Assembly: GCA_043817315.1 (NCBI GenBank)
Contig: JBDRGY010000013.1
Span: forward strand, 8,663 to 72,662
Source of the DNA: Patescibacteria group bacterium
GTDB taxonomy: Bacteria; Patescibacteriota; Patescibacteriia; JBDRGY01
Direction: 5' to 3'
DNA: 64,000 bases
In this document: positions 1-64,000 of the stretch, one piece after another
Position numbering within the stretch: position 1 is the first letter of the stretch
Layout: every line of letters starts with the position of its first letter
Made by a program: the position numbers and the translations under genes
The notes under the pieces: model-generated
The model's database searches: none
The model's input: the letters and a program-made list of their open reading frames with translations, nothing else
Told to the model about the DNA's origin: nothing

Positions 1-334
1 AACTTGTACAAACAGCAGGAAGCCGATTGTTTTAACCTGGGTAAATAACAAAAAGGCCGTACCGATTAAGGCATAACCGAAGACTACTATTAATTCGTTT
101 TCTTTGATTTTGTCGCTGAACCGGGCGGAGATTAAAGTGGTCAACCCGGCCACAATGGCAAATACTCCGCCAGATAAACTGGCATCCAGTAAATCACCGC
201 CGATTTCTTCTACAAATAGAGCGTAAATCGGCCCCAACATGGCCCCGGCCAGCAAAATCAAACCGTTGGTCACTAGTAAGATTTTCAGTGACTTGGGGAA
301 CAACGGCTTTTTTCTGAATAGATAAAGGATGTTC
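1..334 (-). CDS. MFS-type transporter, N-terminal part (gene continues beyond window start)
   Basis: Minus-strand translation VNILYLFRKKPLFPKSLKILLVTNGLILLAGAMLGPIYALFVEEIGGDLL... is hydrophobic-helix rich and typical of an MFS N-terminus. A stop lies just upstream of a GTG/TTG start near 334. The ORF runs off the window edge. Confidence 0.45.
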
Positions 335-380
335 ACAAATTAATTATATAATAACTAACAGATTTCTGATAATGAAACTT

Positions 381-415
381 TTTAATGGCCTTGACAATAA
401 ATTTAATTGGTGCTA
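381..415 (+). promoter_or_regulatory. sigma70-like promoter TTGACA-N17-TAATAT
   Basis: cttgacaataaatttaattggtgctaatatt has a perfect -35, a 17-nt spacer and a near-consensus -10. It sits in AT-rich DNA just before a GC-rich segment. Confidence 0.45.
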
Positions 416-466
416 ATATTTTCTGAAAACTTGAGGCGGCTAGGAACTGTGGCAAGGAGGTAACTA

Positions 467-685
467 ATGGCTAGGTCGCAAGAGCTCTACCGACTTAATG
501 ATTCTATCAGGCTGGTAACGGAGCTTTTTGATTCGCTGGCAAGATACCATGAGAGGTGGTCGGGATTTCTCCCGATTTACCTGTTCTTAGTCCTACCCTG
601 CCTCGGGATCATCAAGCTCGCCCTACTGGCCGAGAGAGCGATTCTCCGGCTACGGATGGTCATCGGCCTGGCCGAGACCTACTGA
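467..685 (+). CDS. hypothetical small protein (72 aa), or part of a GC-rich structured transcript
   Basis: AAGGAGG lies 6 nt upstream of the ATG. The segment 440-745 is about 55 percent GC against an AT-rich background, ends in an intrinsic terminator, and has an overlapping alternative-frame ORF, so coding status is uncertain. Confidence 0.25.
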   Translation: MARSQELYRLNDSIRLVTELFDSLARYHERWSGFLPIYLFLVLPCLGIIKLALLAERAILRLRMVIGLAETY

Positions 686-707
686 GCAGGAACCGCACAT
701 CCTCTAT

Positions 708-745
708 GGGGGCTCAACCTTCGGGAAGAGCCCTTCTTCATTTAC
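708..745. terminator. intrinsic terminator hairpin (gggctc..gagccc) with T-run, between convergent genes
   Basis: GGGCTCaaccttcgggaaGAGCCC is followed by ttcttcattt, and it sits between the + unit and the minus-strand glycosylase gene. Confidence 0.5.
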
Positions 746-1070
746 GATAACAACCACACGGTCTAGCTTTCAATATTTTTCTTTGTTTTGGTATCGAATC
801 AACAAAAATGGATTGATCCGGTTTCCCTTTAGCATACTTTTTATCCAGTGGAGACTGGTGATTGTATCCCCTATTTTCCATTTCCTTAACCAACAGCTGA
901 TGTCTTTTATACAAAGCGGCTAATTTTCCTTCCCAGCGTTTGGTTTCCGGATGATGACGATAGCCTTTTTTGTTGTGAACTAAAATCGACCACAAGGCAT
1001 GCAACTCCCGATGTTCACCGAGCAGATGCTGGCGGCAGAGTTTTGTTACCGGAACGTCCCAGATTCTCAT
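738..1070 (-). CDS. pyrimidine dimer DNA glycosylase (T4 endonuclease V / DenV family, Pyr_excise)
   Basis: MRIWDVPVTKLCRQHLLGEHRELHALW...GYRHHPETKRW aligns with T4 endoV [28 protein letters not shown] and with the bacterial Pyr_excise motif GYRxHPxL. Confidence 0.65.
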   Translation of the reverse strand: MRIWDVPVTKLCRQHLLGEHRELHALWSILVHNKKGYRHHPETKRWEGKLAALYKRHQLLVKEMENRGYNHQSPLDKKYAKGKPDQSIFVDSIPKQRKILKARPCGCYRK

Positions 1071-1072
1071 AT

Positions 1073-2263
1073 TTATCGGGGAATTGGTTTTAGTACATTT
1101 CCCTGCATGTAGCGAGGTGGTTCATCAGATTCTTTGGTTTTAGAGTCAGCCAAGTTTTCAGGAATAGCAATATTTAATCCGGTCAAGATATTTTCGAACT
1201 GATGAAATACTTCATTCCTACCCAGACTGCAACCGCCATATGACTCAAACTTATAAATCGTGGCAAACTCACCATTGTCTAATTTCTTATCATATAGTTT
1301 TAAATATATGACAAAATCACTATCAACTTTGCTATATAATATGATTGAGTCTCTTTGTTGACGATATACATTTCCTTCAATAATTGTTGCTAAAATATTG
1401 GGTGACACCTCTGTTAATTCTCGCTCGGATAACTCTGAACAATATCCTGAGTCTTGGCAACTTCCCTTTGCCACTAAACTTTCTCTATTCTTGTTATATT
1501 CTTCAAGTGTCATAAATAACTGTTTATTATCGAAATACTCGGCAACAACCTCAATATTATTTGGCAGTGATTTAACAAATTCCCGTAAGTCAATCCTTTG
1601 GTCAAGCGGCAAATCATATATTCCTCCCCAATCTTTATACCCCACACAATCACCTTTTTCGTCAGGCTTCCAGGTGGGATTTTCTGGTTCATTTTCAAAA
1701 GTCAAATTCGGACAGTTAATGTCAGCCCAGCGCTGATATTTATCCATACAATAACGTAGTGTATAGTCCGCCTCGGTCCAGCAAATAACTTCATTAGGAT
1801 CATCATACAAGCTATTTGAATAGCCTTGCCAACAACAGTAGTCATCCTCGTTCTGCCATATCTTCTGGATTATTAAGCCAATTTGATTTCCATCATTTCT
1901 CCTCAATATTAATCTGGCTTGATCATAATAATTATCTTCATTCTCAAAATCAATAATTTTAGCACCTTGATCACCGTCTGCCAAAAGATTAATACGAATT
2001 ATTGGGTTTTCTGCATACTCGCCAATCTCTTCACTATGATAATAAATATCAGCCAACTCCAGTGTAGTATTCGTTCCTTTTATGCAAATTTTATCTCCCT
2101 CTACCATATTTACTTCATTCTCGTATTCAACAACCGTATAACCCTCACATTTTTCCTCATCCTGACCTGTTTTATTCAATTCAAAGTAATAATAAATTAC
2201 TCCCAACAGAAGAACTACTGCTGCCATTATAACAACGGTTATCTTAAACGAATAATTTTTCAT
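1073..2263 (-). CDS. secreted or membrane-anchored cysteine-rich hypothetical protein
   Basis: The likely true start is the internal Met (MKNYSFKITVVIMAAVVLLLGVIYYYF signal anchor) at 2263, because the upstream gene stops at 2281. The mature part has many Cys and Trp residues and acidic stretches. Confidence 0.55.
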   Translation of the reverse strand: MKNYSFKITVVIMAAVVLLLGVIYYYFELNKTGQDEEKCEGYTVVEYENEVNMVEGDKICIKGTNTTLELADIYYHSEEIGEYAENPIIRINLLADGDQGAKIIDFENEDNYYDQARLILRRNDGNQIGLIIQKIWQNEDDYCCWQGYSNSLYDDPNEVICWTEADYTLRYCMDKYQRWADINCPNLTFENEPENPTWKPDEKGDCVGYKDWGGIYDLPLDQRIDLREFVKSLPNNIEVVAEYFDNKQLFMTLEEYNKNRESLVAKGSCQDSGYCSELSERELTEVSPNILATIIEGNVYRQQRDSIILYSKVDSDFVIYLKLYDKKLDNGEFATIYKFESYGGCSLGRNEVFHQFENILTGLNIAIPENLADSKTKESDEPPRYMQGNVLKPIPR

Positions 2264-2280
2264 ACTTGTTGCATTAAAAA

Positions 2281-3072
2281 TTAGACCGGCCTTAAAGTTC
2301 CAGCAAACACCTGCCAGGCCAAAAGTGATTTGGCCACTAAACTTAGAATGATATAAGCCCGCTCGCCGTACAGATAATCGCTCCACTTGCCCACTTTTTT
2401 ATACTGCAGAACCATGTTGATCGCAAAGACATTGAAGAACAGAAAAATGGAAAAGAAAATCCAGTAGACAAAACTGGGTGCTTTAGCGTCACCGCTGCCG
2501 GCATTAAACAGATGAATAGCAACAGCCACCCAGGGAATGGCTCCGGCCAGACAACCGAACCAGAAAGAATGCCATTTGGTTTTCTGGGTTGTTTGGTTGT
2601 GCATTTCCATGATCAAGCCGAACAGAATCATTATGCCGTTTAAGGAGAATAACGCCATTAACGCCACCAAGTCATAAATTCCCACTAACATGCAGATTAT
2701 CAAAATCATCAGAGAGGAACTGAAGAAATATTCGATCCAGCGGGCATAGTTGGCACCCTTGGCTAAGTTCCTGTTATACCAGTCATTTATTTTGGGCAGG
2801 GTCAGCAGTAAATGAGCTAAAGCTGAGAGCAATAAAAATCCGGAAACTAGTGGTCCAACCGGCAATTCCCATAGTTTGTTTAAAACCGGTTCCAGCATTT
2901 TGGTAACCCTATTCAATTCGACAAAGGAGGTATAAACCGGCAGCTTGAAATCGTTGGCCAGCAGCAACATGGCGATTCCCTGCCCCAGATGGAGAAAGAA
3001 CATGATTAGGTTAAACCGGCGCAGTTTTTTAAATTTTGTTTGATCGGGTAACTGTGTTGTGGTTTGGTCCAT
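2281..3072 (-). CDS. heliorhodopsin (7-TM retinal protein)
   Basis: Strong similarity to heliorhodopsin 48C12 across the protein: WFGCLAGAIPWVAVAIHLF, SIFLFFNVFAINMVLQYKKVGKWSDYLYGERAYIILSLVAKSLLAWQVFAGTL. The Schiff-base Lys is conserved in SLVAK, and the protein is 263 aa. Confidence 0.85.
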   Translation of the reverse strand: MDQTTTQLPDQTKFKKLRRFNLIMFFLHLGQGIAMLLLANDFKLPVYTSFVELNRVTKMLEPVLNKLWELPVGPLVSGFLLLSALAHLLLTLPKINDWYNRNLAKGANYARWIEYFFSSSLMILIICMLVGIYDLVALMALFSLNGIMILFGLIMEMHNQTTQKTKWHSFWFGCLAGAIPWVAVAIHLFNAGSGDAKAPSFVYWIFFSIFLFFNVFAINMVLQYKKVGKWSDYLYGERAYIILSLVAKSLLAWQVFAGTLRPV

Positions 3073-3097
3073 ATTTTTGTTGAATAATAATAAGCAA

Positions 3098-3586
3098 TTA
3101 CATTATAGCAGAAATTAGCTCTTTGATAACTTCCTTCTCATTTTTCCCTTCAGTATCAACAACTTGGCCTGCTTCAAACGTAGTGTTAATCCGGTACATC
3201 GCTTCAATACTGATCCGATTCATTGCATTCTTTTTCCTGGCCAGGTTCCTCTGCCAACAAGTTTCCAAAGACGCTTTCAAAGTGAAAATGAAAGGTTTGC
3301 CCGACAATTCTTTAACTAACTGATCGATTTGTTCTTGGTAATAAAAATTGCCATCAAAAACGACCGGCTTCCCCTGCTCCAAGTATTCAATAACTTTGGG
3401 CTTGATTATGGTTTGGACTTTTAAGAAATTGCCGACTGGAATATCTCCGTCTTTAATTTCTAAATTGGTATCTCGTAAAACTTGGTCAATATTAAAATGA
3501 ACTCCGTTTAACAGTTTGGCAACGGCTTGGGCAATAGTTGTTTTGCCTACTCCGGCTGGGCCGCGGATGATGATAAAATTAGTCAT
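3098..3586 (-). CDS. P-loop NTPase / small-molecule kinase-like protein
   Basis: Walker A GPAGVGKTT near the N-terminus and 162 aa length fit the AAA_33 / nucleotide-kinase-like fold. Confidence 0.5.
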   Translation of the reverse strand: MTNFIIIRGPAGVGKTTIAQAVAKLLNGVHFNIDQVLRDTNLEIKDGDIPVGNFLKVQTIIKPKVIEYLEQGKPVVFDGNFYYQEQIDQLVKELSGKPFIFTLKASLETCWQRNLARKKNAMNRISIEAMYRINTTFEAGQVVDTEGKNEKEVIKELISAIM

Positions 3587-3619
3587 GGGTATAGTATAAC
3601 AGAAACGCAGATGATTTTC

Positions 3620-3979
3620 TTATTCAGATAATAGCCGACAAATCCTCTCAATCACTCCTTCCATATTTTTGTAAACATCCAGGTTATTTACCCGAAGGAA
3701 TCTAATACCGAATGACTCAATGAATTGCTGGCGTTCTTTATCATATATTCTGGCCTGATCAGAAAGATGAGTTGGGCCGTCAATTTCAATGGCCAATCTG
3801 GCTTTAGGACAATAGAAATCGACCACATATTTGCTAATACTATACTGACGACGGAATTTAAAACCTTCTAGTTGCTTATTTCTTAAATGCAACCATAGAA
3901 TATGCTCAGCCGGAGGCATTTGCCGACGTAAATACCGTCTACTGCCTTTGGTTCGTTTTTTATTATATAGTCTTGTCAT
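3620..3979 (-). CDS. DUF559 (very-short-patch-repair-like endonuclease domain) protein
   Basis: RRQMPPAEHILWLHLRNKQLEGFKFRRQYSISKYVVDFYCPKARLAIEIDGPTH matches the DUF559 signature. Confidence 0.7.
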   Translation of the reverse strand: MTRLYNKKRTKGSRRYLRRQMPPAEHILWLHLRNKQLEGFKFRRQYSISKYVVDFYCPKARLAIEIDGPTHLSDQARIYDKERQQFIESFGIRFLRVNNLDVYKNMEGVIERICRLLSE

Positions 3980-3999
3980 AATTGTTGACCTCCCCTCTG

Positions 4000-4175
4000 A
4001 ACCAACTCTGCAAAAACACCTGGCTCATTCTCCCCTCCTTACTAAGGAGGGGTAAAGCGTTTATTGGTTTTTCACAGACGTGGGTTTCGTGGGAGCGGTT
4101 CATTGATAAACTGATGAGCCTTCACTATCGTCGAGGAGGGGAAAACGATTATTAGTTCTTGTAAAACTTGGGTGA
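4000..4175 (+). repeat. intergenic repeat element, copy 1 (SD/anti-SD hairpin cccctcctt-acta-aaggagggg); second copy at 56590-56735
   Basis: gacctcccctct...aacacct...attctcccctccttactaaggaggggtaaagcg...tggttttt...gtggg.gcgg recurs in the same order and orientation at 56596-56715. Confidence 0.5.
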
Positions 4176-4288
4176 CAAGGAGGTGGTTGGTTAATTATCT
4201 AACTAACAAAAACCTCCCCGTCTGTCTTTTCTGGGAAGGTTTTAATGTCTTTAATTTATTCTACCTGGGAAGAATTGTCAACTATCTC

Positions 4289-4783
4289 CTAGAAATCATA
4301 CCAATCAATCGGATCTATTCTGGTCACTGTTTCGTTCCTGTCTACAGTGACTTTAACCGCTTTATGGCCGGTACAGCTAATATCCATCCCACAAACTACA
4401 AACTGGGAATAGTAAGCTTGATAGTCATCCAGAGCTTCCCCGGTCGTGCTATCCGGATCAATCAGATAAGAGAAAATATGATAATCTCCCGGCGGGACGG
4501 AAATCTCATAACCGAGATTATAAGTGTAATCGTCACCTTCGAGCATTTCATAAGTACAATACTGATCATAGCCATCGGTGGTCTCGGCACAAATTCCCAA
4601 AGCCGGTATTTCTTCCGAAGGATAACCTAAAGATCCGCCGATTTTGCCCCAGTGGGCTTCGGAATCAATTTCCTCAACCTTGGTTATTTCATTGGGGACG
4701 TGAGCTAACCATAAGCCCAAAATAATAATAGCCACAATTATGACTATCAGCAGGATGATGATAATTTTTAAAGGTTTTTTCAT
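4289..4783 (-). CDS. hypothetical membrane-anchored protein
   Basis: Has an N-terminal TM helix (IIIILLIVIIVAIIILGLWLA) and an acidic, aromatic-rich ectodomain. Confidence 0.45.
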   Translation of the reverse strand: MKKPLKIIIILLIVIIVAIIILGLWLAHVPNEITKVEEIDSEAHWGKIGGSLGYPSEEIPALGICAETTDGYDQYCTYEMLEGDDYTYNLGYEISVPPGDYHIFSYLIDPDSTTGEALDDYQAYYSQFVVCGMDISCTGHKAVKVTVDRNETVTRIDPIDWYDF

Positions 4784-4793
4784 GATATTGTGG

Positions 4794-6131
4794 TTAGCTA
4801 ATTCTTAGGTAAGACCAGCCCTTAATAAATTCCCGGACGGTGGTCACTTCTTTTTTATACGGATCCAGCACTTTGGCATCCAGCAATCTGGGGTCGACGT
4901 TTTTCAGCTGATTGGGGGGAATGCCCGGATTACTTTTGGAGCCGCCGGATAATTTCTTCAGTGCCTTAACCATGTCATCCCATTCCAGATTCCCAATTCC
5001 CGGCGGGCGGATCATGATAGAGGTATGATTTAAGAGATTACTGTAGGATTCTCCGGTAATCGATAATAGCCCTTCATGCTTCTGGCCAGGCTTAGCCGGG
5101 TCCTTGTTTATATCCAGCTTGTTGAGTAAATCTCGTTCCAGCCATTGCATAGAATCGCCGCAGCGACCGAACTGGTAAGTATCCACAAAATCAGCACTGT
5201 TGCCGTTAAAACCGTGATCAAAAATGGCTACCAGGTGCTGCCACCAGTATTGTGGGTGCAACTTACTGGTTTCGGTTTTAATGTTTTTGATTTGATTCAA
5301 AAACCACTCTTCAATCTTGTCCGGATCCAGGATTTTATCAATCTCTTCTTGAGTGTATTTATAACCTAACCTGATTCGGATTTTTTCCGTCTCTTCTTTA
5401 CGATTTACTTTCACTTTTTTGGTCAAATTACCGTTTTGGTCAAAGGTATAGGTAGTGTCATTATCACCATCTACCGAAATAGTATTGGTTAGACGATTAA
5501 GGTCATCTTTAATATCAATCTGGCACTTACAGGCGGGGAAAGTTCCAGAAAAAGAAGTTAAGACGGCATTTTTGTGGCCTCTTAAATATTTATTACAGTG
5601 ACTCTCACAGGTCGGGCCAGTAGCAGTTCCACCAGTGTTCAGGGAAATGTTGGTGCCAGCCTGGGAAATATTTACATTCTGATTAGAATTGGTGTTAGTG
5701 TTTTGGTTGGCGTTGGTATTAGTAGCTTGATTGGTATTTGGATTGGTGCTGACGCTGGTGTTGGTATTATTGCTGGAATTGGTATTGGTGGTTGTTCCTG
5801 TATCCCCCGGACAATCTTCATCCAAACCGACGCAAGCATAAAGACAACCTGAACAACCTTCGTTGTCTGATCCTTTATAACACTCCTTGTTGGGATCAGT
5901 TGGATCTTCATTGATACTGCCGGAAGAACCGCAGATACAATGTCCGGTGTAGGAATAATGGGCATCGCCAATATCGTTACAATTGGTCTGTTTACAGCCT
6001 ACTCCGCTCATTCGGTCCCAGGTATAACCCGGTCCACAATCTGCCTCGGTTATGGCCTGAACGGATACAGCCGAAATCAATAATAAAAAGCCTATTACTA
6101 AGGCAAACCAAAAATATTTTTTCATTCCCAT
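4794..6131 (-). CDS. secreted Cys-rich protein with N/T-rich low-complexity linker
   Basis: Signal peptide MGMKKYFWFALVIGFLLLISAVSVQA, then an N-terminal Cys-rich region, a TNTN/NQNT low-complexity tract, and a C-terminal globular domain. Confidence 0.5.
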   Translation of the reverse strand: MGMKKYFWFALVIGFLLLISAVSVQAITEADCGPGYTWDRMSGVGCKQTNCNDIGDAHYSYTGHCICGSSGSINEDPTDPNKECYKGSDNEGCSGCLYACVGLDEDCPGDTGTTTNTNSSNNTNTSVSTNPNTNQATNTNANQNTNTNSNQNVNISQAGTNISLNTGGTATGPTCESHCNKYLRGHKNAVLTSFSGTFPACKCQIDIKDDLNRLTNTISVDGDNDTTYTFDQNGNLTKKVKVNRKEETEKIRIRLGYKYTQEEIDKILDPDKIEEWFLNQIKNIKTETSKLHPQYWWQHLVAIFDHGFNGNSADFVDTYQFGRCGDSMQWLERDLLNKLDINKDPAKPGQKHEGLLSITGESYSNLLNHTSIMIRPPGIGNLEWDDMVKALKKLSGGSKSNPGIPPNQLKNVDPRLLDAKVLDPYKKEVTTVREFIKGWSYLRIS

Positions 6132-6225
6132 ATTACTATTAATTATTGTACTATTATATTTTAGCAGAAAATTGGGGGAAACAAAAACCTTCCTGTTTAT
6201 TGCTGGGGAAGGTTTTTGCTTTGTA

Positions 6226-6954
6226 CTATTGTAAATAACTATCCAGCGATTCCTCTGTCCCGGTGGCAGTTACTGTTTTGGGAAGAACTCCTTTTAAATA
6301 AGCTTCATTAGCATGGTATTCAAGTACTTCCAGACTGAATCCCGGCACTTTGGCTAATTCTTCATTAATTATTTCTTGGGCTTTGGCTGAAATTTCTTCG
6401 TAATACTTACTAGGGACCGTCAGGCGGCCAACTTTGGCCTGGAGTAAATTTACGGACACTGTTTTTGCCGAAGTTTTAACCACATCCACATCCACGTAGG
6501 CCGGAGCGTTGATAAAAGGAACAACAAAGGCGGAAATCTCCATTCCCCCTTCCCGGAGTTTAACCTGAATATCCCTGACGTGTTTGCCTTCCCCATGGTA
6601 TTTCTGAATGAAAGCAGTCATTTCAGCAGAAGAATGTCGGTCATCAACCGGCACGGTACCGGCGTACTCCTTGGCCTGGGTCCAATAAAATGTTCCGGGC
6701 TCGGCTTCAATGGTCATCGGGTTGTCCGCTTCAGCCTGCTTTAGGTCTTCTACAGTTGGATGCACCCCCAGATCAATCGGTTTGTTGGTGCCAAAGATAG
6801 CGGATACAACGGGAATCTGAAAAATTCCAGTGTAACCCAGGGCAGCAAGCGGCAAAACAATAAATACAAAAACTAGGATTATTACTGTCCACAGCAGTTT
6901 GTGAGATTTCTTTTTTGGCTTTTGTTCTTCTGGTTGTTTAGCTTGGTCTTCCAT
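6226..6954 (-). CDS. hypothetical membrane-anchored protein
   Basis: Has an N-terminal basic segment followed by a TM helix (LLWTVIILVFVFIVLPLAALGYTGIF). Confidence 0.45.
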   Translation of the reverse strand: MEDQAKQPEEQKPKKKSHKLLWTVIILVFVFIVLPLAALGYTGIFQIPVVSAIFGTNKPIDLGVHPTVEDLKQAEADNPMTIEAEPGTFYWTQAKEYAGTVPVDDRHSSAEMTAFIQKYHGEGKHVRDIQVKLREGGMEISAFVVPFINAPAYVDVDVVKTSAKTVSVNLLQAKVGRLTVPSKYYEEISAKAQEIINEELAKVPGFSLEVLEYHANEAYLKGVLPKTVTATGTEESLDSYLQ

Positions 6955-7013
6955 TGTTTTAGAGATTAATAATTGAACAATATTATTTTAGCAGAAAAAT
7001 GGGGAAAAACAAA

Positions 7014-8246
7014 CTAGATACTATCACCCAAACAATAACCGGTAGTCCAACACATTTGCAGATTATAACCGCCAGTGGGGCCGTCTAAGTCCAAGATCTC
7101 TCCGGCCAGATAAAGATTATCAATAATCTTGGATTGCATATTCTTAGGATCAACTTCTTTGAGATCCACTCCCCCGCTGGTAACGATAGCCCGATTGAAG
7201 CCAGCCAAGTTTTTAACCTGCAAAGTAAAATCTTTGATCAAATGGACTAATTTCTTTCTTTCGGCTTGGCTAATGGCATTAACCTTCTTATCCGGATCGA
7301 TCTGAGACAGTTTGATCATGACCGGAATCAACTTTTTAGGTAAGAGAGCGGCTAAACTGTTTCTGAATAATTTATTATTTAACAGGGCAAAGTCTCTTTG
7401 CAGGCGTTTATCCAAGGCGGGGAAATCCAGGGCCGGTTTGAAATCAAGGTGCAACTCTACTTTTCCTTTTTTCAGAGACTGGCCGACTGCTTTACTCATA
7501 TCAATAGCAATGGGACCACTTAAGCCATTATCGGTAAACAACGCTTCACCAAAAGAAGATAAGATCTTCTTGCCTTTTTGATAGGGACTGATAGTAACAT
7601 TTTTAAGGCTTAATCCTTCCAGTTCCTTAATCCACTTTTCCCGCAAGATAATGGGAACAATGGCCGGGACTAGTTCTGTAATTTTATGCCCCATTTTTTT
7701 AAGCCAGGCATAAGCGTCACCAGTCGAACCGGTCACTGGGTGCCCTTGGCCTCCGGTACAGATAGCATATTTGTCTGCTAAATACTTTTGTCCATCGCTG
7801 AGGACGATTTGGGTAATTTTATTATTGCATCTTTCTATCGATTTAACGGTAGCCTTGGTCTGGATGGTTACCTTATTTTCTTTTAAATAATTTGTTAAAG
7901 CTCCAATCACATCGGCTGACTGATTGCTCTGGGGAAAAACCCGATTGCCTCGCTCAATTTTGGTGGGAACTCCTCGTTGCTTGAGGAAATCCAGCATCTC
8001 TTGAACGCCAAATTTATTTAAGCCGGAAAAAAGAAAACGGCCGTTGCGTCCATATTTGGCAATTAACTTCCTGGTATCAAATTCAGCGTTGGTAATATTA
8101 CATCGTCCTTTGCCGGTAACTCCTAGTTTAGTTCCCAACTTAGCGTTTTTCTCCAACAATAATACGCGGGCGCCTTTGGCCCCGGCTCTGCCGGCAGCCA
8201 TCATCCCGGCCGGTCCTCCCCCGATTACTATTAAATCATAGATCAT
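7014..8246 (-). CDS. FAD-dependent oxidoreductase, HI0933/BaiN-like flavoprotein family
   Basis: N-terminal dinucleotide fold DLIVIGGGPAGMMAAGRAG, ...GKGRCNITN..., and C-terminal LAGEILDLDGPTGGYNLQ are typical of the HI0933 family. Confidence 0.7.
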   Translation of the reverse strand: MIYDLIVIGGGPAGMMAAGRAGAKGARVLLLEKNAKLGTKLGVTGKGRCNITNAEFDTRKLIAKYGRNGRFLFSGLNKFGVQEMLDFLKQRGVPTKIERGNRVFPQSNQSADVIGALTNYLKENKVTIQTKATVKSIERCNNKITQIVLSDGQKYLADKYAICTGGQGHPVTGSTGDAYAWLKKMGHKITELVPAIVPIILREKWIKELEGLSLKNVTISPYQKGKKILSSFGEALFTDNGLSGPIAIDMSKAVGQSLKKGKVELHLDFKPALDFPALDKRLQRDFALLNNKLFRNSLAALLPKKLIPVMIKLSQIDPDKKVNAISQAERKKLVHLIKDFTLQVKNLAGFNRAIVTSGGVDLKEVDPKNMQSKIIDNLYLAGEILDLDGPTGGYNLQMCWTTGYCLGDSI

Positions 8247-8333
8247 CTTAGTTTCTCCATATTCCCATTTATTTAGGCATTAGTCAAAATAAAAAAATCC
8301 TTGCTAAAAAACTTTAGCCAGGATTTGATAATG

Positions 8334-9851
8334 TTATAAAATCCCGAATACTTTGCGAAAATGAAACCCATAAATTGCAAAACCAATTACTGAAGAGAAG
8401 AGCTGGGGGTGCCTGAATAAAGACCAAAAGAACAGTTTCCAGAAGCCTCCCCTGGACCTATCTTTGATACCCAGAAACCAGATGGATTTAAATATGGCAC
8501 CGGAGAAACCATAATGTAAACGGATATAACGAAAATGAAAATGGGATGACCTCTCTGGTAATTTATTTTTTTCCTTCAAGAATCTCTTAACCCGTTTGTA
8601 ATAAGGCTTGGGAGAGTAAATCCCGCTGATAATTTTTTTATATCCCTGTACCAGGTTTTCATATTTGATTTTAGTAACAAAGTTGGTAGAAAAATCGGTG
8701 TTGTCACCCGTCATATCTTTCAATATCCTGCCTTCTTTGGTAAGACGCTGATAGAGTCTGGTACCCCGAGGGGCATTCAATAATCCGACCATGGCGGTTA
8801 CAATTCCACTTTTCTGGATGAAGTCAATTTGTCTTTGGAATATTGACGAATCATCATTGTCAAATCCCACGATGAATCCTCCGGTCACCTGCAAACCAAA
8901 CTGCTGGATTTTTTGGACTGAGGCGATCAAGTCACGATTCCTGTTTTGAATCTTGCCGCATTCTGCTAAGCTGGCCTCGTTGGGAGTTTCAATACCAACA
9001 AACACCCTGTTAAATCTGGCACGGGCCATCAGACGCATCAGCTCTTCATCATCAGCCAGATTAATTGAGGCTTCGGTGGTAAGAACAAAGGGATTTTTTC
9101 TTTTGGTCATCCAATCAATCATGGCCGGTAAGACATCCTTTTTTAGCTTGGGTTTATTCCCAATGAAATTATCATCAACCATAAATATTCCGCCTCTCCA
9201 GCCTCTTGAATACAGACTATTTAATTCAGTTATCATTTGATCTTTACTCTTGGTCCGTACTCCGCGTCCAAAAAGGGCAGTAATATTACAGAATTCACAG
9301 TTAAAAGGGCAGCCGCGGGAATATTGGAGATTCATCGATAAATATTTTCTCATCTTGATAAGTTCCCAGAGGGGAACCGGCGTTAATCCCAGGTCCGGAT
9401 ATTCCTTGGAGCCATAAATACGTTGAGGACAGCCGTTTTTCAAATCCTCCAAAAAGGGCGGCAGGGTAATCTCCGCTTCATTGAGTATTAGATGATCCAC
9501 ATAGGAAAAATCTTGATACTCGGTTGTAAAGAGGGGGCCACCAGCCACAACCTTGATACCCATTTTCTGACACTTCCTGATTACCTCTTTGGCTGAAGCT
9601 TTTTGAATAGACATGGCACTAATAAAAACCAGATCAGCCCCCATCAGGTCTTTATCCTTTAACTTGGAAACTTTCATATCAATCAGCTTTTTCTCCCACT
9701 CCTTAGGTAGCATGGCGGCTACTGTTAATAAGCCTAAAGGTGGATGAGAGGCCTTTTTGGAGATAAATTTTAAGGCATGCTTAAAACTCCAGAAGGTATC
9801 GGGATACTTCGGGTAAACAAGGACAACTTTGGTATTTGTTTTTCCCCTCAT
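8334..9851 (-). CDS. B12-binding domain radical SAM protein (with DUF4070-like C-terminus)
   Basis: CPFNCEFC is a CxxxCxxC radical SAM motif. There is an N-terminal B12-binding-like domain (VVLVYPKY...LGLLTVAAML). Confidence 0.75.
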   Translation of the reverse strand: MRGKTNTKVVLVYPKYPDTFWSFKHALKFISKKASHPPLGLLTVAAMLPKEWEKKLIDMKVSKLKDKDLMGADLVFISAMSIQKASAKEVIRKCQKMGIKVVAGGPLFTTEYQDFSYVDHLILNEAEITLPPFLEDLKNGCPQRIYGSKEYPDLGLTPVPLWELIKMRKYLSMNLQYSRGCPFNCEFCNITALFGRGVRTKSKDQMITELNSLYSRGWRGGIFMVDDNFIGNKPKLKKDVLPAMIDWMTKRKNPFVLTTEASINLADDEELMRLMARARFNRVFVGIETPNEASLAECGKIQNRNRDLIASVQKIQQFGLQVTGGFIVGFDNDDSSIFQRQIDFIQKSGIVTAMVGLLNAPRGTRLYQRLTKEGRILKDMTGDNTDFSTNFVTKIKYENLVQGYKKIISGIYSPKPYYKRVKRFLKEKNKLPERSSHFHFRYIRLHYGFSGAIFKSIWFLGIKDRSRGGFWKLFFWSLFRHPQLFSSVIGFAIYGFHFRKVFGIL

Positions 9852-9935
9852 ATATGAATTGCTCCGCCATAATGGCGGGATTCCTGAAGATTTTGTTTAA
9901 TTAACGGCTAATTCTATTGTAGCAGATAACAGAAA

Positions 9936-9960
9936 TAATTAAAAATCCCCAAGTATGGGG
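9936..9960 (-). terminator. intrinsic terminator downstream of the tRNA-Trp locus
   Basis: Minus-strand CCCCATACTTGGGG is followed by ATTTTTAATTATTT. Confidence 0.5.
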
Positions 9961-9994
9961 TGTATCCCAGCGAGAGACGCCACCGTTTCGGGTG

Positions 9995-10080
9995 GCAGGG
10001 TTGGAGGGAATCGAACCCCCGTATCAGGTTTTGGACCCCGTCGCTCGCGAGTGACGGGGTGGAGACCCACAACATTTACA
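9995..10080 (-). pseudogene. tRNA-Trp-derived degenerate partial copy (element A)
   Basis: Minus strand ...GGTCTCCACCCCGTCACTCGCGAGCGACGGGGTCCAAAACCTGATACGGGGGTTCGATTCCCTCCAACCCTGCCA carries tRNA-Trp-like anticodon-arm (TCCAAAACC), T-arm (GGGGGTTCGATTCCC) and CCCTGCCA 3' end. No acceptor-stem pairing or cloverleaf is possible, and the D region is replaced by a GC hairpin. Confidence 0.4.
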
Positions 10081-10089
10081 GAAAACTGA

Positions 10090-10165
10090 TGGCAGGGGCG
10101 CTAGGACTTGAACCCAGCCTTGAGGTTTTGGAGACCCCCGTGCTAGCCACTAACACTACGCCCCC
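10090..10165 (-). tRNA. tRNA-Trp (anticodon CCA), CCA 3' end encoded
   Basis: Minus strand GGGGCGTAGTGTTAGTGGCTAGCACGGGGGTCTCCAAAACCTCAAGGCTGGGTTCAAGTCCTAGCGCCCCTGCCA folds as a cloverleaf with anticodon loop CUCCAAA. Confidence 0.8.
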
Positions 10166-10169
10166 ATCA

Positions 10170-10442
10170 TCAGGTTTCTGTTTTTTTAATATTCAAGCTC
10201 TTTGCTATTCGTTTCTTAAGTGCCATATAAACCGATCCGCTTTTCTTTATTCTCTTTTCCCTTATTTTGGAATCTTCTCTGTTTCTATAGGATTCATAGT
10301 AAACTAACTGAACAGGTAGCTTATTCTTAGTTGTAAATACCTTCCCTTTATTATGATCTTTTAGTCTTTGTTTTAAATGATCCGTTCTACCAATATACAG
10401 TTTGCCGTCATTAGCGCTTTTTAATAGATACACATAATACAT
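10170..10442 (-). CDS. GIY-YIG nuclease family protein (UPF0213/YhbQ-like, single URI domain)
   Basis: MYYVYLLKSANDGKLYIGRTDHLKQRLKDHNKG...LVYYESY is a GIY-YIG motif. The protein is 90 aa with a basic tail. Confidence 0.7.
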   Translation of the reverse strand: MYYVYLLKSANDGKLYIGRTDHLKQRLKDHNKGKVFTTKNKLPVQLVYYESYRNREDSKIREKRIKKSGSVYMALKKRIAKSLNIKKTET

Positions 10443-10446
10443 TCAT

Positions 10447-10665
10447 GTGGGATTATTAATTAATCCCCGTCGTTCTCGGTTTTGGACCACGTCAGTCGCG
10501 GAACCCCGTCATCCGGGGATGACAGGGACTGACGTAGTGGAGACCTGCGTTCTACATTGCCAGCCAGAGGCTGGTCCGCCCCGGGCGGAAACTATCCCTA
10601 GGTCGCCTGCAGCGACCGGGATCCCGGCCCCGCGGACAGCGGGGACCAGGGACACCCCCAAAATA
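10447..10665 (-). repeat. GC-rich structured element B, degenerate tRNA-Trp-like copy related to element A
   Basis: About 65 percent GC with many nested hairpins. It shares the blocks AATGT.G, GGTCTCCAC, GACGGGGT, GGTCCAAAACC and ACGRGGG, in the same order, with element A and with the tRNA-Trp anticodon arm. Confidence 0.4.
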
Positions 10666-11754
10666 TTATCGGCTTTTCTTTTTACCTTTAATAAATTCTT
10701 CTGTCAACTGGTGGGCTTCTTCATCGGTATATTGAATAGCCGGTGATTTCATAAAGTAGGCAGAAGGACCGAATAAAGTGCCGGATATCTTTCTGTCCAG
10801 GGCCAATTTTATACAACGAATGGCATCAATAACCACCCCGGCTGAATTGGGTGAATCTTCTACCGACAAACGGCATTCTACATTCATAGGCACATCACCA
10901 AAATGTCGGCTCTCTATTCTTAAGTAACAAATCTTATTATCTTTCTGCCAAGGCACGTAATCGGAAGGTCCGACGTGGATATTCTCATCTTTAATGGACA
11001 ATCCCCTTCTTTCTATCTGGGATTTAACTGCATTGGTTTTTGAAATCTTCTTTGAAGATAGCCTGGCTCTTTCTAACATGTTTAGAAAATCCGTGTTGCC
11101 ACCAATATTCAATTGATAAGTACGGTCAATTGGCATCCCTCTGTCTAAAAATAAATTAGTCAAAGTACGGTGTAGAATTGTGGCTCCCACTTGAGACTTA
11201 ATATCATCCCCTATAATCGGCAGTTTCCTTTGCTTAAACCGACCTTGCCAGTATTTCTCTCGGGCGATAAATACCGGAATACAGTTTACAAAACCACAAC
11301 CGGCATCTAAGACCTGCTCTACATACCACTTAGTGGCATGTTCACTGCCGACTGGCAGATAATTAATGACAACATCGGTTTTGGTTTGCTTTAAAATTTT
11401 GACGATATCATCAGTAGGACCAGGTGCTTTTTTGATTATAACGTACTTGCCTAAACCATCATGAGTCATTCCTCGATGAACTTTAACGCCCAGCTTGGGA
11501 ACTGGGGAGAATTTCTTGGTGTTATTGGGCTTTACCCAAATGGCTTGGCTTAAATCTTTGCCAACTTTGTTGGCGTTGATGTCAAAAGCAGCAGTAAATT
11601 CAATATCCCGGATATGATAACCTCCCAGAGTGACATGCATTAAACCCGGTACCGTATCAGCAGCCTTGGCCTTACGATAGTATTGAACACCTTGAATTAA
11701 AGAAGAAGCACAATTACCCACACCAATTATACCTACTCGAATTTTCTTCTTCAT
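10666..11754 (-). CDS. myo-inositol-1-phosphate (inositol-3-phosphate) synthase, archaeal-type
   Basis: 362 aa. [19 protein letters not shown]-binding start and overall similarity to short-form MIPS. Confidence 0.75.
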
Positions 11755-11773
11755 ATATCCTCCTGATATATTA

Positions 11774-11929
11774 TTATTTGGTCTCTTTATGGGGAGTATG
11801 CTTCTGGCACCATTTACAGAATTTTTTCAATTCTAAACGATTGCGCAGAGTTTTCTTATTTTTCTTGGAAAAATAATTAACCCTTTTGCATTCGGTGCAT
11901 TCCATTTTGATCAGATTGTCCTGTGACAT
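11774..11929 (-). CDS. rpmG: 50S ribosomal protein L33
   Basis: [51 protein letters not shown] has the L33 Cys motifs and RLELKKF/HKE signature. The ORF-track N-terminal extension is rejected. Confidence 0.75.
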
Positions 11930-11984
11930 AGAAATATGTTTAATATTTTTTGGGTAACTCTGGAGCCAAGGAAGCCCCGGATCG

Positions 11985-12075
11985 CAGTCCGGGGGAACCC
12001 CCAACCTGCTGTTTATGCCGCCTTAGGCGGCACCCCGCCAGAGGCGGTAGCAAACATCGCCATAATTACTTACGA
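11985..12075 (-). pseudogene. partial degenerate copy of the tRNA-Thr(UGU) 3' half
   Basis: Minus strand ...CATAAACAGCAGGTTGGGGGTTC-CCCCGGACTGCGATCCGGGG-CTTCCTTGGCT. It has 20 nt identical to the tRNA-Thr anticodon-stem/variable/T-stem region, and the T-loop is replaced by a GC hairpin. Confidence 0.4.
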
Positions 12076-12085
12076 GGTGGCTCAA

Positions 12086-12157
12086 AGCCGAGGAAGGGAA
12101 TCGAACCCCCAACCTGCTGTTTACAAAACAGCTGCTCTACCATTGAGCTACCTCGGC
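12086..12157 (-). tRNA. tRNA-Thr (anticodon UGU)
   Basis: Minus strand GCCGAGGTAGCTCAATGGTAGAGCAGCTGTTTTGTAAACAGCAGGTTGGGGGTTCGATTCCCTTCCTCGGCT has a cloverleaf with anticodon loop UUUGUAA. Confidence 0.85.
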
Positions 12158-12174
12158 AAAACTTGGGGTGGTTG

Positions 12175-12260
12175 TGGTGGGCGGAGTAGGATTCGAACCT
12201 ACGAAGGCAAAAGCCATCTGATTTACAGTCAGACCCAGTTGACCACTTTGGTATCCGCCC
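12175..12260 (-). tRNA. tRNA-Tyr (anticodon GUA), long variable arm, CCA encoded
   Basis: Minus strand GGGCGGATACCAAAGTGGTCAACTGGGTCTGACTGTAAATCAGATGGCTTTTGCCTTCGTAGGTTCGAATCCTACTCCGCCCACCA. Confidence 0.85.
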
Positions 12261-12419
12261 ATATGTATTTTAAATAACCCTATTCATTTTTTTATGAATC
12301 TGATTTATCCCATAGCCCGCTAGACGCAGTAGCGTCTGAGGAGTGAGGGGCACTCATGCGGAGGTTGAAGCGGAAGAAATTTGATTACTGGAACGCAAGC
12401 CGAAGCATGAGATGAGCTG

Positions 12420-12485
12420 AGCCCAGAAGCGGACTCGAACCGCTGACCTACTCCTTACCATGGAGTTGCCTGCCCGCCAAGCGCC
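12420..12485 (-). pseudogene. partial degenerate copy of tRNA-Thr(GGU)
   Basis: gacctactccttaccatggagttgc is identical to the anticodon arm of the adjacent tRNA-Thr(GGU), but the D and T arms are altered and the acceptor cannot pair. Confidence 0.35.
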
Positions 12486-12488
12486 TGG

Positions 12489-12560
12489 AGCCGACGGTCG
12501 GACTTGAACCGACGACCTACTCCTTACCATGGAGTTGCTCTACCACTGAGCTACGTCGGC
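12489..12560 (-). tRNA. tRNA-Thr (anticodon GGU)
   Basis: Minus strand GCCGACGTAGCTCAGTGGTAGAGCAACTCCATGGTAAGGAGTAGGTCGTCGGTTCAAGTCCGACCGTCGGCT. Confidence 0.85.
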
Positions 12561-12638
12561 ACTAGGCGACTGGCAGGCGGGCTCTACCTCAGCCAGGGGC
12601 TGACCCGCCTTTGGCGGGAGCTGAGGTATCTGGGCGTA

Positions 12639-13454
12639 TTATTTTTTGATTTTTAAATCCTTTTCCAATACTTTCACCCTTTCCTCAAATTCAGTTATCT
12701 TCTGGTTGTCGGGATTGACTTCTTTCAATTTATCAAGGCACTCTAAGGCTACCACTTTATCTTTAGTTTCCAAACAGGTGTCTAACATGCAGTCCAATAT
12801 TTTTGGATTGTTCGGTTCAATCTCCAGGGCCTTGGCAAAATTCTTGATGGCCAGTCGTGTATTGTCCTGTCTCAAGGCCAGGAGGCCAAGGTCATGATAC
12901 ACCAAGGCATTGTTGGGATCAATTCGCAGCAGATGTGAAAAAGTCTCGTGAGCAAAGTCAAACTCTTTCATTTCCATATACAGTTCTCCCAGGCGTTCAA
13001 AAGCTTCCAGGTTGTCACTGTCCAGTGATATGATTTCAATATACTTCTTTTCAGCCTCTTTTACCTTCTCTGCTTTCTCTAAATCGTCCGCCTCTTGTAG
13101 TAATTGGCTTACTTTTGTTTTGACCTTGGCTCGATCAGTGCTCTTTTGGGGTGCTTGAATTTTCTGAGTATAATTTTTTTCTAGGGCGATCACCTTACGG
13201 TAGGAACGACGGAATGACTCCCGTATCTTCTGGGTTACTGGTACTGCATATTTAACAACTTGTTTGAAAATATTATCAAGTTTTCTGGTCAACCTTTTTT
13301 CCATTAAGTCTTTTTTAACTTCCTTCTGCAGCTGTTTGGGTACGGCTTGAGTGTTTATTGCAGACAAGGCAGGAAACTTACGCACCACAATAATCACAAT
13401 AATCCCCATCCCCATGATAATGACGCCTAACAATATGTAGTCTAATAGAGTCAT
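12639..13454 (-). CDS. TPR-repeat protein with N-terminal TM anchor
   Basis: TM segment MTLLDYILLGVIIMGMGIIVIIVV, and a C-terminal half with TPR-like repeats (AHETFSHLLRIDPNNALVYHDLGLLAL..AIKNFAKALEIEPNNPKIL). Confidence 0.55.
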   Translation of the reverse strand: MTLLDYILLGVIIMGMGIIVIIVVRKFPALSAINTQAVPKQLQKEVKKDLMEKRLTRKLDNIFKQVVKYAVPVTQKIRESFRRSYRKVIALEKNYTQKIQAPQKSTDRAKVKTKVSQLLQEADDLEKAEKVKEAEKKYIEIISLDSDNLEAFERLGELYMEMKEFDFAHETFSHLLRIDPNNALVYHDLGLLALRQDNTRLAIKNFAKALEIEPNNPKILDCMLDTCLETKDKVVALECLDKLKEVNPDNQKITEFEERVKVLEKDLKIKK

Positions 13455-14281
13455 TGTTTTTTAGATTGAAGTTTTAGACACTGTTCACTACCTGGAATTT
13501 CTACTTCGATATAGGAATTATCCTCAATCCTGACGTCAACAGAATGTTTCAAAATATTCCAAGCTACTACCTCTCCTTTGCCTTGTTTAGTCTTAATAAT
13601 ACTGCCCAACTGCGGCAAATCCTTGCTACAGGTTTTGTATAGTTCTTCTTCGTAGGCCAGGCAACACATTAAACGACCACAAGATCCGGAAATTCTTTCA
13701 CTGCCCCGGTGGGCTACTTGCTGGGCCCGGGCCAAATCAGAAGAAACATTACCCAAATTATCCAAGAACTTACGGCAACACATAGGACGACCGCAGACTC
13801 CAATATCCCCTAGCCTTTTAGTTTCGTCTCGAATTCCAATCTGTTGCAAACGGATTGATTTTTGAAAGATATGCGAAAGATCTTTTACCAAATTACGAAA
13901 GTCCACACGAGAATCAGCCGTAAAGGTAAATACTATTCTGCCGCCATCGAAAGAAAATTCGCAATCTACAAGATTCATCGGCAAATTATGCTTCTTGATC
14001 AGGTGACGGCACTTATCCAGAACCTCTTCTTTCTGTTCGTTGTGCTGCTCCAGCTTGGCCAAATCTTCAGTTGTTACTTTACGAACCACCGAATTGACAG
14101 GCTCTGGTTGGTCATCACCGTCTTTCTTGTCTGTCTCAACGGCTAGCTGGGTTACCTCCCCCAGTTCCAAACCGGAGTCAGCTTTTATTATTACCCGATC
14201 ACCCGTTTTCAAATCAAACCGGCCACCGTCATATAACTGCGGCTGATCCCAAAAGTGCATTCTGACAAAAGCTTTTGACAT
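13451..14281 (-). CDS. PSP1 C-terminal domain protein (RicT/YaaT family)
   Basis: CGRPMCCRKF and CGRLMCCLAYEEELY are the Cys motifs characteristic of YaaT/RicT PSP1 proteins. Confidence 0.65.
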   Translation of the reverse strand: MSKAFVRMHFWDQPQLYDGGRFDLKTGDRVIIKADSGLELGEVTQLAVETDKKDGDDQPEPVNSVVRKVTTEDLAKLEQHNEQKEEVLDKCRHLIKKHNLPMNLVDCEFSFDGGRIVFTFTADSRVDFRNLVKDLSHIFQKSIRLQQIGIRDETKRLGDIGVCGRPMCCRKFLDNLGNVSSDLARAQQVAHRGSERISGSCGRLMCCLAYEEELYKTCSKDLPQLGSIIKTKQGKGEVVAWNILKHSVDVRIEDNSYIEVEIPGSEQCLKLQSKKQ

Positions 14282-14284
14282 TTC

Positions 14285-14860
14285 CTATAAAGCAAAGCGA
14301 ATAAACTTTTTTATTTGGATATTTTCACCCAACTTGGTAATTGCCTCGTTAACCAATTCTTCAATCACTTTTTTGTCGTCCTTGATAAATTTCTGCTTGG
14401 TCAAACAAACCTCTTCATAATACTTATGCAATTTACCCTCCAAGATTTTTTTCATTACCTTGTCAGGTTTCTTTTCTTTTTTAATTTGCACTTTAAATAT
14501 CTCTTTTTCTTTGGCAATTTCTTTTTCAGGAACATCTTCAGGGGCTAAATAGGAAGGATTAGTGGCCACTACTTGCATAGCCAGATCATGAGCCAATTCA
14601 ATAAACTGTTCATTCCTGGCTACGAAATCGGTTTCACAGCTCAGTTCAACCATGGCTCCCACCTTACGATTAGCATGAATATATGCCTCGACTACACCCT
14701 CGGATGTTTGACGACCTGCCTTTTTGTCGACTAACTTCTGTCCCTGCTTTCTCAATATCTCTATGGCTTTATCCAAATCATCTGTTTGATCCAGCGCCGA
14801 TTTACAATCCAGGATGGAGGCACCCGTTATTTCTCTCAATTTTATTATCTTATCTTTCAT
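14285..14860 (-). CDS. tsf: elongation factor Ts (short form)
   Basis: LREITGASILDCKSALDQTDDLDKAIEILRKQG is a UBA-like N-terminus. The gene is immediately downstream of rpsB. Confidence 0.8.
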   Translation of the reverse strand: MKDKIIKLREITGASILDCKSALDQTDDLDKAIEILRKQGQKLVDKKAGRQTSEGVVEAYIHANRKVGAMVELSCETDFVARNEQFIELAHDLAMQVVATNPSYLAPEDVPEKEIAKEKEIFKVQIKKEKKPDKVMKKILEGKLHKYYEEVCLTKQKFIKDDKKVIEELVNEAITKLGENIQIKKFIRFAL

Positions 14861-14875
14861 TGATTTATTCCTTTT

Positions 14876-15721
14876 TTAAGATTTTAAGGCCTGGCTGGCA
14901 GCAACTTCTTTTTCTTGTTCCTCAATGTTTTCAATATTCTTTTTTACATCTTCTTTCACCTTTACTTCATCCTCTTTGGTCTTGGGTTTAGCTTCTGGCT
15001 TGTCATCAGCCTCTTTCTTTGGTTCTGGCTTAATCATTTTCTCTGATTGACCCTCTTTGACAGCCTCGGCAATTAATCCACTAAACAATTCTATTGATTT
15101 GGTGGCATCATCATTACCGGGAATAGGATAAGTTACTTTTCCCGGATCAACATTGGTATCCACCATGGCCACAACCGGAATACCTTTTTTGATCGCTTCT
15201 CTGACAGCTGTATTCTCTTCTTTGATATCAATGACAAACATGGCCTCGGGCAGCTTGTTCATGTTTTCCATTCCGCCGACCAATTTTTCCAACTTATCCA
15301 TTTCACGTTGGTAGACCGATCTCTCTTTCTTTGAGTATTTCTTGATTTCACCGGACCCGAATTTGTTGCGTAAATCTTTCAACCGGGCCACTAACTTAGA
15401 GACGTTGACATAATTGGTAAAAGTACCACCCAGCCATTTTTCTGTTATGAAAGGCATGCCACATTCTTTGGCATACTTGGCTATGATATCCTTGGCCTGC
15501 CTCTTGGTGCCCAGGAATAAAACAAGGCCGCCATTTTGTGCTGTCTTTTTAACAAACTCAAGAGCTTCTTCCAGCTTGGCCGCCGTAATCTCCAAATTAA
15601 TAATGTGGACGCCATTACGAGCCGTAAAAATATACGGCTTCATTTTGGGGTGCCATTTAGCGGTTTGGTGGCCAAAATGAACCCCAGATTTCAACATTTC
15701 CAACAACGAAATTTCTTTCAT
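14876..15721 (-). CDS. rpsB: 30S ribosomal protein S2
   Basis: MKEISLLEMLKSGVHFGHQTAKWHPKMKPYIF...VDTNVDPGKVTYPIPGNDDA has canonical S2 motifs. Confidence 0.9.
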   Translation of the reverse strand: MKEISLLEMLKSGVHFGHQTAKWHPKMKPYIFTARNGVHIINLEITAAKLEEALEFVKKTAQNGGLVLFLGTKRQAKDIIAKYAKECGMPFITEKWLGGTFTNYVNVSKLVARLKDLRNKFGSGEIKKYSKKERSVYQREMDKLEKLVGGMENMNKLPEAMFVIDIKEENTAVREAIKKGIPVVAMVDTNVDPGKVTYPIPGNDDATKSIELFSGLIAEAVKEGQSEKMIKPEPKKEADDKPEAKPKTKEDEVKVKEDVKKNIENIEEQEKEVAASQALKS

Positions 15722-15904
15722 ATTTTTTCCTTTCTTCCTCTACTTTCCTCTTTTAAATCAGTAATCTAATTACTTAGACAAGGTTCTGATTTGTCAGAAA
15801 GTATGTGTGATTATTACTTATTTTTGATAGTTCTTATCTTAACTGATATTGGGGGAAAAATCAAGGGATAAAACAGGGGCCGCAGAATTGATATCTTTGG
15901 CCCC

Positions 15905-16264
15905 CTATTTGTCTCTTGGCACCAGAAGCTTTAGGCGATCTAGATCTTGATCGTAGAGCACTAAAGGCACTATCTTCTCCCCGTCATAGATCCAGACCTT
16001 GATCCACTCCTGACGATGGGTCTCGATTCTTCCTTCTGGGCTTACCATAAGCCCAAAGCTGTCTCTCCGCAGATTCTTAATCTGCCCAACAACCTCCTTG
16101 CCCGGATTGCGATAGACAACATAATGTCTCAGTTTGATCTCGGCAAAACAACCAACTGACAACTCGTAGTAGTCCTCCAGGGTAAGATCAAGTCCCTCAC
16201 CCAAAGGAGAACGGCAGCCCAGTAGAACCAGCAGCATGATGTTGACAATCAGCAGCCGACACAT
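15905..16264 (-). CDS. hypothetical lipoprotein
   Basis: Signal peptide with lipobox LLGC. The gene is higher in GC than its surroundings. Confidence 0.4.
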   Translation of the reverse strand: MCRLLIVNIMLLVLLGCRSPLGEGLDLTLEDYYELSVGCFAEIKLRHYVVYRNPGKEVVGQIKNLRRDSFGLMVSPEGRIETHRQEWIKVWIYDGEKIVPLVLYDQDLDRLKLLVPRDK

Positions 16265-16366
16265 GGCGCTATCCTCCCTTCTTTAATAAGGAACACTGTT
16301 TTTCAAATGATACTATCACGGTTTGGAGTAAATGTCAATAGGAATATATTATGATATGATATTTAT

Positions 16367-16849
16367 ATGGAATACGAAGGGAAAATCTGGAGAATTTTAA
16401 CAAATACTTGGACTGTAGTGGCCATTATCTTGTTTACCTTTGATTTTGCTTCGGCTAACCGCTACGATTCCTCAATGGGGGCCGTGGCAGCTATCTATAT
16501 TGCCATCCTCAGTATCTACGTTGGAACAAAGGAATTTGAACGCTGGCAGTCTCACTATTCTGACAATTATTACGGAGAAATCTACGTGATTATCTGGACC
16601 ATCTTCGTCTTGATTGCCTCTACCACCGCTCCCTTTACCAAGATGTTTCAGGTGCCTACCGAATTGGTAATCGTCTATACGGTGGTGCTCAGCATTTTCG
16701 CCCTGAGTCGTCGTTCTAAAACCCTTTATTTCCGTAAAGGGGCCACCCAGATGAAACCCTTGGCAAATTATAAAAAGTATGTTAAGGTAAAAAAACGCCA
16801 GAAAAGGAAAAATAATGAAAAAAGAAATCCATCCCAAATATTTCCCTAA
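16367..16849 (+). CDS. hypothetical membrane protein
   Basis: Four predicted TM helices. The 3' end overlaps the rpmE start, so the true stop or start may differ. Confidence 0.35.
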
Positions 16850-17087
16850 GGCCAAGATAAAATGCGCCTGCGGGGCCGAATACACTGTCGGCTCTACGGT
16901 ACCGGAAGTGGAAGTGGAAATTTGCTCCAATTGCCACCCTTTTTATACTGGTAAACAAAAGCTGGTTGATACTGCCAGAAGGGTTGATCGTTTTGAAAGA
17001 ATCCGTCAAAAATCTGCAGATCTGAAAAAAGACCGTCCCACCAAAAAAACCAGAATCAAGAAAAAAGAAAGCAAGAAAGATAAATAA
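16815..17087 (+). CDS. rpmE: 50S ribosomal protein L31
   Basis: [63 protein letters not shown]. Confidence 0.85.
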
Positions 17088-17096
17088 CAACTTACA

Positions 17097-18191
17097 ATGG
17101 AAACTTCACCTTTTGGGGTGAAGTTTTTAAAATGGGATATGGAACAAAAAATCGAAGATTTGAGAACCAAGCATCAACAACTGGAAAAGCAACTCCAGGA
17201 TCCTTCGGTTACCGGTGATCAAAACAAATTGCAAAAGGTAGCCAAAGAATATGACGAACTGAAAGAAGTCATCAGTAAAGATGAAGAATTAAAAAAAATC
17301 AAAGAAGACCTGAAACAAGCTGAGGATACTCTAAAGGAGTCCGACGATCAGGAACTGCAGCAGATGGCTAAAGACGAAGTTAACATTCTAGTTCAGAAAA
17401 AAAGTGACCTGGAACAATGGCTGGATCTATATTTCAATCCGGCTGATCCCATGGACAAAAAAGATATTATCGTAGAAATCAGAGCCGGAGTAGGAGGCGA
17501 TGAAGCCGCTTTATTTGCCGCAGATTTATTTAGAATGTTCTCCAAGTTCGCCGAATTAAAAGGCTGGAAAACTGTTTTGCTCAATACCAGCCGCACCGGC
17601 ATCGGCGGTTTTAAAGAAGTTACCTTTGAAATCACGGGCAACAGTGTCTATTCCCATCTTAAATATGAAATGGGGGTACATCGGGTACAACGAATCCCGG
17701 AAACGGAAAAATCAGGCCGAGTGCACACTTCCACCGCTACCGTGGCAATTCTGCCTGAAGCCGAAGAAACCGATTTGGAGATCAAACAGGAAGATATTAG
17801 GGTGGACGTTTTTCACGCTTCTGGGCACGGCGGACAGAGTGTGAATACAACCGATTCAGCGGTCCGCATTACCCATTTGCCCACCGATACTGTAGCCACT
17901 TGCCAAGATGAAAAGTCCCAGCACAAAAACCGTGATAAGGCTATGAAAGTTCTACGCTCTAGATTACTAGCTGAAAAAGAAGCCAAGGAAAGAAAAGAAC
18001 GCTCGGAGCAACGCAGTCTGCAAATCGGCTGGGGCATGCGGGCCGAGAAGATCAGAACCTATAATTATCCCCAAGATAGAATCACTGACCACCGTATCAA
18101 AAAATCCTGGCACGGTATTGATAAGATACTGAATGGAGAACTGGAACCGATTATTACCGCTTTTAAACAGGAAGAAAAAAAGAAAGCATGA
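17097..18191 (+). CDS. prfA: peptide chain release factor 1
   Basis: GGQSVNTTDSAVRITHLPT (GGQ motif) and PxT-region homology. The start may be the internal Met at about 17139. Confidence 0.9.
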   Translation: METSPFGVKFLKWDMEQKIEDLRTKHQQLEKQLQDPSVTGDQNKLQKVAKEYDELKEVISKDEELKKIKEDLKQAEDTLKESDDQELQQMAKDEVNILVQKKSDLEQWLDLYFNPADPMDKKDIIVEIRAGVGGDEAALFAADLFRMFSKFAELKGWKTVLLNTSRTGIGGFKEVTFEITGNSVYSHLKYEMGVHRVQRIPETEKSGRVHTSTATVAILPEAEETDLEIKQEDIRVDVFHASGHGGQSVNTTDSAVRITHLPTDTVATCQDEKSQHKNRDKAMKVLRSRLLAEKEAKERKERSEQRSLQIGWGMRAEKIRTYNYPQDRITDHRIKKSWHGIDKILNGELEPIITAFKQEEKKKA

Positions 18192-18949
18192 CCATCAACC
18201 AGGCTCTAGTTGGGGCTACTAAAAAACTTAAAGCCAAGAATATTACTTCTGCTGATTTGGATGCGGAAGTTTTGTTATCCCATGTTTTAAAAAAACCACG
18301 GGAACACCTTTTGGCCCATCCTTTTACCAACTTAAAGACTTACCAACTTAATAACTTTCAAACTTTTATCAAGCGACGCGCTCAGCATCAGCCGGTCGCT
18401 TACCTAACCGGTCATAAAGAATTTTACGGTCTGGATTTTATTGTTAACAAATCGGTACTGATCCCCCGCCCCGAGACTGAATCACTTGTTGAAGCAGTAA
18501 TTAAGGAAATAAGGAACAAATCATTAACCATTGCCGACATCGGCACCGGCTCTGGCTGTATTGCTATTGCTTTAAAAAAGAATCTACCAAAAACCAAAGT
18601 GTTAGCTACCGATAAATCAGCCACTGCCCTGAAAGTGGCTAAGCAAAACGCCCGCCTGCATAGTGTCAGAATTCAGTTTATACAAGGCGATTTATTAGAA
18701 CCGGTTAAAAATCAAATGATTAATATCATAGTGGCCAATTTACCCTATTTGGATAACAATATGAAAAATCTATTGAAATCTTCGGAAAGTAAAGCTCTAA
18801 AATATGAACCACCAATGGCTCTAAAGGGCGGTCCTGACGGCATGAATATATACCGCCGTTTCTTTACTCAAATTATAGAACTGTCATATAAACCTCAAGC
18901 TGTTTTCTGGGAATACAATGGTCAGGTAAAAAGGCTTGACAAACAATAA
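18188..18949 (+). CDS. prmC: release factor glutamine N5-methyltransferase PrmC/HemK
   Basis: SAM-binding DIGTGSGCIAIAL, NLPY catalytic motif, and a 4-nt overlap with prfA. Confidence 0.85.
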   Translation: MTINQALVGATKKLKAKNITSADLDAEVLLSHVLKKPREHLLAHPFTNLKTYQLNNFQTFIKRRAQHQPVAYLTGHKEFYGLDFIVNKSVLIPRPETESLVEAVIKEIRNKSLTIADIGTGSGCIAIALKKNLPKTKVLATDKSATALKVAKQNARLHSVRIQFIQGDLLEPVKNQMINIIVANLPYLDNNMKNLLKSSESKALKYEPPMALKGGPDGMNIYRRFFTQIIELSYKPQAVFWEYNGQVKRLDKQ

Positions 18950-19025
18950 AAACTTTGCTAACTTCCAATAACGTCCTTTTACATTTTGAGGGTGTAAACA
19001 GAAGCTCAATCGAGAGGAGGCCTGC

Positions 19026-20204
19026 GTGAAAAAGAGGGATGTGGAACAGTATCCTGTTGGCAGCCCGGAGCGCGTAACCGCCGATTTTCTGAGGCGAGCC
19101 AGTCTCGGCAAACGACCAGCCCTTTCTTTCGCCGATGAGCACAATCCGATGGAAGCGGCCCGATTGGCCACTACAGTGCTGTACTGTGGCAACCCTGGTT
19201 TCATCCCCCTGCTCCTTGGAGACATGAAGGGTCTCAACCGCTTCATCCGGGCCAGACACTTGGCTGGCTACCGTTTTCGCAGAAGGCTGCCGGAATTCAT
19301 CATCCTGGGGCGCTTTTGGACTGACACCTGCGGCAACTTCGGTCGCATCCAGCAGACCGACATCCCAGAAGAAGTGATCGTCCAGCTACCCAGCTTGATG
19401 ACTCGGGAAGACTACTCTAGGGTAGCTAAGAGATGCCGGGCACAAGCCGACAAGGATCCGGAGCACACCTACTGGAGCGTTCCTATAGAGAGCAGCGTTC
19501 CTCCAGCTGGCCTGCTCTGTCCGGTTTGCGGCAACGCCTGGAACCTCAGCAACTGCCATGATACCGTGGTCACTCACCGAACCGAATCCATCCCTTTGTC
19601 TGACTTCGTTGGTTGGAGACTGGGTCAGGTCACCGCACATTTCAATCGCACTCCAGATGCAGTGATGCGCATGCAGTCAGATATCATGATCCGCAATGAC
19701 CGTCACATTGACCTGACACCCCATCCCGACTACGATACCCTAGTTCTCAACGAACGAGGCTGGGTGTCCGCCAAGGACGGGATCACGGATTACTACCAGG
19801 TTGAAGAGGGCGATGAAGCTTTCTTTAACATCTGGCAGTTCCGCCATCTGGCCTGTCAACGAGCCTGGCTTCAGGCCAAGGAACGAGAATACTTCCGCAA
19901 GATGTTCAGCGACGCCGGGATACCAGTCAGACGAATGCAGACCATTCCCAACGAGTACGACCCCAGCTATCCTCATTATGCTCCTTGGTTTATGGTCTAC
20001 ACCCCGATTGGCACCTTCAAGATTGGGTGGCGCAAACGGGTGATCAACATCGACTGGACCAAGGCTGAGGGTCAGTACGATGGCCTGTTTGCTGACCAGG
20101 ATGTTACCCAAGGTGCCAACCATGTTCACGCCTGGGGGACCGAGAAGGGCACTGAATACCTGAGTCGTATTGCCGAAGCCTCTCAGGCTGTGCTAGGATC
20201 CTAA
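19026..20204 (+). CDS. hypothetical protein (GC-rich island)
   Basis: GTG start with upstream GAGAGGAGG. 392 aa with a CPVCGNAWNLSNCHD Cys/His cluster and no recognisable family. Confidence 0.45.
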   Translation: MKKRDVEQYPVGSPERVTADFLRRASLGKRPALSFADEHNPMEAARLATTVLYCGNPGFIPLLLGDMKGLNRFIRARHLAGYRFRRRLPEFIILGRFWTDTCGNFGRIQQTDIPEEVIVQLPSLMTREDYSRVAKRCRAQADKDPEHTYWSVPIESSVPPAGLLCPVCGNAWNLSNCHDTVVTHRTESIPLSDFVGWRLGQVTAHFNRTPDAVMRMQSDIMIRNDRHIDLTPHPDYDTLVLNERGWVSAKDGITDYYQVEEGDEAFFNIWQFRHLACQRAWLQAKEREYFRKMFSDAGIPVRRMQTIPNEYDPSYPHYAPWFMVYTPIGTFKIGWRKRVINIDWTKAEGQYDGLFADQDVTQGANHVHAWGTEKGTEYLSRIAEASQAVLGS

Positions 20205-20345
20205 CACTCTCATTAATCACGCGTCCCCGTCCGCAAGGACTCAGGGGCGCTTTTTTTATATTAAAAAAGGTCCTGCACCTACGCTTGCGCGCTTGGTGCA
20301 GGACCTGTCGTTCGAACTCACTCCGTCCCAGAGGACGAGAGGGAG

Positions 20346-21302
20346 TTACTGCTGTGGAACCCTCGAACGATTCCGGGTGTCAAGCCAGGCCGGCTGACCC
20401 CAGTTCTGAGACGCGCTTGCATCCCAGACCATGGTAGCCTTGCCTGACTCAACCGCTTTGAGCCAGACCTCGCGCCGGATCTCCAGCTCCTTGAGCTGGA
20501 CCTCCTTCTTGATCTCGAGATCACGCATCTGGAGGTAGGCTGGATTGGCCGCGACAGCTGCCCCGATCTGATTGATCCGAGCAACTTCCTGGTCAGCGGC
20601 CAACCTTCTGATCTCCGCCTCCCAGATCTCCTGGGGTGCCTTAACGTTGGAGAGCGACATATCGAGCAACTCGATAGGAATGTCGGCCTCAGCGTAGACC
20701 TTCTTGGCCATCGCCCCCAACTCGAGCTCGATCTTCGGACGATTCCTCTGAATGTCTCGATAGTCGACGTATTCCCGGAAAACCTCCCTGGTACCCGCTC
20801 GCAGCTTCATGGCCGCGAAGTGCTCATGAATCATCTCGGTGGTGATTATGAACACTCTGGGGTCATCCGGAACTCGCGGATCCATCGATGACGGAATCGG
20901 GGTGATCGAGTTGATGATCAGGTTGATGTATTCCGGCGTAACCTTGACAATCTCTCGGTAGTAAACGTCGGCCGTTACCTGCGCCACTTCACCGGTCTTC
21001 GGATGTGGGGCACAATCGATCATGTGGTTGACCCGATCGGGCATAAGTTCGGCCGGCAGGTAGCGATCCTTGATCTGGACTGCCGTCACCTCGACCTGGA
21101 CTACGTAGCTGCCCTTGCCACCAGCGCCGAGCTTGCCGATGTCGACCTGACCGGGTTCCAGAATCTGGCCAGTCGGACCCTCAGGGGTGACCTCCATAGC
21201 CACCCAACCCTGCTGAGTGGTAACGTAGTTCGAGCATCCGGCCATGAACATCACGGCCAGCGCGACGACGATCAGAAACAGCTTGTTGAGATTCCTATCC
21301 AT
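20346..21302 (-). CDS. lipoprotein with SPFH/band-7-like domain (tentative)
   Basis: Lipobox FMAGC. The central region has loose SPFH-like blocks (VTADVYYREIV..., ...IELLDMSLSNVKAPQEIWEAEIRRLAADQE) and a coiled-coil C-terminus. Confidence 0.4.
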   Translation of the reverse strand: MDRNLNKLFLIVVALAVMFMAGCSNYVTTQQGWVAMEVTPEGPTGQILEPGQVDIGKLGAGGKGSYVVQVEVTAVQIKDRYLPAELMPDRVNHMIDCAPHPKTGEVAQVTADVYYREIVKVTPEYINLIINSITPIPSSMDPRVPDDPRVFIITTEMIHEHFAAMKLRAGTREVFREYVDYRDIQRNRPKIELELGAMAKKVYAEADIPIELLDMSLSNVKAPQEIWEAEIRRLAADQEVARINQIGAAVAANPAYLQMRDLEIKKEVQLKELEIRREVWLKAVESGKATMVWDASASQNWGQPAWLDTRNRSRVPQQ

Positions 21303-21354
21303 GGGGATAGTTCTCCTTTCCTGACAGGCGAAGATTATCCGATTGGATCATCCT

Positions 21355-21675
21355 CTAGTTGTCACCGATCCGGCGATCCAGAGCTTCTTTCTGCTGCTCG
21401 ATGCCAGTTCGGTCCTGCCCCCTTCGCTCCGACAGATTGACGCTGAGCGAGTTGAACAGGTTGAGCCCCAGCACCAGGGCGATGATCATGATCACCGTCC
21501 AGCGGATGCTGTGAATCCACTTCCTGCTCGCAATCTCGCTACGAGGCATGTTACGCAGCACCAGTCTCGTGACGTACAGAACGATGATGACAGCGATGAT
21601 AGCCGCCACGAACCAGCCTTTGTACATGGGCCAGACTGCGACCCAGCGCTCGGCCAGACTCATCGAGTTAAGCAT
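21355..21675 (-). CDS. small 2-TM membrane protein (possible NfeD-like partner of the SPFH lipoprotein)
   Basis: AGGAGG lies 6 nt before the internal Met (MLNSMSLAERW...). The gene is directly upstream of and co-oriented with the SPFH-like gene. Confidence 0.35.
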   Translation of the reverse strand: MLNSMSLAERWVAVWPMYKGWFVAAIIAVIIVLYVTRLVLRNMPRSEIASRKWIHSIRWTVIMIIALVLGLNLFNSLSVNLSERRGQDRTGIEQQKEALDRRIGDN

Positions 21676-21943
21676 TCCTACCTCCTTCATTCCGGAGAAA
21701 CGTAACAATACTCCACCACTAATCCATTTCACCTCCTGGCCAACCAACGGCCGGTTACTCAAACTGGTTTTATCCCTTCGGATTTTAAAAGTACTATCTA
21801 GCCAATACTTCAGCTAAACAGAATATACTAACATACCTTTCCCGATTTGTCAACCCTGAAAAAAAAGAAAAGGCGCAGTTTTTTGTTTTAATAAATAATT
21901 CCCGCCTAAGGCGGGCAGGTATCTGATTTGACGGAAATGAAGA

Positions 21944-21973
21944 GGCGCCGTTTCGCTTCCGCGAAACGGCGCC
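21944..21973. terminator. strong bidirectional intrinsic terminator
   Basis: GGCGCCGTTTCGC-TTCC-GCGAAACGGCGCC is a perfect 13-bp stem flanked by A/T runs. Confidence 0.5.
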
Positions 21974-22013
21974 TTCGTTGTGAACTCATTCCATCCAGGT
22001 AGGACAGAGCAAG

Positions 22014-22691
22014 TTACTCCGGAAGATCCGGACAGAACTTGATGACTTCGGATACGTCAGCCACTGACTGAATCCAGGGACTATCCAGATCCGAGATGAC
22101 CACGTAGGCCTGACAGTAGTCAAGTCCTGCAAGTTCAGGCTCTACTAAAGCGTACATCAACAGCCACAGAGTAACTGCTGGTTCGTTGCTAACTCCAATG
22201 GTCAGATGGGCATCTTCAAAACCCGAGACCAGGAAACTGCCTACTGCAGTCAGGGCCTGCTGTAAAGGCTGATCTCTGAACAGTTCAGCTGTATTGGCAG
22301 CGGCACAGAGCATCCAGTTGAGACCTCGGCTCTGGTGGCGTTTCCACCAACCATCTCTCTCGATCCAGTGCAGACTGATCATCTGCCTAATTCTCTCATC
22401 CTCATCAACTTGATTAGGATGAAAGAGCTCCCAAGCAGTCAACTCATGCTTGGGCAGACCGCCGTGCCTGAAGACCGGTTTGCCGAAAGTCCCGGTCAGT
22501 CTGGCCTGCAAGTCCAGATAGAGAGGACTAAGGGCCTGGCATTCCTGGATACCTTCTACAGAAAGATTGGTCCAAACCGTAGAAGTTCCCCTTCCTCTGA
22601 CCGGAGTGGCATTACGGATAAACACAGTGCAGTTGTTACCGTTCACTTCGGCAATCAGTTTCATTACCTCTTCCGGTGTCCTGGCAATCAT
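22014..22691 (-). CDS. hypothetical protein (GC-rich island)
   Basis: 225 aa, no recognisable motifs, and GC content matches the 19.0-22.8 kb island. Confidence 0.4.
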   Translation of the reverse strand: MIARTPEEVMKLIAEVNGNNCTVFIRNATPVRGRGTSTVWTNLSVEGIQECQALSPLYLDLQARLTGTFGKPVFRHGGLPKHELTAWELFHPNQVDEDERIRQMISLHWIERDGWWKRHQSRGLNWMLCAAANTAELFRDQPLQQALTAVGSFLVSGFEDAHLTIGVSNEPAVTLWLLMYALVEPELAGLDYCQAYVVISDLDSPWIQSVADVSEVIKFCPDLPE

Positions 22692-22832
22692 TTTGATTAC
22701 CTCCTTTTGCCTGGCACGCCGCAGTGTAAAAGATCAACCCCTTTTCTTAATTCCTTAGCTTATTACTCCTCGATTAGGTTGTCAAATCAAAAAGCTCGCC
22801 ATGGTGACGAGCCTGAAATTGGTAATTAATAA

Positions 22833-23954
22833 TTAGTTGTATTCCACTGTTTCATACCCCATAGGCGCTACTGAAATCCAGGTGTTGCCTACGTTAAATT
22901 CTATCTCTCTGCCGTCAGCGTCGTAAAAAACAGTGCGGTTGGTGCGGCCGCTTTTGCGCCATGTACCCACCAGGCAACTTCCATCCCGACAAATCTTAGC
23001 CTCCCCTTCTCCTTCAATTTCTAAAGTGAGACGTCCCAATTCTCCGAAAGCTACAATCTCAGGAATGACTTGCACTACTACATTTTTTACTCTGATCGCC
23101 TCGTTAGTCTGAGTGTCTTTATGTTCTAAGCCAGAGTTGTACCGTACATAATTATTTTGTTCTTGGTCATATTTATATTCCACCTCCCAGGAAAGACCGG
23201 AAAAAGCAATCTTTATTGATTTCTCTTCGGTTGGTCTGTTATCCAAGGCTGCATCATCTTTAAAGATCCAGGTCTCATAGGAAGGCTCCCGGTCTGCCAA
23301 CTCTTTATCCCGCATTGCTTTGGTGATCAATTCTGAAGATGTATATAAATTATGAGGGGCGTATTTACTGCTATCACGCCAATAATAGGGCCAATCACCG
23401 CCGATTTGATTGATACTGTTTAGTTCCCAATTTCTGACATTAGTTAGGGCTTCCGGACTGCCGCCGCAGTGAGCATAAAGGGCGTCGTATTCAGAAACCC
23501 ATTGGGTGTAATAGGGGCGAGCCGATCGGACCGGGCCAATCTCATCCAATCCATCGGTATCAAAGACGGCCATGAAGCGGGTAGCCAGTCCTTCCACTAA
23601 AGCTTCATAAACAATGGAAGCACCCTGCAAGCCGGATTGGGGCCGGACTGAGGGCAGATTTTCAATCATCACCGCAAAAGGATAAGGGACTTCTTCGTCA
23701 TCATAGAGAATCTGTCCCATAAGGTTACGTCTGATGGTTACAATCTCATCGTCCTGTTCTTGCTCTTTTTCCTCGGAGTATTTGTCAAGCTCTTCGCTAA
23801 AAGCTTCTATTGTATTTGCTGAGGCATAGCCAATAAAAATCCAAGACAGAATTCCGCCTATCAATAAAACACCAACCAAAATTAAAAGCTGGTGTTTAGG
23901 AAGGTATCCTTCAAAAAACTTCTTTTGGTTTTTATTTTTATCTGACTCCCCCAT
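22833..23954 (-). CDS. DUF3048 (YerB-like) domain protein, membrane-anchored
   Basis: N-terminal TM, then ...ENLPSVRPQSGLQGASIVYEALVEGLATRFMAVF...RSARPYY...HNLYTS..., typical of the DUF3048 N- and C-domains. Confidence 0.6.
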   Translation of the reverse strand: MGESDKNKNQKKFFEGYLPKHQLLILVGVLLIGGILSWIFIGYASANTIEAFSEELDKYSEEKEQEQDDEIVTIRRNLMGQILYDDEEVPYPFAVMIENLPSVRPQSGLQGASIVYEALVEGLATRFMAVFDTDGLDEIGPVRSARPYYTQWVSEYDALYAHCGGSPEALTNVRNWELNSINQIGGDWPYYWRDSSKYAPHNLYTSSELITKAMRDKELADREPSYETWIFKDDAALDNRPTEEKSIKIAFSGLSWEVEYKYDQEQNNYVRYNSGLEHKDTQTNEAIRVKNVVVQVIPEIVAFGELGRLTLEIEGEGEAKICRDGSCLVGTWRKSGRTNRTVFYDADGREIEFNVGNTWISVAPMGYETVEYN

Positions 23955-23976
23955 CTCCCTATATTTTCCTTATATA

Positions 23977-25053
23977 CTAATTATATTCTACAGTGCGATC
24001 TGTGGGCATCACTTCGATCCAGGTACTGCCGGCATTGAAGCGGATTTCCTTATCGTTCTTATCGTAGAACCGGGTACGTGATTCTCGGGCTGCTTTTTTC
24101 CAGGTAGCCTCAATCGCTTTACCGTCTTGAAAGACCAAAGCCTCTCCTTCTCCTATTGTCTCCATGGTCAATCTCGATTCATCAGCTAATTCTGTATCGA
24201 CATACATCACTGCGACATTTTTGGGGGCAATCTGTTCCTTGGTCAATTCATCCGAGTGAGCTTCCCCGGCCTGGAACCGCTTGTATACATTCTGGTTACG
24301 GTCGTATTTATACTCTACTTCATAGCTGTAAGTTAAGAAATCAACTTTTATGAATTTCTCTTCAGTAGGTCTGGCTGATTTTTTTACTTCATCCTTGAAT
24401 AGCCAGGGATCATAATCTCCTTCTTCCGGAAATTCTTTGTCTCTAAAAGCTCTGGCGATCAATTCGTGACTGGTGTAGAGGTTATGAGGTCTGGGCCTTT
24501 CTTCATCCCGCCAGTAATACTGGTGGTCTCCGCCGATCTGGTTAAGGCTCAAGACATCAAAAGTAGCGATATCGGATAAAGCTTGTGGGCTGCCGCCGCA
24601 GTGCAAGTAAACGGCGTTAAATTCTGTCAGCCAATCCAGAAAATATGGTCTGGATGATCTGACCGGTCCAATTTTTTCCAAGCGATCCCCGGAGGCGTAA
24701 ATGGCTAAGAATCGAGTGATCCCTCCCTCAGCCAAGGCTTCGTACACCAGATTAGCCCGTGACAGACCGTGTTGCGGCCGGACTGTAATCAGGTTCTCTA
24801 TTTGAATCCCCACGGGGTATATATTGGCTTTATCAATAGTGACATATTGGCCATCAATGAAACGACGCACTTTTTCCGTTGTATCTTCTGCCGCTTTATT
24901 ACCAATCAGTACTTCATCGCCTCTGAAGACAAAATAGCCCAGTACACCGATACCAACCACAAAAACGACAATCACCGTGGTGATTAGGGCTTTTTTATTC
25001 TTTTTCAGGCCCCACAAGAAATTTTTTAGCTTGTCAGAGAATTTCTTACTCAT
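23977..25053 (-). CDS. DUF3048 (YerB-like) domain protein, tandem paralog
   Basis: About 50 percent identical to the upstream paralog (ENLITVRPQHGLSRANLVYEALAEGGITRFLAIY..., HNLYTSHELI). The start is set at MSKKFSD so the gene does not overlap rplY. Confidence 0.6.
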   Translation of the reverse strand: MSKKFSDKLKNFLWGLKKNKKALITTVIVVFVVGIGVLGYFVFRGDEVLIGNKAAEDTTEKVRRFIDGQYVTIDKANIYPVGIQIENLITVRPQHGLSRANLVYEALAEGGITRFLAIYASGDRLEKIGPVRSSRPYFLDWLTEFNAVYLHCGGSPQALSDIATFDVLSLNQIGGDHQYYWRDEERPRPHNLYTSHELIARAFRDKEFPEEGDYDPWLFKDEVKKSARPTEEKFIKVDFLTYSYEVEYKYDRNQNVYKRFQAGEAHSDELTKEQIAPKNVAVMYVDTELADESRLTMETIGEGEALVFQDGKAIEATWKKAARESRTRFYDKNDKEIRFNAGSTWIEVMPTDRTVEYN

Positions 25054-25783
25054 TTTTCTTATCTCCTTCAGATTTACCCGCAGCCTTGCCTTCTTCTTTC
25101 TTGGCGCCCGGTTCATCTTTGGCTCCCTCCCCATCTCCTTCTTCTGCCTTGCCCTTTTCTTCAACCTCTACTTCGTCAACTTTCTCCTCTACTTCACCTT
25201 CTAACTCTTTTTGCAATTCTTCTTCGGACTTGGGTGGCAATACATGAGCCACAATTTCATCAGCAGAATCCAGTACATTAATTTCTTTGGGTACTGATAA
25301 ATCTTTAATTTTTATTTCATCTTCAAAAGTCTTTAGTGAAGAAACATCTACCGTTACTTCATGGATCAAATATTGAGGTAAACATTCTACTTTGATCTTG
25401 TCGAAATTTTTGACCAAGATTCCGTCCAATTCTTTTTCGGCTAAAGCTTCTCCTTCGAATTTGATACCGATTTCTGTAGTAATCTTTTCGTCCATTCTGA
25501 CTTGATGAAAATCAGCGTGCACCAATTGACCGGAGACTGTGTCAGCTTGAACCTCTTGGATCAAAACTTTAACTGGTTTCTTGTCATCAATTATCAAATC
25601 CACCAGAGTGGATTCACCAGCTCGTTGGTAGGTGTCAGTAAAATCCACATAATTTATAACCAAGTTGATGTTTTTTACCTTGTGTCCGTACAAGACAGCT
25701 GGCATCTTGCCTGAGGAGCGCAAGTTACTTACTTTTTTACCTGTTTCCTCCCTCTGACTGGCTTTTAATTCAATTTTATCCAT
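25046..25783 (-). CDS. rplY: 50S ribosomal protein L25 / general stress protein Ctc
   Basis: MDKIELKASQREETGKKVSNLRSSGKMPAVLYGHKVKNINL... is the L25 beta-barrel N-domain, followed by a Ctc-type C-domain and an acidic tail. Confidence 0.85.
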   Translation of the reverse strand: MDKIELKASQREETGKKVSNLRSSGKMPAVLYGHKVKNINLVINYVDFTDTYQRAGESTLVDLIIDDKKPVKVLIQEVQADTVSGQLVHADFHQVRMDEKITTEIGIKFEGEALAEKELDGILVKNFDKIKVECLPQYLIHEVTVDVSSLKTFEDEIKIKDLSVPKEINVLDSADEIVAHVLPPKSEEELQKELEGEVEEKVDEVEVEEKGKAEEGDGEGAKDEPGAKKEEGKAAGKSEGDKKNE

Positions 25784-25837
25784 ACTTCTCCTTTTAAAAA
25801 ACCGGAATATCCGGAAATATGATATTAATAATAATTT

Positions 25838-26188
25838 CTAAAATAAATCTATCAATGACCTTCCCCCCTCTAGCAGCTGATGAATGGCAATCACGTCATC
25901 AGTATCAACTATCCGGGAATCTTTAAATTTGAATACGTCTTCGGAGGTTAAGTCACATATCAGGCCAACTGAACTGACTCCCAATCCCCCCACCATCACT
26001 ACTGCTACAATGGAACTGCCACAATTCTTGCACTGTATATGAATCAGATGAGCTGTTTCTCTTTCTTCAACGATCTTGGCCGTTACCGGATTATATTGAG
26101 TATTACAAATTGGACAGGTAGTGATTAAACGCAACCCCTCAATGGGAAAATCAGACGGCATTTGATTAGAAAAGGGTCTTATCATCAT
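25838..26188 (-). CDS. hypothetical protein with zinc-ribbon-like Cys pairs
   Basis: CPICN...CKNCG. Confidence 0.35.
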   Translation of the reverse strand: MMIRPFSNQMPSDFPIEGLRLITTCPICNTQYNPVTAKIVEERETAHLIHIQCKNCGSSIVAVVMVGGLGVSSVGLICDLTSEDVFKFKDSRIVDTDDVIAIHQLLEGGRSLIDLF

Positions 26189-26257
26189 ACTTTTTTCTAA
26201 ATAACGACCTTATTATAGCACAAAATACCGACCCACGTCAACCGTGGCACTGGATTA

Positions 26258-27358
26258 CTATACCTTACTCCGCGCAACGATACTTTGCAAGATTCCAATA
26301 GTTACCAAGCTGACCAACAAAGAACTGCCGCCAGCACTCAAAAAGGGTAAGGGAATTCCGGTAACCGGTACCAGGCCGATATTCATTCCAATATTAATAA
26401 AGATTTGGATAAATAATAAGATCAAAGTGGTTAAGACAAAAAAGAGGGCAAAATTATCGCGGACCACTCGGGTAATCTGCCAAATACGATAGAGTAAAAT
26501 CACAAAAAGGATAATTATCAAAAAGGATCCGATAAATCCCATCTCTTCAGCTATAACGGCAAAAATAAAATCGGTCTCTTGTTCCGGCAAGAAATTTAGC
26601 TGACTTTGGGAACCCAAGCCCAGTCCTCTGCCCAACATCTTACCAGAGCCAACAGCAATAATCGACTGGGTTACATTGTAACCTCGGCCCAGAGGATCCC
26701 TGGAGGGATCAATAAAGGTAAGCAACCTGTCTTTTTGATAATCTTCTAAAATGAAAAACCAGGATAAGCTAGCCACTACTGCTAATATCAGAAAAATTGA
26801 GATTAAGTACAATAGTCTGACCCGAATGACTATCATCATGATTAACCACAACAAGATAAATATTATGGCGTATCCGATCTTTGGTTCCAGGGCCACCAGT
26901 AAAACACTCAGGAAAACCCAGCCCCCCAGAATCAAAACGTGTTTAAAGTGATAAAAATGACGAGCGTACTTTGCCAGATATCCGCTCATAAATACTATCA
27001 GAAATAGCTTAACCAGTTCTACCGGCTGAAAGGTCTGGCCCAAAAAACCAAACCACCTGGTTGTCCCCCTAATATTCTGACCAAAAATCAAGACAGCGAT
27101 CAACAGCACCACACCGATCAAATAAAGGATTAAACGATAACTATTAAAAAAACGGTAGTCGATGGAGCTAAATAATAACATTAACAGCACCCCCGCCGCT
27201 GCGAAGCTTAGCTGTCGATAAAACCGCGACAAATCAGGCACTTCCTGATTTACAGAAATACTGTATAAGACGGCCAACCCGAAAAATACCAAAAGGATAG
27301 TTACTACATAAACTATCCAATCTGACTTCTTTAACCAATAAAAAAATTTAGATAGCAT
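26258..27358 (-). CDS. SEDS family cell-cycle protein FtsW/RodA
   Basis: Polytopic membrane protein with GSGKMLGRGLGLGSQSQLNFLPEQETDFIFAVIAEEMGFIG, the SEDS signature. Confidence 0.8.
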   Translation of the reverse strand: MLSKFFYWLKKSDWIVYVVTILLVFFGLAVLYSISVNQEVPDLSRFYRQLSFAAAGVLLMLLFSSIDYRFFNSYRLILYLIGVVLLIAVLIFGQNIRGTTRWFGFLGQTFQPVELVKLFLIVFMSGYLAKYARHFYHFKHVLILGGWVFLSVLLVALEPKIGYAIIFILLWLIMMIVIRVRLLYLISIFLILAVVASLSWFFILEDYQKDRLLTFIDPSRDPLGRGYNVTQSIIAVGSGKMLGRGLGLGSQSQLNFLPEQETDFIFAVIAEEMGFIGSFLIIILFVILLYRIWQITRVVRDNFALFFVLTTLILLFIQIFINIGMNIGLVPVTGIPLPFLSAGGSSLLVSLVTIGILQSIVARSKV

Positions 27359-27378
27359 AGTGTTTTAATCTGATCTCC

Positions 27379-28236
27379 TCAGATTTCAATATGATACTTC
27401 TTATAGTTATCGTTATCAACTATATTGACAAAGGGATTGATCAATACGCTGGTGACACCGGCTACCCTGCCCCGCCAGAGAATATCCAGATTTTTTGTCA
27501 GCAGAGTATCAAAATTATCAATGGTAACCAGGTTTATAGCCACCGGGTCGTCATAGCTATACAGAATGATTTGCACTCCCACCTCCCAGAAGCTATATAC
27601 GGTGTTGTTTTTTATGTTGGCTGTCACCCGGGAAACCCTCTCGTCAGAATCGGCAAGATAAACTGTGTCGTGTTGGGGATCTTCTACTACGAAGTCAATT
27701 CTGGGAACTTTGTCCGGATGGATAATACGACGATAAATTACATTATCGATTTCTACTGTGACCTCTTCATTCAAAAGACTGCCGGATCCGTAATTTTCGT
27801 GGCCGAAGTAGAATAGATACTTATTTTCACTATCGGCCAAATGGCTGGTTTGCCAGTCAGTTTGTGAACCACTAACGGTAAAGCGATATTGAAAGCTATC
27901 AATAATCCAACGGTCATTGGGATTTCTGATTTTAGCCATCAGATCATAGTTACCGGTCGGGGCCAGAAGAATTGTTTCTTCAGTTATCTGCAGGGGTCGG
28001 GGAGCCGTTCTCTGGTGGATGCCCGAATAGTCGATTATTTCATTACCCAAATTGGCCACCAGTCTGTTATAAAAAGGAATCATGGCAAAATAGGTAATTA
28101 TATTATACAAAAAGAAGCAGACTATTATTAGATCTACCAACATAAAGATTATCAACCCGATTCGTTTCACCAAATTGCGATGGGTCAAAAACCAGTAACC
28201 TGTTTCCAATTGGGCTTTATTGACTTGCTTGGGCAT
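27379..28236 (-). CDS. hypothetical membrane-anchored protein
   Basis: Single N-terminal TM helix and a large extracytoplasmic domain. Confidence 0.4.
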   Translation of the reverse strand: MPKQVNKAQLETGYWFLTHRNLVKRIGLIIFMLVDLIIVCFFLYNIITYFAMIPFYNRLVANLGNEIIDYSGIHQRTAPRPLQITEETILLAPTGNYDLMAKIRNPNDRWIIDSFQYRFTVSGSQTDWQTSHLADSENKYLFYFGHENYGSGSLLNEEVTVEIDNVIYRRIIHPDKVPRIDFVVEDPQHDTVYLADSDERVSRVTANIKNNTVYSFWEVGVQIILYSYDDPVAINLVTIDNFDTLLTKNLDILWRGRVAGVTSVLINPFVNIVDNDNYKKYHIEI

Positions 28237-28373
28237 ATATTAGGTTTACATGTCCTATTTTAGCACATATTGATTTTAGCTGGAAAGGCCGGGTTGGCTT
28301 GGGATCGATTACCCGATTGCCAAGGAGACAATAAGTGATATAATGAAAATACTCAACATTAATATATCTTTAT

Positions 28374-28664
28374 ATGGTTGAAACATCCAAAGACGTCTTA
28401 AACATTGTCATTGCTTCAGCGATTGGGCTGGTTACTCTTTTCGTCTGCTGGCTATTGTGGTACGTGATTCGGGTAATGCGTCAGGCTAATCACCTGGTTG
28501 ATAGTATAAAAGCCAAAGTTGAAGCCATTGATGGGATCCTTAAATCGATCCGCCAGAAACTAGACAATTCTGCATCTCACCTTTCTCTTTTGGCCAAAGG
28601 AATCACTCAAATAATGGGATATCTAAAAACCCGACAAGACAAGAAGTCCAAAAAGAGTAAATAG
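28374..28664 (+). CDS. hypothetical small membrane/coiled-coil protein
   Basis: N-terminal TM and a C-terminal basic tail. Confidence 0.3.
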   Translation: MVETSKDVLNIVIASAIGLVTLFVCWLLWYVIRVMRQANHLVDSIKAKVEAIDGILKSIRQKLDNSASHLSLLAKGITQIMGYLKTRQDKKSKKSK

Positions 28665-28715
28665 CATTTTCTCAAACTAAATTGAGGGGAAATCTTTACC
28701 TAATTTTTTCTTACC

Positions 28716-31700
28716 ATGGAATTTGTTCATCTACACACTCATAGCCACTATAGCCTCTTAGACGGCCTGGCCAAGATTCCGGACCTCCTGGATAAAGCCA
28801 AATCTTTGGATATGAAAGCCCTGGCCTTGACCGATCATGGAAATATGTACGGTAGTGTTGAATTTTTCCAAGAGTCCGAAGCCAGAGAGATCAAACCGAT
28901 TGTCGGTCAGGAGTTTTATCTGGCCCCTCAAGGACGATTCGAAAAGAACCCCCGAGGCCAGACCAGCCCTTATCATTTAATTCTGCTGGCCAAAAATAAA
29001 GTCGGGTATCAAAATTTAATAAAGCTAACTACCGCTGCCCATCTAGAGGGTTTTTATTATAAACCGCGGATTGATTTTGAATTATTGACCAAACACCACG
29101 ATGGATTGATCGCCCTGACTGCTTGTCTCCGAGGAGAAATTCCCAGCCTGATTCTCTCGGGAAAGATCGAGCGAGCCGAAGAATCTGCCTTACGTTATCA
29201 AGAGCTATTTGGCAAAGACAATTTCTATCTGGAATTGCAATACCATCCCGGTTTACCACAACAGGATTTGGTAAATGCCAATCTTATTGATATCTCTAAG
29301 AAACACCAGATTCCCCTGGTAGCCACCAACGATATTCACTACCTAAACCCAGAGGATGCAAATGCTCAAGACGTTTTGGTCTGTATTCAGACCAAAAGAA
29401 AGGTGGAAGAAGAAAACCGACTGACTATGGTGGGTGTTGATTACTCTCTCCTGGATCAAAAACAGATGCAAGAGGCAGCTAAAGATGTGCCCGAAGCCAT
29501 TGCCAATACCAACAAGATCGCTGAAATGGTGGATTATAGGATGGAATTTGGCCGCACTCTGCTACCCCACTTCGAGACTCCCAAGGGCAAAGACTACAAT
29601 CAATATATCGAGGAATTATGTTTTCTGGGCGCGGAGCGCCGCGGTATCGAGCTAAAAGGAGAAATGAAAAAGAAATTAGACTACGAACTGTCAATTATAA
29701 AAAAGACCGGTTTTGCTTCTTATTTCTTGATTGTCCAAGATTTTGTGAATTGGGCTAAATCAAACGGGATCGTAGTCGGTCCCGGTCGAGGATCAGCCGC
29801 CGGCAGCGTGGTCTCCTACCTGCTAAATATTACCAACATCGATCCCATCAAATACGAACTGATCTTTGAACGTTTTCTTAACCCAGAAAGAATATCCCTA
29901 CCTGATATAGATTTGGATTTTGCCGACAGAAGAAGGGATGAAGTTATCAGATACGTTGAGAGTAAATACGGCCACGATCATGTAGCCCAGATAATTACCT
30001 TTGGAACCATGGCAGCCCGTGCCGCCATCAGGGATGTAGGTCGAGTATTGGACATTGCCTATTCTTACTGCGACCGGGTAGCCAAGCTGATTCCCATGTT
30101 TATGAATCTGGAAACAGCCATCAAAACAGTTCCTGAATTGAAAGAAATTTACGAAGGTGATCCTGAAGGGAAGAAACTGCTAGATACCGCCAAGAAGATT
30201 GAGGGTTGCGCCCGCCATGCCAGCACTCACGCTTGTGGCGTGGTCATTACCAAAGATCCGCTAGACGAATACGTGCCAGTCCAATTCGCCACCACCCAAG
30301 GGGAAAAAATCAAGGTAACCCAATATTCACTTCATCCCATCGAAGATCTGGGTATTTTGAAAATGGATTTCCTGGGCTTGAAGAATTTGACCATTATCGA
30401 AGACACCATCAACATCGTCAAAAAAACAAGAGATGTTGACATACATGTTGAAGAGATTCCCCTTGATGACCGCAAGACTTTTAATTTACTAAAAAAGGCT
30501 CAGACTACCGGCGTCTTCCAATTAGAGTCTTCGGGAATGAGGCGCTACCTCCGAGAATTAAAGCCGACTGAGATAGAAGATATAATCGCCATGGTAGCCC
30601 TATATCGGCCCGGCCCCATGGAATGGATCAAAGACTACATCGCCGGCAAACACGGACTGCAAGAGACTGTCTACCTCCACCCCACCCTGAAACCCATTTT
30701 GGAAAAAACTTACGGAGTGGCCATTTATCAAGAACAGGTGCTGCAGATCGCCCGAGATCTGGCTGGCTTCACCTTAGGCGAAGCTGATGTCTTACGCAAA
30801 GCAGTTGGCAAGAAGATCGCCAAATTGCTGCGAGAGCAAAAACAGAAGTTCATCCAAGGCTGTATTAAAAACGGAGTCAGTAAATCCGTAGCTGAAAAAG
30901 TATTTAATTTTATTGAGCCCTTTGCCGGCTACGGGTTCAACCGGGCTCACGCTGCCTGTTATGCCCGTATTGCTTATGAAACAGCTTATCTCAAAGCCAA
31001 TTTCCCGGCTGAATTTATGGCTTCTCTGATGACAGCTGATTATCATGATACCGACCGTATCGCCCTGGAAGTGGATGAATGTCAGCAAATGGGTATTGAA
31101 GTTATGCCTCCGGATATCAATGAAAGTTTCTCCACTTTTACCGTGGTCAAAGCCAGTCTGGCTCAAGATCAGAAGACCAGAATACGCTTTGGCCTTAAGG
31201 CCATCAAGAACCTGGGTTTCAATATTGTTCAATCCATTATCGATGAAAGAAAAGCCAAAGGTCATTTCAAGAATATCGAAGACTTTCTTAGCCGGGTGCA
31301 GACCAAGGACCTTAATAAGAAATCATTAGAGAGTTTGATAAAATCAGGAGCCTTAGAGGTGTTTGGGGAACGCAATCTATTGCTTTCCAATATCGATAAA
31401 CTGCTCACTTTTTCCAAGGCCGCTGACAAGGAAAGCAAAAATGGACAAACCAACATATTTAAAATCTTGCCGACTACAGCAGCACCTAAACTAAGATTGG
31501 AAAAAGCAGAGCCCGCTCCCAAGAAACAAAGACTTCTCTGGGAAAAAGAATTTGTCGGCCTCTACATCTCGGAACACCCCTTAGCTGAATACGCTGAATA
31601 TCTCAACAAGACAGCTACCCCCTTAAACAGTATCGAGGGAACCTATATCAACCGACGAGTAAAAGTGGGCGGGATTATCACCCAGATAAAAAAGATAATT

Positions 31701-32153
31701 ACCCGATCCTCCGAACCCATGCTCTTTGTCAGGATTGAAGACACCTCGGGTCGTATCGAAGTTTTGGTTTTTCCCAGCATTTTGAAAAATAATCCCACTA
31801 TTTGGCAAGAAGATAAAGTGGTATTGATCAACGGCAAACTTTCGGATAAAGACGGTGAACTAAAAATCCTCTGTGAGACAGTTAAACCTGTTGATTTGGA
31901 TAAATTAAAAGATTTTGAGTCAGTGGTTCAGGTAACTGTCCCCTCCTCTACACCAAAAACTATTTTCGACCGGCTTAAAAATATATTTCAAAATCACCCC
32001 GGGCAATACCCTGCTAATTTGAAGATATTTAATGCGGGCAGCAGCCGGATAATCCGTACTAATTTCACTGTAGATTTTAACGACAACATTAAAAAAGATA
32101 TCGAAAACTTAGTCGGCCCCAACACCATTGATTTAATAGACAAACCACTCTAA
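28716..32153 (+). CDS. dnaE: DNA polymerase III alpha subunit
   Basis: PHP domain start MEFVHLHTHSHYSLLDG, polymerase core motifs, and a C-terminal OB fold, over 1145 aa. Confidence 0.9.
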   Translation: MEFVHLHTHSHYSLLDGLAKIPDLLDKAKSLDMKALALTDHGNMYGSVEFFQESEAREIKPIVGQEFYLAPQGRFEKNPRGQTSPYHLILLAKNKVGYQNLIKLTTAAHLEGFYYKPRIDFELLTKHHDGLIALTACLRGEIPSLILSGKIERAEESALRYQELFGKDNFYLELQYHPGLPQQDLVNANLIDISKKHQIPLVATNDIHYLNPEDANAQDVLVCIQTKRKVEEENRLTMVGVDYSLLDQKQMQEAAKDVPEAIANTNKIAEMVDYRMEFGRTLLPHFETPKGKDYNQYIEELCFLGAERRGIELKGEMKKKLDYELSIIKKTGFASYFLIVQDFVNWAKSNGIVVGPGRGSAAGSVVSYLLNITNIDPIKYELIFERFLNPERISLPDIDLDFADRRRDEVIRYVESKYGHDHVAQIITFGTMAARAAIRDVGRVLDIAYSYCDRVAKLIPMFMNLETAIKTVPELKEIYEGDPEGKKLLDTAKKIEGCARHASTHACGVVITKDPLDEYVPVQFATTQGEKIKVTQYSLHPIEDLGILKMDFLGLKNLTIIEDTINIVKKTRDVDIHVEEIPLDDRKTFNLLKKAQTTGVFQLESSGMRRYLRELKPTEIEDIIAMVALYRPGPMEWIKDYIAGKHGLQETVYLHPTLKPILEKTYGVAIYQEQVLQIARDLAGFTLGEADVLRKAVGKKIAKLLREQKQKFIQGCIKNGVSKSVAEKVFNFIEPFAGYGFNRAHAACYARIAYETAYLKANFPAEFMASLMTADYHDTDRIALEVDECQQMGIEVMPPDINESFSTFTVVKASLAQDQKTRIRFGLKAIKNLGFNIVQSIIDERKAKGHFKNIEDFLSRVQTKDLNKKSLESLIKSGALEVFGERNLLLSNIDKLLTFSKAADKESKNGQTNIFKILPTTAAPKLRLEKAEPAPKKQRLLWEKEFVGLYISEHPLAEYAEYLNKTATPLNSIEGTYINRRVKVGGIITQIKKIITRSSEPMLFVRIEDTSGRIEVLVFPSILKNNPTIWQEDKVVLINGKLSDKDGELKILCETVKPVDLDKLKDFESVVQVTVPSSTPKTIFDRLKNIFQNHPGQYPANLKIFNAGSSRIIRTNFTVDFNDNIKKDIENLVGPNTIDLIDKPL

Positions 32154-32186
32154 TCCTGGTATGCTAGTAAAGTAACATTTAGCCTT

Positions 32187-33344
32187 ATGGCTCGCAAAAT
32201 TGCCAAAGCTAAAACTGAATCCTCATACCAAAAGATTGTAATTGGCTTTATTATAGTCACTATTGTTGTTGTGGTTCTGATCGTTTATTTCTCTTTTTCC
32301 AAAACGGTGATCTCTATCACTCCCAATGACGAAACTATCAGTACTGATTTTGTAGCTTCCCTTAAAGAAACGGACGATCTGGAGGAATTGGAAAAGCCCA
32401 ATGTTCTTTTGGGTTCTTTTCTGCAAGCTGAGGTGGAGGGAGATCTAATCTATGACAACATTGAAGTCAGTTCCGAGATAGAAGATTTTGCCACCGGGGT
32501 AATTACCGTGATCAATAATCACTCCAGTGCTCAACCACTACAGGAAACAACGCGATTTTTAACTGAAGATGGAGTTTTGTTCCGCACCACTGAATTCGTC
32601 AACGTACCAGCCGGAGGAACTGTTGATGTCAACGTTAAAGCGGACCAGATAGGACCGACCGGAAATATCGGAGCATCCAAATTTACTATCCCCGGACTGT
32701 GGCCCGGATTACAAGACGACATCTTTGGGGAATCCAAGGAAGCGATGACCGGAGGTATCAAAAAGGCAAAAGCGGTAACCGAAGCCAATCTCACTGAAGC
32801 CAGACAACAACTGGAAAACGAACTGCTCTCCCAAGCTATGGCTAGTTTGCAAACTCAGGTCAAACAAACCGAAGCCATTTCTTCTTCCAGCACCTACACT
32901 GAAAAATTAGTTGACACTGTCACTGCCGAAGCCGGTGAAGAAGTTAATGACTTTACCGTTTCTATGAAGCTAAGGGTAACTGCCCTGGCTTTCAACCAAG
33001 ATTCTTTACTGACCCTGGCTCTGGATAATTTAAAAAAGAAAATTCCTTCCGATAAGGGTCTATACGATTACGGTATTGCCAATATGCAGTATTCGGTAGA
33101 TTCCCTGGATTTCGACGGTAAAACAGCTACCTTAAAAGTTCATTTCTCAGGATCAGTCCAAATTCGACTATCATCTTCTATTTTTGACCGCTCTAATATA
33201 GTTAACCGGGACAAGCAGGAAATTCAGGCTTACTTCGCCAATTTCGACGAGATAGCCACTGTCAAAATCCGTTTCTCCCCTTTCTGGGTGTTTCGGGCCC
33301 CGGCCTTAGAAGATCATATTGAAATACGTTTGCTGGAAGAATAA
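32187..33344 (+). CDS. hypothetical membrane-anchored protein
   Basis: N-terminal TM (VIGFIIVTIVVVVLIVYF) and a large extracytoplasmic domain. Confidence 0.45.
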   Translation: MARKIAKAKTESSYQKIVIGFIIVTIVVVVLIVYFSFSKTVISITPNDETISTDFVASLKETDDLEELEKPNVLLGSFLQAEVEGDLIYDNIEVSSEIEDFATGVITVINNHSSAQPLQETTRFLTEDGVLFRTTEFVNVPAGGTVDVNVKADQIGPTGNIGASKFTIPGLWPGLQDDIFGESKEAMTGGIKKAKAVTEANLTEARQQLENELLSQAMASLQTQVKQTEAISSSSTYTEKLVDTVTAEAGEEVNDFTVSMKLRVTALAFNQDSLLTLALDNLKKKIPSDKGLYDYGIANMQYSVDSLDFDGKTATLKVHFSGSVQIRLSSSIFDRSNIVNRDKQEIQAYFANFDEIATVKIRFSPFWVFRAPALEDHIEIRLLEE

Positions 33345-33346
33345 CC

Positions 33347-35092
33347 ATGCCAAAAGTTGATGCCAATCTGGATAAATTACGCCATACTACGGCCCATGTA
33401 ACGGCTGCGGCGGTTTTGGAATTGTTTCCCAATGCCAAGTTTGGCATCGGGCCAGTGATCAAAGATGGCTTTTACTATGATTTTGAACTGCCCAGAAGTT
33501 TAAACCCTCAAGACTTGCCTAAGGTTGAAGCAAAGATGAAAGAGATTATCAAGAGAAACCTGCCTCTGGAAAAAGTTGAAGTCAAGCCGGATCAGGCCGT
33601 CAAGATCAATCAAGAAGCTAAGCAGGTTTACAAACTGGAATTGATTGATGAGTTAATCCAGGCCAAAGAGCAGATAACAGTTTATAAATGCGGCCGCTTC
33701 AATGATTTGTGCCGCGGTCCTCACTTAACCAAAACAGGTCTTATAAAACCGGAAACCTTTAAGCTGCTGGGGATTGCTGGAGCTTACTGGAAAGGTGACG
33801 AAAAAAGACCGATGCTGCAGAGAATTTATGGTACGGTTTGGCAAAACAAAGCTGATCTCGACATATACTTAAAAAGAATCCAGGAAGCAGAAAGCCGCAA
33901 CCACCGCATCCTGGGTAAACAGTTGGATTTATACTCCATCCAGGAAAAAGCCGGAGCCGGCTTGGTCTTTTGGCATCCTAATGGAGCCCTAATTCGCCAC
34001 CAGATAGAAACCTTCTGGAAAGATGAACATTTCAAACAAGGCTATCAATTACTTTATACTCCTCATATTGCCAAGCTAGATATCTGGAAGAAATCCGGCC
34101 ACTGGGAGAAATTCCGGGAAAACATGTTCTCCCCGATGCAGATAGATAATATCCCCTACGAAATTAAACCGATGAACTGCCCCTTCCACATTATGATCTA
34201 CCAAACCAAGAAATGGAGTTATAAGGAACTGCCCTTGCGCTGGGGCGAACTGGGCACTGTCTATCGCTATGAACCGTCCGGCACCTTGCACGGGCTGACC
34301 AGAGTCAGGGGCTTTACCCAAGACGATGCTCACATCTTTTGTACTGAAGAACAGTTTGCCAAAGAAGTAGAGGAAACCGTCAAACTGGCTAATTACATGA
34401 TGAAGGTTTTTGGCTTGAAGCCCAAACATTATTTAGCTACCCGCCCTGAGAAATTCCTGGGCAAAAAAGAAACCTGGGATTTTGCCGAAGGCATACTAGA
34501 AAAAGTATTAAAGAAATTAAAACTGGAATATGAAGTAGATAAAGGTGGCGGAGTTTTTTACGGTCCTAAGATTGATGTTAAAGTCACTGATGCCCTGATG
34601 CGGGAATGGCAGGGACCGACTATTCAATTAGATTTCAATTTACCAGAAAGATTTAATGTTACTTATGTAGACAAAGGCGGCCAGAATAAAAAAGTAATCA
34701 TGATCCACCGTACAGTCTTAGGTTCAATGGAAAGATTTTTAGGCAGTCTGATCGAACACTACGGCGGCAACTTTCCGGCCTGGCTGGCTCCGGTTCAGGT
34801 ACAAATCATGCCGGTCGGTTCCAAGCATATCAAACCATCCCAAAAGTTGGGTGAAGAACTAAAAAAAGAAGGATTTAGAGTTTATGTTGATGATCTCAAT
34901 GAAACAGTGGGCTATAAAATCAGAAAAGCCATCCAGCAGAAAGTGCCTTACATGCTGGTAATCGGTGATAAAGAAGTTAAACAGACCAAACTGGCAGTTC
35001 GGGAAAGAGGCAAGAAAGTTGTTAAGAATATTGCCAAGAAAACTTTCATCAAGCAACTTCACGAAGAGATAGCCAAAAAGAAAATCAAATAG
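33347..35092 (+). CDS. thrS: threonyl-tRNA synthetase (short form lacking N-terminal TGS domain)
   Basis: Class II motifs, Zn-binding CGRFNDLCRGPH, and a C-terminal anticodon-binding domain. Confidence 0.9.
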   Translation: MPKVDANLDKLRHTTAHVTAAAVLELFPNAKFGIGPVIKDGFYYDFELPRSLNPQDLPKVEAKMKEIIKRNLPLEKVEVKPDQAVKINQEAKQVYKLELIDELIQAKEQITVYKCGRFNDLCRGPHLTKTGLIKPETFKLLGIAGAYWKGDEKRPMLQRIYGTVWQNKADLDIYLKRIQEAESRNHRILGKQLDLYSIQEKAGAGLVFWHPNGALIRHQIETFWKDEHFKQGYQLLYTPHIAKLDIWKKSGHWEKFRENMFSPMQIDNIPYEIKPMNCPFHIMIYQTKKWSYKELPLRWGELGTVYRYEPSGTLHGLTRVRGFTQDDAHIFCTEEQFAKEVEETVKLANYMMKVFGLKPKHYLATRPEKFLGKKETWDFAEGILEKVLKKLKLEYEVDKGGGVFYGPKIDVKVTDALMREWQGPTIQLDFNLPERFNVTYVDKGGQNKKVIMIHRTVLGSMERFLGSLIEHYGGNFPAWLAPVQVQIMPVGSKHIKPSQKLGEELKKEGFRVYVDDLNETVGYKIRKAIQQKVPYMLVIGDKEVKQTKLAVRERGKKVVKNIAKKTFIKQLHEEIAKKKIK

Positions 35093-35227
35093 TCTTTTGA
35101 TACTAAGCTCTTTAACCAAGGAAGGTCATATGGCTAAGCCCAGGACTGGCCTGATCCAGTGGTAATCCACAAGATCGGTGCCCCTATTCTTTGTGCTTTT
35201 CTGTTGCTGATGCAGCTGATTAGCTTT

Positions 35228-35300
35228 CTTAAGAGCACCTCTCCCACACCATAATCTGAGTGTGGGATTTTTTTATCCTGCCTCCCACATGGTGCAGGAT
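35228..35300 (+). terminator. two tandem intrinsic terminators after thrS
   Basis: cccacaccataatctgagtgtggg+T8 and cctgcctcccacatggtgcagg+T5. Confidence 0.5.
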
Positions 35301-35370
35301 TTTTGACAAAATTATTTCATTTTGTTAAGTTTATTGACCGAACTAATCGCTCTATACACGGGGGGCTATT

Positions 35371-35601
35371 ATGCTCAAACTGTTTGGGGTCCTGGGTCTT
35401 TGCATGGTCTTCAGCCTCGGCTTTTGTACCTTCATGGTCTGTCTGATGCCTCCTTTTTCCCATCCTGATCACATCCACAAAATGCCCTATGATTACCGAC
35501 GATGGATAAGGAAAACCAAGGGCAGGCGAATCGCCGTCGCCATGTTGGGACTAGTCGTTTGCCTAATCGGCTTTTTCTCCTTGATGCATGTTCTCCACTA
35601 A
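35371..35601 (+). CDS. small hydrophobic protein (76 aa)
   Basis: TTGACC-N17-TATACA promoter at about 35336-35364, a GGGGGG SD, and two TM helices. Confidence 0.35.
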   Translation: MLKLFGVLGLCMVFSLGFCTFMVCLMPPFSHPDHIHKMPYDYRRWIRKTKGRRIAVAMLGLVVCLIGFFSLMHVLH

Positions 35602-35617
35602 CCAAAGGAGAAACGCT

Positions 35618-35806
35618 ATGGGCACAAACGCCTGGGCAGTAAGAGTACGACAGCGGTTTTCCCGCTTCAGCTCAGTGCCAATGAGCAGATTACTTGAGCG
35701 TGCGGTTGTAATCGTTCTTCTGCTCTGCGTCACCCTGATTCTGACAACCTGGTTGCTGGAGTCTATTGCCGGCAAGTCTGTTCATTTCTTCTACATCTTG
35801 ATGTAG
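35618..35806 (+). CDS. small membrane protein (62 aa)
   Basis: AAAGGAG lies 7 nt upstream of the ATG. One TM helix. Followed by terminator gagcagg..cctgctc+T6. Confidence 0.35.
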   Translation: MGTNAWAVRVRQRFSRFSSVPMSRLLERAVVIVLLLCVTLILTTWLLESIAGKSVHFFYILM

Positions 35807-35859
35807 CTCCTGGAGCAGGTATCTATTCCTGCTCTTTTTTATTGGGGAAAAGCTTTATA

Positions 35860-35888
35860 TTGACATAGTTGCTACATAAGTATAAAGT
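35860..35888 (+). promoter_or_regulatory. promoter of unit 1: TTGACA-N17-TAAAGT
   Basis: ttgacatagttgctacataagtataaagt. The same architecture recurs five times in 2.2 kb. Confidence 0.5.
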
Positions 35889-35891
35889 CTA

Positions 35892-36176
35892 CTTGGCTAC
35901 ATATCGGAGGAAAACCAGTATTGGGCTGATCTGTTGTGGGTTTAGACTCGCTATCTGGGACTGACATCCCCGGATGAATGTGCGCACTGGCGAGGGGCGC
36001 TGGACCCACAATGGACTTCATCAAGGGGCTGGCCCCTTCTCCCGATATGGCGGTCTGGGTGCGATCCAGACCAGCCTTTCAAAGCCGAAAGGCCACCTCA
36101 AAAGAGGTGTATTCCTACAGCGCCTGATGTCTCCTTCGCCCCGTGATCCTGTGAGGTCATTGGGGCGATTTTTTAT
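35892..36176 (+). ncRNA. candidate structured RNA, unit 1 (about 285 nt, GC-rich, ends in intrinsic terminator)
   Basis: From the predicted TSS to terminator cgcccc..ggggcg+T7. Shares GGGGCGCTGG..TGGACCCAC blocks with unit 2. No credible ORF. Confidence 0.35.
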
Positions 36177-36205
36177 TTGACAACCAATAGAAGATAATAT
36201 AAAGT
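36177..36205 (+). promoter_or_regulatory. promoter of unit 2: TTGACA-N17-TAAAGT
   Basis: ttgacaaccaatagaagataatataaagt. Confidence 0.5.
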
Positions 36206-36211
36206 CAGACC

Positions 36212-36460
36212 TGCATCCCTCGTTAAACCAGTACTGTGTGAGGGAAATCGGGTTTATTAATACCGGCTGGTCCAGAGCGACACTCTGGGAATAACGCACC
36301 AGCCAGGAACGACGCTGGGCCCGATAGACAACTCCGCAGGGGCGCTGGCCTCTAGCCTGGGATTGTGTGGACCCACGAGGTCCATATCGTTACCCGAAAG
36401 GGATTTTGCGTTACAGCGTCGGCTGTCATTGGCTCTGCTTCGGTAGAGCCAATTTTTTAT
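36212..36460 (+). ncRNA. candidate structured RNA, unit 2 (about 250 nt), paralog of unit 1
   Basis: Contains cgcaggggcgctgg...tgtggacccacga. Ends with ggctctgcttcggtagagcc+T6. Confidence 0.35.
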
Positions 36461-36475
36461 TGGGGAAAACTCCCC

Positions 36476-36504
36476 TTGACAGCCAAAAGCCCAAGGAGTA
36501 AATT
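36476..36504 (+). promoter_or_regulatory. promoter of unit 3: TTGACA-N17-TAAATT
   Basis: ttgacagccaaaagcccaaggagtaaatt. Confidence 0.45.
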
Positions 36505-36510
36505 CATAAC

Positions 36511-36812
36511 TGGTTGTTGTTGTCGTTTGGCAAGTCAGCAAGTAAGTTAGGCGAAAGCCCATGGCTTTCCAGGCCCTCTCGTTTTTATGAGATGGCCAAG
36601 TCCCACGCCCTAGTTGACAGCTAGGCCAAGATCATGACCAGATGGGGCGCTGATACCGGGCCAGACGCGGTCGCCTAAAAGAAACCTGATAAGCCTTACG
36701 GCAGCAGCCGTGGTCGACTATTCGGCCACACGAGACGCGCTAGGATGACGCACCAGGTATCAGTGTCATTCGCCCCTACTGGCTAGCCAGATGGTGTAGG
36801 GGCGATTTTTTT
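36511..36812 (+). ncRNA. candidate structured RNA, unit 3 (about 300 nt)
   Basis: Contains the shared motif gatggggcgctgatacc. Ends with cgcccctac...gtaggggcg+T7. Confidence 0.3.
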
Positions 36813-36822
36813 ACTCCAGGGG

Positions 36823-36851
36823 TTGACAAATCAATAATCTTGTGATAATCT
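36823..36851 (+). promoter_or_regulatory. promoter of unit 4: TTGACA-N17-TAATCT
   Basis: ttgacaaatcaataatcttgtgataatct. It drives the secreted-protein gene. Confidence 0.45.
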
Positions 36852-36921
36852 ATCCTGTCTTCAGGGACAATATTGAAGACGGGTTTTTAAGTACCTTAAC
36901 AGGGGAATCATCCCCAAAACC

Positions 36922-37533
36922 ATGGAGGAGCGTATGCTAAAGTTACGTTCTTTGGTTGTGGTCATTGTTACCTTGGCGGCCCTCCTGCCGCTCTCAGCCC
37001 TGGCGGTGGACTCTGCTCAGTTCCAGACCTGCGCCATTGTACTGGTTCCGGTACAGGGCAACTTCAATGCCTGTGCTATCGGTCAGCTGGTCAATGTACC
37101 CAGTGAAGGTCTGGAGAATTGGTATTACTACGCTGGTCCCGCCTGGATGTCTGATGGCGGAGCCTTGCTGGTGATGCCGCTGGTCGGTCAGATCACCAAT
37201 CGGGGACTGGAAGGTCAGGACGCCACCATCGCCTCACTGTGGAGCATCTGGCAACCCACCGAGAAATTCAAGCTGTTCGTCCAAGGTGACATGTACACCT
37301 ATGGCGACGAAACAGAATATCTCGGCTGGTTGACTACCGACTACTTTCTGACCCCGGATGTTACCTGCGGATTCCACGTCGAGAGGAATGTCGGTGATCT
37401 CTACACCGACACTACCATCGGACCCCACGTTGGAATCACTAAGGGTCCCTGCCGCCTGGAGTTACAGTGGCACGGCTCTATCGAGGGCAAGACCCACGCC
37501 CTCCGCTTGTACACCGAATTCCTGTTCTTCTAG
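36922..37533 (+). CDS. secreted hypothetical protein with C-terminal aromatic residue (possible beta-barrel or phage-derived; GC-rich)
   Basis: Signal peptide MLKLRSLVVVIVTLAALLPLSALA. The likely true start is the ATG at 36934, preceded by GGAGGAG. The protein ends ...RLYTEFLFF and is followed by a terminator ggggag+T7. Confidence 0.45.
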   Translation: MEERMLKLRSLVVVIVTLAALLPLSALAVDSAQFQTCAIVLVPVQGNFNACAIGQLVNVPSEGLENWYYYAGPAWMSDGGALLVMPLVGQITNRGLEGQDATIASLWSIWQPTEKFKLFVQGDMYTYGDETEYLGWLTTDYFLTPDVTCGFHVERNVGDLYTDTTIGPHVGITKGPCRLELQWHGSIEGKTHALRLYTEFLFF

Positions 37534-37595
37534 ACAGGAACACTCCCCAAAGCCATCACGGCCTAGGGGAGTTTTTTTGATTGTGGATATCTGGC

Positions 37596-37624
37596 TTGAC
37601 AGTCAAACCTACCTGTTATAAAGT
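37596..37624 (+). promoter_or_regulatory. promoter of unit 5: TTGACA-N17-TAAAGT
   Basis: ttgacagtcaaacctacctgttataaagt. Confidence 0.5.
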
Positions 37625-37630
37625 CATAAT

Positions 37631-38027
37631 CACCGTGATCAGCCAAGTTACGATGCGGATGAGGGCCTGTGGGCACAAAGAGAGACTGCCTAGTCAAGAC
37701 AGAACAGGGGTGCACCAGTCTAAAGACGGCGCAAAAACCCGCACGGCACCGCATGGAGGGCTAGCTGGAGCTCAAGTCACGGTCAGGTGGGCCATGACGA
37801 CGACGGAAAAAAGATGCCTACCTAGAGTCAGGCACGGATGGCACTCTCGGGATTATCCTGTAGAAGTCTGGGGTCCGTCCCAGCATGCAGGGCAAGAACC
37901 TGCTCTACGGGCGACATTCCCGAGCGAGGATGCCTAAAACCGGCATGACTAGCTCGAAAGAGCAAACACGAAGGCGCCGCATCTGTCTATCCCTGTGCAG
38001 GCCTGCACAGGGATATTTTTTTTACTC
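37631..38027 (+). ncRNA. candidate structured RNA, unit 5 (about 390 nt, GC-rich), ending in a strong terminator just upstream of miaB
   Basis: Terminator ccctgtgcaggcctgcacaggg+T8. No SD-associated ORF. I looked for RNase P, tmRNA and SRP hallmarks and did not find them. Confidence 0.3.
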
Positions 38028-38053
38028 AATTTCTATTGTATAATAAACCCACT

Positions 38054-39310
38054 ATGAAATATTTCTTGTTTGTCATCGGTTGTCAGATGAACCTGGCAGA
38101 TGCAGAACGGGCTGCCACTGTTTTGGAAAAGATAGGCCTGCAACCAGCTTCATCAGAAAAAGAAGCTGATTTGATAATGGTCTTGGCTTGTTCGGTGCGC
38201 CAGTCAGCTATTGATCGTATTTATGGAAAGATTAATAAGTGGCAAATGAGAAAAAATCTTACTACCGTACTGTCCGGTTGTGTTACGGCCCAGGATAAAA
38301 AGAAAATGAAAGAAAAATTTGACATACTACTGGACATCAATGACCTTCCTAAATTACCAGGAAAACTTAAAAACTTACCAGCCCATAAACATGCCGACTA
38401 TTTGGAGATCAAACCAAAATACCAATCCAGTTTTCAAGCCTTTGTCCCCATCTCTAACGGTTGTAATAATTACTGCACCTATTGCGTAGTCCCCTACACC
38501 AGGGGCCGGGAATCAAGTCGACCGGTAAAAGAAATCATTTGTGAAATTAAAAACCTAATCAAACGAGGCTATAAGGAAATCACTTTAGTCGGTCAAAATG
38601 TTAATTCCTACGGACAGGACTTGAAACCGAAGGTTAAGTTTGTTGATTTGCTAAAAAAAGTAAACGCCGTGCCCGGCCACTTCTGGATTCGTTTTCTAAC
38701 CAACCACCCTAAAGATATGTCGGATCAACTTATTAAATCGATCCCTCAACTAAAGAAAGTCACTGAATATATTCACCTCCCCTTGCAAGCCGGTGACAAT
38801 GCTGTTTTAAAGAGAATGAACCGGCACTACACCCAAGTGTCCTACTTAAAACTAGTAGCTAAGATCAAAAAGGTTATCCCCGGCGCAGCAATTTCTACGG
38901 ATATAATTGTCGGCTTTCCTGGCGAAACCAAAAAGCAGTTTGCTGAAACCAAAAAAGTAATGACTAAAGTACCCTACAGCATGGCTTATCTGGCTCAATA
39001 TTCAGAACGCCCGGGAACCGCTGCTGCCAAATTAAAAGACGACGTGCCCAAAAAGGAAAAGGAAAGACGCCAAGTAGCTTTAAACGAAATTCTTAAGAAA
39101 TCCTCTTCAGCTAACAACCAAAAAATGGCAGGGCAGACCGAAGAAGTTTTGGTTGATGGTCATCGGAAGAATTATTACTACGGACGTACCAGGAACTTTA
39201 AAATCGTTAAGTTTAAATCCACCAAGAACTTAATCGGAAAATTTGTTAAGATAAAGATAGTTAAGGCTAATATCTGGTATTTAGAAGGAAAATATGAGGC
39301 AAAAAACTAA
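38054..39310 (+). CDS. miaB: tRNA-i6A37 methylthiotransferase (MiaB family radical SAM)
   Basis: MTTase N-domain FVIGCQMN, radical SAM CNNYCTYCVVPYTRG, and a TRAM C-terminus. The start is chosen at ATG 38054 rather than the TTG at 38036. Confidence 0.8.
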   Translation: MKYFLFVIGCQMNLADAERAATVLEKIGLQPASSEKEADLIMVLACSVRQSAIDRIYGKINKWQMRKNLTTVLSGCVTAQDKKKMKEKFDILLDINDLPKLPGKLKNLPAHKHADYLEIKPKYQSSFQAFVPISNGCNNYCTYCVVPYTRGRESSRPVKEIICEIKNLIKRGYKEITLVGQNVNSYGQDLKPKVKFVDLLKKVNAVPGHFWIRFLTNHPKDMSDQLIKSIPQLKKVTEYIHLPLQAGDNAVLKRMNRHYTQVSYLKLVAKIKKVIPGAAISTDIIVGFPGETKKQFAETKKVMTKVPYSMAYLAQYSERPGTAAAKLKDDVPKKEKERRQVALNEILKKSSSANNQKMAGQTEEVLVDGHRKNYYYGRTRNFKIVKFKSTKNLIGKFVKIKIVKANIWYLEGKYEAKN

Positions 39311-39457
39311 AGCGGAAATTCGGGAGGATAAACGCCTGAAAGAAAGGCGCCAGATGAAGGGCGGGACTCTGGCCGGTCAAAAAGTTAGAATCCAAACCGC
39401 CAAAGGTTATTCCGGAAAAAAGCACAAAGATATTAAGATTAGAATTAATGCCAAGTA
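39294..39457 (+). CDS. possible small basic protein (about 54 aa) in the miaB-miaA junction
   Basis: MRQKTKAEIREDKRLKERRQMKGGTLAGQKVRIQTAKGYSGKKHKDIKIRINAK. It overlaps the miaB stop and the miaA start in a different frame. No family recognised. Confidence 0.2.
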
Positions 39458-40362
39458 AGCCTAAAGTAATTGTGGTCCTGGGCACCAACGCCTCCGGGAA
39501 AACCAGTCTGGGGGTTGAGCTGGCCAAGAAAGTAAACGGTGCCATCATCTCTGCTGATTCCCGGCAGGTTTTTTTAGGCATGGATTTGGGTACCGGCAAA
39601 GAGGGTAAAAAAGCGAAACGCCACGGTCGGCCGGTTAGAATCATAAAGGGTATTCCTCAATACTTGGTGGATATTAAAAAACCGACTCAATCCTACTCAG
39701 TTGCCCTCTGGCAAAAAGAAGCTGCTAAACTGGTTGAAGAAATCTGGGATTCAGGAAAAATCCCTATGGTGGTCGGCGGCACTGGATTATATATTGATGC
39801 TTTGTTAAAAGGGTTCCAGTTGCCTAAAACTTCAAATACCTTGCGTCAAAAACTGGCCCGGCAGTCTTTAGGGCAGTTATTAAACCGCCTCCAGAAACTC
39901 GACCCCAAAACCTTTAAGAAAATTGACCAGAAGAATAAGCGTCGTATCATCCGCGCTTTAGAGGTTTGTATCCTGACAAAGCAGCCATTTTCCGCTCAAC
40001 AAAAACAGCAAAAGCCCGACTGGGATATCTTGAAAATTGGAGTTACCCACCCCAGAGACATTCTCTATCAACGAATTGACCAACGAGTTGATCGTCGCCT
40101 TAAACAAGGTATGATTTCCGAAGTTAGGAAATTAAGAAAGCAGGGGCTGTCATGGAAAAAGTTAAACGACTTTGGCTTGGAATATCGCTTTATGGCCAAA
40201 TACTTAAAAGGTGAATTGGGAAAAGAAGAAATGATTCAACAATTAAAATTCGCCATTCACCATTTTGCCAAGAGACAACAGACTTGGTTCAAAAAAGATA
40301 AACAAATTCATTGGATTACTACAAAAAAACAAGCGGAATCGCTTGTTAAAAAATTCTTATAG
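39448..40362 (+). CDS. miaA: tRNA dimethylallyltransferase
   Basis: P-loop VIVVLGTNASGKTSLGVELAK and ...ISADSRQVF..., the canonical MiaA N-terminus. Confidence 0.85.
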   Translation: MPSKPKVIVVLGTNASGKTSLGVELAKKVNGAIISADSRQVFLGMDLGTGKEGKKAKRHGRPVRIIKGIPQYLVDIKKPTQSYSVALWQKEAAKLVEEIWDSGKIPMVVGGTGLYIDALLKGFQLPKTSNTLRQKLARQSLGQLLNRLQKLDPKTFKKIDQKNKRRIIRALEVCILTKQPFSAQQKQQKPDWDILKIGVTHPRDILYQRIDQRVDRRLKQGMISEVRKLRKQGLSWKKLNDFGLEYRFMAKYLKGELGKEEMIQQLKFAIHHFAKRQQTWFKKDKQIHWITTKKQAESLVKKFL

Positions 40363-40444
40363 AACCATTGCGAACCCCGACTTGATCGGGATGTGGCAAT
40401 CCCGTTACTAAACGAGACTGCCACGCTACGCTCGCAGTGGTTCT

Positions 40445-41962
40445 TTATTTTAACTGATGCAATAACTCATTGTGCAAAGCAGCCGGGTCCGCTTTGCCCT
40501 TAGACTCTTTCAAGGCCTGTCCCATCAAAAACTGCAAAGCTTTGGCTTTTCCGGCCTTATAGTCTTCGGCAGCTTCCGGGTTGTTCTTAATAACTTCTTC
40601 AGCAATTCTTTCTATCTCTTTTGTAGAAACCTGACCCAAATCCTGATCCTCCATAATCTGAGAAGGATCCCCACCGGTTTTAACCATAATTTCTAATACT
40701 TGATTGGCGGTTTTAGTATTTAATTTCTTTTGGAATAAAAGTTTAATGAACTCGGCAAAGTTTTCCGAGGACACTTTGGTTTTAGCAAACGATTGGTCGT
40801 TCTTGAAAAGCAGGAACGGCAGTTTATTGATTATCCAGTTAGCTACCAACTTAGTCAATTCTTTTCTCTGCTTGACCCAAAGTACTTTGCCATCCTTTCC
40901 CTTTTCAGCTACTAACCAGGCTTTCAGCTCTGATACGGTCTGTTCGGTATATTTAGCAATGTGAAAATTGCTCGTTAAAATTGCTACTTCCTCCTCGGGT
41001 AATTGATATTCAGATTCAAATCGTTCTCTTTTGTCTTGGGGTAATTCCGGCATAGCGATTTTAATTCGTTCCAGGTATTCCGGGTCAAAATAAAGTGGCG
41101 GTAAATCTGGCTCAGGGAAATAGCGGTAATCCTGTTCTTTTTCCTTTTCCCGCATCACAAAAGTCTCATTTTTATCATCATTCCAGCCCCTGGTAGAATA
41201 CGATTCTGGGGGTGTTTTAGCTTCCCAAAGTTGTTTCTGCCTTTGCACTTCAAAATTAAGAGCTTTTTCTAAGGACCTGAAAGAATTGAGGTTTTTAATC
41301 TCGGTCTTAGGAAATAATTTCTTCTCTTTAAGCGGTCTCAAAGAAATATTGGCATCGACTCGCAACTGCCCCCTTTCCATATTGGCTTCAGAAATGTCTA
41401 AAAAGCGGGTCATGGTCCGTAATTCCTGCATAAACATTCTGGCCTCTTGAGAGGATCGCATGTCCGGTTCGGTGACTATTTCTAAAAGTGGGGTACCGGC
41501 TCGATTGAAATCAACCAGAGAGAATTCCCCGCTTTCTTCATCGTGCACCAGCTTGGCTGCATCCTCTTCCAGATGAACTCTGGTAATACCCACCCTTTTT
41601 CTTCTATTATTAACTACGATATCCAGATGCCCTTTTTGCCCTATAGGCATGTCGTACTGGGAAATCTGATAACCTTTGGGTAAATCAGGATAAAAATAAT
41701 TTTTTCGGTCAAACTTGGTAAACTCCGGCAAGTGATTATTAAGGGCCATGGCTGCCATCACTCCCCAATCAATGGCCTGTTGGTTAACTACCGGCAAAGT
41801 TCCCGGGTGGCCCATACAGACCGGGCAGACTGTGGAATTAGCTGGTTTATCTTCCCCGGCATTATCACAACGACAAAACATCTTGGATTTGGTTTTTAAC
41901 TGTACATGAATTTCTAATCCAATTATTATTTCGTATTCAGTTTTTTTGTCAGCTTTTGCCAA
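40445..41962 (-). CDS. gatB: Asp/Glu-tRNA amidotransferase subunit B
   Basis: YEIIIGLEIHVQL..., CPVCMGHPGTLPV, and a GatB/YqeY C-domain. Confidence 0.9.
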   Translation of the reverse strand: MAKADKKTEYEIIIGLEIHVQLKTKSKMFCRCDNAGEDKPANSTVCPVCMGHPGTLPVVNQQAIDWGVMAAMALNNHLPEFTKFDRKNYFYPDLPKGYQISQYDMPIGQKGHLDIVVNNRRKRVGITRVHLEEDAAKLVHDEESGEFSLVDFNRAGTPLLEIVTEPDMRSSQEARMFMQELRTMTRFLDISEANMERGQLRVDANISLRPLKEKKLFPKTEIKNLNSFRSLEKALNFEVQRQKQLWEAKTPPESYSTRGWNDDKNETFVMREKEKEQDYRYFPEPDLPPLYFDPEYLERIKIAMPELPQDKRERFESEYQLPEEEVAILTSNFHIAKYTEQTVSELKAWLVAEKGKDGKVLWVKQRKELTKLVANWIINKLPFLLFKNDQSFAKTKVSSENFAEFIKLLFQKKLNTKTANQVLEIMVKTGGDPSQIMEDQDLGQVSTKEIERIAEEVIKNNPEAAEDYKAGKAKALQFLMGQALKESKGKADPAALHNELLHQLK

Positions 41963-42486
41963 TGTTTTTTATAATAATCAAATCTTTTATCTAATTCTGC
42001 CTTGGCTGTCGCTTTGATATTGAACTTAGCCAATAATCCGTCCAACTGTTTTTTTAGTTGCTCAAATACTTTTTGCTTGGCAGATTTATTACTAATTCTT
42101 TCTAACTCTATCATTAATCCGTTGCCCACGGTGTTGTCCAGATATACTTTGGTGCCTCTCCATAAATAGGCAATTCTTTTACGAAACCAGCGCATTTTAA
42201 CCGGATGACCCATCTGAATTAAAACCTGTTCTAGCTTCTTGAAATCAAGCTTTTTAAACGGCAATTCAATTTCTTCTCTTTGGCTCTGATGGATGTTGCC
42301 TTTCTTGAATATTAAAAAAGAACTTTTATCTGTTTGTCGCAAACGCAAGTCCCCTTGGTTGGATTGATAGTAAACCGTGGTTTCCGACCAACTTCCTAAT
42401 CTCTTAGCCTCCTTCTGGAAAAACCTGTTTAACTTAGCAAACTGGCCTTTGGTCAAAAAACTGCGCACCTCAACTTCAATCTTCAT
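41926..42486 (-). CDS. CYTH domain protein (triphosphate tunnel metalloenzyme / class IV adenylate cyclase-like)
   Basis: MKIEVEVRSF start with alternating basic/acidic beta-strand pattern, 186 aa. Confidence 0.55.
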   Translation of the reverse strand: MKIEVEVRSFLTKGQFAKLNRFFQKEAKRLGSWSETTVYYQSNQGDLRLRQTDKSSFLIFKKGNIHQSQREEIELPFKKLDFKKLEQVLIQMGHPVKMRWFRKRIAYLWRGTKVYLDNTVGNGLMIELERISNKSAKQKVFEQLKKQLDGLLAKFNIKATAKAELDKRFDYYKKHWQKLTKKLNTK

Positions 42487-42549
42487 ATCTCTATTTTAGC
42501 ACATTTTGGAGAAAAAATAAAGGGCTCGATAGGATCCGAGCCCTTGGAG

Positions 42550-43227
42550 TCAAAGAACGTCGATACCGGCGTCCCACTGTCTCTTGACGAAATCTTCCAA
42601 ACACAGCGGCACATAATCCACTTCTGGTTCATCCTCGGCTGGTCCACCCTCTCCGGTCTGGACCCTAAACCGGTGATCGTCAGGCGGAGCTGGCTTACCA
42701 TCAATTAGTCTCATCGATCTAGTGGCTCGGCGTCCGCAATCAATGCAAGTAGCCTTGATCTTGTAGATTCTGGCCTCAGGCAGCATGGCCACGGCCGCTG
42801 ATGCCGGGAACGGCTGCCCCAGATGATCAGTGTCCAGGGCGCAGAAAACGATGTACTTGCCATAGCGATGATACAGGTTGAGAATCACCCTGGCGATGTC
42901 CGGGTCGAAGAACTGACCCTCATCAATAACGATGACATCGGCCGCTAGTACATCCTCGTCAGTTAGCATCACGCTGGGGTTCTTGGCATCGATGATCTGA
43001 GCTGGAAACTCCGGTAGTTCATGACCGCCGTGAGACTTGGGCCTAGTCGGATCTTCATCTCTAGTGTCTCTGGATGGCTTAATGAAAATCCCCGTCACCT
43101 CCGCACCGTGCTCAATCGCCCGCAGAACCGCCCTCAATTTCCCGAAAGCCTTTTCCTCTGTCTTGCCGGCCCACATTGGGCCTATGTAAACCCTGATCGT
43201 CCGATCCCAACCATGACTGTTAGCCAT
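42550..43227 (-). CDS. tdk: thymidine kinase (GC-rich, likely acquired)
   Basis: P-loop GPMWAGKTEE, VIDEGQFF, and C-terminal Zn ribbon CIDCG. About 58 percent GC against an AT-rich genome. Confidence 0.8.
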   Translation of the reverse strand: MANSHGWDRTIRVYIGPMWAGKTEEKAFGKLRAVLRAIEHGAEVTGIFIKPSRDTRDEDPTRPKSHGGHELPEFPAQIIDAKNPSVMLTDEDVLAADVIVIDEGQFFDPDIARVILNLYHRYGKYIVFCALDTDHLGQPFPASAAVAMLPEARIYKIKATCIDCGRRATRSMRLIDGKPAPPDDHRFRVQTGEGGPAEDEPEVDYVPLCLEDFVKRQWDAGIDVL

Positions 43228-43355
43228 TTTTACTCCCTCCTTGTGGATAGTAAAAGGTACAATGCTTTATAACATCTTATATCAAGCTAAAAACCTCGTC
43301 AAATAAAAAAACCGGCGCCTGGCCAGTGCCGGATAATAACCTACATATTAAGCAA

Positions 43356-44093
43356 TTACCTGTTATCTAAGAAATCTTTCCAACAGGTAATGGCTTGATT
43401 GACCCCATGTTCAATATCTTTAGAGGCATCAACATAAACTACCTTAGATCCTTCTTTTTCGAATATCTTTTTAAACCACTGCGAATTGAAATGACGAGCC
43501 GCTTTCTTGAGGAATGGCAGATTTTCAAAGATAGAATCGTCTTTTTTGGCCATTCTGTTGTCCAACCGTTTCATCACCATATGGGGCGGTAATTTGGTTA
43601 TGATCAATAAATCGGGCCGATATTTTAGAGCCAGTTTATTGCCTTCGTAGCCTAATATTTCGGGTAAATATATCGGTTCGGCTTGCAACGGTTGATAAGC
43701 AATGGAAGTGGTCACTCCCCTTTCCTGAAAGACGAATAAACCGCGTTCTAAGGCCGGGACAATAACCCTTTGATAAAGGAGATAGCGGTCTAAGGCATAA
43801 GCTTGGGCCGTAGCGTGGGCTGAGTATTCTCTTTTGTTGTCTTTAACCAATTCATCCCGAATGGCTCGGCCAATTAAGGAAAAAGTCGGTTCTGCAGATA
43901 AAACTACATCGTACCCTTTAAGTTCCGAGGGCTTGGGCAAGCTATGATGCTTTTGACCATACTGTCGTAGGTCAAGAACCTTCAATTTCATCTTCTTGGC
44001 CCATTTACCAAAATGATAAACAATGGTTCCTTTTCCCGAACCATCTAGTCCATCGACAATCACTAAGGCTCCTTTTTTGGCTTTCTTTTTCAT
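43356..44093 (-). CDS. thymidylate (dTMP) kinase family protein
   Basis: P-loop VDGLDGSGKGT and ERGVTTSIAYQ, which fits the DRY/xxSxxAYQ-like motif. Confidence 0.55.
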   Translation of the reverse strand: MKKKAKKGALVIVDGLDGSGKGTIVYHFGKWAKKMKLKVLDLRQYGQKHHSLPKPSELKGYDVVLSAEPTFSLIGRAIRDELVKDNKREYSAHATAQAYALDRYLLYQRVIVPALERGLFVFQERGVTTSIAYQPLQAEPIYLPEILGYEGNKLALKYRPDLLIITKLPPHMVMKRLDNRMAKKDDSIFENLPFLKKAARHFNSQWFKKIFEKEGSKVVYVDASKDIEHGVNQAITCWKDFLDNR

Positions 44094-44094
44094 A

Positions 44095-45489
44095 TCAATA
44101 GTCTGATTGATCCAAATCAGCTTGCAAATATTTTGTTACTAACGGGGTTTTCTCCTTAACTATTTGGTACATTTTCTGGGCAAACCGGCGATAGCTGAAG
44201 TTGCCGGTCTTACCGGTTCTTAATTTGACCACATGGTAAAGCTCCCGCAAATTCATCTGCCACAAGAATCTTCTCTTGTGGGCATTGAGGACAAAATACT
44301 GGGCTTCTTCAGGGAACTGGTTTTTCAGCCTGTTGAAGCCTTCCTCTGATCTCTGGAGGCTTTCCGCAAATTGTTTTTCCAGATGAGCATCAGTTATCAT
44401 CTGGGGCATGGTCGATCGATGTTCGATAGTCAAAGGCTGGGCAGTCAGGGTACAGAGACGATGTCGTTTCAAGTCATAATAGGCTCCTTGATCCCAGAGA
44501 CAATCAAAAACATAATTAACGTATTCCAGTTCGCGGACCGGATTGTCAAATCTTCCCAGTCGGTTCAGGGCCTGATCAATTACTCCCTCTTTTTCCTCGG
44601 GACTCATATTCCTGACTTTTCCCAGAATCTCGGCATAAGACTGGGTAGCCTTTTTATAAAGCAAGGCGGTTACCAACCTATCATCAACGTCCCGGTCATA
44701 CTGCACCAAAGTAATTCCATCTTCATCTAGCGAGGTCTCCGGTATCATCTCCTTGGATAATTTAGATAGGGCTTTATGGGTATCTACCAAATAGTCACTA
44801 CGGTCGGCGTATTTAACCAAGGTGGGAACTACGCGCTTTACTTCCTCCTTTATTTTGGCACCTATCTCCTGCACCTCGGTCAGGGGATCTGACAGCCACT
44901 TCTTGATGGCGTATTCCAGATTGCGGGCATTGACCGACATTCCCACATTAGCCAGGGCAGCTACGGGCATGGTAAAGCGGATGGAATCTAAAGCCCTACA
45001 TTTTATCCTGACTTCGTAAGCCTTATCGGATTCTTCCTTGTCAGGATGTATCTTCTCTCTTAAGAAGGCATGGGCTCTCTTTTGCAAATCCAAATAATTA
45101 CGCATTAAAAAACGCATGGTATCCAGGTAATAATCCTTAAATTCTGATTCCTCTATTTTCTTCGGTAAATGGAAGGCATTATCATCAAAAACCTGATATC
45201 TTGAGGACTTTTCCGTATAAGAAGCCAGACGATTACTCTGAATCGATTCGATAGCTAATCGGGACACATTTTCAATGGCAATATTGAGATAAGCATGCTC
45301 AGCTACTGAAGAATGGCCGTAGCCTACCACCCATTTTTCATGAAATTCAGCCGATTTTTCTTCGGATAATTCTTGGGCGATTTCATAGAAGCTTTTCGGC
45401 GAACGGGAAGATTTAGCAAAGGTAACAGCCACCACTTCCGGTTTTAAGCCGGCTAAGGTGTAGATTTTCCTCTTGGGAAGCTCGTCCAT
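44095..45489 (-). CDS. thyX: FAD-dependent thymidylate synthase ThyX family, long double-domain form
   Basis: GHSSVAEHAYLNIAIENVSRLAIESIQSNRLASYTEKSSRY in the first half, and RHR...AQYFVLNAHKRRFLWQMNLRELYHVVKLRTG in the second half. These match the ThyX blocks. Confidence 0.55.
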   Translation of the reverse strand: MDELPKRKIYTLAGLKPEVVAVTFAKSSRSPKSFYEIAQELSEEKSAEFHEKWVVGYGHSSVAEHAYLNIAIENVSRLAIESIQSNRLASYTEKSSRYQVFDDNAFHLPKKIEESEFKDYYLDTMRFLMRNYLDLQKRAHAFLREKIHPDKEESDKAYEVRIKCRALDSIRFTMPVAALANVGMSVNARNLEYAIKKWLSDPLTEVQEIGAKIKEEVKRVVPTLVKYADRSDYLVDTHKALSKLSKEMIPETSLDEDGITLVQYDRDVDDRLVTALLYKKATQSYAEILGKVRNMSPEEKEGVIDQALNRLGRFDNPVRELEYVNYVFDCLWDQGAYYDLKRHRLCTLTAQPLTIEHRSTMPQMITDAHLEKQFAESLQRSEEGFNRLKNQFPEEAQYFVLNAHKRRFLWQMNLRELYHVVKLRTGKTGNFSYRRFAQKMYQIVKEKTPLVTKYLQADLDQSDY

Positions 45490-46041
45490 TTATTTACCAA
45501 TCCGCTCAATAATTTTATCGACTTGTTTGTATAATTCCTGGTAGCCTCCAGAGTTATCGATCTGGAAGTCAGACATGGCAATACACTTGCTTAGATTCTG
45601 TTTGTTGGGATCATCAGAAGTCATTTCTTTAGCCTCTTGTTCTACAAACTTCTTCCAACTGACATGATCGCTTTCATTTTCTCTTTTTTTGATTCTGTCG
45701 TATCTGGTTCTCTGATCAGCATCAACTGCGATTAAGTAAAATTTGTCTTTTTGCTTTAAAGCTTCTGCTTCGCCCGGTGTCCTGATACTTTCAAGGATAC
45801 AATCCTGTCCCTGCTGCCTGGCCAGTTCATAAAGTTGTTCAGCGATGTAGCTGGGAGAATTTTGGGCCCGCAGCTGATTAGCCAACTCCCTCATGTTATC
45901 CCGATCCAGCGGCATCTTCCTTTTCTTCAATTCTGCTATTAAGAACTCCCGGACCGAATAGTGAGAGAATCCTCTCTTTTTAAAATAATCAACCACTGAA
46001 TTCTTACCGGCTCCCAAAGTGCCTGTGATTCCGATGATCAT
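45490..46041 (-). CDS. P-loop nucleoside/nucleotide kinase (dNMP kinase or CoaE-like)
   Basis: MIIGITGTLGAGKNS Walker A, 183 aa, sitting inside the dTTP-synthesis cluster. Confidence 0.4.
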   Translation of the reverse strand: MIIGITGTLGAGKNSVVDYFKKRGFSHYSVREFLIAELKKRKMPLDRDNMRELANQLRAQNSPSYIAEQLYELARQQGQDCILESIRTPGEAEALKQKDKFYLIAVDADQRTRYDRIKKRENESDHVSWKKFVEQEAKEMTSDDPNKQNLSKCIAMSDFQIDNSGGYQELYKQVDKIIERIGK

Positions 46042-46042
46042 T

Positions 46043-46552
46043 CTATTTCTTTGCTTTCTCAGATTTATATTGACGATACTTAACTCCGGCCAAATCCAGC
46101 ATTTTTCGAGAAGCTATCCAGGAATCTTCGTCATGGTATTTATCACTCTCATACACAATTTCTTTAACTCCGTTCTGAATAATTGTCTTAGCACATTCAT
46201 TACAAGGAAAAAGGGTGCAATAAAGAATACAGTCTTTAGTTCTGGCGTTGGCGTTATAAATAGCATTTTCTTCGGCATGAACAATGTAGGCATATTTACT
46301 TTCACAAAATCCCCCATCTCTTTTCCAGGGCAAATCTTCGTTGGCTACCCCCCTGGGAAAACCGTTGTAGCCCAAACCAACCACAACGTTATTGGCATCA
46401 ACCAGTACTGCCCCCGCCTGGGTGTTGGGATCTTTGGAGCGATCAGAAATTACATGAGCCATTCTCATAAAACATTCATCCCAAGAAATGTAATTATTTC
46501 TTTGTGCCGATTGCCTTTTTCTCTTGGTTTTTAACCCACTTTTTTTAGCCAT
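46043..46552 (-). CDS. dCMP deaminase
   Basis: HAEENAI and CTLFPCNECAK are the zinc-binding CDA motifs. Confidence 0.8.
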   Translation of the reverse strand: MAKKSGLKTKRKRQSAQRNNYISWDECFMRMAHVISDRSKDPNTQAGAVLVDANNVVVGLGYNGFPRGVANEDLPWKRDGGFCESKYAYIVHAEENAIYNANARTKDCILYCTLFPCNECAKTIIQNGVKEIVYESDKYHDEDSWIASRKMLDLAGVKYRQYKSEKAKK

Positions 46553-46574
46553 AAAATTTCAAAATTAAAGCTAA

Positions 46575-47258
46575 TTAAATTTGGATTTTAATACCGGGAC
46601 CCATTGAAGAACAGATGGTGGCTCCTCTAAAGAAGACACCTTTGGTCTCATCCGGTTTGGCCTTCTTGATAGCGTCCAAAAATGCCCCTAGATTGGCCAA
46701 TAATTTATCATCGTCAAAGGAAATCTTACCTATCATCTGATGGACATTGGAAAAATCATCATTACGAAAATTAACCTTACCCGCATTTAGTTCTTTGATG
46801 GTCTGGGCCGGATCAGGTGTTATGGTTTCGTTTCTGGGATTAGGCATCAGGCCTTTCTGCCCTAGGGTTTTTGCAATAGGAGCGATTTTTTTCATCATAT
46901 CCGGAGTAGCCAAGGCCACTTCGAAATCACATTTCTTTTTGGTTTTTATTTGATTGATCAACTCGTCACCGCCGACAATTTGGGCACCAGCTTCCTTGGC
47001 TTGATCAGCCTGTTTGCCTTCAGCAAAAACAGCAATCTTTTTGGACTTGCCCATGCCATGTGGCAAAACAAAAGAACCTCGCACAATCTGCGAAGCATGT
47101 TTGGGGTCAATGCCCAGCTTGAGGTGAACCTCAATAGATGAGTCAAATTTCTCTTGAGCAACCTCTTTGACCAATTTAATGGCCTCTTCTTTAGAATAGA
47201 CTTTTTCTTTGTCAATCTTGGCGCTTGAAGAGCGAAAACGCTTTCCATGTTTTGGCAT
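46575..47258 (-). CDS. rplA: 50S ribosomal protein L1
   Basis: MPKHGKRFRSS...KKIAVFAEGKQADQAKEAGAQIVGGDELI. Start set at the internal Met preceded by AAGGAGG. Confidence 0.9.
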   Translation of the reverse strand: MPKHGKRFRSSSAKIDKEKVYSKEEAIKLVKEVAQEKFDSSIEVHLKLGIDPKHASQIVRGSFVLPHGMGKSKKIAVFAEGKQADQAKEAGAQIVGGDELINQIKTKKKCDFEVALATPDMMKKIAPIAKTLGQKGLMPNPRNETITPDPAQTIKELNAGKVNFRNDDFSNVHQMIGKISFDDDKLLANLGAFLDAIKKAKPDETKGVFFRGATICSSMGPGIKIQI

Positions 47259-47395
47259 ATAGCCTCCTTGTGGTTCGAGCCCCCGTGGAATTCGGGGTCC
47301 CACTTAATTATCAAGATGTTTACCCCGTCAGAAGCGCCCGCCTCTAATAATTAGCGCTACCGAAGCTATAATATTTAGCTTCTTATAGGGTAGAT

Positions 47396-47425
47396 ACATT
47401 ATATAGGCAGTCTAAATTGTAGTCA
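47396..47425 (-). promoter_or_regulatory. rplA promoter TTGACT-N17-TATAAT (minus strand) with structured leader
   Basis: Minus strand ttgactacaatttagactgcctatataat. The roughly 140-nt leader contains gggaccccgaattccacgggggctc. Confidence 0.45.
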
Positions 47426-47483
47426 AATATTCTTTAATAGTCTCAGAAAACGCCTATTTATTAGCGAACAAATATGGTGTTCG

Positions 47484-47513
47484 TAAAAAAAGGGCGTTCT
47501 TTTAAAACGCCCT
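47484..47513 (-). terminator. intrinsic terminator after the TolB-like gene
   Basis: Minus strand gggcgttttaaaagaacgccc+T7 directly follows the stop. Confidence 0.55.
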
Positions 47514-48479
47514 GGTGCTTCCCGTACGGGAAGCGAAGGTGTAGACAAACACGTTGTACTGGAAATCGCCGCCAAACTGATCAGCAAAGCAGAGATGCCG
47601 GCCACAGGGTGACCAGGCAGGGGCAATGGCCATGCCGAGACTGGGAACATAGAGAAGCAGCTGATCGTTTTCTAGGTCTCTGACTGCAATCTCTTTCTTG
47701 CCTCTGGCCGTGGTATTGTAGGCCAGGAAACGACCATCAGGAGAGGGTGCGCCCAGCCAGTTGTCGAAGGAATCTAGCACTGCTGGCTTGACACTGCCTA
47801 CATCCGGGTCGAATATCCAGATTGATGGCGTAGGCGGGAAGGTCAATTCCGCAAAGGCAGAGATAATCACTCCCTGCGGTGCCGGCCGAGGATACCAAAC
47901 CCGAATCAGTCCTGTCTGGAATTTGTCAGTCTGACCATCTGGCCTGATCCGCAGCAGTATCGAACCCACTCCGTACAAGCTATCGGCAATGCAATAGAGA
48001 TTGCCCGAAGCGTCGTATGCCGGGTCGCTGTATTGGAACACTGAATCGGCGGCCAGAAGGCAACGAGCCTCTTGGCCTCCATTGGTCCGAGCCGGACAGA
48101 CGAAGATACTGCTCGGGGAATTATCTGTCCAAGACTGCCGGCGGATAAAGGCCAACTGTTCTCCGTCTGGCGACCAGGCAGGCTGCAGATCATCATCCTG
48201 AGAACTGGTTATTCTGATAGCGGGCTCTGAGCCGGCTTCGGCCCGATTGATCCAGAGATCAAAATCTCCCGCCATATCCGAGGCAAAGGCAATCTGCTGG
48301 CCACTTGGCGACCAACTGGGATTCCAGCTGCAGTTATCGATGAAGGTAACCGAGGACAGTCCGTATTCCTGATAGAAAGACCAGGGTACCTCCTCCTGAT
48401 CGGAACAGGAAATTATCAGCAAGACCAATATGGTCAGAAACAGCATAGCCGGCAGATCTTTCACCAGAAGTTCTCTCAT
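47502..48479 (-). CDS. TolB-like beta-propeller (PD40/WD40-like repeat) lipoprotein or secreted protein, GC-rich
   Basis: Repeats WSPSGQQIAF, WSPDGEQLAF, PSPDGRFLAY and WSPCGRHLCF. Signal peptide with LLIISCSD. About 55 percent GC. Inserted between rplK and rplA. Confidence 0.6.
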   Translation of the reverse strand: MRELLVKDLPAMLFLTILVLLIISCSDQEEVPWSFYQEYGLSSVTFIDNCSWNPSWSPSGQQIAFASDMAGDFDLWINRAEAGSEPAIRITSSQDDDLQPAWSPDGEQLAFIRRQSWTDNSPSSIFVCPARTNGGQEARCLLAADSVFQYSDPAYDASGNLYCIADSLYGVGSILLRIRPDGQTDKFQTGLIRVWYPRPAPQGVIISAFAELTFPPTPSIWIFDPDVGSVKPAVLDSFDNWLGAPSPDGRFLAYNTTARGKKEIAVRDLENDQLLLYVPSLGMAIAPAWSPCGRHLCFADQFGGDFQYNVFVYTFASRTGSTRAF

Positions 48480-48598
48480 TGTCCGCCTCCTTATCTCCAG
48501 TTATGCACCTGTAATGATCGAACAGGCAACCTTAACAAAAGAGACTTGATTTGTCAAGCCTCTTTATGCTTTGATATGTAATTTGGAAATGTAATTGG

Positions 48599-49021
48599 TT
48601 ATTCTACGGTAATTCCCATTTGCCTGGCTGTTCCTTCCACTATCCTCATGGCTCCTTCAATGTCTTTAGCATTTAAATCAGGCATCTTCTTCTCGGCGAT
48701 TTCTTTAACCTGGGCTTTGGTTACTTTGCCCACTTTTTCTTTCAAAGCCGAGCCAGAGCCCTTTTGCAGATTAGCCGCCTTTTTCAATAAGGAAGCCGCC
48801 GGTGGAGTCTTTAATATATAGGTGTAAGTTCGGTCTTCGAAAACCGTTATCTCCACGGGAGTAATGTCTCCACCTTTATCTTTGGTGTCATTATTAAATT
48901 TGGTACAAAATTCCTGAATATTAAGACCGTGTTGGCCCAAAGCCGGGCCGATTGGCGGGGCTGGTGTCGCTTTACCGGCCGGGATTTGCAATTTAATAAC
49001 TGTTTTGATTGGTTTTGCCAT
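48599..49021 (-). CDS. rplK: 50S ribosomal protein L11
   Basis: [38 protein letters not shown]. Confidence 0.9.
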
Positions 49022-49022
49022 A

Positions 49023-49568
49023 TTAAAGCTTTTTTACTTGTAAGAAATCTAGTTCTACCGGGGTTTCTCGACCAAACAGGGAAACCAACACCTTGATTTT
49101 ACCCCTGGCTTCATCAACTTCAGAAACTTTTCCTTCCATCTCCTTGAAAGGACCATCTGTGATGCGAACCGGCGTATCAACGGTAACATCAATCTTATAT
49201 TTGGGTTCTTCCACTCCCATTCTCTTTTGCAGTCCCTTGATTTCATTATCGGAAATCGGGGTCGGAGTAGTTCCGGATCCAACAAAACCGGTAACATTGG
49301 GTGTATTACGGACTACATACCAGGAATCATCTGTTACAATCATTTCTACTAAAACATAACCGGGAAAAATCTTTTCGGTTACAGTTTTTCTTTTACCGTT
49401 TTTAATCTTAATTTTCTTTTCGGTCGGTATTAAAACACTAAAAATCTTGTCTTCCATACCCATGGAATCAATTCTCTGTTTTAAGTTTTTGGACACATTT
49501 TCTTCATAACCAGAATAAGTATGTAATACATACCATCTGCGTCCTTGTTGTCCCATTTGTTTGGGCAT
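49023..49568 (-). CDS. nusG: transcription termination/antitermination factor NusG
   Basis: [11 protein letters not shown]... is the NGN domain, and there is a KOW motif near the C-terminus. Located after secE. Confidence 0.85.
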
Positions 49569-49577
49569 AGCGTTGAC

Positions 49578-49763
49578 CTAGGTAATAATCCTGTCTAAGA
49601 CAATAGTGAAGACGAAATCCAAAGTGCCCAGAAAAGCGGCCATTATAACAGTCACTCCCAATACCATCAAAGTGTAGCGGATGGTCTGCTGCCTGGTCGG
49701 CCAGACCACCTTTCTCATTTCATCCTTTGACTCTCTTAGATAGCTTGTAAGTTTATTAATCAT
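49578..49763 (-). CDS. secE: preprotein translocase subunit SecE
   Basis: 61 aa with a single TM helix. It is in the conserved position upstream of nusG. Confidence 0.7.
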   Translation of the reverse strand: MINKLTSYLRESKDEMRKVVWPTRQQTIRYTLMVLGVTVIMAAFLGTLDFVFTIVLDRIIT

Positions 49764-49855
49764 ATAACTGGTTTTTAAAAAGACCTCGTGAGGTCTTCAT
49801 TAATCAGCCTAAATATTGTATAACAAGCCTGATGTTTTGGCAAGTGGATAACTGA

Positions 49856-52045
<2,190 letters not shown>

Positions 52046-52117
52046 TTAGCTAGATTTAGCCTAAAAAATGTACCATAAAAGAGTGCTAAACCCGGCACTC
52101 TTTTTCTTATTTCGTTG

Positions 52118-52450
52118 TTACTTTTTCTTGGTTGGAGGAGCTTCTTTTTCGACTAGATGGACAATGTCTATCTTCAATCCTTTATTCATCTTGGCGGAGA
52201 TTAAATTATAGACCGCTGCAGTCAGTAGTCCGGCAATAAAAGCCAGGACGACCACTGCTGCTAAACCAAAGAGGTATATCGCCAGAAAAGAATACATGCC
52301 AGTTAAACTGTCAAAGCCTCCATCAAAAAGACGAGTTAAAACATAAGTAAAAAATGCGTAGACCACCCCAAAGACCAAATAATTGGCCACTGCTAAAAAC
52401 ATCCAGACCAGGGCAAAATTAACAACTTTTAATTTTCTAATTTCGTACAT
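52118..52450 (-). CDS. small membrane protein
   Basis: Three predicted TM helices, 110 aa. Confidence 0.35.
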   Translation of the reverse strand: MYEIRKLKVVNFALVWMFLAVANYLVFGVVYAFFTYVLTRLFDGGFDSLTGMYSFLAIYLFGLAAVVVLAFIAGLLTAAVYNLISAKMNKGLKIDIVHLVEKEAPPTKKK

Positions 52451-52468
52451 TTTTGTTTTTCCTTATGC

Positions 52469-54733
52469 TTAACTTCTTAATTCAATTTGAAATTTAGTCT
52501 GTAGCTTTTTGATAATCTTATCCAGGATTTTATCCACCTCTTCTGATTTTAGCGTTCTTTTGCCAGATTGAAAAGTGAAGCGCAAAGCCAAACTGTGTCT
52601 TTTTTTATTCTGCTGGTCAGCAAACTGATCAAAGCATTCAATCTCAACCAATAAAGGATCAACTCTAGTCAAGCTCTTGTCAATTTCTTGATAAGAATAT
52701 TTCTTATCGATCCAAAAGGCAATATCCCGTTCCACGCTCGGGTAAGCTGAAAATGGTTGGTATCTTTTGGAAGAGATCAGTTTAAATAATTTAGCGGCGT
52801 CCAAGAGGAACAAGGCCGTATTGTCGGGAACTTTATATTTTGCGATTTCGCTGAAGTTTGCCTGGCGCAATTCGACTAGGGCCGGCTGATAGTCTTTGAT
52901 CCCCAATCTCCTAGTCAGAAAGTTTAAGATACCCTTGGCCGTAAAATAAGCATTATCCGATTTCTTGGAGGCCACCAGGCCAAAGACCATAGTCTTTTCT
53001 TCCACTTGACCCTTGCCCTTTTTAAAGAATAACTTGCCAATCTCAAATACTTTTAATTGGTCGTAATAATTCAAATTGTGCGCCATCATACCCATCACCT
53101 CTTGAAAGGAAGTTCTCATGTATTTTTGTCCTTCGGATAAAGGATTGGCAATTTCAACATGGGCTGATTTGTCCAGGGGATCACCATAAAAAGAATAGGA
53201 GTAGATCTCTATCATTCCGGCAATCATCAGGACATCTCTAACCTTTTCCAGCAGCTGCAGCTGCTGATTAGGAGCAGGTGGCTTCATCTCACCTTTGATA
53301 TAAGTTGGCGTCATCTGATTATAATCTACGATTCGGCCCACTTCTTCTATTAAATCAGCTTCCAGACTGACATCACTCAAGCGCCAGCTGGGGACCGTAA
53401 CCTTCAAACTCTTGGCACCGCTTACAACAAAACCTAAGTTTATCAAAATATTTTTTATTCGGGCTTTAGTCACCGTTATTCCCAGTAGTTTTTCCACGTT
53501 CTGAGGATTCAGGTTTATTACCACTTTTTTCTGGCTGGTGTTATCAACCAGGCCCAGGTCCTTTAAAATCTGGCCGCCTGACAGCTTAGCGATCAAGGCT
53601 GCCGCTCGATCCAGATTATCGACTGTTTTCTGATTATCGACCCCCTTTTCAAAACGCCAAGAACTTTCAGAGCGCAAATTCAATTTCTTCGAAGTTTTTC
53701 TAATGGCGGCAGGATCGAAAAAGGCTGATTCTAATATAATGTCTTTGGTTTTGAAACCAACCTCGCTGTTGGCACCACCCATCACTCCGCCAATGGCAAT
53801 CGGTTTCTGGCCATCAGTAATCAAACACATGGAATTATCCAAAAGTCTATTCTGTCCATCTAGGGTTTTAATCTTCTCTCCCCTCTTGGCCTTGCGGACT
53901 ACAATCTCTTTAATTCTCTTGCGGTCAAAAGCATGTAGAGGTTGTCCGGTTTCCAGCATGATGTAATTAGTGGCATCAACAATATTGTTTATCGGTCTGA
54001 CTCCTGATGCCAACAGTCTTTTCTTCAACCATTCAGGAGACTGTTTAATTTTGATTCCTCTGATAACTCTGGCTGAATACAAGGGACACAAATCTTTATC
54101 AGCCACTTTAACAGACAACAAGTCCTCAATCTTCTCCTCTGACTCATTCAGATTGTAATTAGTAATTCGTAATTTGTTATTAGTAACTACAGCTGTTTCT
54201 CTGGCCAATCCAATAATAGATAAACAATCTGGTCGATTGGGCGTAATCTCCAGGTCAAAAACCACTTCAGCAACACCCAGGGCCTTATTGGCCTTGGTTC
54301 CTAACTGGGCAGATTTATCCAAAATGACAATTCCTGTATGATTATCGCCTAAACCCAATTCGTCTTCAGCGCAAAGCATGCCATTAGATTCAACACCTCG
54401 GATTACTGCTTTTTTTAATTTTAAGCCAGTGGCCAATTGTGCTCCTCCAGGAGCAAAGGGAACCTTATCGCCTACCTTAAAATTATAAGCACCGCAGACC
54501 ACTTCATATTGTTTCTGGGACGAAACTCTTACTTTTACCAATTGCAGTTTGTCGGCATTAGGATGTTTATTGATGGCCAACACTTCAGCTACCACTACTT
54601 TGTCATCAATTTGGGCTCCTGCTTTTTCAATATTGGTTACCTCGGTTCCTGACATTGTTAAAAGTTCTGCCAGTTGTTCTGGAGTTTCTTTAAACTTTAC
54701 GTAGTCTTGTAACCAAGATAGGGGTAATTTCAT
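52469..54733 (-). CDS. pheT: phenylalanyl-tRNA synthetase beta subunit
   Basis: MKLPLSWLQDYV start, B3/4 and B5 domains, 754 aa. Confidence 0.9.
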   Translation of the reverse strand: MKLPLSWLQDYVKFKETPEQLAELLTMSGTEVTNIEKAGAQIDDKVVVAEVLAINKHPNADKLQLVKVRVSSQKQYEVVCGAYNFKVGDKVPFAPGGAQLATGLKLKKAVIRGVESNGMLCAEDELGLGDNHTGIVILDKSAQLGTKANKALGVAEVVFDLEITPNRPDCLSIIGLARETAVVTNNKLRITNYNLNESEEKIEDLLSVKVADKDLCPLYSARVIRGIKIKQSPEWLKKRLLASGVRPINNIVDATNYIMLETGQPLHAFDRKRIKEIVVRKAKRGEKIKTLDGQNRLLDNSMCLITDGQKPIAIGGVMGGANSEVGFKTKDIILESAFFDPAAIRKTSKKLNLRSESSWRFEKGVDNQKTVDNLDRAAALIAKLSGGQILKDLGLVDNTSQKKVVINLNPQNVEKLLGITVTKARIKNILINLGFVVSGAKSLKVTVPSWRLSDVSLEADLIEEVGRIVDYNQMTPTYIKGEMKPPAPNQQLQLLEKVRDVLMIAGMIEIYSYSFYGDPLDKSAHVEIANPLSEGQKYMRTSFQEVMGMMAHNLNYYDQLKVFEIGKLFFKKGKGQVEEKTMVFGLVASKKSDNAYFTAKGILNFLTRRLGIKDYQPALVELRQANFSEIAKYKVPDNTALFLLDAAKLFKLISSKRYQPFSAYPSVERDIAFWIDKKYSYQEIDKSLTRVDPLLVEIECFDQFADQQNKKRHSLALRFTFQSGKRTLKSEEVDKILDKIIKKLQTKFQIELRS

Positions 54734-54740
54734 AGTTTAT

Positions 54741-55100
54741 TTAGATCTTTTTGGTCTTTACCTTTCTAAAACTGAATAAATAAGCGGCCAAAAGCGCCAG
54801 GGACCAAATAACCAGGAGAGCCGTTTTCCAGGTAGGAAAATCCCCAAACTGCCTGGAGATAATATAATAGGCAATAAGCAGGTAAACGACGATGGAGATG
54901 ATTGTCCAATTATTTTGATTTTTTCCCATAACTCGGCTAACCGGCCAGATCAGCAGAGCAATTCCGGCTAAAAAAACCAGATAGGCTCCCAGTAACTTGC
55001 CAATAACCAGAACGATAAGTCCTAGGCACAAAACCACTCCTCCGATGATAAAGTAGTTAGTTGGTTTCCATTTTAATCCTAATTGTTTTTTGTCCTCCAT
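54741..55100 (-). CDS. small membrane protein
   Basis: Four hydrophobic helices, 119 aa, between pheS and pheT. Confidence 0.35.
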   Translation of the reverse strand: MEDKKQLGLKWKPTNYFIIGGVVLCLGLIVLVIGKLLGAYLVFLAGIALLIWPVSRVMGKNQNNWTIISIVVYLLIAYYIISRQFGDFPTWKTALLVIWSLALLAAYLFSFRKVKTKKI

Positions 55101-55101
55101 T

Positions 55102-56130
55102 TTAAAATTGTTTTAAGAATCTTATATCGCCGGAATGAAAAAGGCGAATGTCATTAATGCCGTATAGCAGCATCAGCATGCGATCTATACCCATGCCAAA
55201 AGCGAAGCCGGAATATTTACTAGGATCAATCTTCATGTTTTTTAATACTTTAGGGTGAACCATCCCTGATCCTAACATCTCCAGCCAACCACTTTGAGAA
55301 CAAACCGGACAGCCTTTACCCGAACAAAGAATGCAGGACATATCGATATCCACAGACGGTTCGGTAAAAGGATAATGATGCGGCCTGACTCTGGTTTTGA
55401 CCTTATCTCCGAAAACCGATTTCAAGAAGGAGTCCAGCGTGCCTATCAAATCGGTAACTCTTATCCCCTGATCGATAGCCAGCCCCTCCACTTGGTAAAA
55501 AGTGGCTTCGTGGGAGGCATCAGTCGCTTCGTGACGAAAGACCCGGCCCGGCACGATCAACCTAACTGGCGGTTTTCTTTTTTCCATGGCTCGAATCTGT
55601 ACCGGCGAAGTATGGGTCCTTAATAATAATTTGTCGTTGTCATTGGCCTCTTTGCCATCTTCTATATAAAAAGTGTCCCAAACATCTCGAGCCGGATGAT
55701 CTTTGGGGATGTTCAGCAGATCAAAATTGTATTTGGCCAGTTCAATCTCCGGGCCATCAACCACCTCGTAGCCCATGGAAGAAAAAAAGGTATTTACTTT
55801 ACGTAAAAACTGAGTAATGGGGTGCAATAAACCGCCGTGCATCTTAGTACCCGGTAAGGTTTTGTCAAAGTCCTGCCGAGAAGTTTCCCCAGCCAGACTA
55901 GCCCTCCCTTCCGCTAAAGCGATTTCGATATCCGACTTGATCCGGTTGGCCAATTTGCCGACGACAGGCTTGAGATCATCAGATAAATCTTTCAGTTTTC
56001 TCAGTATCTGGGTCAACTCTCCTTTGCGACCTAAATATTTCTTCTCCAATTTCTGAAGACCCTCTCCATTCTTAACCTTGGCAATCTCTGCCTGGGCTGC
56101 TTTTTTTAATTGTTCTAAATCCTTCTGCAT
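55102..56130 (-). CDS. pheS: phenylalanyl-tRNA synthetase alpha subunit
   Basis: Class II motifs (FRHEATDASHEATFYQVEGL, GMGIDRMLML). Confidence 0.9.
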   Translation of the reverse strand: MQKDLEQLKKAAQAEIAKVKNGEGLQKLEKKYLGRKGELTQILRKLKDLSDDLKPVVGKLANRIKSDIEIALAEGRASLAGETSRQDFDKTLPGTKMHGGLLHPITQFLRKVNTFFSSMGYEVVDGPEIELAKYNFDLLNIPKDHPARDVWDTFYIEDGKEANDNDKLLLRTHTSPVQIRAMEKRKPPVRLIVPGRVFRHEATDASHEATFYQVEGLAIDQGIRVTDLIGTLDSFLKSVFGDKVKTRVRPHHYPFTEPSVDIDMSCILCSGKGCPVCSQSGWLEMLGSGMVHPKVLKNMKIDPSKYSGFAFGMGIDRMLMLLYGINDIRLFHSGDIRFLKQF

Positions 56131-56138
56131 ATCCTTTA

Positions 56139-56531
56139 TTACACCCGATGACGGGGTGAAGTTTGTCTAGTAAGGAAAAATAGTTCCAAAACGGCCAGGC
56201 CCATGATAAACAGCAGACCATTCCACCAGGTTAGCAGCCTGGCTCCCTGCAACAGCAGGCCCCCAACCACTAACAGTGAAAATAAAACGGCTTGACGCAA
56301 TGATTTGCCCACGTGTTTATAGACTATTTCCTCCTGGGAAAACCAAACCCTTATAAAGAAACCAATTAGGGCCAGGGTACCGGTCAGAGCTACCAGCAAA
56401 CTGATGTAAAATAAAAAAAGACCAATAAAACCCGAGGTCTCTGGGTTAATGTAGTACAAGACTGTAATCCAGGCTAACCAGCAAAAAAGTGTACTAAGAG
56501 AAATACCAATTAGATAGCGTTTTAACGGCAT
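56139..56531 (-). CDS. small membrane protein
   Basis: Four TM helices, 130 aa. Confidence 0.35.
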   Translation of the reverse strand: MPLKRYLIGISLSTLFCWLAWITVLYYINPETSGFIGLFLFYISLLVALTGTLALIGFFIRVWFSQEEIVYKHVGKSLRQAVLFSLLVVGGLLLQGARLLTWWNGLLFIMGLAVLELFFLTRQTSPRHRV

Positions 56532-56589
56532 AGATGTTTATAATATAACAAATTTTGGCCTTACTGACAATAAATAATCTATAAGTTAT

Positions 56590-56735
56590 TTTAACGGACC
56601 TCCCCTCTTCCGGGAGGCCGGCAAGAACACCTAAATAATTCCCCCCTCCTTGACAAGGAGGGGAAAAACGCACTGTGGTTTTTGCTTTACATAAGTGGAG
56701 TGGGGGCGGTCCGGTAATTGTCGAGAGTAGTTATT
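56590..56735 (+). repeat. intergenic repeat element, copy 2 (cccctcctt-gaca-aggagggg hairpin)
   Basis: gacctcccctcttcc...aacacct...ttcccccctccttgacaaggaggggaaaaacgc...tggttttt...gtggagtgggggcgg is collinear with the 4000-4175 copy. Confidence 0.5.
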
Positions 56736-59656
56736 CAAACCACCCTATCATCACATATCTCTTTGAAATCACAGTAGCGGCATTTAAAAACAGAAGGAGT
56801 GGCTTTAAAGTCTGATTGGTAAATCTTCTGAGCTGTGTCTTTAATTCTTTCTGTGACTGCGTTGATATCCTCTTCGGTGGGAGAAACGGAAAATTTCTGA
56901 TTGCCCTCTAAGTAATAAAAAGATAATAACCCGGCCTCTTCCGATAGGGCTTGTTCAGCAGCCATGGCATAAATAAATAGTTGTTCATAATCAACATCTT
57001 TCTTAGTTTTGGGCACTCGGCCGGTTTTATAATCTATAATCTCTACTTTATCATCCGGCAATTGATCAACTCGGTCGATAAAACCTCTGATGGAATACTC
57101 TCCTACTTTGATACTGAAACCCTTTTCTAAATATTTGGGCGGGTTATTAAAGAATTTCTTATTGGCTTGGTAATATTGACGCAAAGCTTCTTCCCCGCTC
57201 TTTTTTCTTTGCTCCTCGTGTCTCTTGGAATCATACCAATCATCATACCAGTTGCCGTGGTAAAGCTTGACCAGTTGATCGGCAGATGGTTGCTCCCCGG
57301 CTCGGATCTTATCGTAGAAATCCTTCAGAGCCCCATGAATACTCTTGCCAAAGGAAAAAGAATGTCGGCCCGAAACTGGTATCTTTAAGATATGGGCAAA
57401 CTTGTACTGTTTGGGACAGGTCTCAAAGGCTTTGAGCTGGGTAAAACTCAAACGGGTTGGTAGCTTGATATCAAGAAGCTCTTTGTCCTTTTTGACCTTA
57501 ACCGTGAAATCTTTGGTAAAGGGAAGACTGATTTGTTTTTGTTCATCAGTCTCCACGTATTTTTTTAGGTTAACTTCGGACAGAAACCGGGATGGTCTTT
57601 TCTTCCTGGTCCCTCCGTAATTTTCAGCAAAAGTGAAATACAAACTGGACTTGGCCCTGGTACAGGCTACGTAAAACAATCTTCTTTCTTCCTGTAAATG
57701 AATATCTCCTTCGGGGATTATTTCTTTGACCAATTCATCGGGCAATTCGATGGGATCTCTTCTCTCGGTGGAAGGAAATCTAAGGTCCGCTAAATTACTG
57801 ACGAAAACATTGGCAAATTCCAATCCTTTGGCCCCATGGACTGTCATAATTTTAACCGACTCCGGTCCTTCGTCATAAGCCACTGGGGCTGGATCCTCGC
57901 CGATCTCTTGGATTAAGTTTAGTTCCGAAATAAAGCTTTTTACCGATTTATCCTGATGGGCCAACTCAAACTCCTGTACTTTCTTATAGAACTTGGAGAT
58001 ATTTAATATTTTCTCGGCAGTGGTTGAATCCTCATTCTTCTGCAGAAATTCAATCAGGTCAGTATCTTTCAAAAAAGCGTAGACAATCTGGGAAACTGAC
58101 TTGGCCTTGGCTAGGCTGGTGTGTTCCTTTATCATCTTTAAAATCTGGTGCACTGTGCGAACAGTTTTATCAGACAAACCAGAAATAGTTTTACTTCTTT
58201 CCATCGAGGTATACAGGGAAATGTTTTTCTGCTTGGTCCAGTTTAGAAGACGGATGATATCTCTGGTGGCCAGATCAAAAACATCCATGGACAACACCCG
58301 GAACAGAGCCAGACTTTCATGGTAATTATCCAGCATTTTCAAATAACTGATTAGGTCGATTATTTCCGGCTTTTGGTATAAACCGCGGGAGGCCACGAAC
58401 TGATAGGGAACATTTTGATTGGCAAAGGTGTTAATAAAGATGTCAGCCTGGGAATTGGCCCTGACCAATATGGCAAAATCGTTCCAGGTCAGTTTCTTAT
58501 TTTCCTTCTTAAGACGTAAAATCTCTCTGAGCACATTCAAAACCTCTTCCTCGGCAGACTGGGCTTTTAATAATTTAATGATCCCCAGGCCTTTTTGCTG
58601 GGCTGATAACTTTTTGGAGATCTTGGAATGCAACTTTTTGCCTTTCTGGTTTATCTGCTGGCCTGACAACTTGGATTCCAATCGATTGGGATTATTTAGT
58701 TGGATAAACTCGTAAGTCAGATCCAGGATGTTTTGGTTGGACCGGTAGTTTTTTACCAAAACTACTTCCTGAGAATGCGGAAAGTCTTTTTTAAACTCCA
58801 GAATGTTGGAAATGGCCGCTCCTCTGAATTTATAGATGGACTGATCATCGTCTCCGGTCACTGTCAGGTTGTCTAAGGGCTGGGCCAGCATCTTGATCAA
58901 TTCGTACTGGGCAAAATTGGTATCCTGAAATTCGTCAACCAAAATGTATTTAAATTTCTTTTGGTAAAAGTCTAAAATTGACTTTCTCTTTTTAAACAGT
59001 TCTAAAGTTCTAATAATCAAGTCACCAAAATCAAGATTGCCGTCCTTCAATAATAAATCGTTGTAAGTCTTATAGGCTGCAGCCACTTCTACAACTTTGG
59101 CAGCCTCTTCCTTTACCGAAGGTGCAGCGCTTTTGAACTTGGCTGCATTTTTCTTAGCGTAATCCAAATATTCTTTTGGCGAAATGTTTTCGTCTTTAAC
59201 ACGGGAAAAATGCTGGACCAAGGCATAAATAAACTTAGTGGGGTTGCCTAACGGTTTGTAGTATTTTAATTGGAACTTGTCTAAATTCTGGCGTACCAGC
59301 AGCCATTGTTCCGCAGTTGATAAAACTTTGAATCCGGAATTCAAACCGATTTCTATAGCGTGATCTCTTAGTACTCTTTCACCAAAAGCATGAAAAGTAG
59401 ACACCCAGATATCGACATAGCCATAAGGTAGGGCCTTATCTATTCGTTCCTCCATTTCCGAAGCTGCTTTATCGGTAAAAGTTAAGGCCAGTATTTCATC
59501 CGCCTTGGCCTTTTTTTGATCAATCAACCAGGCAATTCTTTGGGTGATCACCGCGGTCTTACCAGTCCCGGCTCCGGCAATAATAAGCAGGGGTCCTTTG
59601 TCAAAAGTAACGGCCTTGGTTTGTTCCGGATTTAAGGTTTTTAAACTGATTTCCAT
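56735..59656 (-). CDS. UvrD/PcrA-like superfamily I helicase fused to a C-terminal Cas4/AddB-type Fe-S PD-(D/E)xK nuclease
   Basis: Helicase motifs AGAGTGKT, DEFQDTN and TVHGAKGLEF. C-terminal nuclease with Cys cluster ...CPKQYKF...CRYCDFKEIC. Confidence 0.7.
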   Translation of the reverse strand: MEISLKTLNPEQTKAVTFDKGPLLIIAGAGTGKTAVITQRIAWLIDQKKAKADEILALTFTDKAASEMEERIDKALPYGYVDIWVSTFHAFGERVLRDHAIEIGLNSGFKVLSTAEQWLLVRQNLDKFQLKYYKPLGNPTKFIYALVQHFSRVKDENISPKEYLDYAKKNAAKFKSAAPSVKEEAAKVVEVAAAYKTYNDLLLKDGNLDFGDLIIRTLELFKKRKSILDFYQKKFKYILVDEFQDTNFAQYELIKMLAQPLDNLTVTGDDDQSIYKFRGAAISNILEFKKDFPHSQEVVLVKNYRSNQNILDLTYEFIQLNNPNRLESKLSGQQINQKGKKLHSKISKKLSAQQKGLGIIKLLKAQSAEEEVLNVLREILRLKKENKKLTWNDFAILVRANSQADIFINTFANQNVPYQFVASRGLYQKPEIIDLISYLKMLDNYHESLALFRVLSMDVFDLATRDIIRLLNWTKQKNISLYTSMERSKTISGLSDKTVRTVHQILKMIKEHTSLAKAKSVSQIVYAFLKDTDLIEFLQKNEDSTTAEKILNISKFYKKVQEFELAHQDKSVKSFISELNLIQEIGEDPAPVAYDEGPESVKIMTVHGAKGLEFANVFVSNLADLRFPSTERRDPIELPDELVKEIIPEGDIHLQEERRLFYVACTRAKSSLYFTFAENYGGTRKKRPSRFLSEVNLKKYVETDEQKQISLPFTKDFTVKVKKDKELLDIKLPTRLSFTQLKAFETCPKQYKFAHILKIPVSGRHSFSFGKSIHGALKDFYDKIRAGEQPSADQLVKLYHGNWYDDWYDSKRHEEQRKKSGEEALRQYYQANKKFFNNPPKYLEKGFSIKVGEYSIRGFIDRVDQLPDDKVEIIDYKTGRVPKTKKDVDYEQLFIYAMAAEQALSEEAGLLSFYYLEGNQKFSVSPTEEDINAVTERIKDTAQKIYQSDFKATPSVFKCRYCDFKEICDDRVV

Positions 59657-59761
59657 ACAAAATCATTATAGCATATCCGTTTGACAGCTAATGGCTTATT
59701 TGCTAAGTTAAACTACTTTTCGCAAAAAACAGATAGCGCTCCTTACAATGGAGGGGTGATA

Positions 59762-60055
59762 ATGCCTCAGTTCGAACTGCAGTTCCAGTTTGTGGCTATG
59801 ATGCAGCCAGATCAGGCTGAAGTGGTAGCAGCACGAATGGAGAAGGTTGTCCCTTTCCCCCACAACACCCAATCCCTGGTCACCAAGGAAGGCAGCAGCT
59901 GCATGATCTGGTTACAGGTTGACGGTCCTTTTTCTGACAATGCCTATGCCACCGATTGGGCCAAAGCGGCCCGGAGAGATATGTTGGCTACCGTTACCGA
60001 AGAAGAAACTGTCGTTCCTCACGTTATCGTGGTGGCCCAGCTCAAGGAGGATTGA
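59762..60055 (+). CDS. small hypothetical protein, tandem paralog 1 (GC-rich)
   Basis: GGAGGGG SD, then MPQFELQFQFVAMMQPDQAEVVAARMEKVVPFPH. Confidence 0.4.
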   Translation: MPQFELQFQFVAMMQPDQAEVVAARMEKVVPFPHNTQSLVTKEGSSCMIWLQVDGPFSDNAYATDWAKAARRDMLATVTEEETVVPHVIVVAQLKED

Positions 60056-60057
60056 TT

Positions 60058-60387
60058 TTGCCTTTATTCGAGATCCACTGGAAGTTCGTGGCCAACCTGA
60101 CTCCGCATCAAGCCGCCACCGCTGTAGTACTACTGCAACATCGAGTGCCCGAGCTGGCTGATTGCGGGTCAGAAATCACCGATAACCGCGAACCGCCCAA
60201 CCGGATCAAGTTGATCGCTGAATATGAGTGCGACGACCAACAAGCTGCCCAAGATTGGGCTGATCTCATTCAAGGTAAGGTAATCGCGTCAGGAGCCATC
60301 AGCTGCCTCAAGCCTGAATACCGCATGGTAATCAGTGCTCCGAACAAACCTCTACCAAAGGAGGTTCCATGCCCCGCTTCCGGATAA
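60058..60387 (+). CDS. small hypothetical protein, tandem paralog 2 (TTG start)
   Basis: AAGGAGG lies 7 nt upstream of the TTG. LPLFEIHWKFVANLTPHQAATAVVLLQHRVPELA parallels paralog 1. Confidence 0.35.
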   Translation: MPLFEIHWKFVANLTPHQAATAVVLLQHRVPELADCGSEITDNREPPNRIKLIAEYECDDQQAAQDWADLIQGKVIASGAISCLKPEYRMVISAPNKPLPKEVPCPASG

Positions 60388-60489
60388 CCATCAAGTTCTC
60401 TGACCCGATCACTCAAGGTAATACCAGAGATTTCAATGACTAGTTCTTTCTGCCCTTGGTTAACACCGAGGGCTTTTTTATTTATTAAA

Positions 60490-60520
60490 AAAACCCGCTT
60501 CCTGACGAAAGCGGGTATGT
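60490..60520. terminator. bidirectional intrinsic terminator
   Basis: aaaaaaacccgctt-cctgacgaa-agcgggtatg is flanked by A and T runs between convergent genes. Confidence 0.45.
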
Positions 60521-60522
60521 GA

Positions 60523-61323
60523 TCAAGCGACCAGGGCTGGTTCCAGCCTGGTGCGCATACTGAGACTATGCTCAATCTCAGCAGTTACTTCCTCGATTGC
60601 TATCAGAGGATTGGTGTAGGGATCAATGTCGATCATCAACTGATCAGCCCCCAGGCTCAGGGCAAAAGCCGGGGTCACTAATCCGGTCAGATCAGCATAG
60701 CGCCAACCGGGTTGCACTGGAACGATCTTCTGACAGCCGGCCAAGGCCGTCATCTCGCTCAGGCCGATCAGATCCTGACCAGAGCAGAACAGCTTGGTTA
60801 CCCCTGCCCATTTTGCCTTTAGAGCATAATGCAGGGCCCGAGAACCTGGTTCCTTCCAGGAATAGCCTGTTGTCTTACTGACGCTGAACAGGTCATCATC
60901 GAACAGACCAGGTACCCCTGTATCGACTACCAGGATGCATTCCTGATCTCCCCCCTGAAACTGCCCAGTTGCCCACTCCAGACAAGTTGGGTGCATCTCT
61001 CCGGATACGGCCAGAGCAGCGACATAGTCATTTTCAGCTACTCGACCTACCCAGGTCATGAAATCTCTTGTGTTAGATTGAAGATGTGGGCGGTCGTCGA
61101 TCCAAACCAGCTTACCCAGTTCCCTGATAGCGACCATAAGTTCTCCTGCCAAAGGTTTACGTAATACAGGCAGGGTGTAGGCGTAGTAAGTGTTAACGTG
61201 GATCACGAATCCTGCCACTACCGGCAGATGACCCACGGTTTCCACGATCTGCCGGGCTCGCGAGTAATCGCTCATCAGATGATCCAAGACCACCCAGACC
61301 ATGGAATCGGCTGTTCGGGTCAT
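60523..61323 (-). CDS. hypothetical protein (GC-rich; loosely TIM-barrel/OMP-decarboxylase-like but lacking the catalytic Lys)
   Basis: VWVVLDH...WIDDRPHLQSNTRDF resembles the OMPDC DxKxxDI block, but with Arg in place of Lys. Assignment is not reliable. Confidence 0.35.
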   Translation of the reverse strand: MTRTADSMVWVVLDHLMSDYSRARQIVETVGHLPVVAGFVIHVNTYYAYTLPVLRKPLAGELMVAIRELGKLVWIDDRPHLQSNTRDFMTWVGRVAENDYVAALAVSGEMHPTCLEWATGQFQGGDQECILVVDTGVPGLFDDDLFSVSKTTGYSWKEPGSRALHYALKAKWAGVTKLFCSGQDLIGLSEMTALAGCQKIVPVQPGWRYADLTGLVTPAFALSLGADQLMIDIDPYTNPLIAIEEVTAEIEHSLSMRTRLEPALVA

Positions 61324-61606
61324 TTGTTCCCCCTTTGAAATGAGCATTTTTTAATCGATATTATACCTTATCTTGAGAAAAATAATCGGTCAAGCCCGGT
61401 ATTTACCTAATCTTAGCCAAAAAGCCATATTGAACCTAGAATTGATTAGTCCCAAAAAAAAGCTAATATTAGCTAAAAAACCTGCATTTTTTATCCCCAA
61501 GCCTACCATTGACTTATCCAAAAATGTCTGTATCTTTAAACTAGCCTTTAAATAAAGGGCAAAATCTATCTTTTAACAAAATTTTTTTTATTTTAGATTC
61601 AAAATT

Positions 61607-61915
61607 ATGACTAACCAAATAGACCAAATCCAAAAGACCGAGCAAGAAGCAGAGGCCATCATCAATTCTGCTCATTCTGAAGTTAAGAAAAAAACAGCCG
61701 CTACCAGATCCCAGGGCGAAGAAGGCATCGCCTCCTCAAAGGCCCGTCTGCAAAAAGAAATTACTGATATTGATAAGAAAGCAGAGACAGCCATCAAAAC
61801 TGCCAAAGAAAAAATTGAGGCCGAGGCTAAGAAAGAAATCTCTGCTTTGGATAGAGTAAAACCGGCTGACCTTAGTAAAGCCGTTGATCTAATCGTCAAA
61901 CAAGCTACTAAATAA
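61607..61915 (+). CDS. V/A-type ATPase small coiled-coil subunit (G/H-like), tentative
   Basis: 102 aa, entirely coiled coil. Sits immediately upstream of the subunit I gene. Confidence 0.4.
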   Translation: MTNQIDQIQKTEQEAEAIINSAHSEVKKKTAATRSQGEEGIASSKARLQKEITDIDKKAETAIKTAKEKIEAEAKKEISALDRVKPADLSKAVDLIVKQATK

Positions 61916-61940
61916 TTATAAATTGCTAATATCTAATTAA

Positions 61941-63902
61941 ATGGCTCTAGCCGACACCAAAAAGATAATGCTCACTTCCCTGACAAAAAATCAGTCAGCT
62001 ATTTTGGAATTGCTGCACAACGCTGGAGCCGTTCAGATCGAGAACCTCAAAAAAGAAGGTGAGGAATTACAGACTAACCAATACGAATACCAGCAGGCGC
62101 AACTGACTTTTGCTTTAAACCTTTTAGAGAAATACAAAACAGAAAAAACTTCTTTCAAAGATAAACTAGCTGGCAAGATTCCGGTTACGAACCAAGATAT
62201 TGATCATCTGATTAACAATTTCGATTACCTGGACATCGTTAAACAAGTGGAAGATTTGGAAGCTAAACTGAATGAGGCTAAAAGTACCATTGATAAATTA
62301 ACTGAAGAAAATAAATTACTGACCAATTGGATCGGTATTGACTTTGTCCCCCAGGATTACCAAACCAATAAAGTCACAGTGCAATTAGGTGCAGTGGTTT
62401 CCAGCCACTATGAAGAATTTATTCAAAAGATTGGCAATGTAAAAACCGGTGACATCAAAAAGGTATCTGATGATACTAAAGAAACTTACCTGATTGTTAC
62501 TTCGTTAAAAGCTAACGATAAAGATGTTAAACGACTATTGTCCGAATATGATTTTAAACCGGCTCAATTGCCTAAATTGGAAACTTTACCCAAACAGCGA
62601 ATCGAACTGAATGAAAATAATATCAAAGAACAGGACAAAATAATTGAAACCACCGCCAAAGAAATCAAGAAATTAACAAAGCATATTCACCAGTTAAAAA
62701 TCGTTTTCGATTATATCACTTGGAAAAAGGAACAGACTGATCAGCTGAATAGAATGTCAGCTACTAGCAAGACCTTTTCCGTGATGGGCTGGATCGACGC
62801 TGATCACATCAAACTCATAGAAACAGACTTAAAGAAAATTACCAAGGAATACGCTTTAACCGAACTGGAAGTTAAGAAAGAAGAACCCAAGCCGGTTGCT
62901 TTGAAAAATAGTAAAATCCTAAGACCGTTTGAATCAGTTACCAACATTTACGGCATGCCCAAAAGCAGCGAAATCGATCCAACCCCTTTCCTGGCCCCTT
63001 TCTTTATTATCTTTTTCGGCTTGTGTTTAACTGATGCCGGTTACGGAGTTGTTCTTGCCTTACTAGCCTGGGGCATGATCAAAATCATGAAAATCCCCAT
63101 AGAAAACCAGCGATTACTGCGTCTTTTGATCATAGGTGGTATTATTACCTTTATTATCGGAGCGATTTTTGGCGGTTGGTTTGGCCTGGTCCTGGAAGAC
63201 CTGCCTGATTCCATGTCCTTGATCCGAGAGAAGTTAATCAACATCCGCCAGATTAATCCGCTGGAATCCCCTCTGACTGTGATGATGCTTTCTTTTGTTC
63301 TGGGTATTATTCAAGTACTAGTTGGTTTGGGCTTGGATGTTTATTGGAAAATAAAACAAGGTAATAAAAAAGACGGACTGCTCGGTTCTGGAGTCAACTT
63401 TCTGTTCTTGCTAATTATTTTATTCTGGGCTTCTGTCAAATCTGGCCTGCTGCCGGAAGCTATTGGTTCGATCGCTACTTATACCTTGTACGCCGGAGTT
63501 GCTCTGATGATACTAACCCAAGGCCGCAAATCAAAAAATATTGTCCTTAAATTCTTTTCCGGTACTCTAAGCCTTTATAACCTAGTCGGCTTTTTATCTG
63601 ATATTCTCTCTTATTCACGTCTGTTGGCTTTGGGCTTGGCTACCGGTATTATTGCCATGGTGGTAAATTTGGTGGCTATGCTTTTTAAAGATATGATTCC
63701 TTTTGTCGGTTGGGGCGTAGCGGTTTTAATTCTAATTGGCGGCCATCTTTTTAATCTGGCAATTAATACTCTGGGTGCTTTCATCCATTCTGGCCGTTTA
63801 CAATTCGTAGAATTCTTTCCCAAATTTATGGAAGGCGGCGGCACTCGCTTCCAACCGTTTAAGAAGGAAAGTAAATATATAAGGTATAAAGGTGATGCGT
63901 AA
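61941..63902 (+). CDS. V/A-type ATP synthase subunit I (membrane a-subunit)
   Basis: Soluble N-domain plus membrane domain with FESVTNIYGMPKSSEIDPTPFLAPFFIIFFGLCLTDAGYG, the V-ATPase I signature. Confidence 0.75.
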   Translation: MALADTKKIMLTSLTKNQSAILELLHNAGAVQIENLKKEGEELQTNQYEYQQAQLTFALNLLEKYKTEKTSFKDKLAGKIPVTNQDIDHLINNFDYLDIVKQVEDLEAKLNEAKSTIDKLTEENKLLTNWIGIDFVPQDYQTNKVTVQLGAVVSSHYEEFIQKIGNVKTGDIKKVSDDTKETYLIVTSLKANDKDVKRLLSEYDFKPAQLPKLETLPKQRIELNENNIKEQDKIIETTAKEIKKLTKHIHQLKIVFDYITWKKEQTDQLNRMSATSKTFSVMGWIDADHIKLIETDLKKITKEYALTELEVKKEEPKPVALKNSKILRPFESVTNIYGMPKSSEIDPTPFLAPFFIIFFGLCLTDAGYGVVLALLAWGMIKIMKIPIENQRLLRLLIIGGIITFIIGAIFGGWFGLVLEDLPDSMSLIREKLINIRQINPLESPLTVMMLSFVLGIIQVLVGLGLDVYWKIKQGNKKDGLLGSGVNFLFLLIILFWASVKSGLLPEAIGSIATYTLYAGVALMILTQGRKSKNIVLKFFSGTLSLYNLVGFLSDILSYSRLLALGLATGIIAMVVNLVAMLFKDMIPFVGWGVAVLILIGGHLFNLAINTLGAFIHSGRLQFVEFFPKFMEGGGTRFQPFKKESKYIRYKGDA

Positions 63903-63983
63903 TGAGTAACGCGTAATGCGGGCTTCGCATTACTCATTACCCGTTACGCATTACGAGTAATAATTAACTAAGGAGATAAAACT

Positions 63984-64000
63984 ATGGAATTCGGAGTCGC
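63984..64000 (+). CDS. start of next gene (probably V-ATPase proteolipid subunit K), truncated by window end
   Basis: AAGGAG SD then ATG GAA TTC GGA GTC GC. Only 6 codons visible. Confidence 0.3.

What the first reader, a model, noticed from the sequence alone, without database searches (positions are those of the whole stretch)
35100..38030. GC-rich island of at least five tandem promoter / structured-RNA / terminator units between thrS and miaB
Within about 2.9 kb the motif TTGACA-N17-TAAAGT (variants TAAATT, TAATCT) recurs five times at roughly 250-400 nt spacing. Each is followed by a 250-400 nt segment at about 55-60 percent GC that ends in a strong intrinsic terminator. Terminator-to-promoter junctions are conserved (ttttttattggggaaaa...ttgaca occurs twice). 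Units 1-3 share internal blocks (GGGGCGCTGG, TGGACCCAC) and look paralogous. Unit 4 drives a secreted 200-aa protein ending in FLFF. The island begins with two small membrane-protein genes behind their own TTGACC promoter and double terminators after thrS. The only ORFs in units 1, 2, 3 and 5 lack SDs and run through terminator hairpins. RNase P, tmRNA and SRP hallmarks are absent. Candidates are a tandem array of novel sRNAs, a decayed phage or integrative element rich in strong promoters, or an undescribed RNA-based system.
Basis: partly seen in the sequence, partly recalled or inferred. Interest (0 to 1): 0.8.

Follow-up and report, generated by a model that had tools for sequence, protein, structure and literature searches.

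The report
Tandem novel small RNAs beside porin
A foreign, GC-rich 2.9-kb islet in a Patescibacteria (CPR) genome carries four back-to-back promoter-to-terminator units that probably produce non-coding RNAs of about 250-400 nt of no known family, next to an outer-membrane-type porin gene; they look like real but very lineage-restricted small RNAs whose targets are unknown.

Summary
The pattern is real. TTGACA-N17-TAAAGT/TAAATT occurs four times in the islet, against 0.06 matches expected in the whole window. A fifth promoter is TTGACA-N17-TAATCT. Each is followed by 250-400 nt and an intrinsic terminator.

Units 1, 2, 3 and 5 have no ribosome-binding site, no codon periodicity (0.7-1.3, against 2.2-5.8 for islet genes) and no Rfam match. 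Unit 3 is conserved in the only other genome that carries the islet. It is 74% identical where fourfold sites are 40-57% identical, and its consensus fold beats column shuffles (z -3 to -4). Units 1 and 2 are distant siblings with six co-linear helices. Unit 5 is an orphan.

- GC-richness belongs to the whole acquired islet, not to the RNAs. The window holds two more such ORFan islets.
- Single-sequence folding energy does not separate the units from coding sequence.
- Unit 3 is not demonstrably a paralogue of units 1 and 2.
- Unit 4 encodes a 12-stranded KdgM/NanC/PcoB-like beta-barrel.

Best reading: a tandem array of new, independently transcribed small RNAs in an envelope-protein islet. 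Function is untested. No phage, integron, toxin-antitoxin or RNA-guided system was found.

The parts
35093..35302 (+). Islet head: apparent frameshifted remnant of a small membrane ORF, then one strong terminator (hairpin 35242-35267 plus U-run)
   Evidence: The relative L001 has intact 45-aa and 34-aa ORFs here, while the window has only an 11-codon ORF plus an out-of-frame hydrophobic tail (read; MAFFT aligns only the terminator/promoter part). Terminator -14.1 kcal/mol, z -3.95. The 'second terminator' 35279-35306 is weak.
35303..35331 (+). Promoter P0, TTGACA-N17-TAAGTT, for the small-membrane-protein operon
   Evidence: The whole terminator-promoter stretch aligns closely with L001 (conservation line).
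35371..35806 (+). Two small membrane-protein genes: 76 aa (35371-35601) and 62 aa (35618-35806, SD AAGGAG)
   Evidence: ORFs. The 76-aa protein is 74% identical to its L001 homologue. Among 5.8e9 clustered proteins it exists only in these two genomes. No family hits. Codon periodicity 3.8 for the 76-aa gene.
35812..35841 (+). Terminator of the membrane-protein operon; its U-run opens the 17-nt junction repeat
   Evidence: -13.6 kcal/mol, z -4.6.
35860..36176 (+). Unit 1: promoter 35860-35888, about 280-nt non-coding transcript (about 35895-36176), terminator 36136-36174
   Evidence: No SD or ORF. Periodicity 1.3. Sibling of unit 2.
36177..36460 (+). Unit 2: promoter 36177-36205, about 250-nt non-coding transcript, terminator 36428-36459
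   Evidence: -17.3 kcal/mol. Periodicity 0.8. Six helices co-linear with unit 1: 45 pairs, 20 changed on both sides, 0 broken.
36476..36812 (+). Unit 3: promoter 36476-36504, about 300-nt non-coding transcript, 12-bp long-range helix 36646-36657/36756-36767, terminator 36770-36812
   Evidence: Homologue at L001:1073-1378. 74% identity against 40-57% at fourfold sites. Alifold z -3.1 to -4.2. Pair counts.
36823..37582 (+). Unit 4: promoter TTGACA-N17-TAATCT (36823-36851), structured 5'UTR (hairpins 36854-36883 and 36902-36915), SD 36925-36930, 199-aa signal-peptide protein (36934-37533), terminator 37543-37580
37596..38025 (+). Unit 5: promoter 37596-37624, about 395-nt non-coding transcript, GAAA hairpin 37951-37962, terminator 37988-38023
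   Evidence: -20.6 kcal/mol. Periodicity 0.7 and flat phase GC, including in its 94-codon open frame. Only the 14-nt hairpin AGCUCGAAAGAGCA and the tail layout recur, in the 3'UTR of the L001 porin gene.

Best explanation
The thrS-miaB spacer holds a horizontally acquired, compositionally foreign islet. Its genes are individually insulated by a consensus-like sigma-70 promoter and an intrinsic terminator. Two of the units make proteins: a 76-aa and a 62-aa membrane protein, and a 12-stranded outer-membrane-type beta-barrel. Four units (1, 2, 3, 5) are genes for stable non-coding RNAs of about 250-400 nt from new families. Units 1 and 2 are siblings from a tandem duplication. Unit 3 is the conserved core member, sitting directly upstream of the barrel gene in both known genomes. 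Unit 5 is an orphan whose 3' module resembles the barrel gene's 3'UTR in the relative.

The sequence directly shows the promoter and terminator anatomy, the absence of coding signal, the conservation of unit 3 and the helices shared by units 1 and 2. I infer that the units are transcribed, because selection has kept the promoter hexamers. The mode of action is untested. They most likely act in trans, by base-pairing or by binding a protein, as sibling regulatory sRNAs that tune envelope or islet gene expression.
For: Promoters. Five TTGACA-N17-TAAAKT matches against 0.06 expected. The hexamers are identical across units 1, 2, 5 and the L001 copy of unit 3, while the 17-nt spacers differ; the window and L001 spacers of unit 3 share 6 of 17 positions (my count). 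7 of 10 TTGACA-N16-18-TAWRNT matches in the window lie in the three GC-rich islets.

Terminators. -13.6 to -22.1 kcal/mol.

Not coding. No SD, stops in all frames or only an Arg-rich open frame. Codon periodicity 0.7-1.3, against 2.2-5.8 for every islet CDS, and flat phase-wise GC in units 1, 2 and 5. No tblastx similarity to anything held. NCBI locus tags _04780 and _04785 are consecutive, so nothing was annotated between them.

Unit 3. Alignment z 16 and 74% identity, against 40-57% at fourfold sites of miaB, the barrel gene and the 76-aa gene. RNAalifold energy beats column shuffles, z -3.1 to -4.2 with 0/200, while five CDS controls give +0.2 to -2.0. There are 11 pairs changed on both sides. 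In the 12-bp helix the only substitutions in two otherwise identical blocks are complementary, U-A to C-G.

Units 1 and 2. Alignment z 4.6. Base-pair-probability overlap 26.0 against 4.5 +/- 3.9 for shuffled unit 2, z 5.5. Six co-linear helices.

Helix GGCGCUG/CAGCGCC. The 3' strand varies C to U among units 1, 2, 3 and L001 and keeps G.U pairs, which only works in plus-strand RNA (read).
Against: - There is no expression data.
- Only two genomes carry the islet, so covariation rests on sequence pairs and on structures derived from those same sequences.
- RNAalifold on the sequence-based unit 1/unit 2 alignment is no better than shuffles, z -0.1 to -0.6.
- Single-sequence folding z-scores do not exceed CDS controls.
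- Unit 5 has nothing beyond a promoter, a terminator and one hairpin.
- A covariance model of the unit 3 domain finds no sibling in the window.
- No convincing target complementarity was found. The best unit 3-barrel duplexes are not at homologous sites in the relative, and the shared AAACCAGUAYUG motif has no excess of matches.
- The islet shows decay elsewhere (apparent frameshifted head ORF), so some units could be relics.
Confidence: 0.55

Rival explanations
1. The non-coding units are relics of protein-coding cassettes. The islet once held small ORFan genes like those in the relative, their reading frames decayed, and the promoters and terminators simply have not yet eroded.
For: The relative L001 has two SD-bearing small protein genes (96 and 104 aa) where the window has unit 5. 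The islet head looks like a frameshifted small ORF (read). Unit 5 keeps a 94-codon open frame. Single-sequence folding z-scores are not better than CDS.
Against: There is no residual codon periodicity or phase GC in any unit, including the unit 5 open frame. No tblastx similarity to the L001 cassettes or anything else. Unit 3 is non-coding in both genomes, with indels that are not multiples of three, yet it is conserved well above the neutral rate and has compensatory changes. Promoter hexamers are identical in all units although the spacers differ.
Confidence: 0.17
2. The units are cis-acting parts of neighbouring mRNAs rather than free RNAs: long regulated leaders or attenuators (unit 3 for the barrel gene) or a 3'UTR (unit 5), with conditional read-through of their terminators.
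For: Unit 3 sits directly upstream of the barrel gene in both genomes. In unit 3 a long-range helix closes 3 nt before the terminator, a riboswitch-like layout. In L001 the unit 5-like hairpin and tail form the barrel gene's 3'UTR, with no terminator or promoter in between. The GGGGCG box equals the 3' half of the unit 1 and unit 3 terminator stems and could act as an anti-terminator.
Against: Each downstream unit has its own strong promoter right after the terminator. The terminators are very stable, with U6-U8 tracts. No known riboswitch or leader matches. The anti-terminator pairing is not kept in L001, whose terminator stem is CCCCCCU/AGGGGGG. Units 1 and 2 are followed only by further non-coding units.
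Confidence: 0.13
3. The units encode very small or unconventional proteins (leaderless, non-AUG or SD-less translation) or are dual-function RNAs.
For: Unit 1 has GGAGGA 8 nt before an AUU/UUG. Unit 3 has a 9-codon AUG ORF. Small proteins are common in this islet.
Against: No AUG or GUG at the predicted 5' ends. The tiny ORFs are not conserved between unit 3 and its L001 homologue. No periodicity.
Confidence: 0.05

Closest known systems
Sibling sRNA arrays (Listeria LhrC1-4, enterobacterial OmrA/OmrB, Pseudomonas PrrF1/2; reviewed in PMC4211561; details below are from my own knowledge)
   Same: Tandem, same-strand RNA genes, each with its own sigma-70-type promoter and Rho-independent terminator, arisen by local duplication (units 1 and 2). 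They sit next to or act on envelope and outer-membrane protein genes. They are lineage-restricted.
   Different: These are 250-400 nt and multi-helix, against about 90-150 nt. The siblings share almost no primary sequence apart from a 12-nt motif and short boxes. No seed, target or chaperone is known. The host is a CPR bacterium. Membership cannot be claimed, because these are functional classes defined by experiment.
Large structured non-coding RNAs of unknown function (raiA, OLE, ROOL, GOLLD, HEARO) and housekeeping RNAs (6S, RNase P, tmRNA, SRP)
   Same: Size range of hundreds of nt, several hairpins including GNRA-capped ones (GAAA loops in units 1, 2, 3 and 5), own promoter and terminator.
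   Different: No Rfam model matches even at E <= 10 and ARAGORN finds no tmRNA. Distribution is two genomes rather than whole phyla. Evidence for tertiary-structure-grade conservation is lacking.
3'UTR-derived sRNAs of envelope genes (for example MicL, CpxQ; my own knowledge)
   Same: In the relative, the unit 5-like hairpin and terminator module is the 3' end of the barrel mRNA. In the window the same module ends a separately promoted RNA just downstream of the barrel gene.
   Different: Only 14 nt plus the layout are shared. Global alignment is not significant. Processing is untested.
KdgM/NanC/PcoB-type 12-stranded outer-membrane beta-barrels (for the unit 4 protein)
   Different: 8-9% identity and no Pfam hit for any of 43 family members. 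The host phylum is generally regarded as lacking an outer membrane and BAM (my own knowledge), so the membrane it inserts into is unknown.

Membership tests
Any Rfam 15 family (RNase P, tmRNA, SRP, 6S, riboswitches, OLE/GOLLD/ROOL/HEARO/raiA and others) | Covariance-model score at or above the family's gathering threshold | tested here: not met
   Only 4 tRNAs elsewhere reach threshold. Permissive scans of the islet, of single units and of the L001 homologue give only noise at E 0.2-10, far below gathering scores. ARAGORN finds nothing in the islet.
Sibling (multicopy) trans-acting sRNAs | Adjacent same-strand genes, each with its own promoter and intrinsic terminator | tested here: met
Sibling (multicopy) trans-acting sRNAs | Copies are recognisably homologous in sequence and structure | tested here: inconclusive
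   Units 1 and 2 pass: alignment z 4.6, base-pair overlap z 5.5, 45 shared pairs. Unit 3 and unit 5 against units 1/2 fail: z < 0.2, and the covariance model finds no hit.
Sibling (multicopy) trans-acting sRNAs | Discrete stable transcripts that regulate targets by base-pairing | not testable with these tools
   No transcriptome is available. In-window target searches were uninformative, and only 64 kb of the genome is available.
Riboswitch or transcription-attenuating leader | Lies in the 5'UTR of the regulated gene, with no promoter in between, and has a conserved aptamer or alternative pairing | tested here: not met
   A promoter follows every terminator. No aptamer family matches. The candidate anti-terminator pairing is not conserved in L001.
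Type I toxin-antitoxin locus | Small hydrophobic toxin gene overlapped by, or complementary to, an antisense RNA | tested here: not met
   Small membrane proteins are present, but the RNAs are on the same strand, do not overlap them, and show no complementarity above background (the inverted-repeat list has only 13-20-nt, 74-87% matches).
Prophage or integrative-element remnant; integron cassette array | Integrase or recombinase, att/attC repeats at the borders, phage or mobile-element genes, tRNA target | tested here: not met
   No PHROG, Pfam or NCBIfam hits. No similarity to 50,697 phage records or to IMG/VR. No tRNA in the islet. The only flanking repeats are terminator T-runs. The cassettes carry their own promoters, unlike integron cassettes.
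RNA-guided or RNA-templated systems (CRISPR, OMEGA/HEARO, bridge RNA, retron, DRT) | Adjacent effector, reverse transcriptase or recombinase gene, and the cognate RNA fold | tested here: not met
   The only islet proteins are two small membrane proteins and a beta-barrel. No Rfam match.
KdgM/NanC-like 12-stranded outer-membrane porins (unit 4 protein) | Sec signal peptide, closed antiparallel barrel of about 12 strands, C-terminal aromatic residue | tested here: met
   [not shown]
KdgM/NanC-like 12-stranded outer-membrane porins (unit 4 protein) | Sequence membership in a curated family (Pfam KdgM family or any other) | tested here: not met
   No Pfam family at E <= 0.01 for any of 43 homologues. 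No related PDB sequence; the only two hits at E <= 1 are an antibody chain and a xylanase.

The most novel reading that the evidence does not exclude
The RNAs and the beta-barrel form one functional module of an episymbiont. Abundant structured RNAs would be made to work with, or pass through, an outer-membrane-type pore that a cell without an outer membrane can only use in its host's envelope. That would make them host-directed RNA effectors, or an RNA-protein envelope complex, rather than ordinary regulators. Nothing tested excludes this. The only support is the conserved adjacency of unit 3 and the barrel gene, and the oddity of such a barrel in Patescibacteria.
Probability: 0.03. Interest if true: 0.9.

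Novelty: new member of a known kind. Interest (0 to 1): 0.45.

Why it matters
Small RNAs of Patescibacteria are essentially uncharted, and these reduced genomes tolerate little non-coding DNA. About 1.3 kb of promoter-driven non-coding RNA genes in one spacer is therefore notable and gives concrete, testable sRNA candidates for the phylum.

The work also shows that this genome is dotted with GC-rich ORFan islets whose genes are individually insulated by consensus promoters and strong terminators. One of them carries an outer-membrane-type porin family that also occurs in Falkowbacteria, which bears on how CPR cells build or exploit envelopes.

The practical limit is that the RNAs exist in only two sampled genomes, so their general importance is probably small.

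Tried and rejected
- Known RNA families: six Rfam scans and ARAGORN found nothing.
- Alternative genetic codes or hidden ORFs: every frame has a mix of TAA, TAG and TGA stops, except one unit 5 frame that has no coding signature.
- Homologues of the RNAs:
  - blastn and tblastx against 80 MiaB loci from GTDB genomes and about 40 other loci found nothing.
  - The junction pattern in JGI metagenomes gave 25 hits; only L089 matched the islet by blastn, with the same identity and alignment lengths as L001, so it is taken to be the same sequence.
  - Three IMG/VR pattern scans gave only chance hits in GC-rich phages.
  - Phage blastn found nothing.
- Protein anchors: the 199-aa and 76-aa proteins retrieve only the source MAG and L001 at close range. 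The closest other MiaB loci examined (59-61% identity) lack the islet.
- Thermodynamic stability as evidence of structure: rejected, because CDS controls score the same.
- One RNA family for all units: rejected.
- sRNA-target prediction: RNAduplex on long sequences is uninformative, and local duplexes with the barrel leader are not conserved.
- A first AlphaFold run with 2 sequences failed (pLDDT 32). It succeeded only after the profile search supplied 41 more homologues.
- The afdb50 fold library was unavailable.
- mafft-qinsi was not installed, so no structure-aware alignment of units 1 and 2 could be made. The helix table is hand-curated.


Full report
ORGANISM AND SETTING

The window is 42% GC. 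Its MiaB is 100% identical, and its 199-aa and 76-aa islet proteins 99-100% identical, to proteins of an NCBI 'Patescibacteria group bacterium' MAG on a 75,395-bp contig. The finding lies between thrS (33347-35092) and miaB (start 38054), among housekeeping genes (dnaE, miaA, gatB, tmk, thyX).

CHECK OF THE OBSERVATION

TTGACA-N17-TAAAGT/TAAATT occurs at 35860, 36177, 36476 and 37596 on the plus strand. The whole window has five matches against 0.06 expected. A fifth promoter (TTGACA 36823, N17, TAATCT) precedes the protein gene. Each unit ends in a stable hairpin plus U-run (-13.6 to -22.1 kcal/mol). The 17-nt junction TTTTTTATTGGGGAAAA is repeated exactly 618 nt apart, bracketing units 1 and 2. 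So the architecture is real and far beyond chance.

Several details needed correction:
- Only one of the two 'terminators' after thrS is real.
- The head promoter is TTGACA-N17-TAAGTT at 35303, not the TTGACC.
- The units' GC content (54-56%) equals that of the islet's protein genes (49-57%, GC3 0.62-0.69) and contrasts with the host (42%, GC3 0.37-0.48). GC-richness therefore marks foreign DNA, not RNA structure.
- The window holds two more such GC-rich ORFan islets, at 19.0-22.7 kb and 59.7-61.35 kb, with the same promoter and terminator style. 7 of 10 consensus-like promoters in 64 kb fall in these three islets.

ARE THE UNITS CODING?

No. They have no SD, and either stops in all frames or, in unit 5, a 94-codon Arg-rich open frame. 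Codon periodicity is absent (signal/noise 0.7-1.3, against 2.2-5.8 for every islet CDS), and phase-wise GC is flat even in the unit 5 open frame. tblastx finds no similarity to the relative's cassettes, the rest of the window or 119 other loci. This also argues against recently decayed genes.

ARE THEY KNOWN RNAs?

No. Rfam at gathering threshold finds only four tRNAs elsewhere. Permissive scans of the islet, of single units and of the relative give only noise. ARAGORN finds nothing. NCBI locus tags for the 76-aa and 199-aa genes are consecutive, so NCBI's annotation has nothing between them.

RELATIVES

Only one other sequence carries the islet: L001, a 4.6-kb contig held by both ENA and JGI (MiaB 78% identical; L089 from the JGI scan appears to be the same sequence). 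There the islet is again directly upstream of miaB. It shares the head promoter, the 76-aa gene, a second small membrane gene, unit 3, the barrel gene and a unit 5-like 3' module. It lacks units 1 and 2, and has two SD-bearing small protein genes instead of most of unit 5.

The closest other MiaB loci examined (59-61% identity) have no islet. Scans of GTDB genomes, JGI metagenomes, IMG/VR and phage genomes found nothing else. The islet is therefore a lineage-specific acquisition with cassette turnover.

EVIDENCE THAT THE RNAs MATTER

(i) Promoters. The -35 and -10 hexamers are identical across units 1, 2, 5 and the L001 copy of unit 3, while the spacers differ (6/17 identical between the two unit 3 copies, my count). 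That is a signature of selection for transcription.

(ii) Unit 3. Fourfold-degenerate sites of three shared genes are only 40-57% identical between the two genomes. The unit 3 core is 74% identical in aligned columns (z 16 against shuffles), with indels that are not multiples of three. RNAalifold consensus energy beats column-shuffled alignments (z -3.1 to -4.2, 0/200), whereas five CDS controls give +0.2 to -2.0. The 12-bp helix GGCGCUGAUACC/GGUAUCAGUGUC lies in two otherwise identical blocks, and their only substitutions are complementary (U-A to C-G). Inner stems add further double changes.

(iii) Units 1 and 2. They are weakly but significantly alignable (z 4.6). Their independently computed base-pair probabilities coincide through that alignment: 26.0 expected pairs, against 4.5 +/- 3.9 for shuffled unit 2 (z 5.5). 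Six co-linear helices contain 45 pairs, of which 20 are invariant, 5 are changed on one side, 20 are changed on both sides and none is broken.

(iv) In units 1, 2, 3 and L001 the 5' strand GGCGCUG is invariant, while its partner reads CAGCGCC, CAGCGUC or CAGUGUC. Pairing is kept through G.U, which only makes sense in plus-strand RNA.

WEAKNESSES

- There is no expression data.
- Only pairs of sequences are available, and the structures are derived from the sequences they are tested on.
- RNAalifold on the unit 1/unit 2 sequence alignment is not better than shuffles.
- Single-sequence folding z-scores (-1.7 to -4.5) are matched by CDS controls (-1.9, -4.3).
- Unit 3 is not detectably related to units 1 and 2.
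- Unit 5 is an orphan, apart from a 14-nt GAAA hairpin and a tail layout shared with the L001 barrel 3'UTR.
- No target complementarity stands out.

UNIT 4

INTERPRETATION

The best-supported reading (confidence about 0.55) is a tandem array of new, independently transcribed small RNA genes inside an acquired envelope-protein islet. It is analogous in layout to sibling sRNA arrays such as LhrC1-4 or OmrA/B (review PMC4211561), but the RNAs are much longer and more diverged.

The 17-nt direct repeat bracketing units 1 and 2, and the promoter type shared by all non-coding units, point to growth of the array by tandem duplication of a promoter-RNA-terminator module. The mode of action (trans base-pairing or protein binding, probably on envelope genes) is an inference only.

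The rivals are decayed cassettes (0.17), cis-acting leaders or 3'UTRs with read-through (0.13) and tiny proteins (0.05). Phage remnant, integron, type I toxin-antitoxin and RNA-guided systems each fail a defining feature.

VERDICT

This is a genuine feature and plausibly a set of novel sRNAs, but of very narrow distribution and unknown function. It is of moderate interest. The porin-like barrel in a CPR genome is arguably the more surprising by-product.

Noticed in passing
[not shown]
   Followed up: partly
window 19000-22700: A second GC-rich islet (54% GC, GC3 0.54-0.78) between prmC and two DUF3048 genes. It holds four ORFan genes (392, 318, 107 and 225 aa; lipoprotein- or membrane-like), TTGACA promoters and strong, partly bidirectional terminators of the GGGGCG-U type. 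No Pfam, PHROG or NCBIfam hits above noise.
   Followed up: partly
window 59680-61350: A third GC-rich islet (51% GC) between an AddA-like helicase-nuclease gene and V-type ATPase genes. It has a TTGACA-N17-TAAGTT promoter, two or three tandem small proteins of about 95 aa that appear paralogous, a bidirectional terminator, and a 274-aa ORFan on the minus strand.
   Followed up: partly
window 35131-35260 vs L001:105-365: The islet head in the window looks like a frameshifted remnant of a small membrane-protein ORF: an 11-codon ORF followed by an out-of-frame hydrophobic tail. The ORF is intact (45 aa, plus a second 34-aa ORF) in the relative. This suggests ongoing decay and turnover in the islet.
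   Followed up: partly
window 36854-36933; L001:1410-1490: The 5'UTR of the barrel gene has two hairpins kept by compensatory changes (alifold z -9.9, SCI 0.95). The first begins at the predicted +1 and is followed by U5, so it is either a 5'-end stabiliser or a leader attenuator.
   Followed up: partly
window 36509-36520 vs 35912-35923 and 36225-36236: The extreme 5' end of unit 3 (CAUAACUGGUUG) is complementary over 7 contiguous bases to the unpaired motif AAACCAGUAYUG shared by units 1 and 2. The L001 unit 3, whose genome lacks units 1 and 2, does not have it. This could be chance (about 0.1 expected).
   Followed up: no
L001:2097-2320: In the relative, the barrel gene runs without a terminator into a 220-nt structured 3'UTR that ends with the same GCUC-GAAA-GAGC hairpin, GCGCC box and terminator layout as window unit 5. 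It is a candidate 3'UTR-derived sRNA.
   Followed up: partly
window 12419-12560 (minus strand): ARAGORN calls two tRNA-Thr(GGU) genes that overlap by 5 nt (12419-12490 and 12486-12560). Rfam supports only the second, so the first may be a false call or a degenerate copy.
   Followed up: no
window 32187-33344: The 385-aa membrane-anchored protein just upstream of thrS gives a weak Baseplate_J-like Pfam hit (E 1.8e-5) in an otherwise housekeeping neighbourhood.
   Followed up: no
L108:8038-9527: A relative with 59% MiaB identity carries a diversity-generating-retroelement-like pair (bAvd accessory protein plus reverse transcriptase) about 4 kb downstream of miaB. It is unrelated to the finding.
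   Followed up: no

Follow-up and report, generated by a model that had tools for sequence, protein, structure and literature searches.

The junction of rplK and rplA in the window, by which we mean the entire 64-kb stretch of DNA from a Patescibacteria (CPR) genome that was analysed, is occupied by a GC-rich gene for a PD40-type beta-propeller protein. On balance, this gene probably belongs to an accessory, exchangeable envelope-protein cassette that resides in a lineage-specific rplK-rplA slot. The cassette is old, dispensable, very fast-diverging and common to a small clade, and it does not represent a fresh disruption of an operon. A previous sequence-only reading of this DNA had proposed the disruption of a nearly universal operon by foreign DNA. 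A recent or one-off insertion was not borne out, because at least four other lineages carry homologues in the same slot, and synonymous sites are near saturation between the window and these lineages.

A GC-rich PD40 gene between rplK and rplA

The PD40 open reading frame (ORF) is placed between rplK and rplA, with all genes on the minus strand (Table 1). rplK is directly preceded by nusG and secE, and dcd is found after rplA. The start codon of rplA is the ATG at position 47258, the mechanically listed GTG at position 47303 being a wrong start, and the rplA product is matched by protein P0121 at 100% over 227 amino acids. The PD40 ORF has a GC content of 0.541 (0.555, 0.479 and 0.589 at codon positions 1, 2 and 3, respectively), which compares with a GC content of 0.416±0.025 and a GC3 of 0.436±0.054 for the host ORFs (n = 47; z-scores of 5.0 for GC and 2.8 for GC3). 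Its tetranucleotide usage is likewise atypical, with a correlation to the host of r = 0.54 versus 0.68±0.06 for 1-kb host chunks. In this respect the sequence-only reading was right: the GC-rich PD40-type gene between rplK and rplA is real, and it has its own ribosome-binding site and a strong terminator.

Table 1. Features at the rplK-rplA junction (positions in the window)
Feature	Coordinates	Strand	Basis or remarks
rplK (ribosomal protein L11)	48599..49021	minus	Pfam Ribosomal_L11_N and Ribosomal_L11; synteny in 81 loci
Terminator-like hairpin after rplK	48534..48565	minus	Hairpin 48565-48538, 12-bp stem with one G.U, loop CAAA, then TTTTGTT
Putative weak PD40 promoter TTGACA-17-TAAGGT	48529..48557	minus	-35 inside the hairpin after rplK
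Shine-Dalgarno (SD) sequence AAGGAGG of the PD40 gene	48486..48492	minus	6-nt spacing to the ATG at 48479
PD40 ORF, 325 aa	47502..48479	minus	Pfam PD40 (PF07676), 3e-19
PD40 intrinsic terminator	47484..47513	minus	Hairpin 47513-47491, 10-bp stem overlapping the stop codon, 7 T
PD40 cassette as indel unit, ~1,052 bp (±3 nt): weak -10, RBS, ORF, terminator	47483..48534	minus	Absent in L085/L003
Conserved box GAACACCATATTTGTTC, inverted repeat GAACA-N7-TGTTC	47466..47482	minus	Precedes the rplA -35 by ~40 nt
rplA promoter TTGACT-17-TATAAT	47398..47426	minus	11/12 match, sigma-70-type
Window-specific leader insertion, 72 nt, two hairpins	47318..47389	minus	Alignment; absent in L085, L086, L087 and L093
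L1-binding-type operator, ~40 nt	47266..47305	minus	Covariance model; abuts the SD
rplA SD AAGGAGG	47269-47263	minus	Sequence
rplA (ribosomal protein L1)	46575..47258	minus	Pfam Ribosomal_L1, 2.8e-55

Divergent alleles of the PD40 gene in other lineages

The four other lineages with a PD40 homologue in the same slot are represented by the loci L001/L002, L086/L088/L089, L087 and L093/L094/L095. The L086 and L093 alleles were missed by a word-indexed homologue search, and only two routes led to them: the L1 protein encoded next door and an exhaustive profile search, which covered 1.84e9 representative proteins. This profile search revealed no further single-stretch full-length members of the family, and it showed that the alleles are each other's closest relatives among the proteins searched. 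The nearest proteins beyond the allele family are 25-30% identical, and no donor lineage was identifiable for the gene. Scanning metagenomes for a pattern of the PD40 subfamily yielded only the L001 contig, which was already known, and a true TolB operon that is unrelated.

All PD40 alleles have the slot, the orientation, the flanking signals and a length of 320-325 amino acids in common. Identities between the alleles are 33-60%, versus 91-96% for NusG, 86-97% for L11 and 74-82% for L1, and the intergenic DNA flanking the gene is, with 59-70% identity, better conserved than the ORF. The window and L001 share 52% identity in PD40 and 87% in L11, the corresponding values for the window and L093 being 39% and 96%. 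It is thus probable that the allele tree and the host distances disagree, and this incongruence is no more than probable because the phylogeny of the six host lineages is near star-like and derives from two or three short proteins. Every allele is GC-rich, with GC contents of 0.50-0.58 and GC3 values of 0.54-0.71, as compared to 0.38-0.43 for the flanks.

A syntenic thymidine kinase (TK) gene located downstream is GC-rich and hyperdivergent as well. A scan of viral contigs and phage tblastn searches with PD40 and TK gave weak, generic matches only, so that a phage origin of these genes is unsupported.

We read the cassette as an exchangeable surface-protein locus, since it is dispensable (see below), its allele classes share so little identity, and the relationships among the alleles are unlike those of the flanks. 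The persistence of GC-richness alongside hyperdivergence is a feature for which this model alone gives no account. An unlikely alternative is a single acquisition by the ancestor of the clade, followed by strictly vertical descent, in which the alleles diverged in situ at extreme speed under selection that was diversifying or relaxed, and a local force keeps the GC content high. Candidates for such a force are GC-biased gene conversion, local GC-biased mutation, and selection on codon or mRNA composition. Vertical descent would fit with the uniform slot, orientation, length and flanking signals of the alleles, and with the fact that they are mutually closest among all proteins searched. The same applies to the finding that the window and L001 use the same codon at a fraction of 0.45 of the conserved residues where saturation predicts 0.34, a slight excess that is about as large as in the flanks or larger. 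In addition, the TK gene shares both the GC-richness and the hyperdivergence, which hints at a locus-independent process. On the other hand, PD40 similarity does not track the L11 distance, the presence/absence polymorphism of the gene represents turnover of the locus, and a gene that diverges so fast should reach the AT-rich equilibrium of the host, barring an added force. With synonymous sites near saturation, those of the flanks included, fast vertical divergence is not separable from allele exchange at the codon level.

The slot in related genomes and the boundaries of the cassette

The sequence-only reading had regarded rplK and rplA as a nearly universal pair. In this CPR clade they are adjacent in only 47 of 81 related loci. 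A DUF5671 gene is located between them in 14 loci and another gene in 9, while the remainder consists of 9 loci with no rplA downstream and 2 loci in which the contig ends too soon after rplK. Altogether, rplK is without rplA directly next to it in 32 of the 81 loci.

The DUF5671 (PF18920) genes start 10-60 nt 3' of rplK with no terminator in between and reach almost to the L1 motif, and they are taken to be co-transcribed because they have no terminator or promoter of their own. They resemble the PD40 gene in slot, orientation and size (277-340 amino acids), and in encoding an envelope protein. They differ from it in specifying an unrelated protein, in their host-like GC content and in the absence of individual expression signals. 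In an NJ tree, the DUF5671-bearing locus L004 is the sister of the PD40 clade. As judged from this rough tree, the slot may ancestrally have contained a DUF5671 membrane-protein gene that was co-transcribed with rplK and rplA, and this gene would have been replaced by the ~1.05-kb PD40 cassette in the small clade to which the window belongs. No DUF5671 homologue was found throughout the 64-kb window, and DUF5671 was not mentioned in the literature searched.

In the close relative represented by L085/L003, the PD40 gene is precisely missing. Here, the T-run of the rplK hairpin runs directly into the box GAACACCTTATTTGTTC, which in the window comes after the PD40 terminator instead. Downstream of the GAACACC box, L085/L003 has the same rplA promoter and L1 motif as the window. 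This relative probably lost the cassette when the DNA from the T-run of one terminator to that of the other was deleted, a loss that is likewise considered only probable in view of the near star-like host phylogeny built from few short proteins.

Around the cassette we found no meaningful repeats, be they direct, inverted or of the template/variable type, and no target-site duplications, and no part of the PD40 gene recurs elsewhere in the window. No integrase was noted in the window, and an rve transposase adjoins the PD40 gene in L001 only. In view of these observations, a mobile element, an integron cassette and a target of a diversity-generating retroelement (DGR) were considered and rejected. 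The atypical composition and the absence from one close relative would be in agreement with a recently transferred genomic island, yet the gene is found, equally GC-rich, in four other long-diverged lineages. The synteny comparison that had been suggested on the basis of the sequence alone had a mixed outcome. Relatives do carry the same gene in the same slot, but its composition is non-host-like everywhere and one relative is without it.

Expression signals and the rplA leader

The hairpin after rplK is kept in L001, L086 and L093, and is degenerate in L003/L085. The putative PD40 promoter, which scores under the threshold of the promoter scan, recurs with the same spacing as TTGACA-17-TAAGTT in L001 and L086 and as TTGACA-17-TAAGGT in L093, while its -10 is gone at the deletion junction in L085. 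Hairpins equivalent to the PD40 terminator are located 3' of the gene in L001, L086, L087 and L093. The GAACA-N7-TGTTC box is kept in the window, L085, L003, L086, L087, L093 and L001, and it is possibly the site of a regulator.

As previously proposed, rplA is preceded by a predicted promoter of its own, and its leader is structured. Sites of the quality of the rplA promoter occur 4 times in the 64 kb, with 1.5 expected, and the TTGAC of the -35 and the TATAAT of the -10 are invariant in the window, L085, L086, L087 and L093, with a variable spacer. The leader is ~130 nt long, and its single-sequence fold, calculated for 134 nt, was uninformative (z = -1.5). No further copy of the 72-nt insertion turned up, whether in the window or among the 82 loci searched. 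Searches of the leader and the whole window against Rfam, at gathering and permissive thresholds, returned tRNAs only and no ribosomal-protein leader family. We therefore built a custom covariance model.

The leader was compared with the L1 autoregulatory site, as the sequence-only reading had recommended. The covariance model matched the operator at positions 47305-47266 with 32.3 bits (E = 1e-6), and this was the sole match in the window with an E-value below 0.2. The predicted structure consists of P1 (GUGG/CCAC; 47303-47300 and 47273-47270), a GA bulge, P2 (CCCCG/CGGGG) and the linker GCUCGAA. In 788 kb, the model gave 57 matches at E < 0.03, 56 of which are directly 5' of rplA, and none of which is in a locus that lacks rplA. 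Pairing was observed in 94.8% of cells, whereas shuffles gave 71% and slid partners 36-53%, and the covariation score was 0.61 versus 0.15, where it should be noted that the script that chose the seeds had made pairing a requirement. P1 covaries (UA/CG/AU), as do 5 of the 5 pairs of P2. Judging from these sequence comparisons, the element just before rplA is an operator of the known L1-binding type that is ancestral across the group. Because this operator abuts the SD of rplA, L1 autoregulation would be undisturbed by the cassette and, with the operator sitting directly at rplA, preserved despite insertions in the slot.

These findings leave very little room for the idea that a recent, one-off foreign insertion split a universal rplK-rplA operon and forced rplA to obtain a new promoter and leader. 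Such an event would account for the atypical GC content and tetranucleotide usage of the PD40 gene, for the terminator and promoter between this gene and rplA, and for the 72-nt leader segment that is unique to the window. However, it is at odds with the near-saturated synonymous divergence from the same-slot homologues in four other lineages, with the many relatives that hold other genes in the slot, and with the absence of mobile-element scars. Moreover, the rplA promoter is equally present in L085, which is without the PD40 gene. The structured part of the leader at the ribosome-binding site is no new gain either, being the ancestral L1-type operator that is located before rplA throughout the group.

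The encoded protein

The PD40 ORF scored 68.8 bits against Pfam PF07676 (gathering cutoff 20.9; E = 3e-19), and its product is an exact match to a protein of an NCBI Patescibacteria MAG. The AF2 model (pLDDT 89, pTM 0.83) comprises a helix at residues 2-28, one short helix, and then a propeller of ~23 strands that form six blades. Foldseek searches with this model returned propellers only, the best PDB matches being TolB propellers, with a TMq of 0.60-0.65, and propellers of S9 peptidases. The N-terminus is a hydrophobic helix with a lipobox-like LIIS-C25 ahead of the six-bladed beta-propeller. When a lipobox is defined as a signal peptide ending in [LVI][ASTVI][GAS]C, the window (LIIS-C25) and L001 (LVIS-C) alleles fit the pattern, and the L086 (LFF-C) and L093 (LVV-C) alleles are non-canonical. 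The protein is thus predicted to be exported and membrane-anchored, probably with a lipid anchor at Cys25, and a signal anchor in place of lipidation is possible because the lipobox is canonical in the window and L001 alleles only. Judging by the modelled fold and the location, the propeller most likely binds a ligand, such as a protein, peptide or glycan, on the extracytoplasmic side.

The term 'TolB-like', which had been applied to the gene, is appropriate for the propeller fold and inappropriate as a statement of identity. The idea of a genuine TolB that belongs to a Tol-Pal envelope system can in fact be dismissed, even though TolB propellers are the top PDB matches by sequence as well as by fold. 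With 79.4 bits, the protein stays far below the cutoff of 343.15 for the TolB equivalog TIGR02800, and the N-terminal alpha/beta domain of TolB (PF04052) is absent both from the Pfam matches and from the AF2 model. At the locus itself, the PD40 gene is not accompanied by tolQ, tolR, tolA or pal; its neighbours are secE-nusG-rplK and rplA-dcd, and L084, which is a real tolQRAB locus, bears little resemblance to this arrangement. In addition, the general view is that CPR bacteria have no outer membrane.

Equally negligible is the possibility that GC-rich foreign DNA was joined to a CPR contig by chimeric assembly or binning: the GC content does step sharply at the edges of the gene and the window contains several GC-rich islands, but the rplK-PD40 arrangement with the same junctions was found in five lineages across independent JGI, ENA, NCBI and Logan assemblies, which shows that the junctions are no assembly artefact, and conserved, alignable regulatory sequence is present on both flanks.

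A possible organization of the locus and its significance

In the organization that we propose, the cassette would contribute the ORF together with a strong ribosome-binding site and a strong terminator, as well as a weak promoter that lies within the terminator of rplK, and its product would be an exported, membrane-anchored, stand-alone six-bladed PD40 propeller. Three transcription units are predicted from the sequence signals, namely secE-nusG-rplK up to the terminator, the PD40 gene, and rplA-dcd onward from the conserved sigma-70-type promoter. Translation of rplA would still be under the control of the ancestral L1-type operator.

In this part of the Patescibacteria, genes for envelope proteins and other genes have repeatedly settled at the rplK-rplA junction. 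The PD40 cassette is a candidate locus for a variable surface protein in bacteria that are thought to live attached to other cells, and it provides a concrete target for studies on interactions with hosts or phages. With a GC content that is ~12-15 points above that of the genome in five lineages, the gene diverges several times faster than its neighbours. This combination of persistent GC-richness and divergence is at odds with the usual model of slow amelioration of foreign DNA, and the same is true for the TK gene. Together, they may represent a small, testable case for recombination-associated or other local GC bias in bacteria.

A more far-reaching view, which we regard as rather improbable, is that a few genes of the clade, each in a fixed syntenic slot, are kept hyperdivergent as well as GC-rich in all lineages, PD40 and TK being the two that we have seen. 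The cause could be hot spots of recombination in which ancient allele lineages persist under GC-biased gene conversion, or localized GC-biased hypermutation. If so, the PD40 cassette would specify a hypervariable determinant of the cell surface that serves in attachment to a host or evasion of phages, and the conserved ribosomal flanks would supply homology arms for the exchange of alleles.

Comparison with known systems

An mRNA structure that interacts with L1 has been described before rplA in Cyanobacteria, Actinobacteria, Chloroflexi and Firmicutes (Fu et al. 2013, PMC3616713). The operator in the window is similar to this RNA in its short stem, bulge and conserved GGGA, its covarying helices, and its position directly 5' of rplA where it abuts the SD. 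It differs in that it is present in Patescibacteria and Izemoplasma-like genomes, has no match in Rfam, and is part of a separately promoted leader with an extra 72-nt insertion.

The PD40 protein is comparable to the C-terminal propeller of TolB in its six-bladed PD40 repeats, the degree of structural similarity mentioned above, and its predicted extracytoplasmic location. Unlike TolB, with which it shares 17-21% identity, it consists of a propeller without the N-terminal domain and scores below the TIGR02800 cutoff. In addition, it has a membrane anchor or lipobox, whereas TolB is soluble and periplasmic, and it is encoded outside any Tol-Pal context in a host that probably has no outer membrane.

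The LpqB-type lipoprotein beta-propellers of monoderm bacteria combine a lipoprotein-type signal with an extracytoplasmic propeller, and are presumed to have a binding or scaffold role. By analogy, the PD40 protein may be likened to them on account of its lipoprotein-type N-terminal signal that is followed by a propeller, and one distant match, P0042, is annotated as 'LpqB family beta-propeller domain-containing protein'. However, no specific sequence relationship was detected, there are no mtrAB-like two-component genes nearby, and the PD40 protein, which consists of the propeller only, is much shorter.

Lastly, capsule and O-antigen loci are variable surface-structure loci of atypical GC content that are flanked by conserved housekeeping genes. 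In contrast to such loci, the PD40 slot holds a single gene, has a GC content above that of the genome and is situated inside a cluster of ribosomal-protein genes. As an analogy, the resemblance may nevertheless be seen in the conserved flanks, the divergent alleles at a fixed site, the atypical GC content, the variable presence, and the relationships among alleles that depart from those of the flanks.

A GC-rich PD40 gene between rplK and rplA

Between rplK and rplA, the window carries an open reading frame whose product matches Pfam PD40 with 68.8 bits (cutoff 20.9) and whose GC content of 0.541 (0.555, 0.479 and 0.589 at codon positions 1, 2 and 3) lies well above that of the 47 host ORFs (GC 0.416±0.025, GC3 0.436±0.054; z = 5.0 for GC and 2.8 for GC3). 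Its tetranucleotide correlation with the host, 0.54, falls at the lower limit of the values for 1-kb host chunks (0.68±0.06), and the other GC-rich islands of the window are closer to it in tetranucleotide usage than to host chunks. The gene has its own ribosome-binding site and a predicted strong terminator with a 10-bp stem and a run of seven T. The expression signals named in the sequence-only reading are thus present and its observation is confirmed; the sole correction is that rplA starts at an ATG and not at the GTG upstream. The protein is identical to one annotated as hypothetical in a ‘Patescibacteria group bacterium’ MAG.

Features of the window at and around the rplK-rplA locus
Feature	Position	Strand	Basis or remark
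gyrB	49856-52042	-	window gene order
secE	49578-49763	-	window gene order
nusG	49023-49568	-	window gene order
rplK	48599-49021	-	window gene order
Hairpin (12 bp) and T-run after rplK	48565-48534		
PD40 ribosome-binding site	48492-48486		AAGGAGG
PD40 ORF, 325 aa	47502-48479	-	Pfam PD40
PD40 terminator	47513-47484		sequence prediction
Box GAACACCATATTTGTTC	47466-47482	-	17 nt, inverted repeat
Predicted rplA promoter	47426-47398		TTGACT-17-TATAAT
Extra leader segment	47389-47318	-	72 nt, two hairpins
Putative L1 operator	47305-47266		covariance model
rplA	46575-47258	-	ATG at 47258
dcd, dCMP deaminase gene	46043-46552	-	window gene order
Thymidine kinase gene	42550-43227	-	GC 0.544, GC3 0.59
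GC-rich island	19026-22691		
GC-rich island	~35400-37937		
GC-rich island	~59800-61347		
Lipoprotein-like protein	20346-21302		lipobox MAGC
Secreted-looking protein	36922-37533		
GC-rich stretch, ~50% GC	~35100-36900		longest ORF ≤101 aa
Four-tRNA cluster	10093-12560	-	Rfam

The three islands are sharply delimited (GC 0.50-0.61 against about 0.41). They contain a lipoprotein-like and a secreted-looking protein, and their ORFs gave no Pfam matches. A stretch of about 1.8 kb, in which Rfam detected nothing even when thresholds were permissive, could represent decayed genes or an undescribed RNA. The tRNA cluster accounts for the only Rfam gathering-level matches in the window.

The rplK-rplA junction in related genomes

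With L11 as probe, 80 species-representative loci, mostly from CPR, were retrieved and, together with the PD40-bearing contig L001, gave 81 loci on which secE, nusG, rplK, rplA and dcd were mapped. rplA directly follows rplK (<250 bp) in 47 of the 81. A DUF5671-type membrane-protein gene fills the gap in 14, other or unidentified content does so in nine, nine have no rplA although more than 1.5 kb of sequence is available, and in two the contig ends too near rplK. The DUF5671 proteins (PF18920, E down to 8.6e-22) are encoded by genes of host-like GC that start 10-60 nt past the rplK stop and end 20-40 nt short of the rplA leader element, and no terminator separates them from rplK in these loci. 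Dehydrogenases and one lipoprotein are further occupants. In another sub-clade (L054, L067, L070 and L076), dehydrogenase genes and a gene for a Cys-rich lipoprotein occupy the slot, and a terminator right after rplK has a -10-like TATAAT or TATACT immediately behind it; L054 carries a single-repeat DUF5671 gene alongside them. One PD40-bearing lineage shows another insertion in the same cluster: between nusG and rplK, an additional gene (L088, 1063-1314; L086, 699-1163) encodes 83 aa of the 23S_rRNA_IVP four-helix-bundle family (PF05635).

A rough neighbour-joining tree groups the window with L003 and L001, with the DUF5671-bearing L004 as sister and a large DUF5671-bearing clade adjoining, and no DUF5671 homologue was found anywhere in the 64-kb window. 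Together, the census and the tree indicate that genes already occupied the junction in this region of the tree. The view of a fresh disruption of a universal operon is therefore not upheld.

Of the loci without rplA, eight belong to GTDB representatives; seven of these (L013, L031, L047, L053, L068, L077 and L082) form one cluster in the NusG+L11 tree, and L069 is placed elsewhere. In the seven, the sequence after rplK lacks rplA over 3 kb or more (5 kb in five) and no L1-operator match was found. They are probably the L1-less CPR lineages known from the literature, in agreement with bioRxiv 10.1101/2022.01.07.475337, which reports that many CPR lack L1.

Presence and precise absence of the PD40 gene

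Comparison of synteny showed the same slot to be filled by a PD40 gene in four other lineages, and in L093 the window order is reproduced from gyrB to the thymidine kinase gene. When 1.84 billion representative proteins were searched exhaustively with a profile, no further single-stretch full-length members of the family emerged; the remaining strong matches were long multi-repeat PD40 proteins.

PD40 genes in the rplK-rplA slot (GC values are those of the first-named contig)
Lineage (source)	Identity to window protein	GC	GC3
Window		0.54	0.59
L001/L002 (JGI, ENA)	52%	about 0.52	0.56
L086/L088/L089 (Logan, JGI, ENA)	35%	0.56	0.61
L087 (JGI), C-terminal fragment	38%	0.58	0.71
L093/L094/L095 (JGI, NCBI, ENA)	39%	0.50	0.54
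Most neighbouring genes		0.38-0.43	0.31-0.45

The gene is missing from L085 (GCA_030617445.1; 97%, 82% and 94% identical to the window in L11, L1 and Dcd), where the rplK-rplA gap is only 210 bp, and from L003, which has an identical L11 and whose sequence is the same until its contig ends. In L085, GAACACCTTATTTGTTC directly follows the T-run of a degenerate rplK hairpin. The same box comes after the T-run of the PD40 terminator in the window, L001, L086, L087 and L093. This defines the indel unit as a cassette of approximately 48534-47483, with junctions in the T-runs of both terminators. Given this distribution, a single gain with a later single loss in the L085/L003 lineage would be the most parsimonious history, one that is only probable on a nearly star-like host phylogeny. 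In L001, a rve-family transposase gene (2410-3021, minus strand) directly follows the PD40 terminator and the conserved box, at the expected site of the rplA promoter; the contig ends inside this element, before any rplA.

Within the hairpin region after rplK, TTGACA is followed after 17 nt by TAAGGT. This arrangement, TTGACA-17-TAAG(G/T)T, is kept in all four lineages with a sequenced PD40 upstream region (window, L001, L086 and L093) and is destroyed at the deletion junction in L085. It is plausible that it acts as a weak PD40 promoter, supplemented by terminator read-through.

Promoter and leader of rplA

The predicted rplA promoter matches 11 of 12 consensus positions, and four such sites occur in the window against 1.5 expected. 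The stretch that runs from the terminator to the start of rplA can be aligned across the window, L085, L086, L087 and L093, which share one order: a GAACA-N7-TGTTC box, -35 TTGAC, -10 TATAAT, GTA(T/C)CTAC, a short leader, a conserved structured element, SD and ATG. Both hexamers are invariant while the 17-nt spacer varies, which supports the view that this is a real promoter. The box, about 40 nt upstream of the -35, is kept in all six lineages, the PD40-less one included, and looks like a candidate binding site of a dimeric regulator. rplA has a predicted promoter of its own and a structured leader. L085 has the promoter as well, which is therefore not simply a consequence of the present occurrence of the PD40 gene. 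The leader length of about 140 nt noted earlier is due to the extra 72-nt segment after the predicted start and ahead of the L1 operator, which is present in the window alone and had no second copy in the window or the 82 loci searched.

The element beside the rplA SD consists of a stem P1 (GUGG/CCAC), a GA bulge, a variable hairpin P2 and a linker G(C/U)UnGnA, with covariation in P1 (GCGG/CCGC, GAGG/CCUC) and in all P2 pairs. Pairing reached 94.8%, compared to 71% for shuffled controls and 36-53% when the partners were slid, and the covariation score was 0.61 against 0.15, although the seeds had been picked by a script that required pairing. As an unbiased check, a covariance model built from 30 sequences was run on both strands of 788 kb. 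At E < 0.03 it gave 57 matches, 56 of them directly upstream of rplA on the same strand and many outside the seed loci; none fell in rplA-less loci. The window contains a single match with E < 0.2 (32.3 bits). The element had no Rfam match. It resembles the L1-interacting RNA described by Fu et al. 2013 in Cyanobacteria, Actinobacteria, Chloroflexi and Firmicutes (PMC3616713), which is likewise a short bulged stem before rplA. Its clade-wide occurrence and this likeness suggest that a putative L1 autoregulation is ancestral, lies downstream of the cassette and is undisturbed by it. The proposed comparison of the rplA leader with the L1 autoregulatory site thus shows a likeness, and the structured element beside the SD is probably not an acquisition.

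The PD40 protein

An AlphaFold2 model from a 32-sequence alignment (pLDDT 89, pTM 0.83) begins with a helix at the N-terminus (residues 2-28), after which about 23 strands make up six blades. In the PDB, TolB C-terminal propellers match best (TMq 0.60-0.65, 17-21% identity), and S9 peptidase propellers come next. The description as a TolB-like propeller is therefore apt for the fold, but not for the identity of the protein: it scores 79 bits against the TIGR02800 equivalog cutoff of 343, the TolB N-terminal domain is absent from both the Pfam search and the model, and the ribosomal gene context is entirely unlike that of a genuine tolQRAB locus found by chance (L084). An N-terminal lipobox is present in the window allele (LIIS-C25) and in L001 (LVIS-C), and is non-canonical in L086 and L093. 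Export thus appears well supported, and lipidation is only probable. Several cysteines are common to the alleles, in agreement with an extracytoplasmic location. The protein is probably an extracytoplasmic binding propeller, any more specific function being putative.

Divergence and origin of the cassette

Among the six lineages, flanking proteins are highly similar (NusG 91-96%, L11 86-97%, L1 74-82%); the PD40 alleles are 33-60% identical, and the non-coding DNA between PD40 and rplA, at 59-70%, exceeds the PD40 ORF. The alleles group as (window, L001), (L093, L087) and L086, while L11 identity to the window is 96% in L093 and 87% in L001, an apparent incongruence. Synonymous sites are near saturation between lineages, so that a synonymous-site test has no power to separate allele exchange from vertical divergence. 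A GC-rich PD40 gene in the same slot of four other lineages, at such divergence, speaks against a recent foreign insertion.

We favour the reading that old allele lineages have been exchanged by recombination through the conserved flanks, with a GC bias tied to recombination possibly contributing to their GC-richness. Recent independent transfers into the slot would require the same family to have landed there five times. An old transfer with slow amelioration fits poorly, since so fast-changing a gene should already match host composition. Searches for a donor lineage, a phage source and mobile-element scars of the cassette were negative. The thymidine kinase gene shows the same pattern as the PD40 gene, being syntenic and GC-rich yet highly divergent: its L093 counterpart (8720-9109; GC 0.528, GC3 0.65) is 36% identical, whereas identity between these two genomes is 77-80% for GyrB, ThyX, Tmk, Dcd and L1 (tmk and thyX 78%). 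In L086, the gene for dCMP deaminase downstream of rplA (3636-4127) is 37% identical to that of the window, compared to 94% in L085 and 78% in L093, and may be another replaced gene.

The locus holds a clade-specific, dispensable and hypervariable cassette that encodes an exported propeller protein, in a slot filled with other envelope genes in related CPR genomes. Conserved terminators, a conserved predicted rplA promoter and the putative ancestral L1 operator border it. The locus is real and somewhat unusual, but not for the reason first given. It varies on kinds already known, namely PD40 propeller proteins, variable loci that lie between conserved genes, and L1 leaders upstream of rplA.
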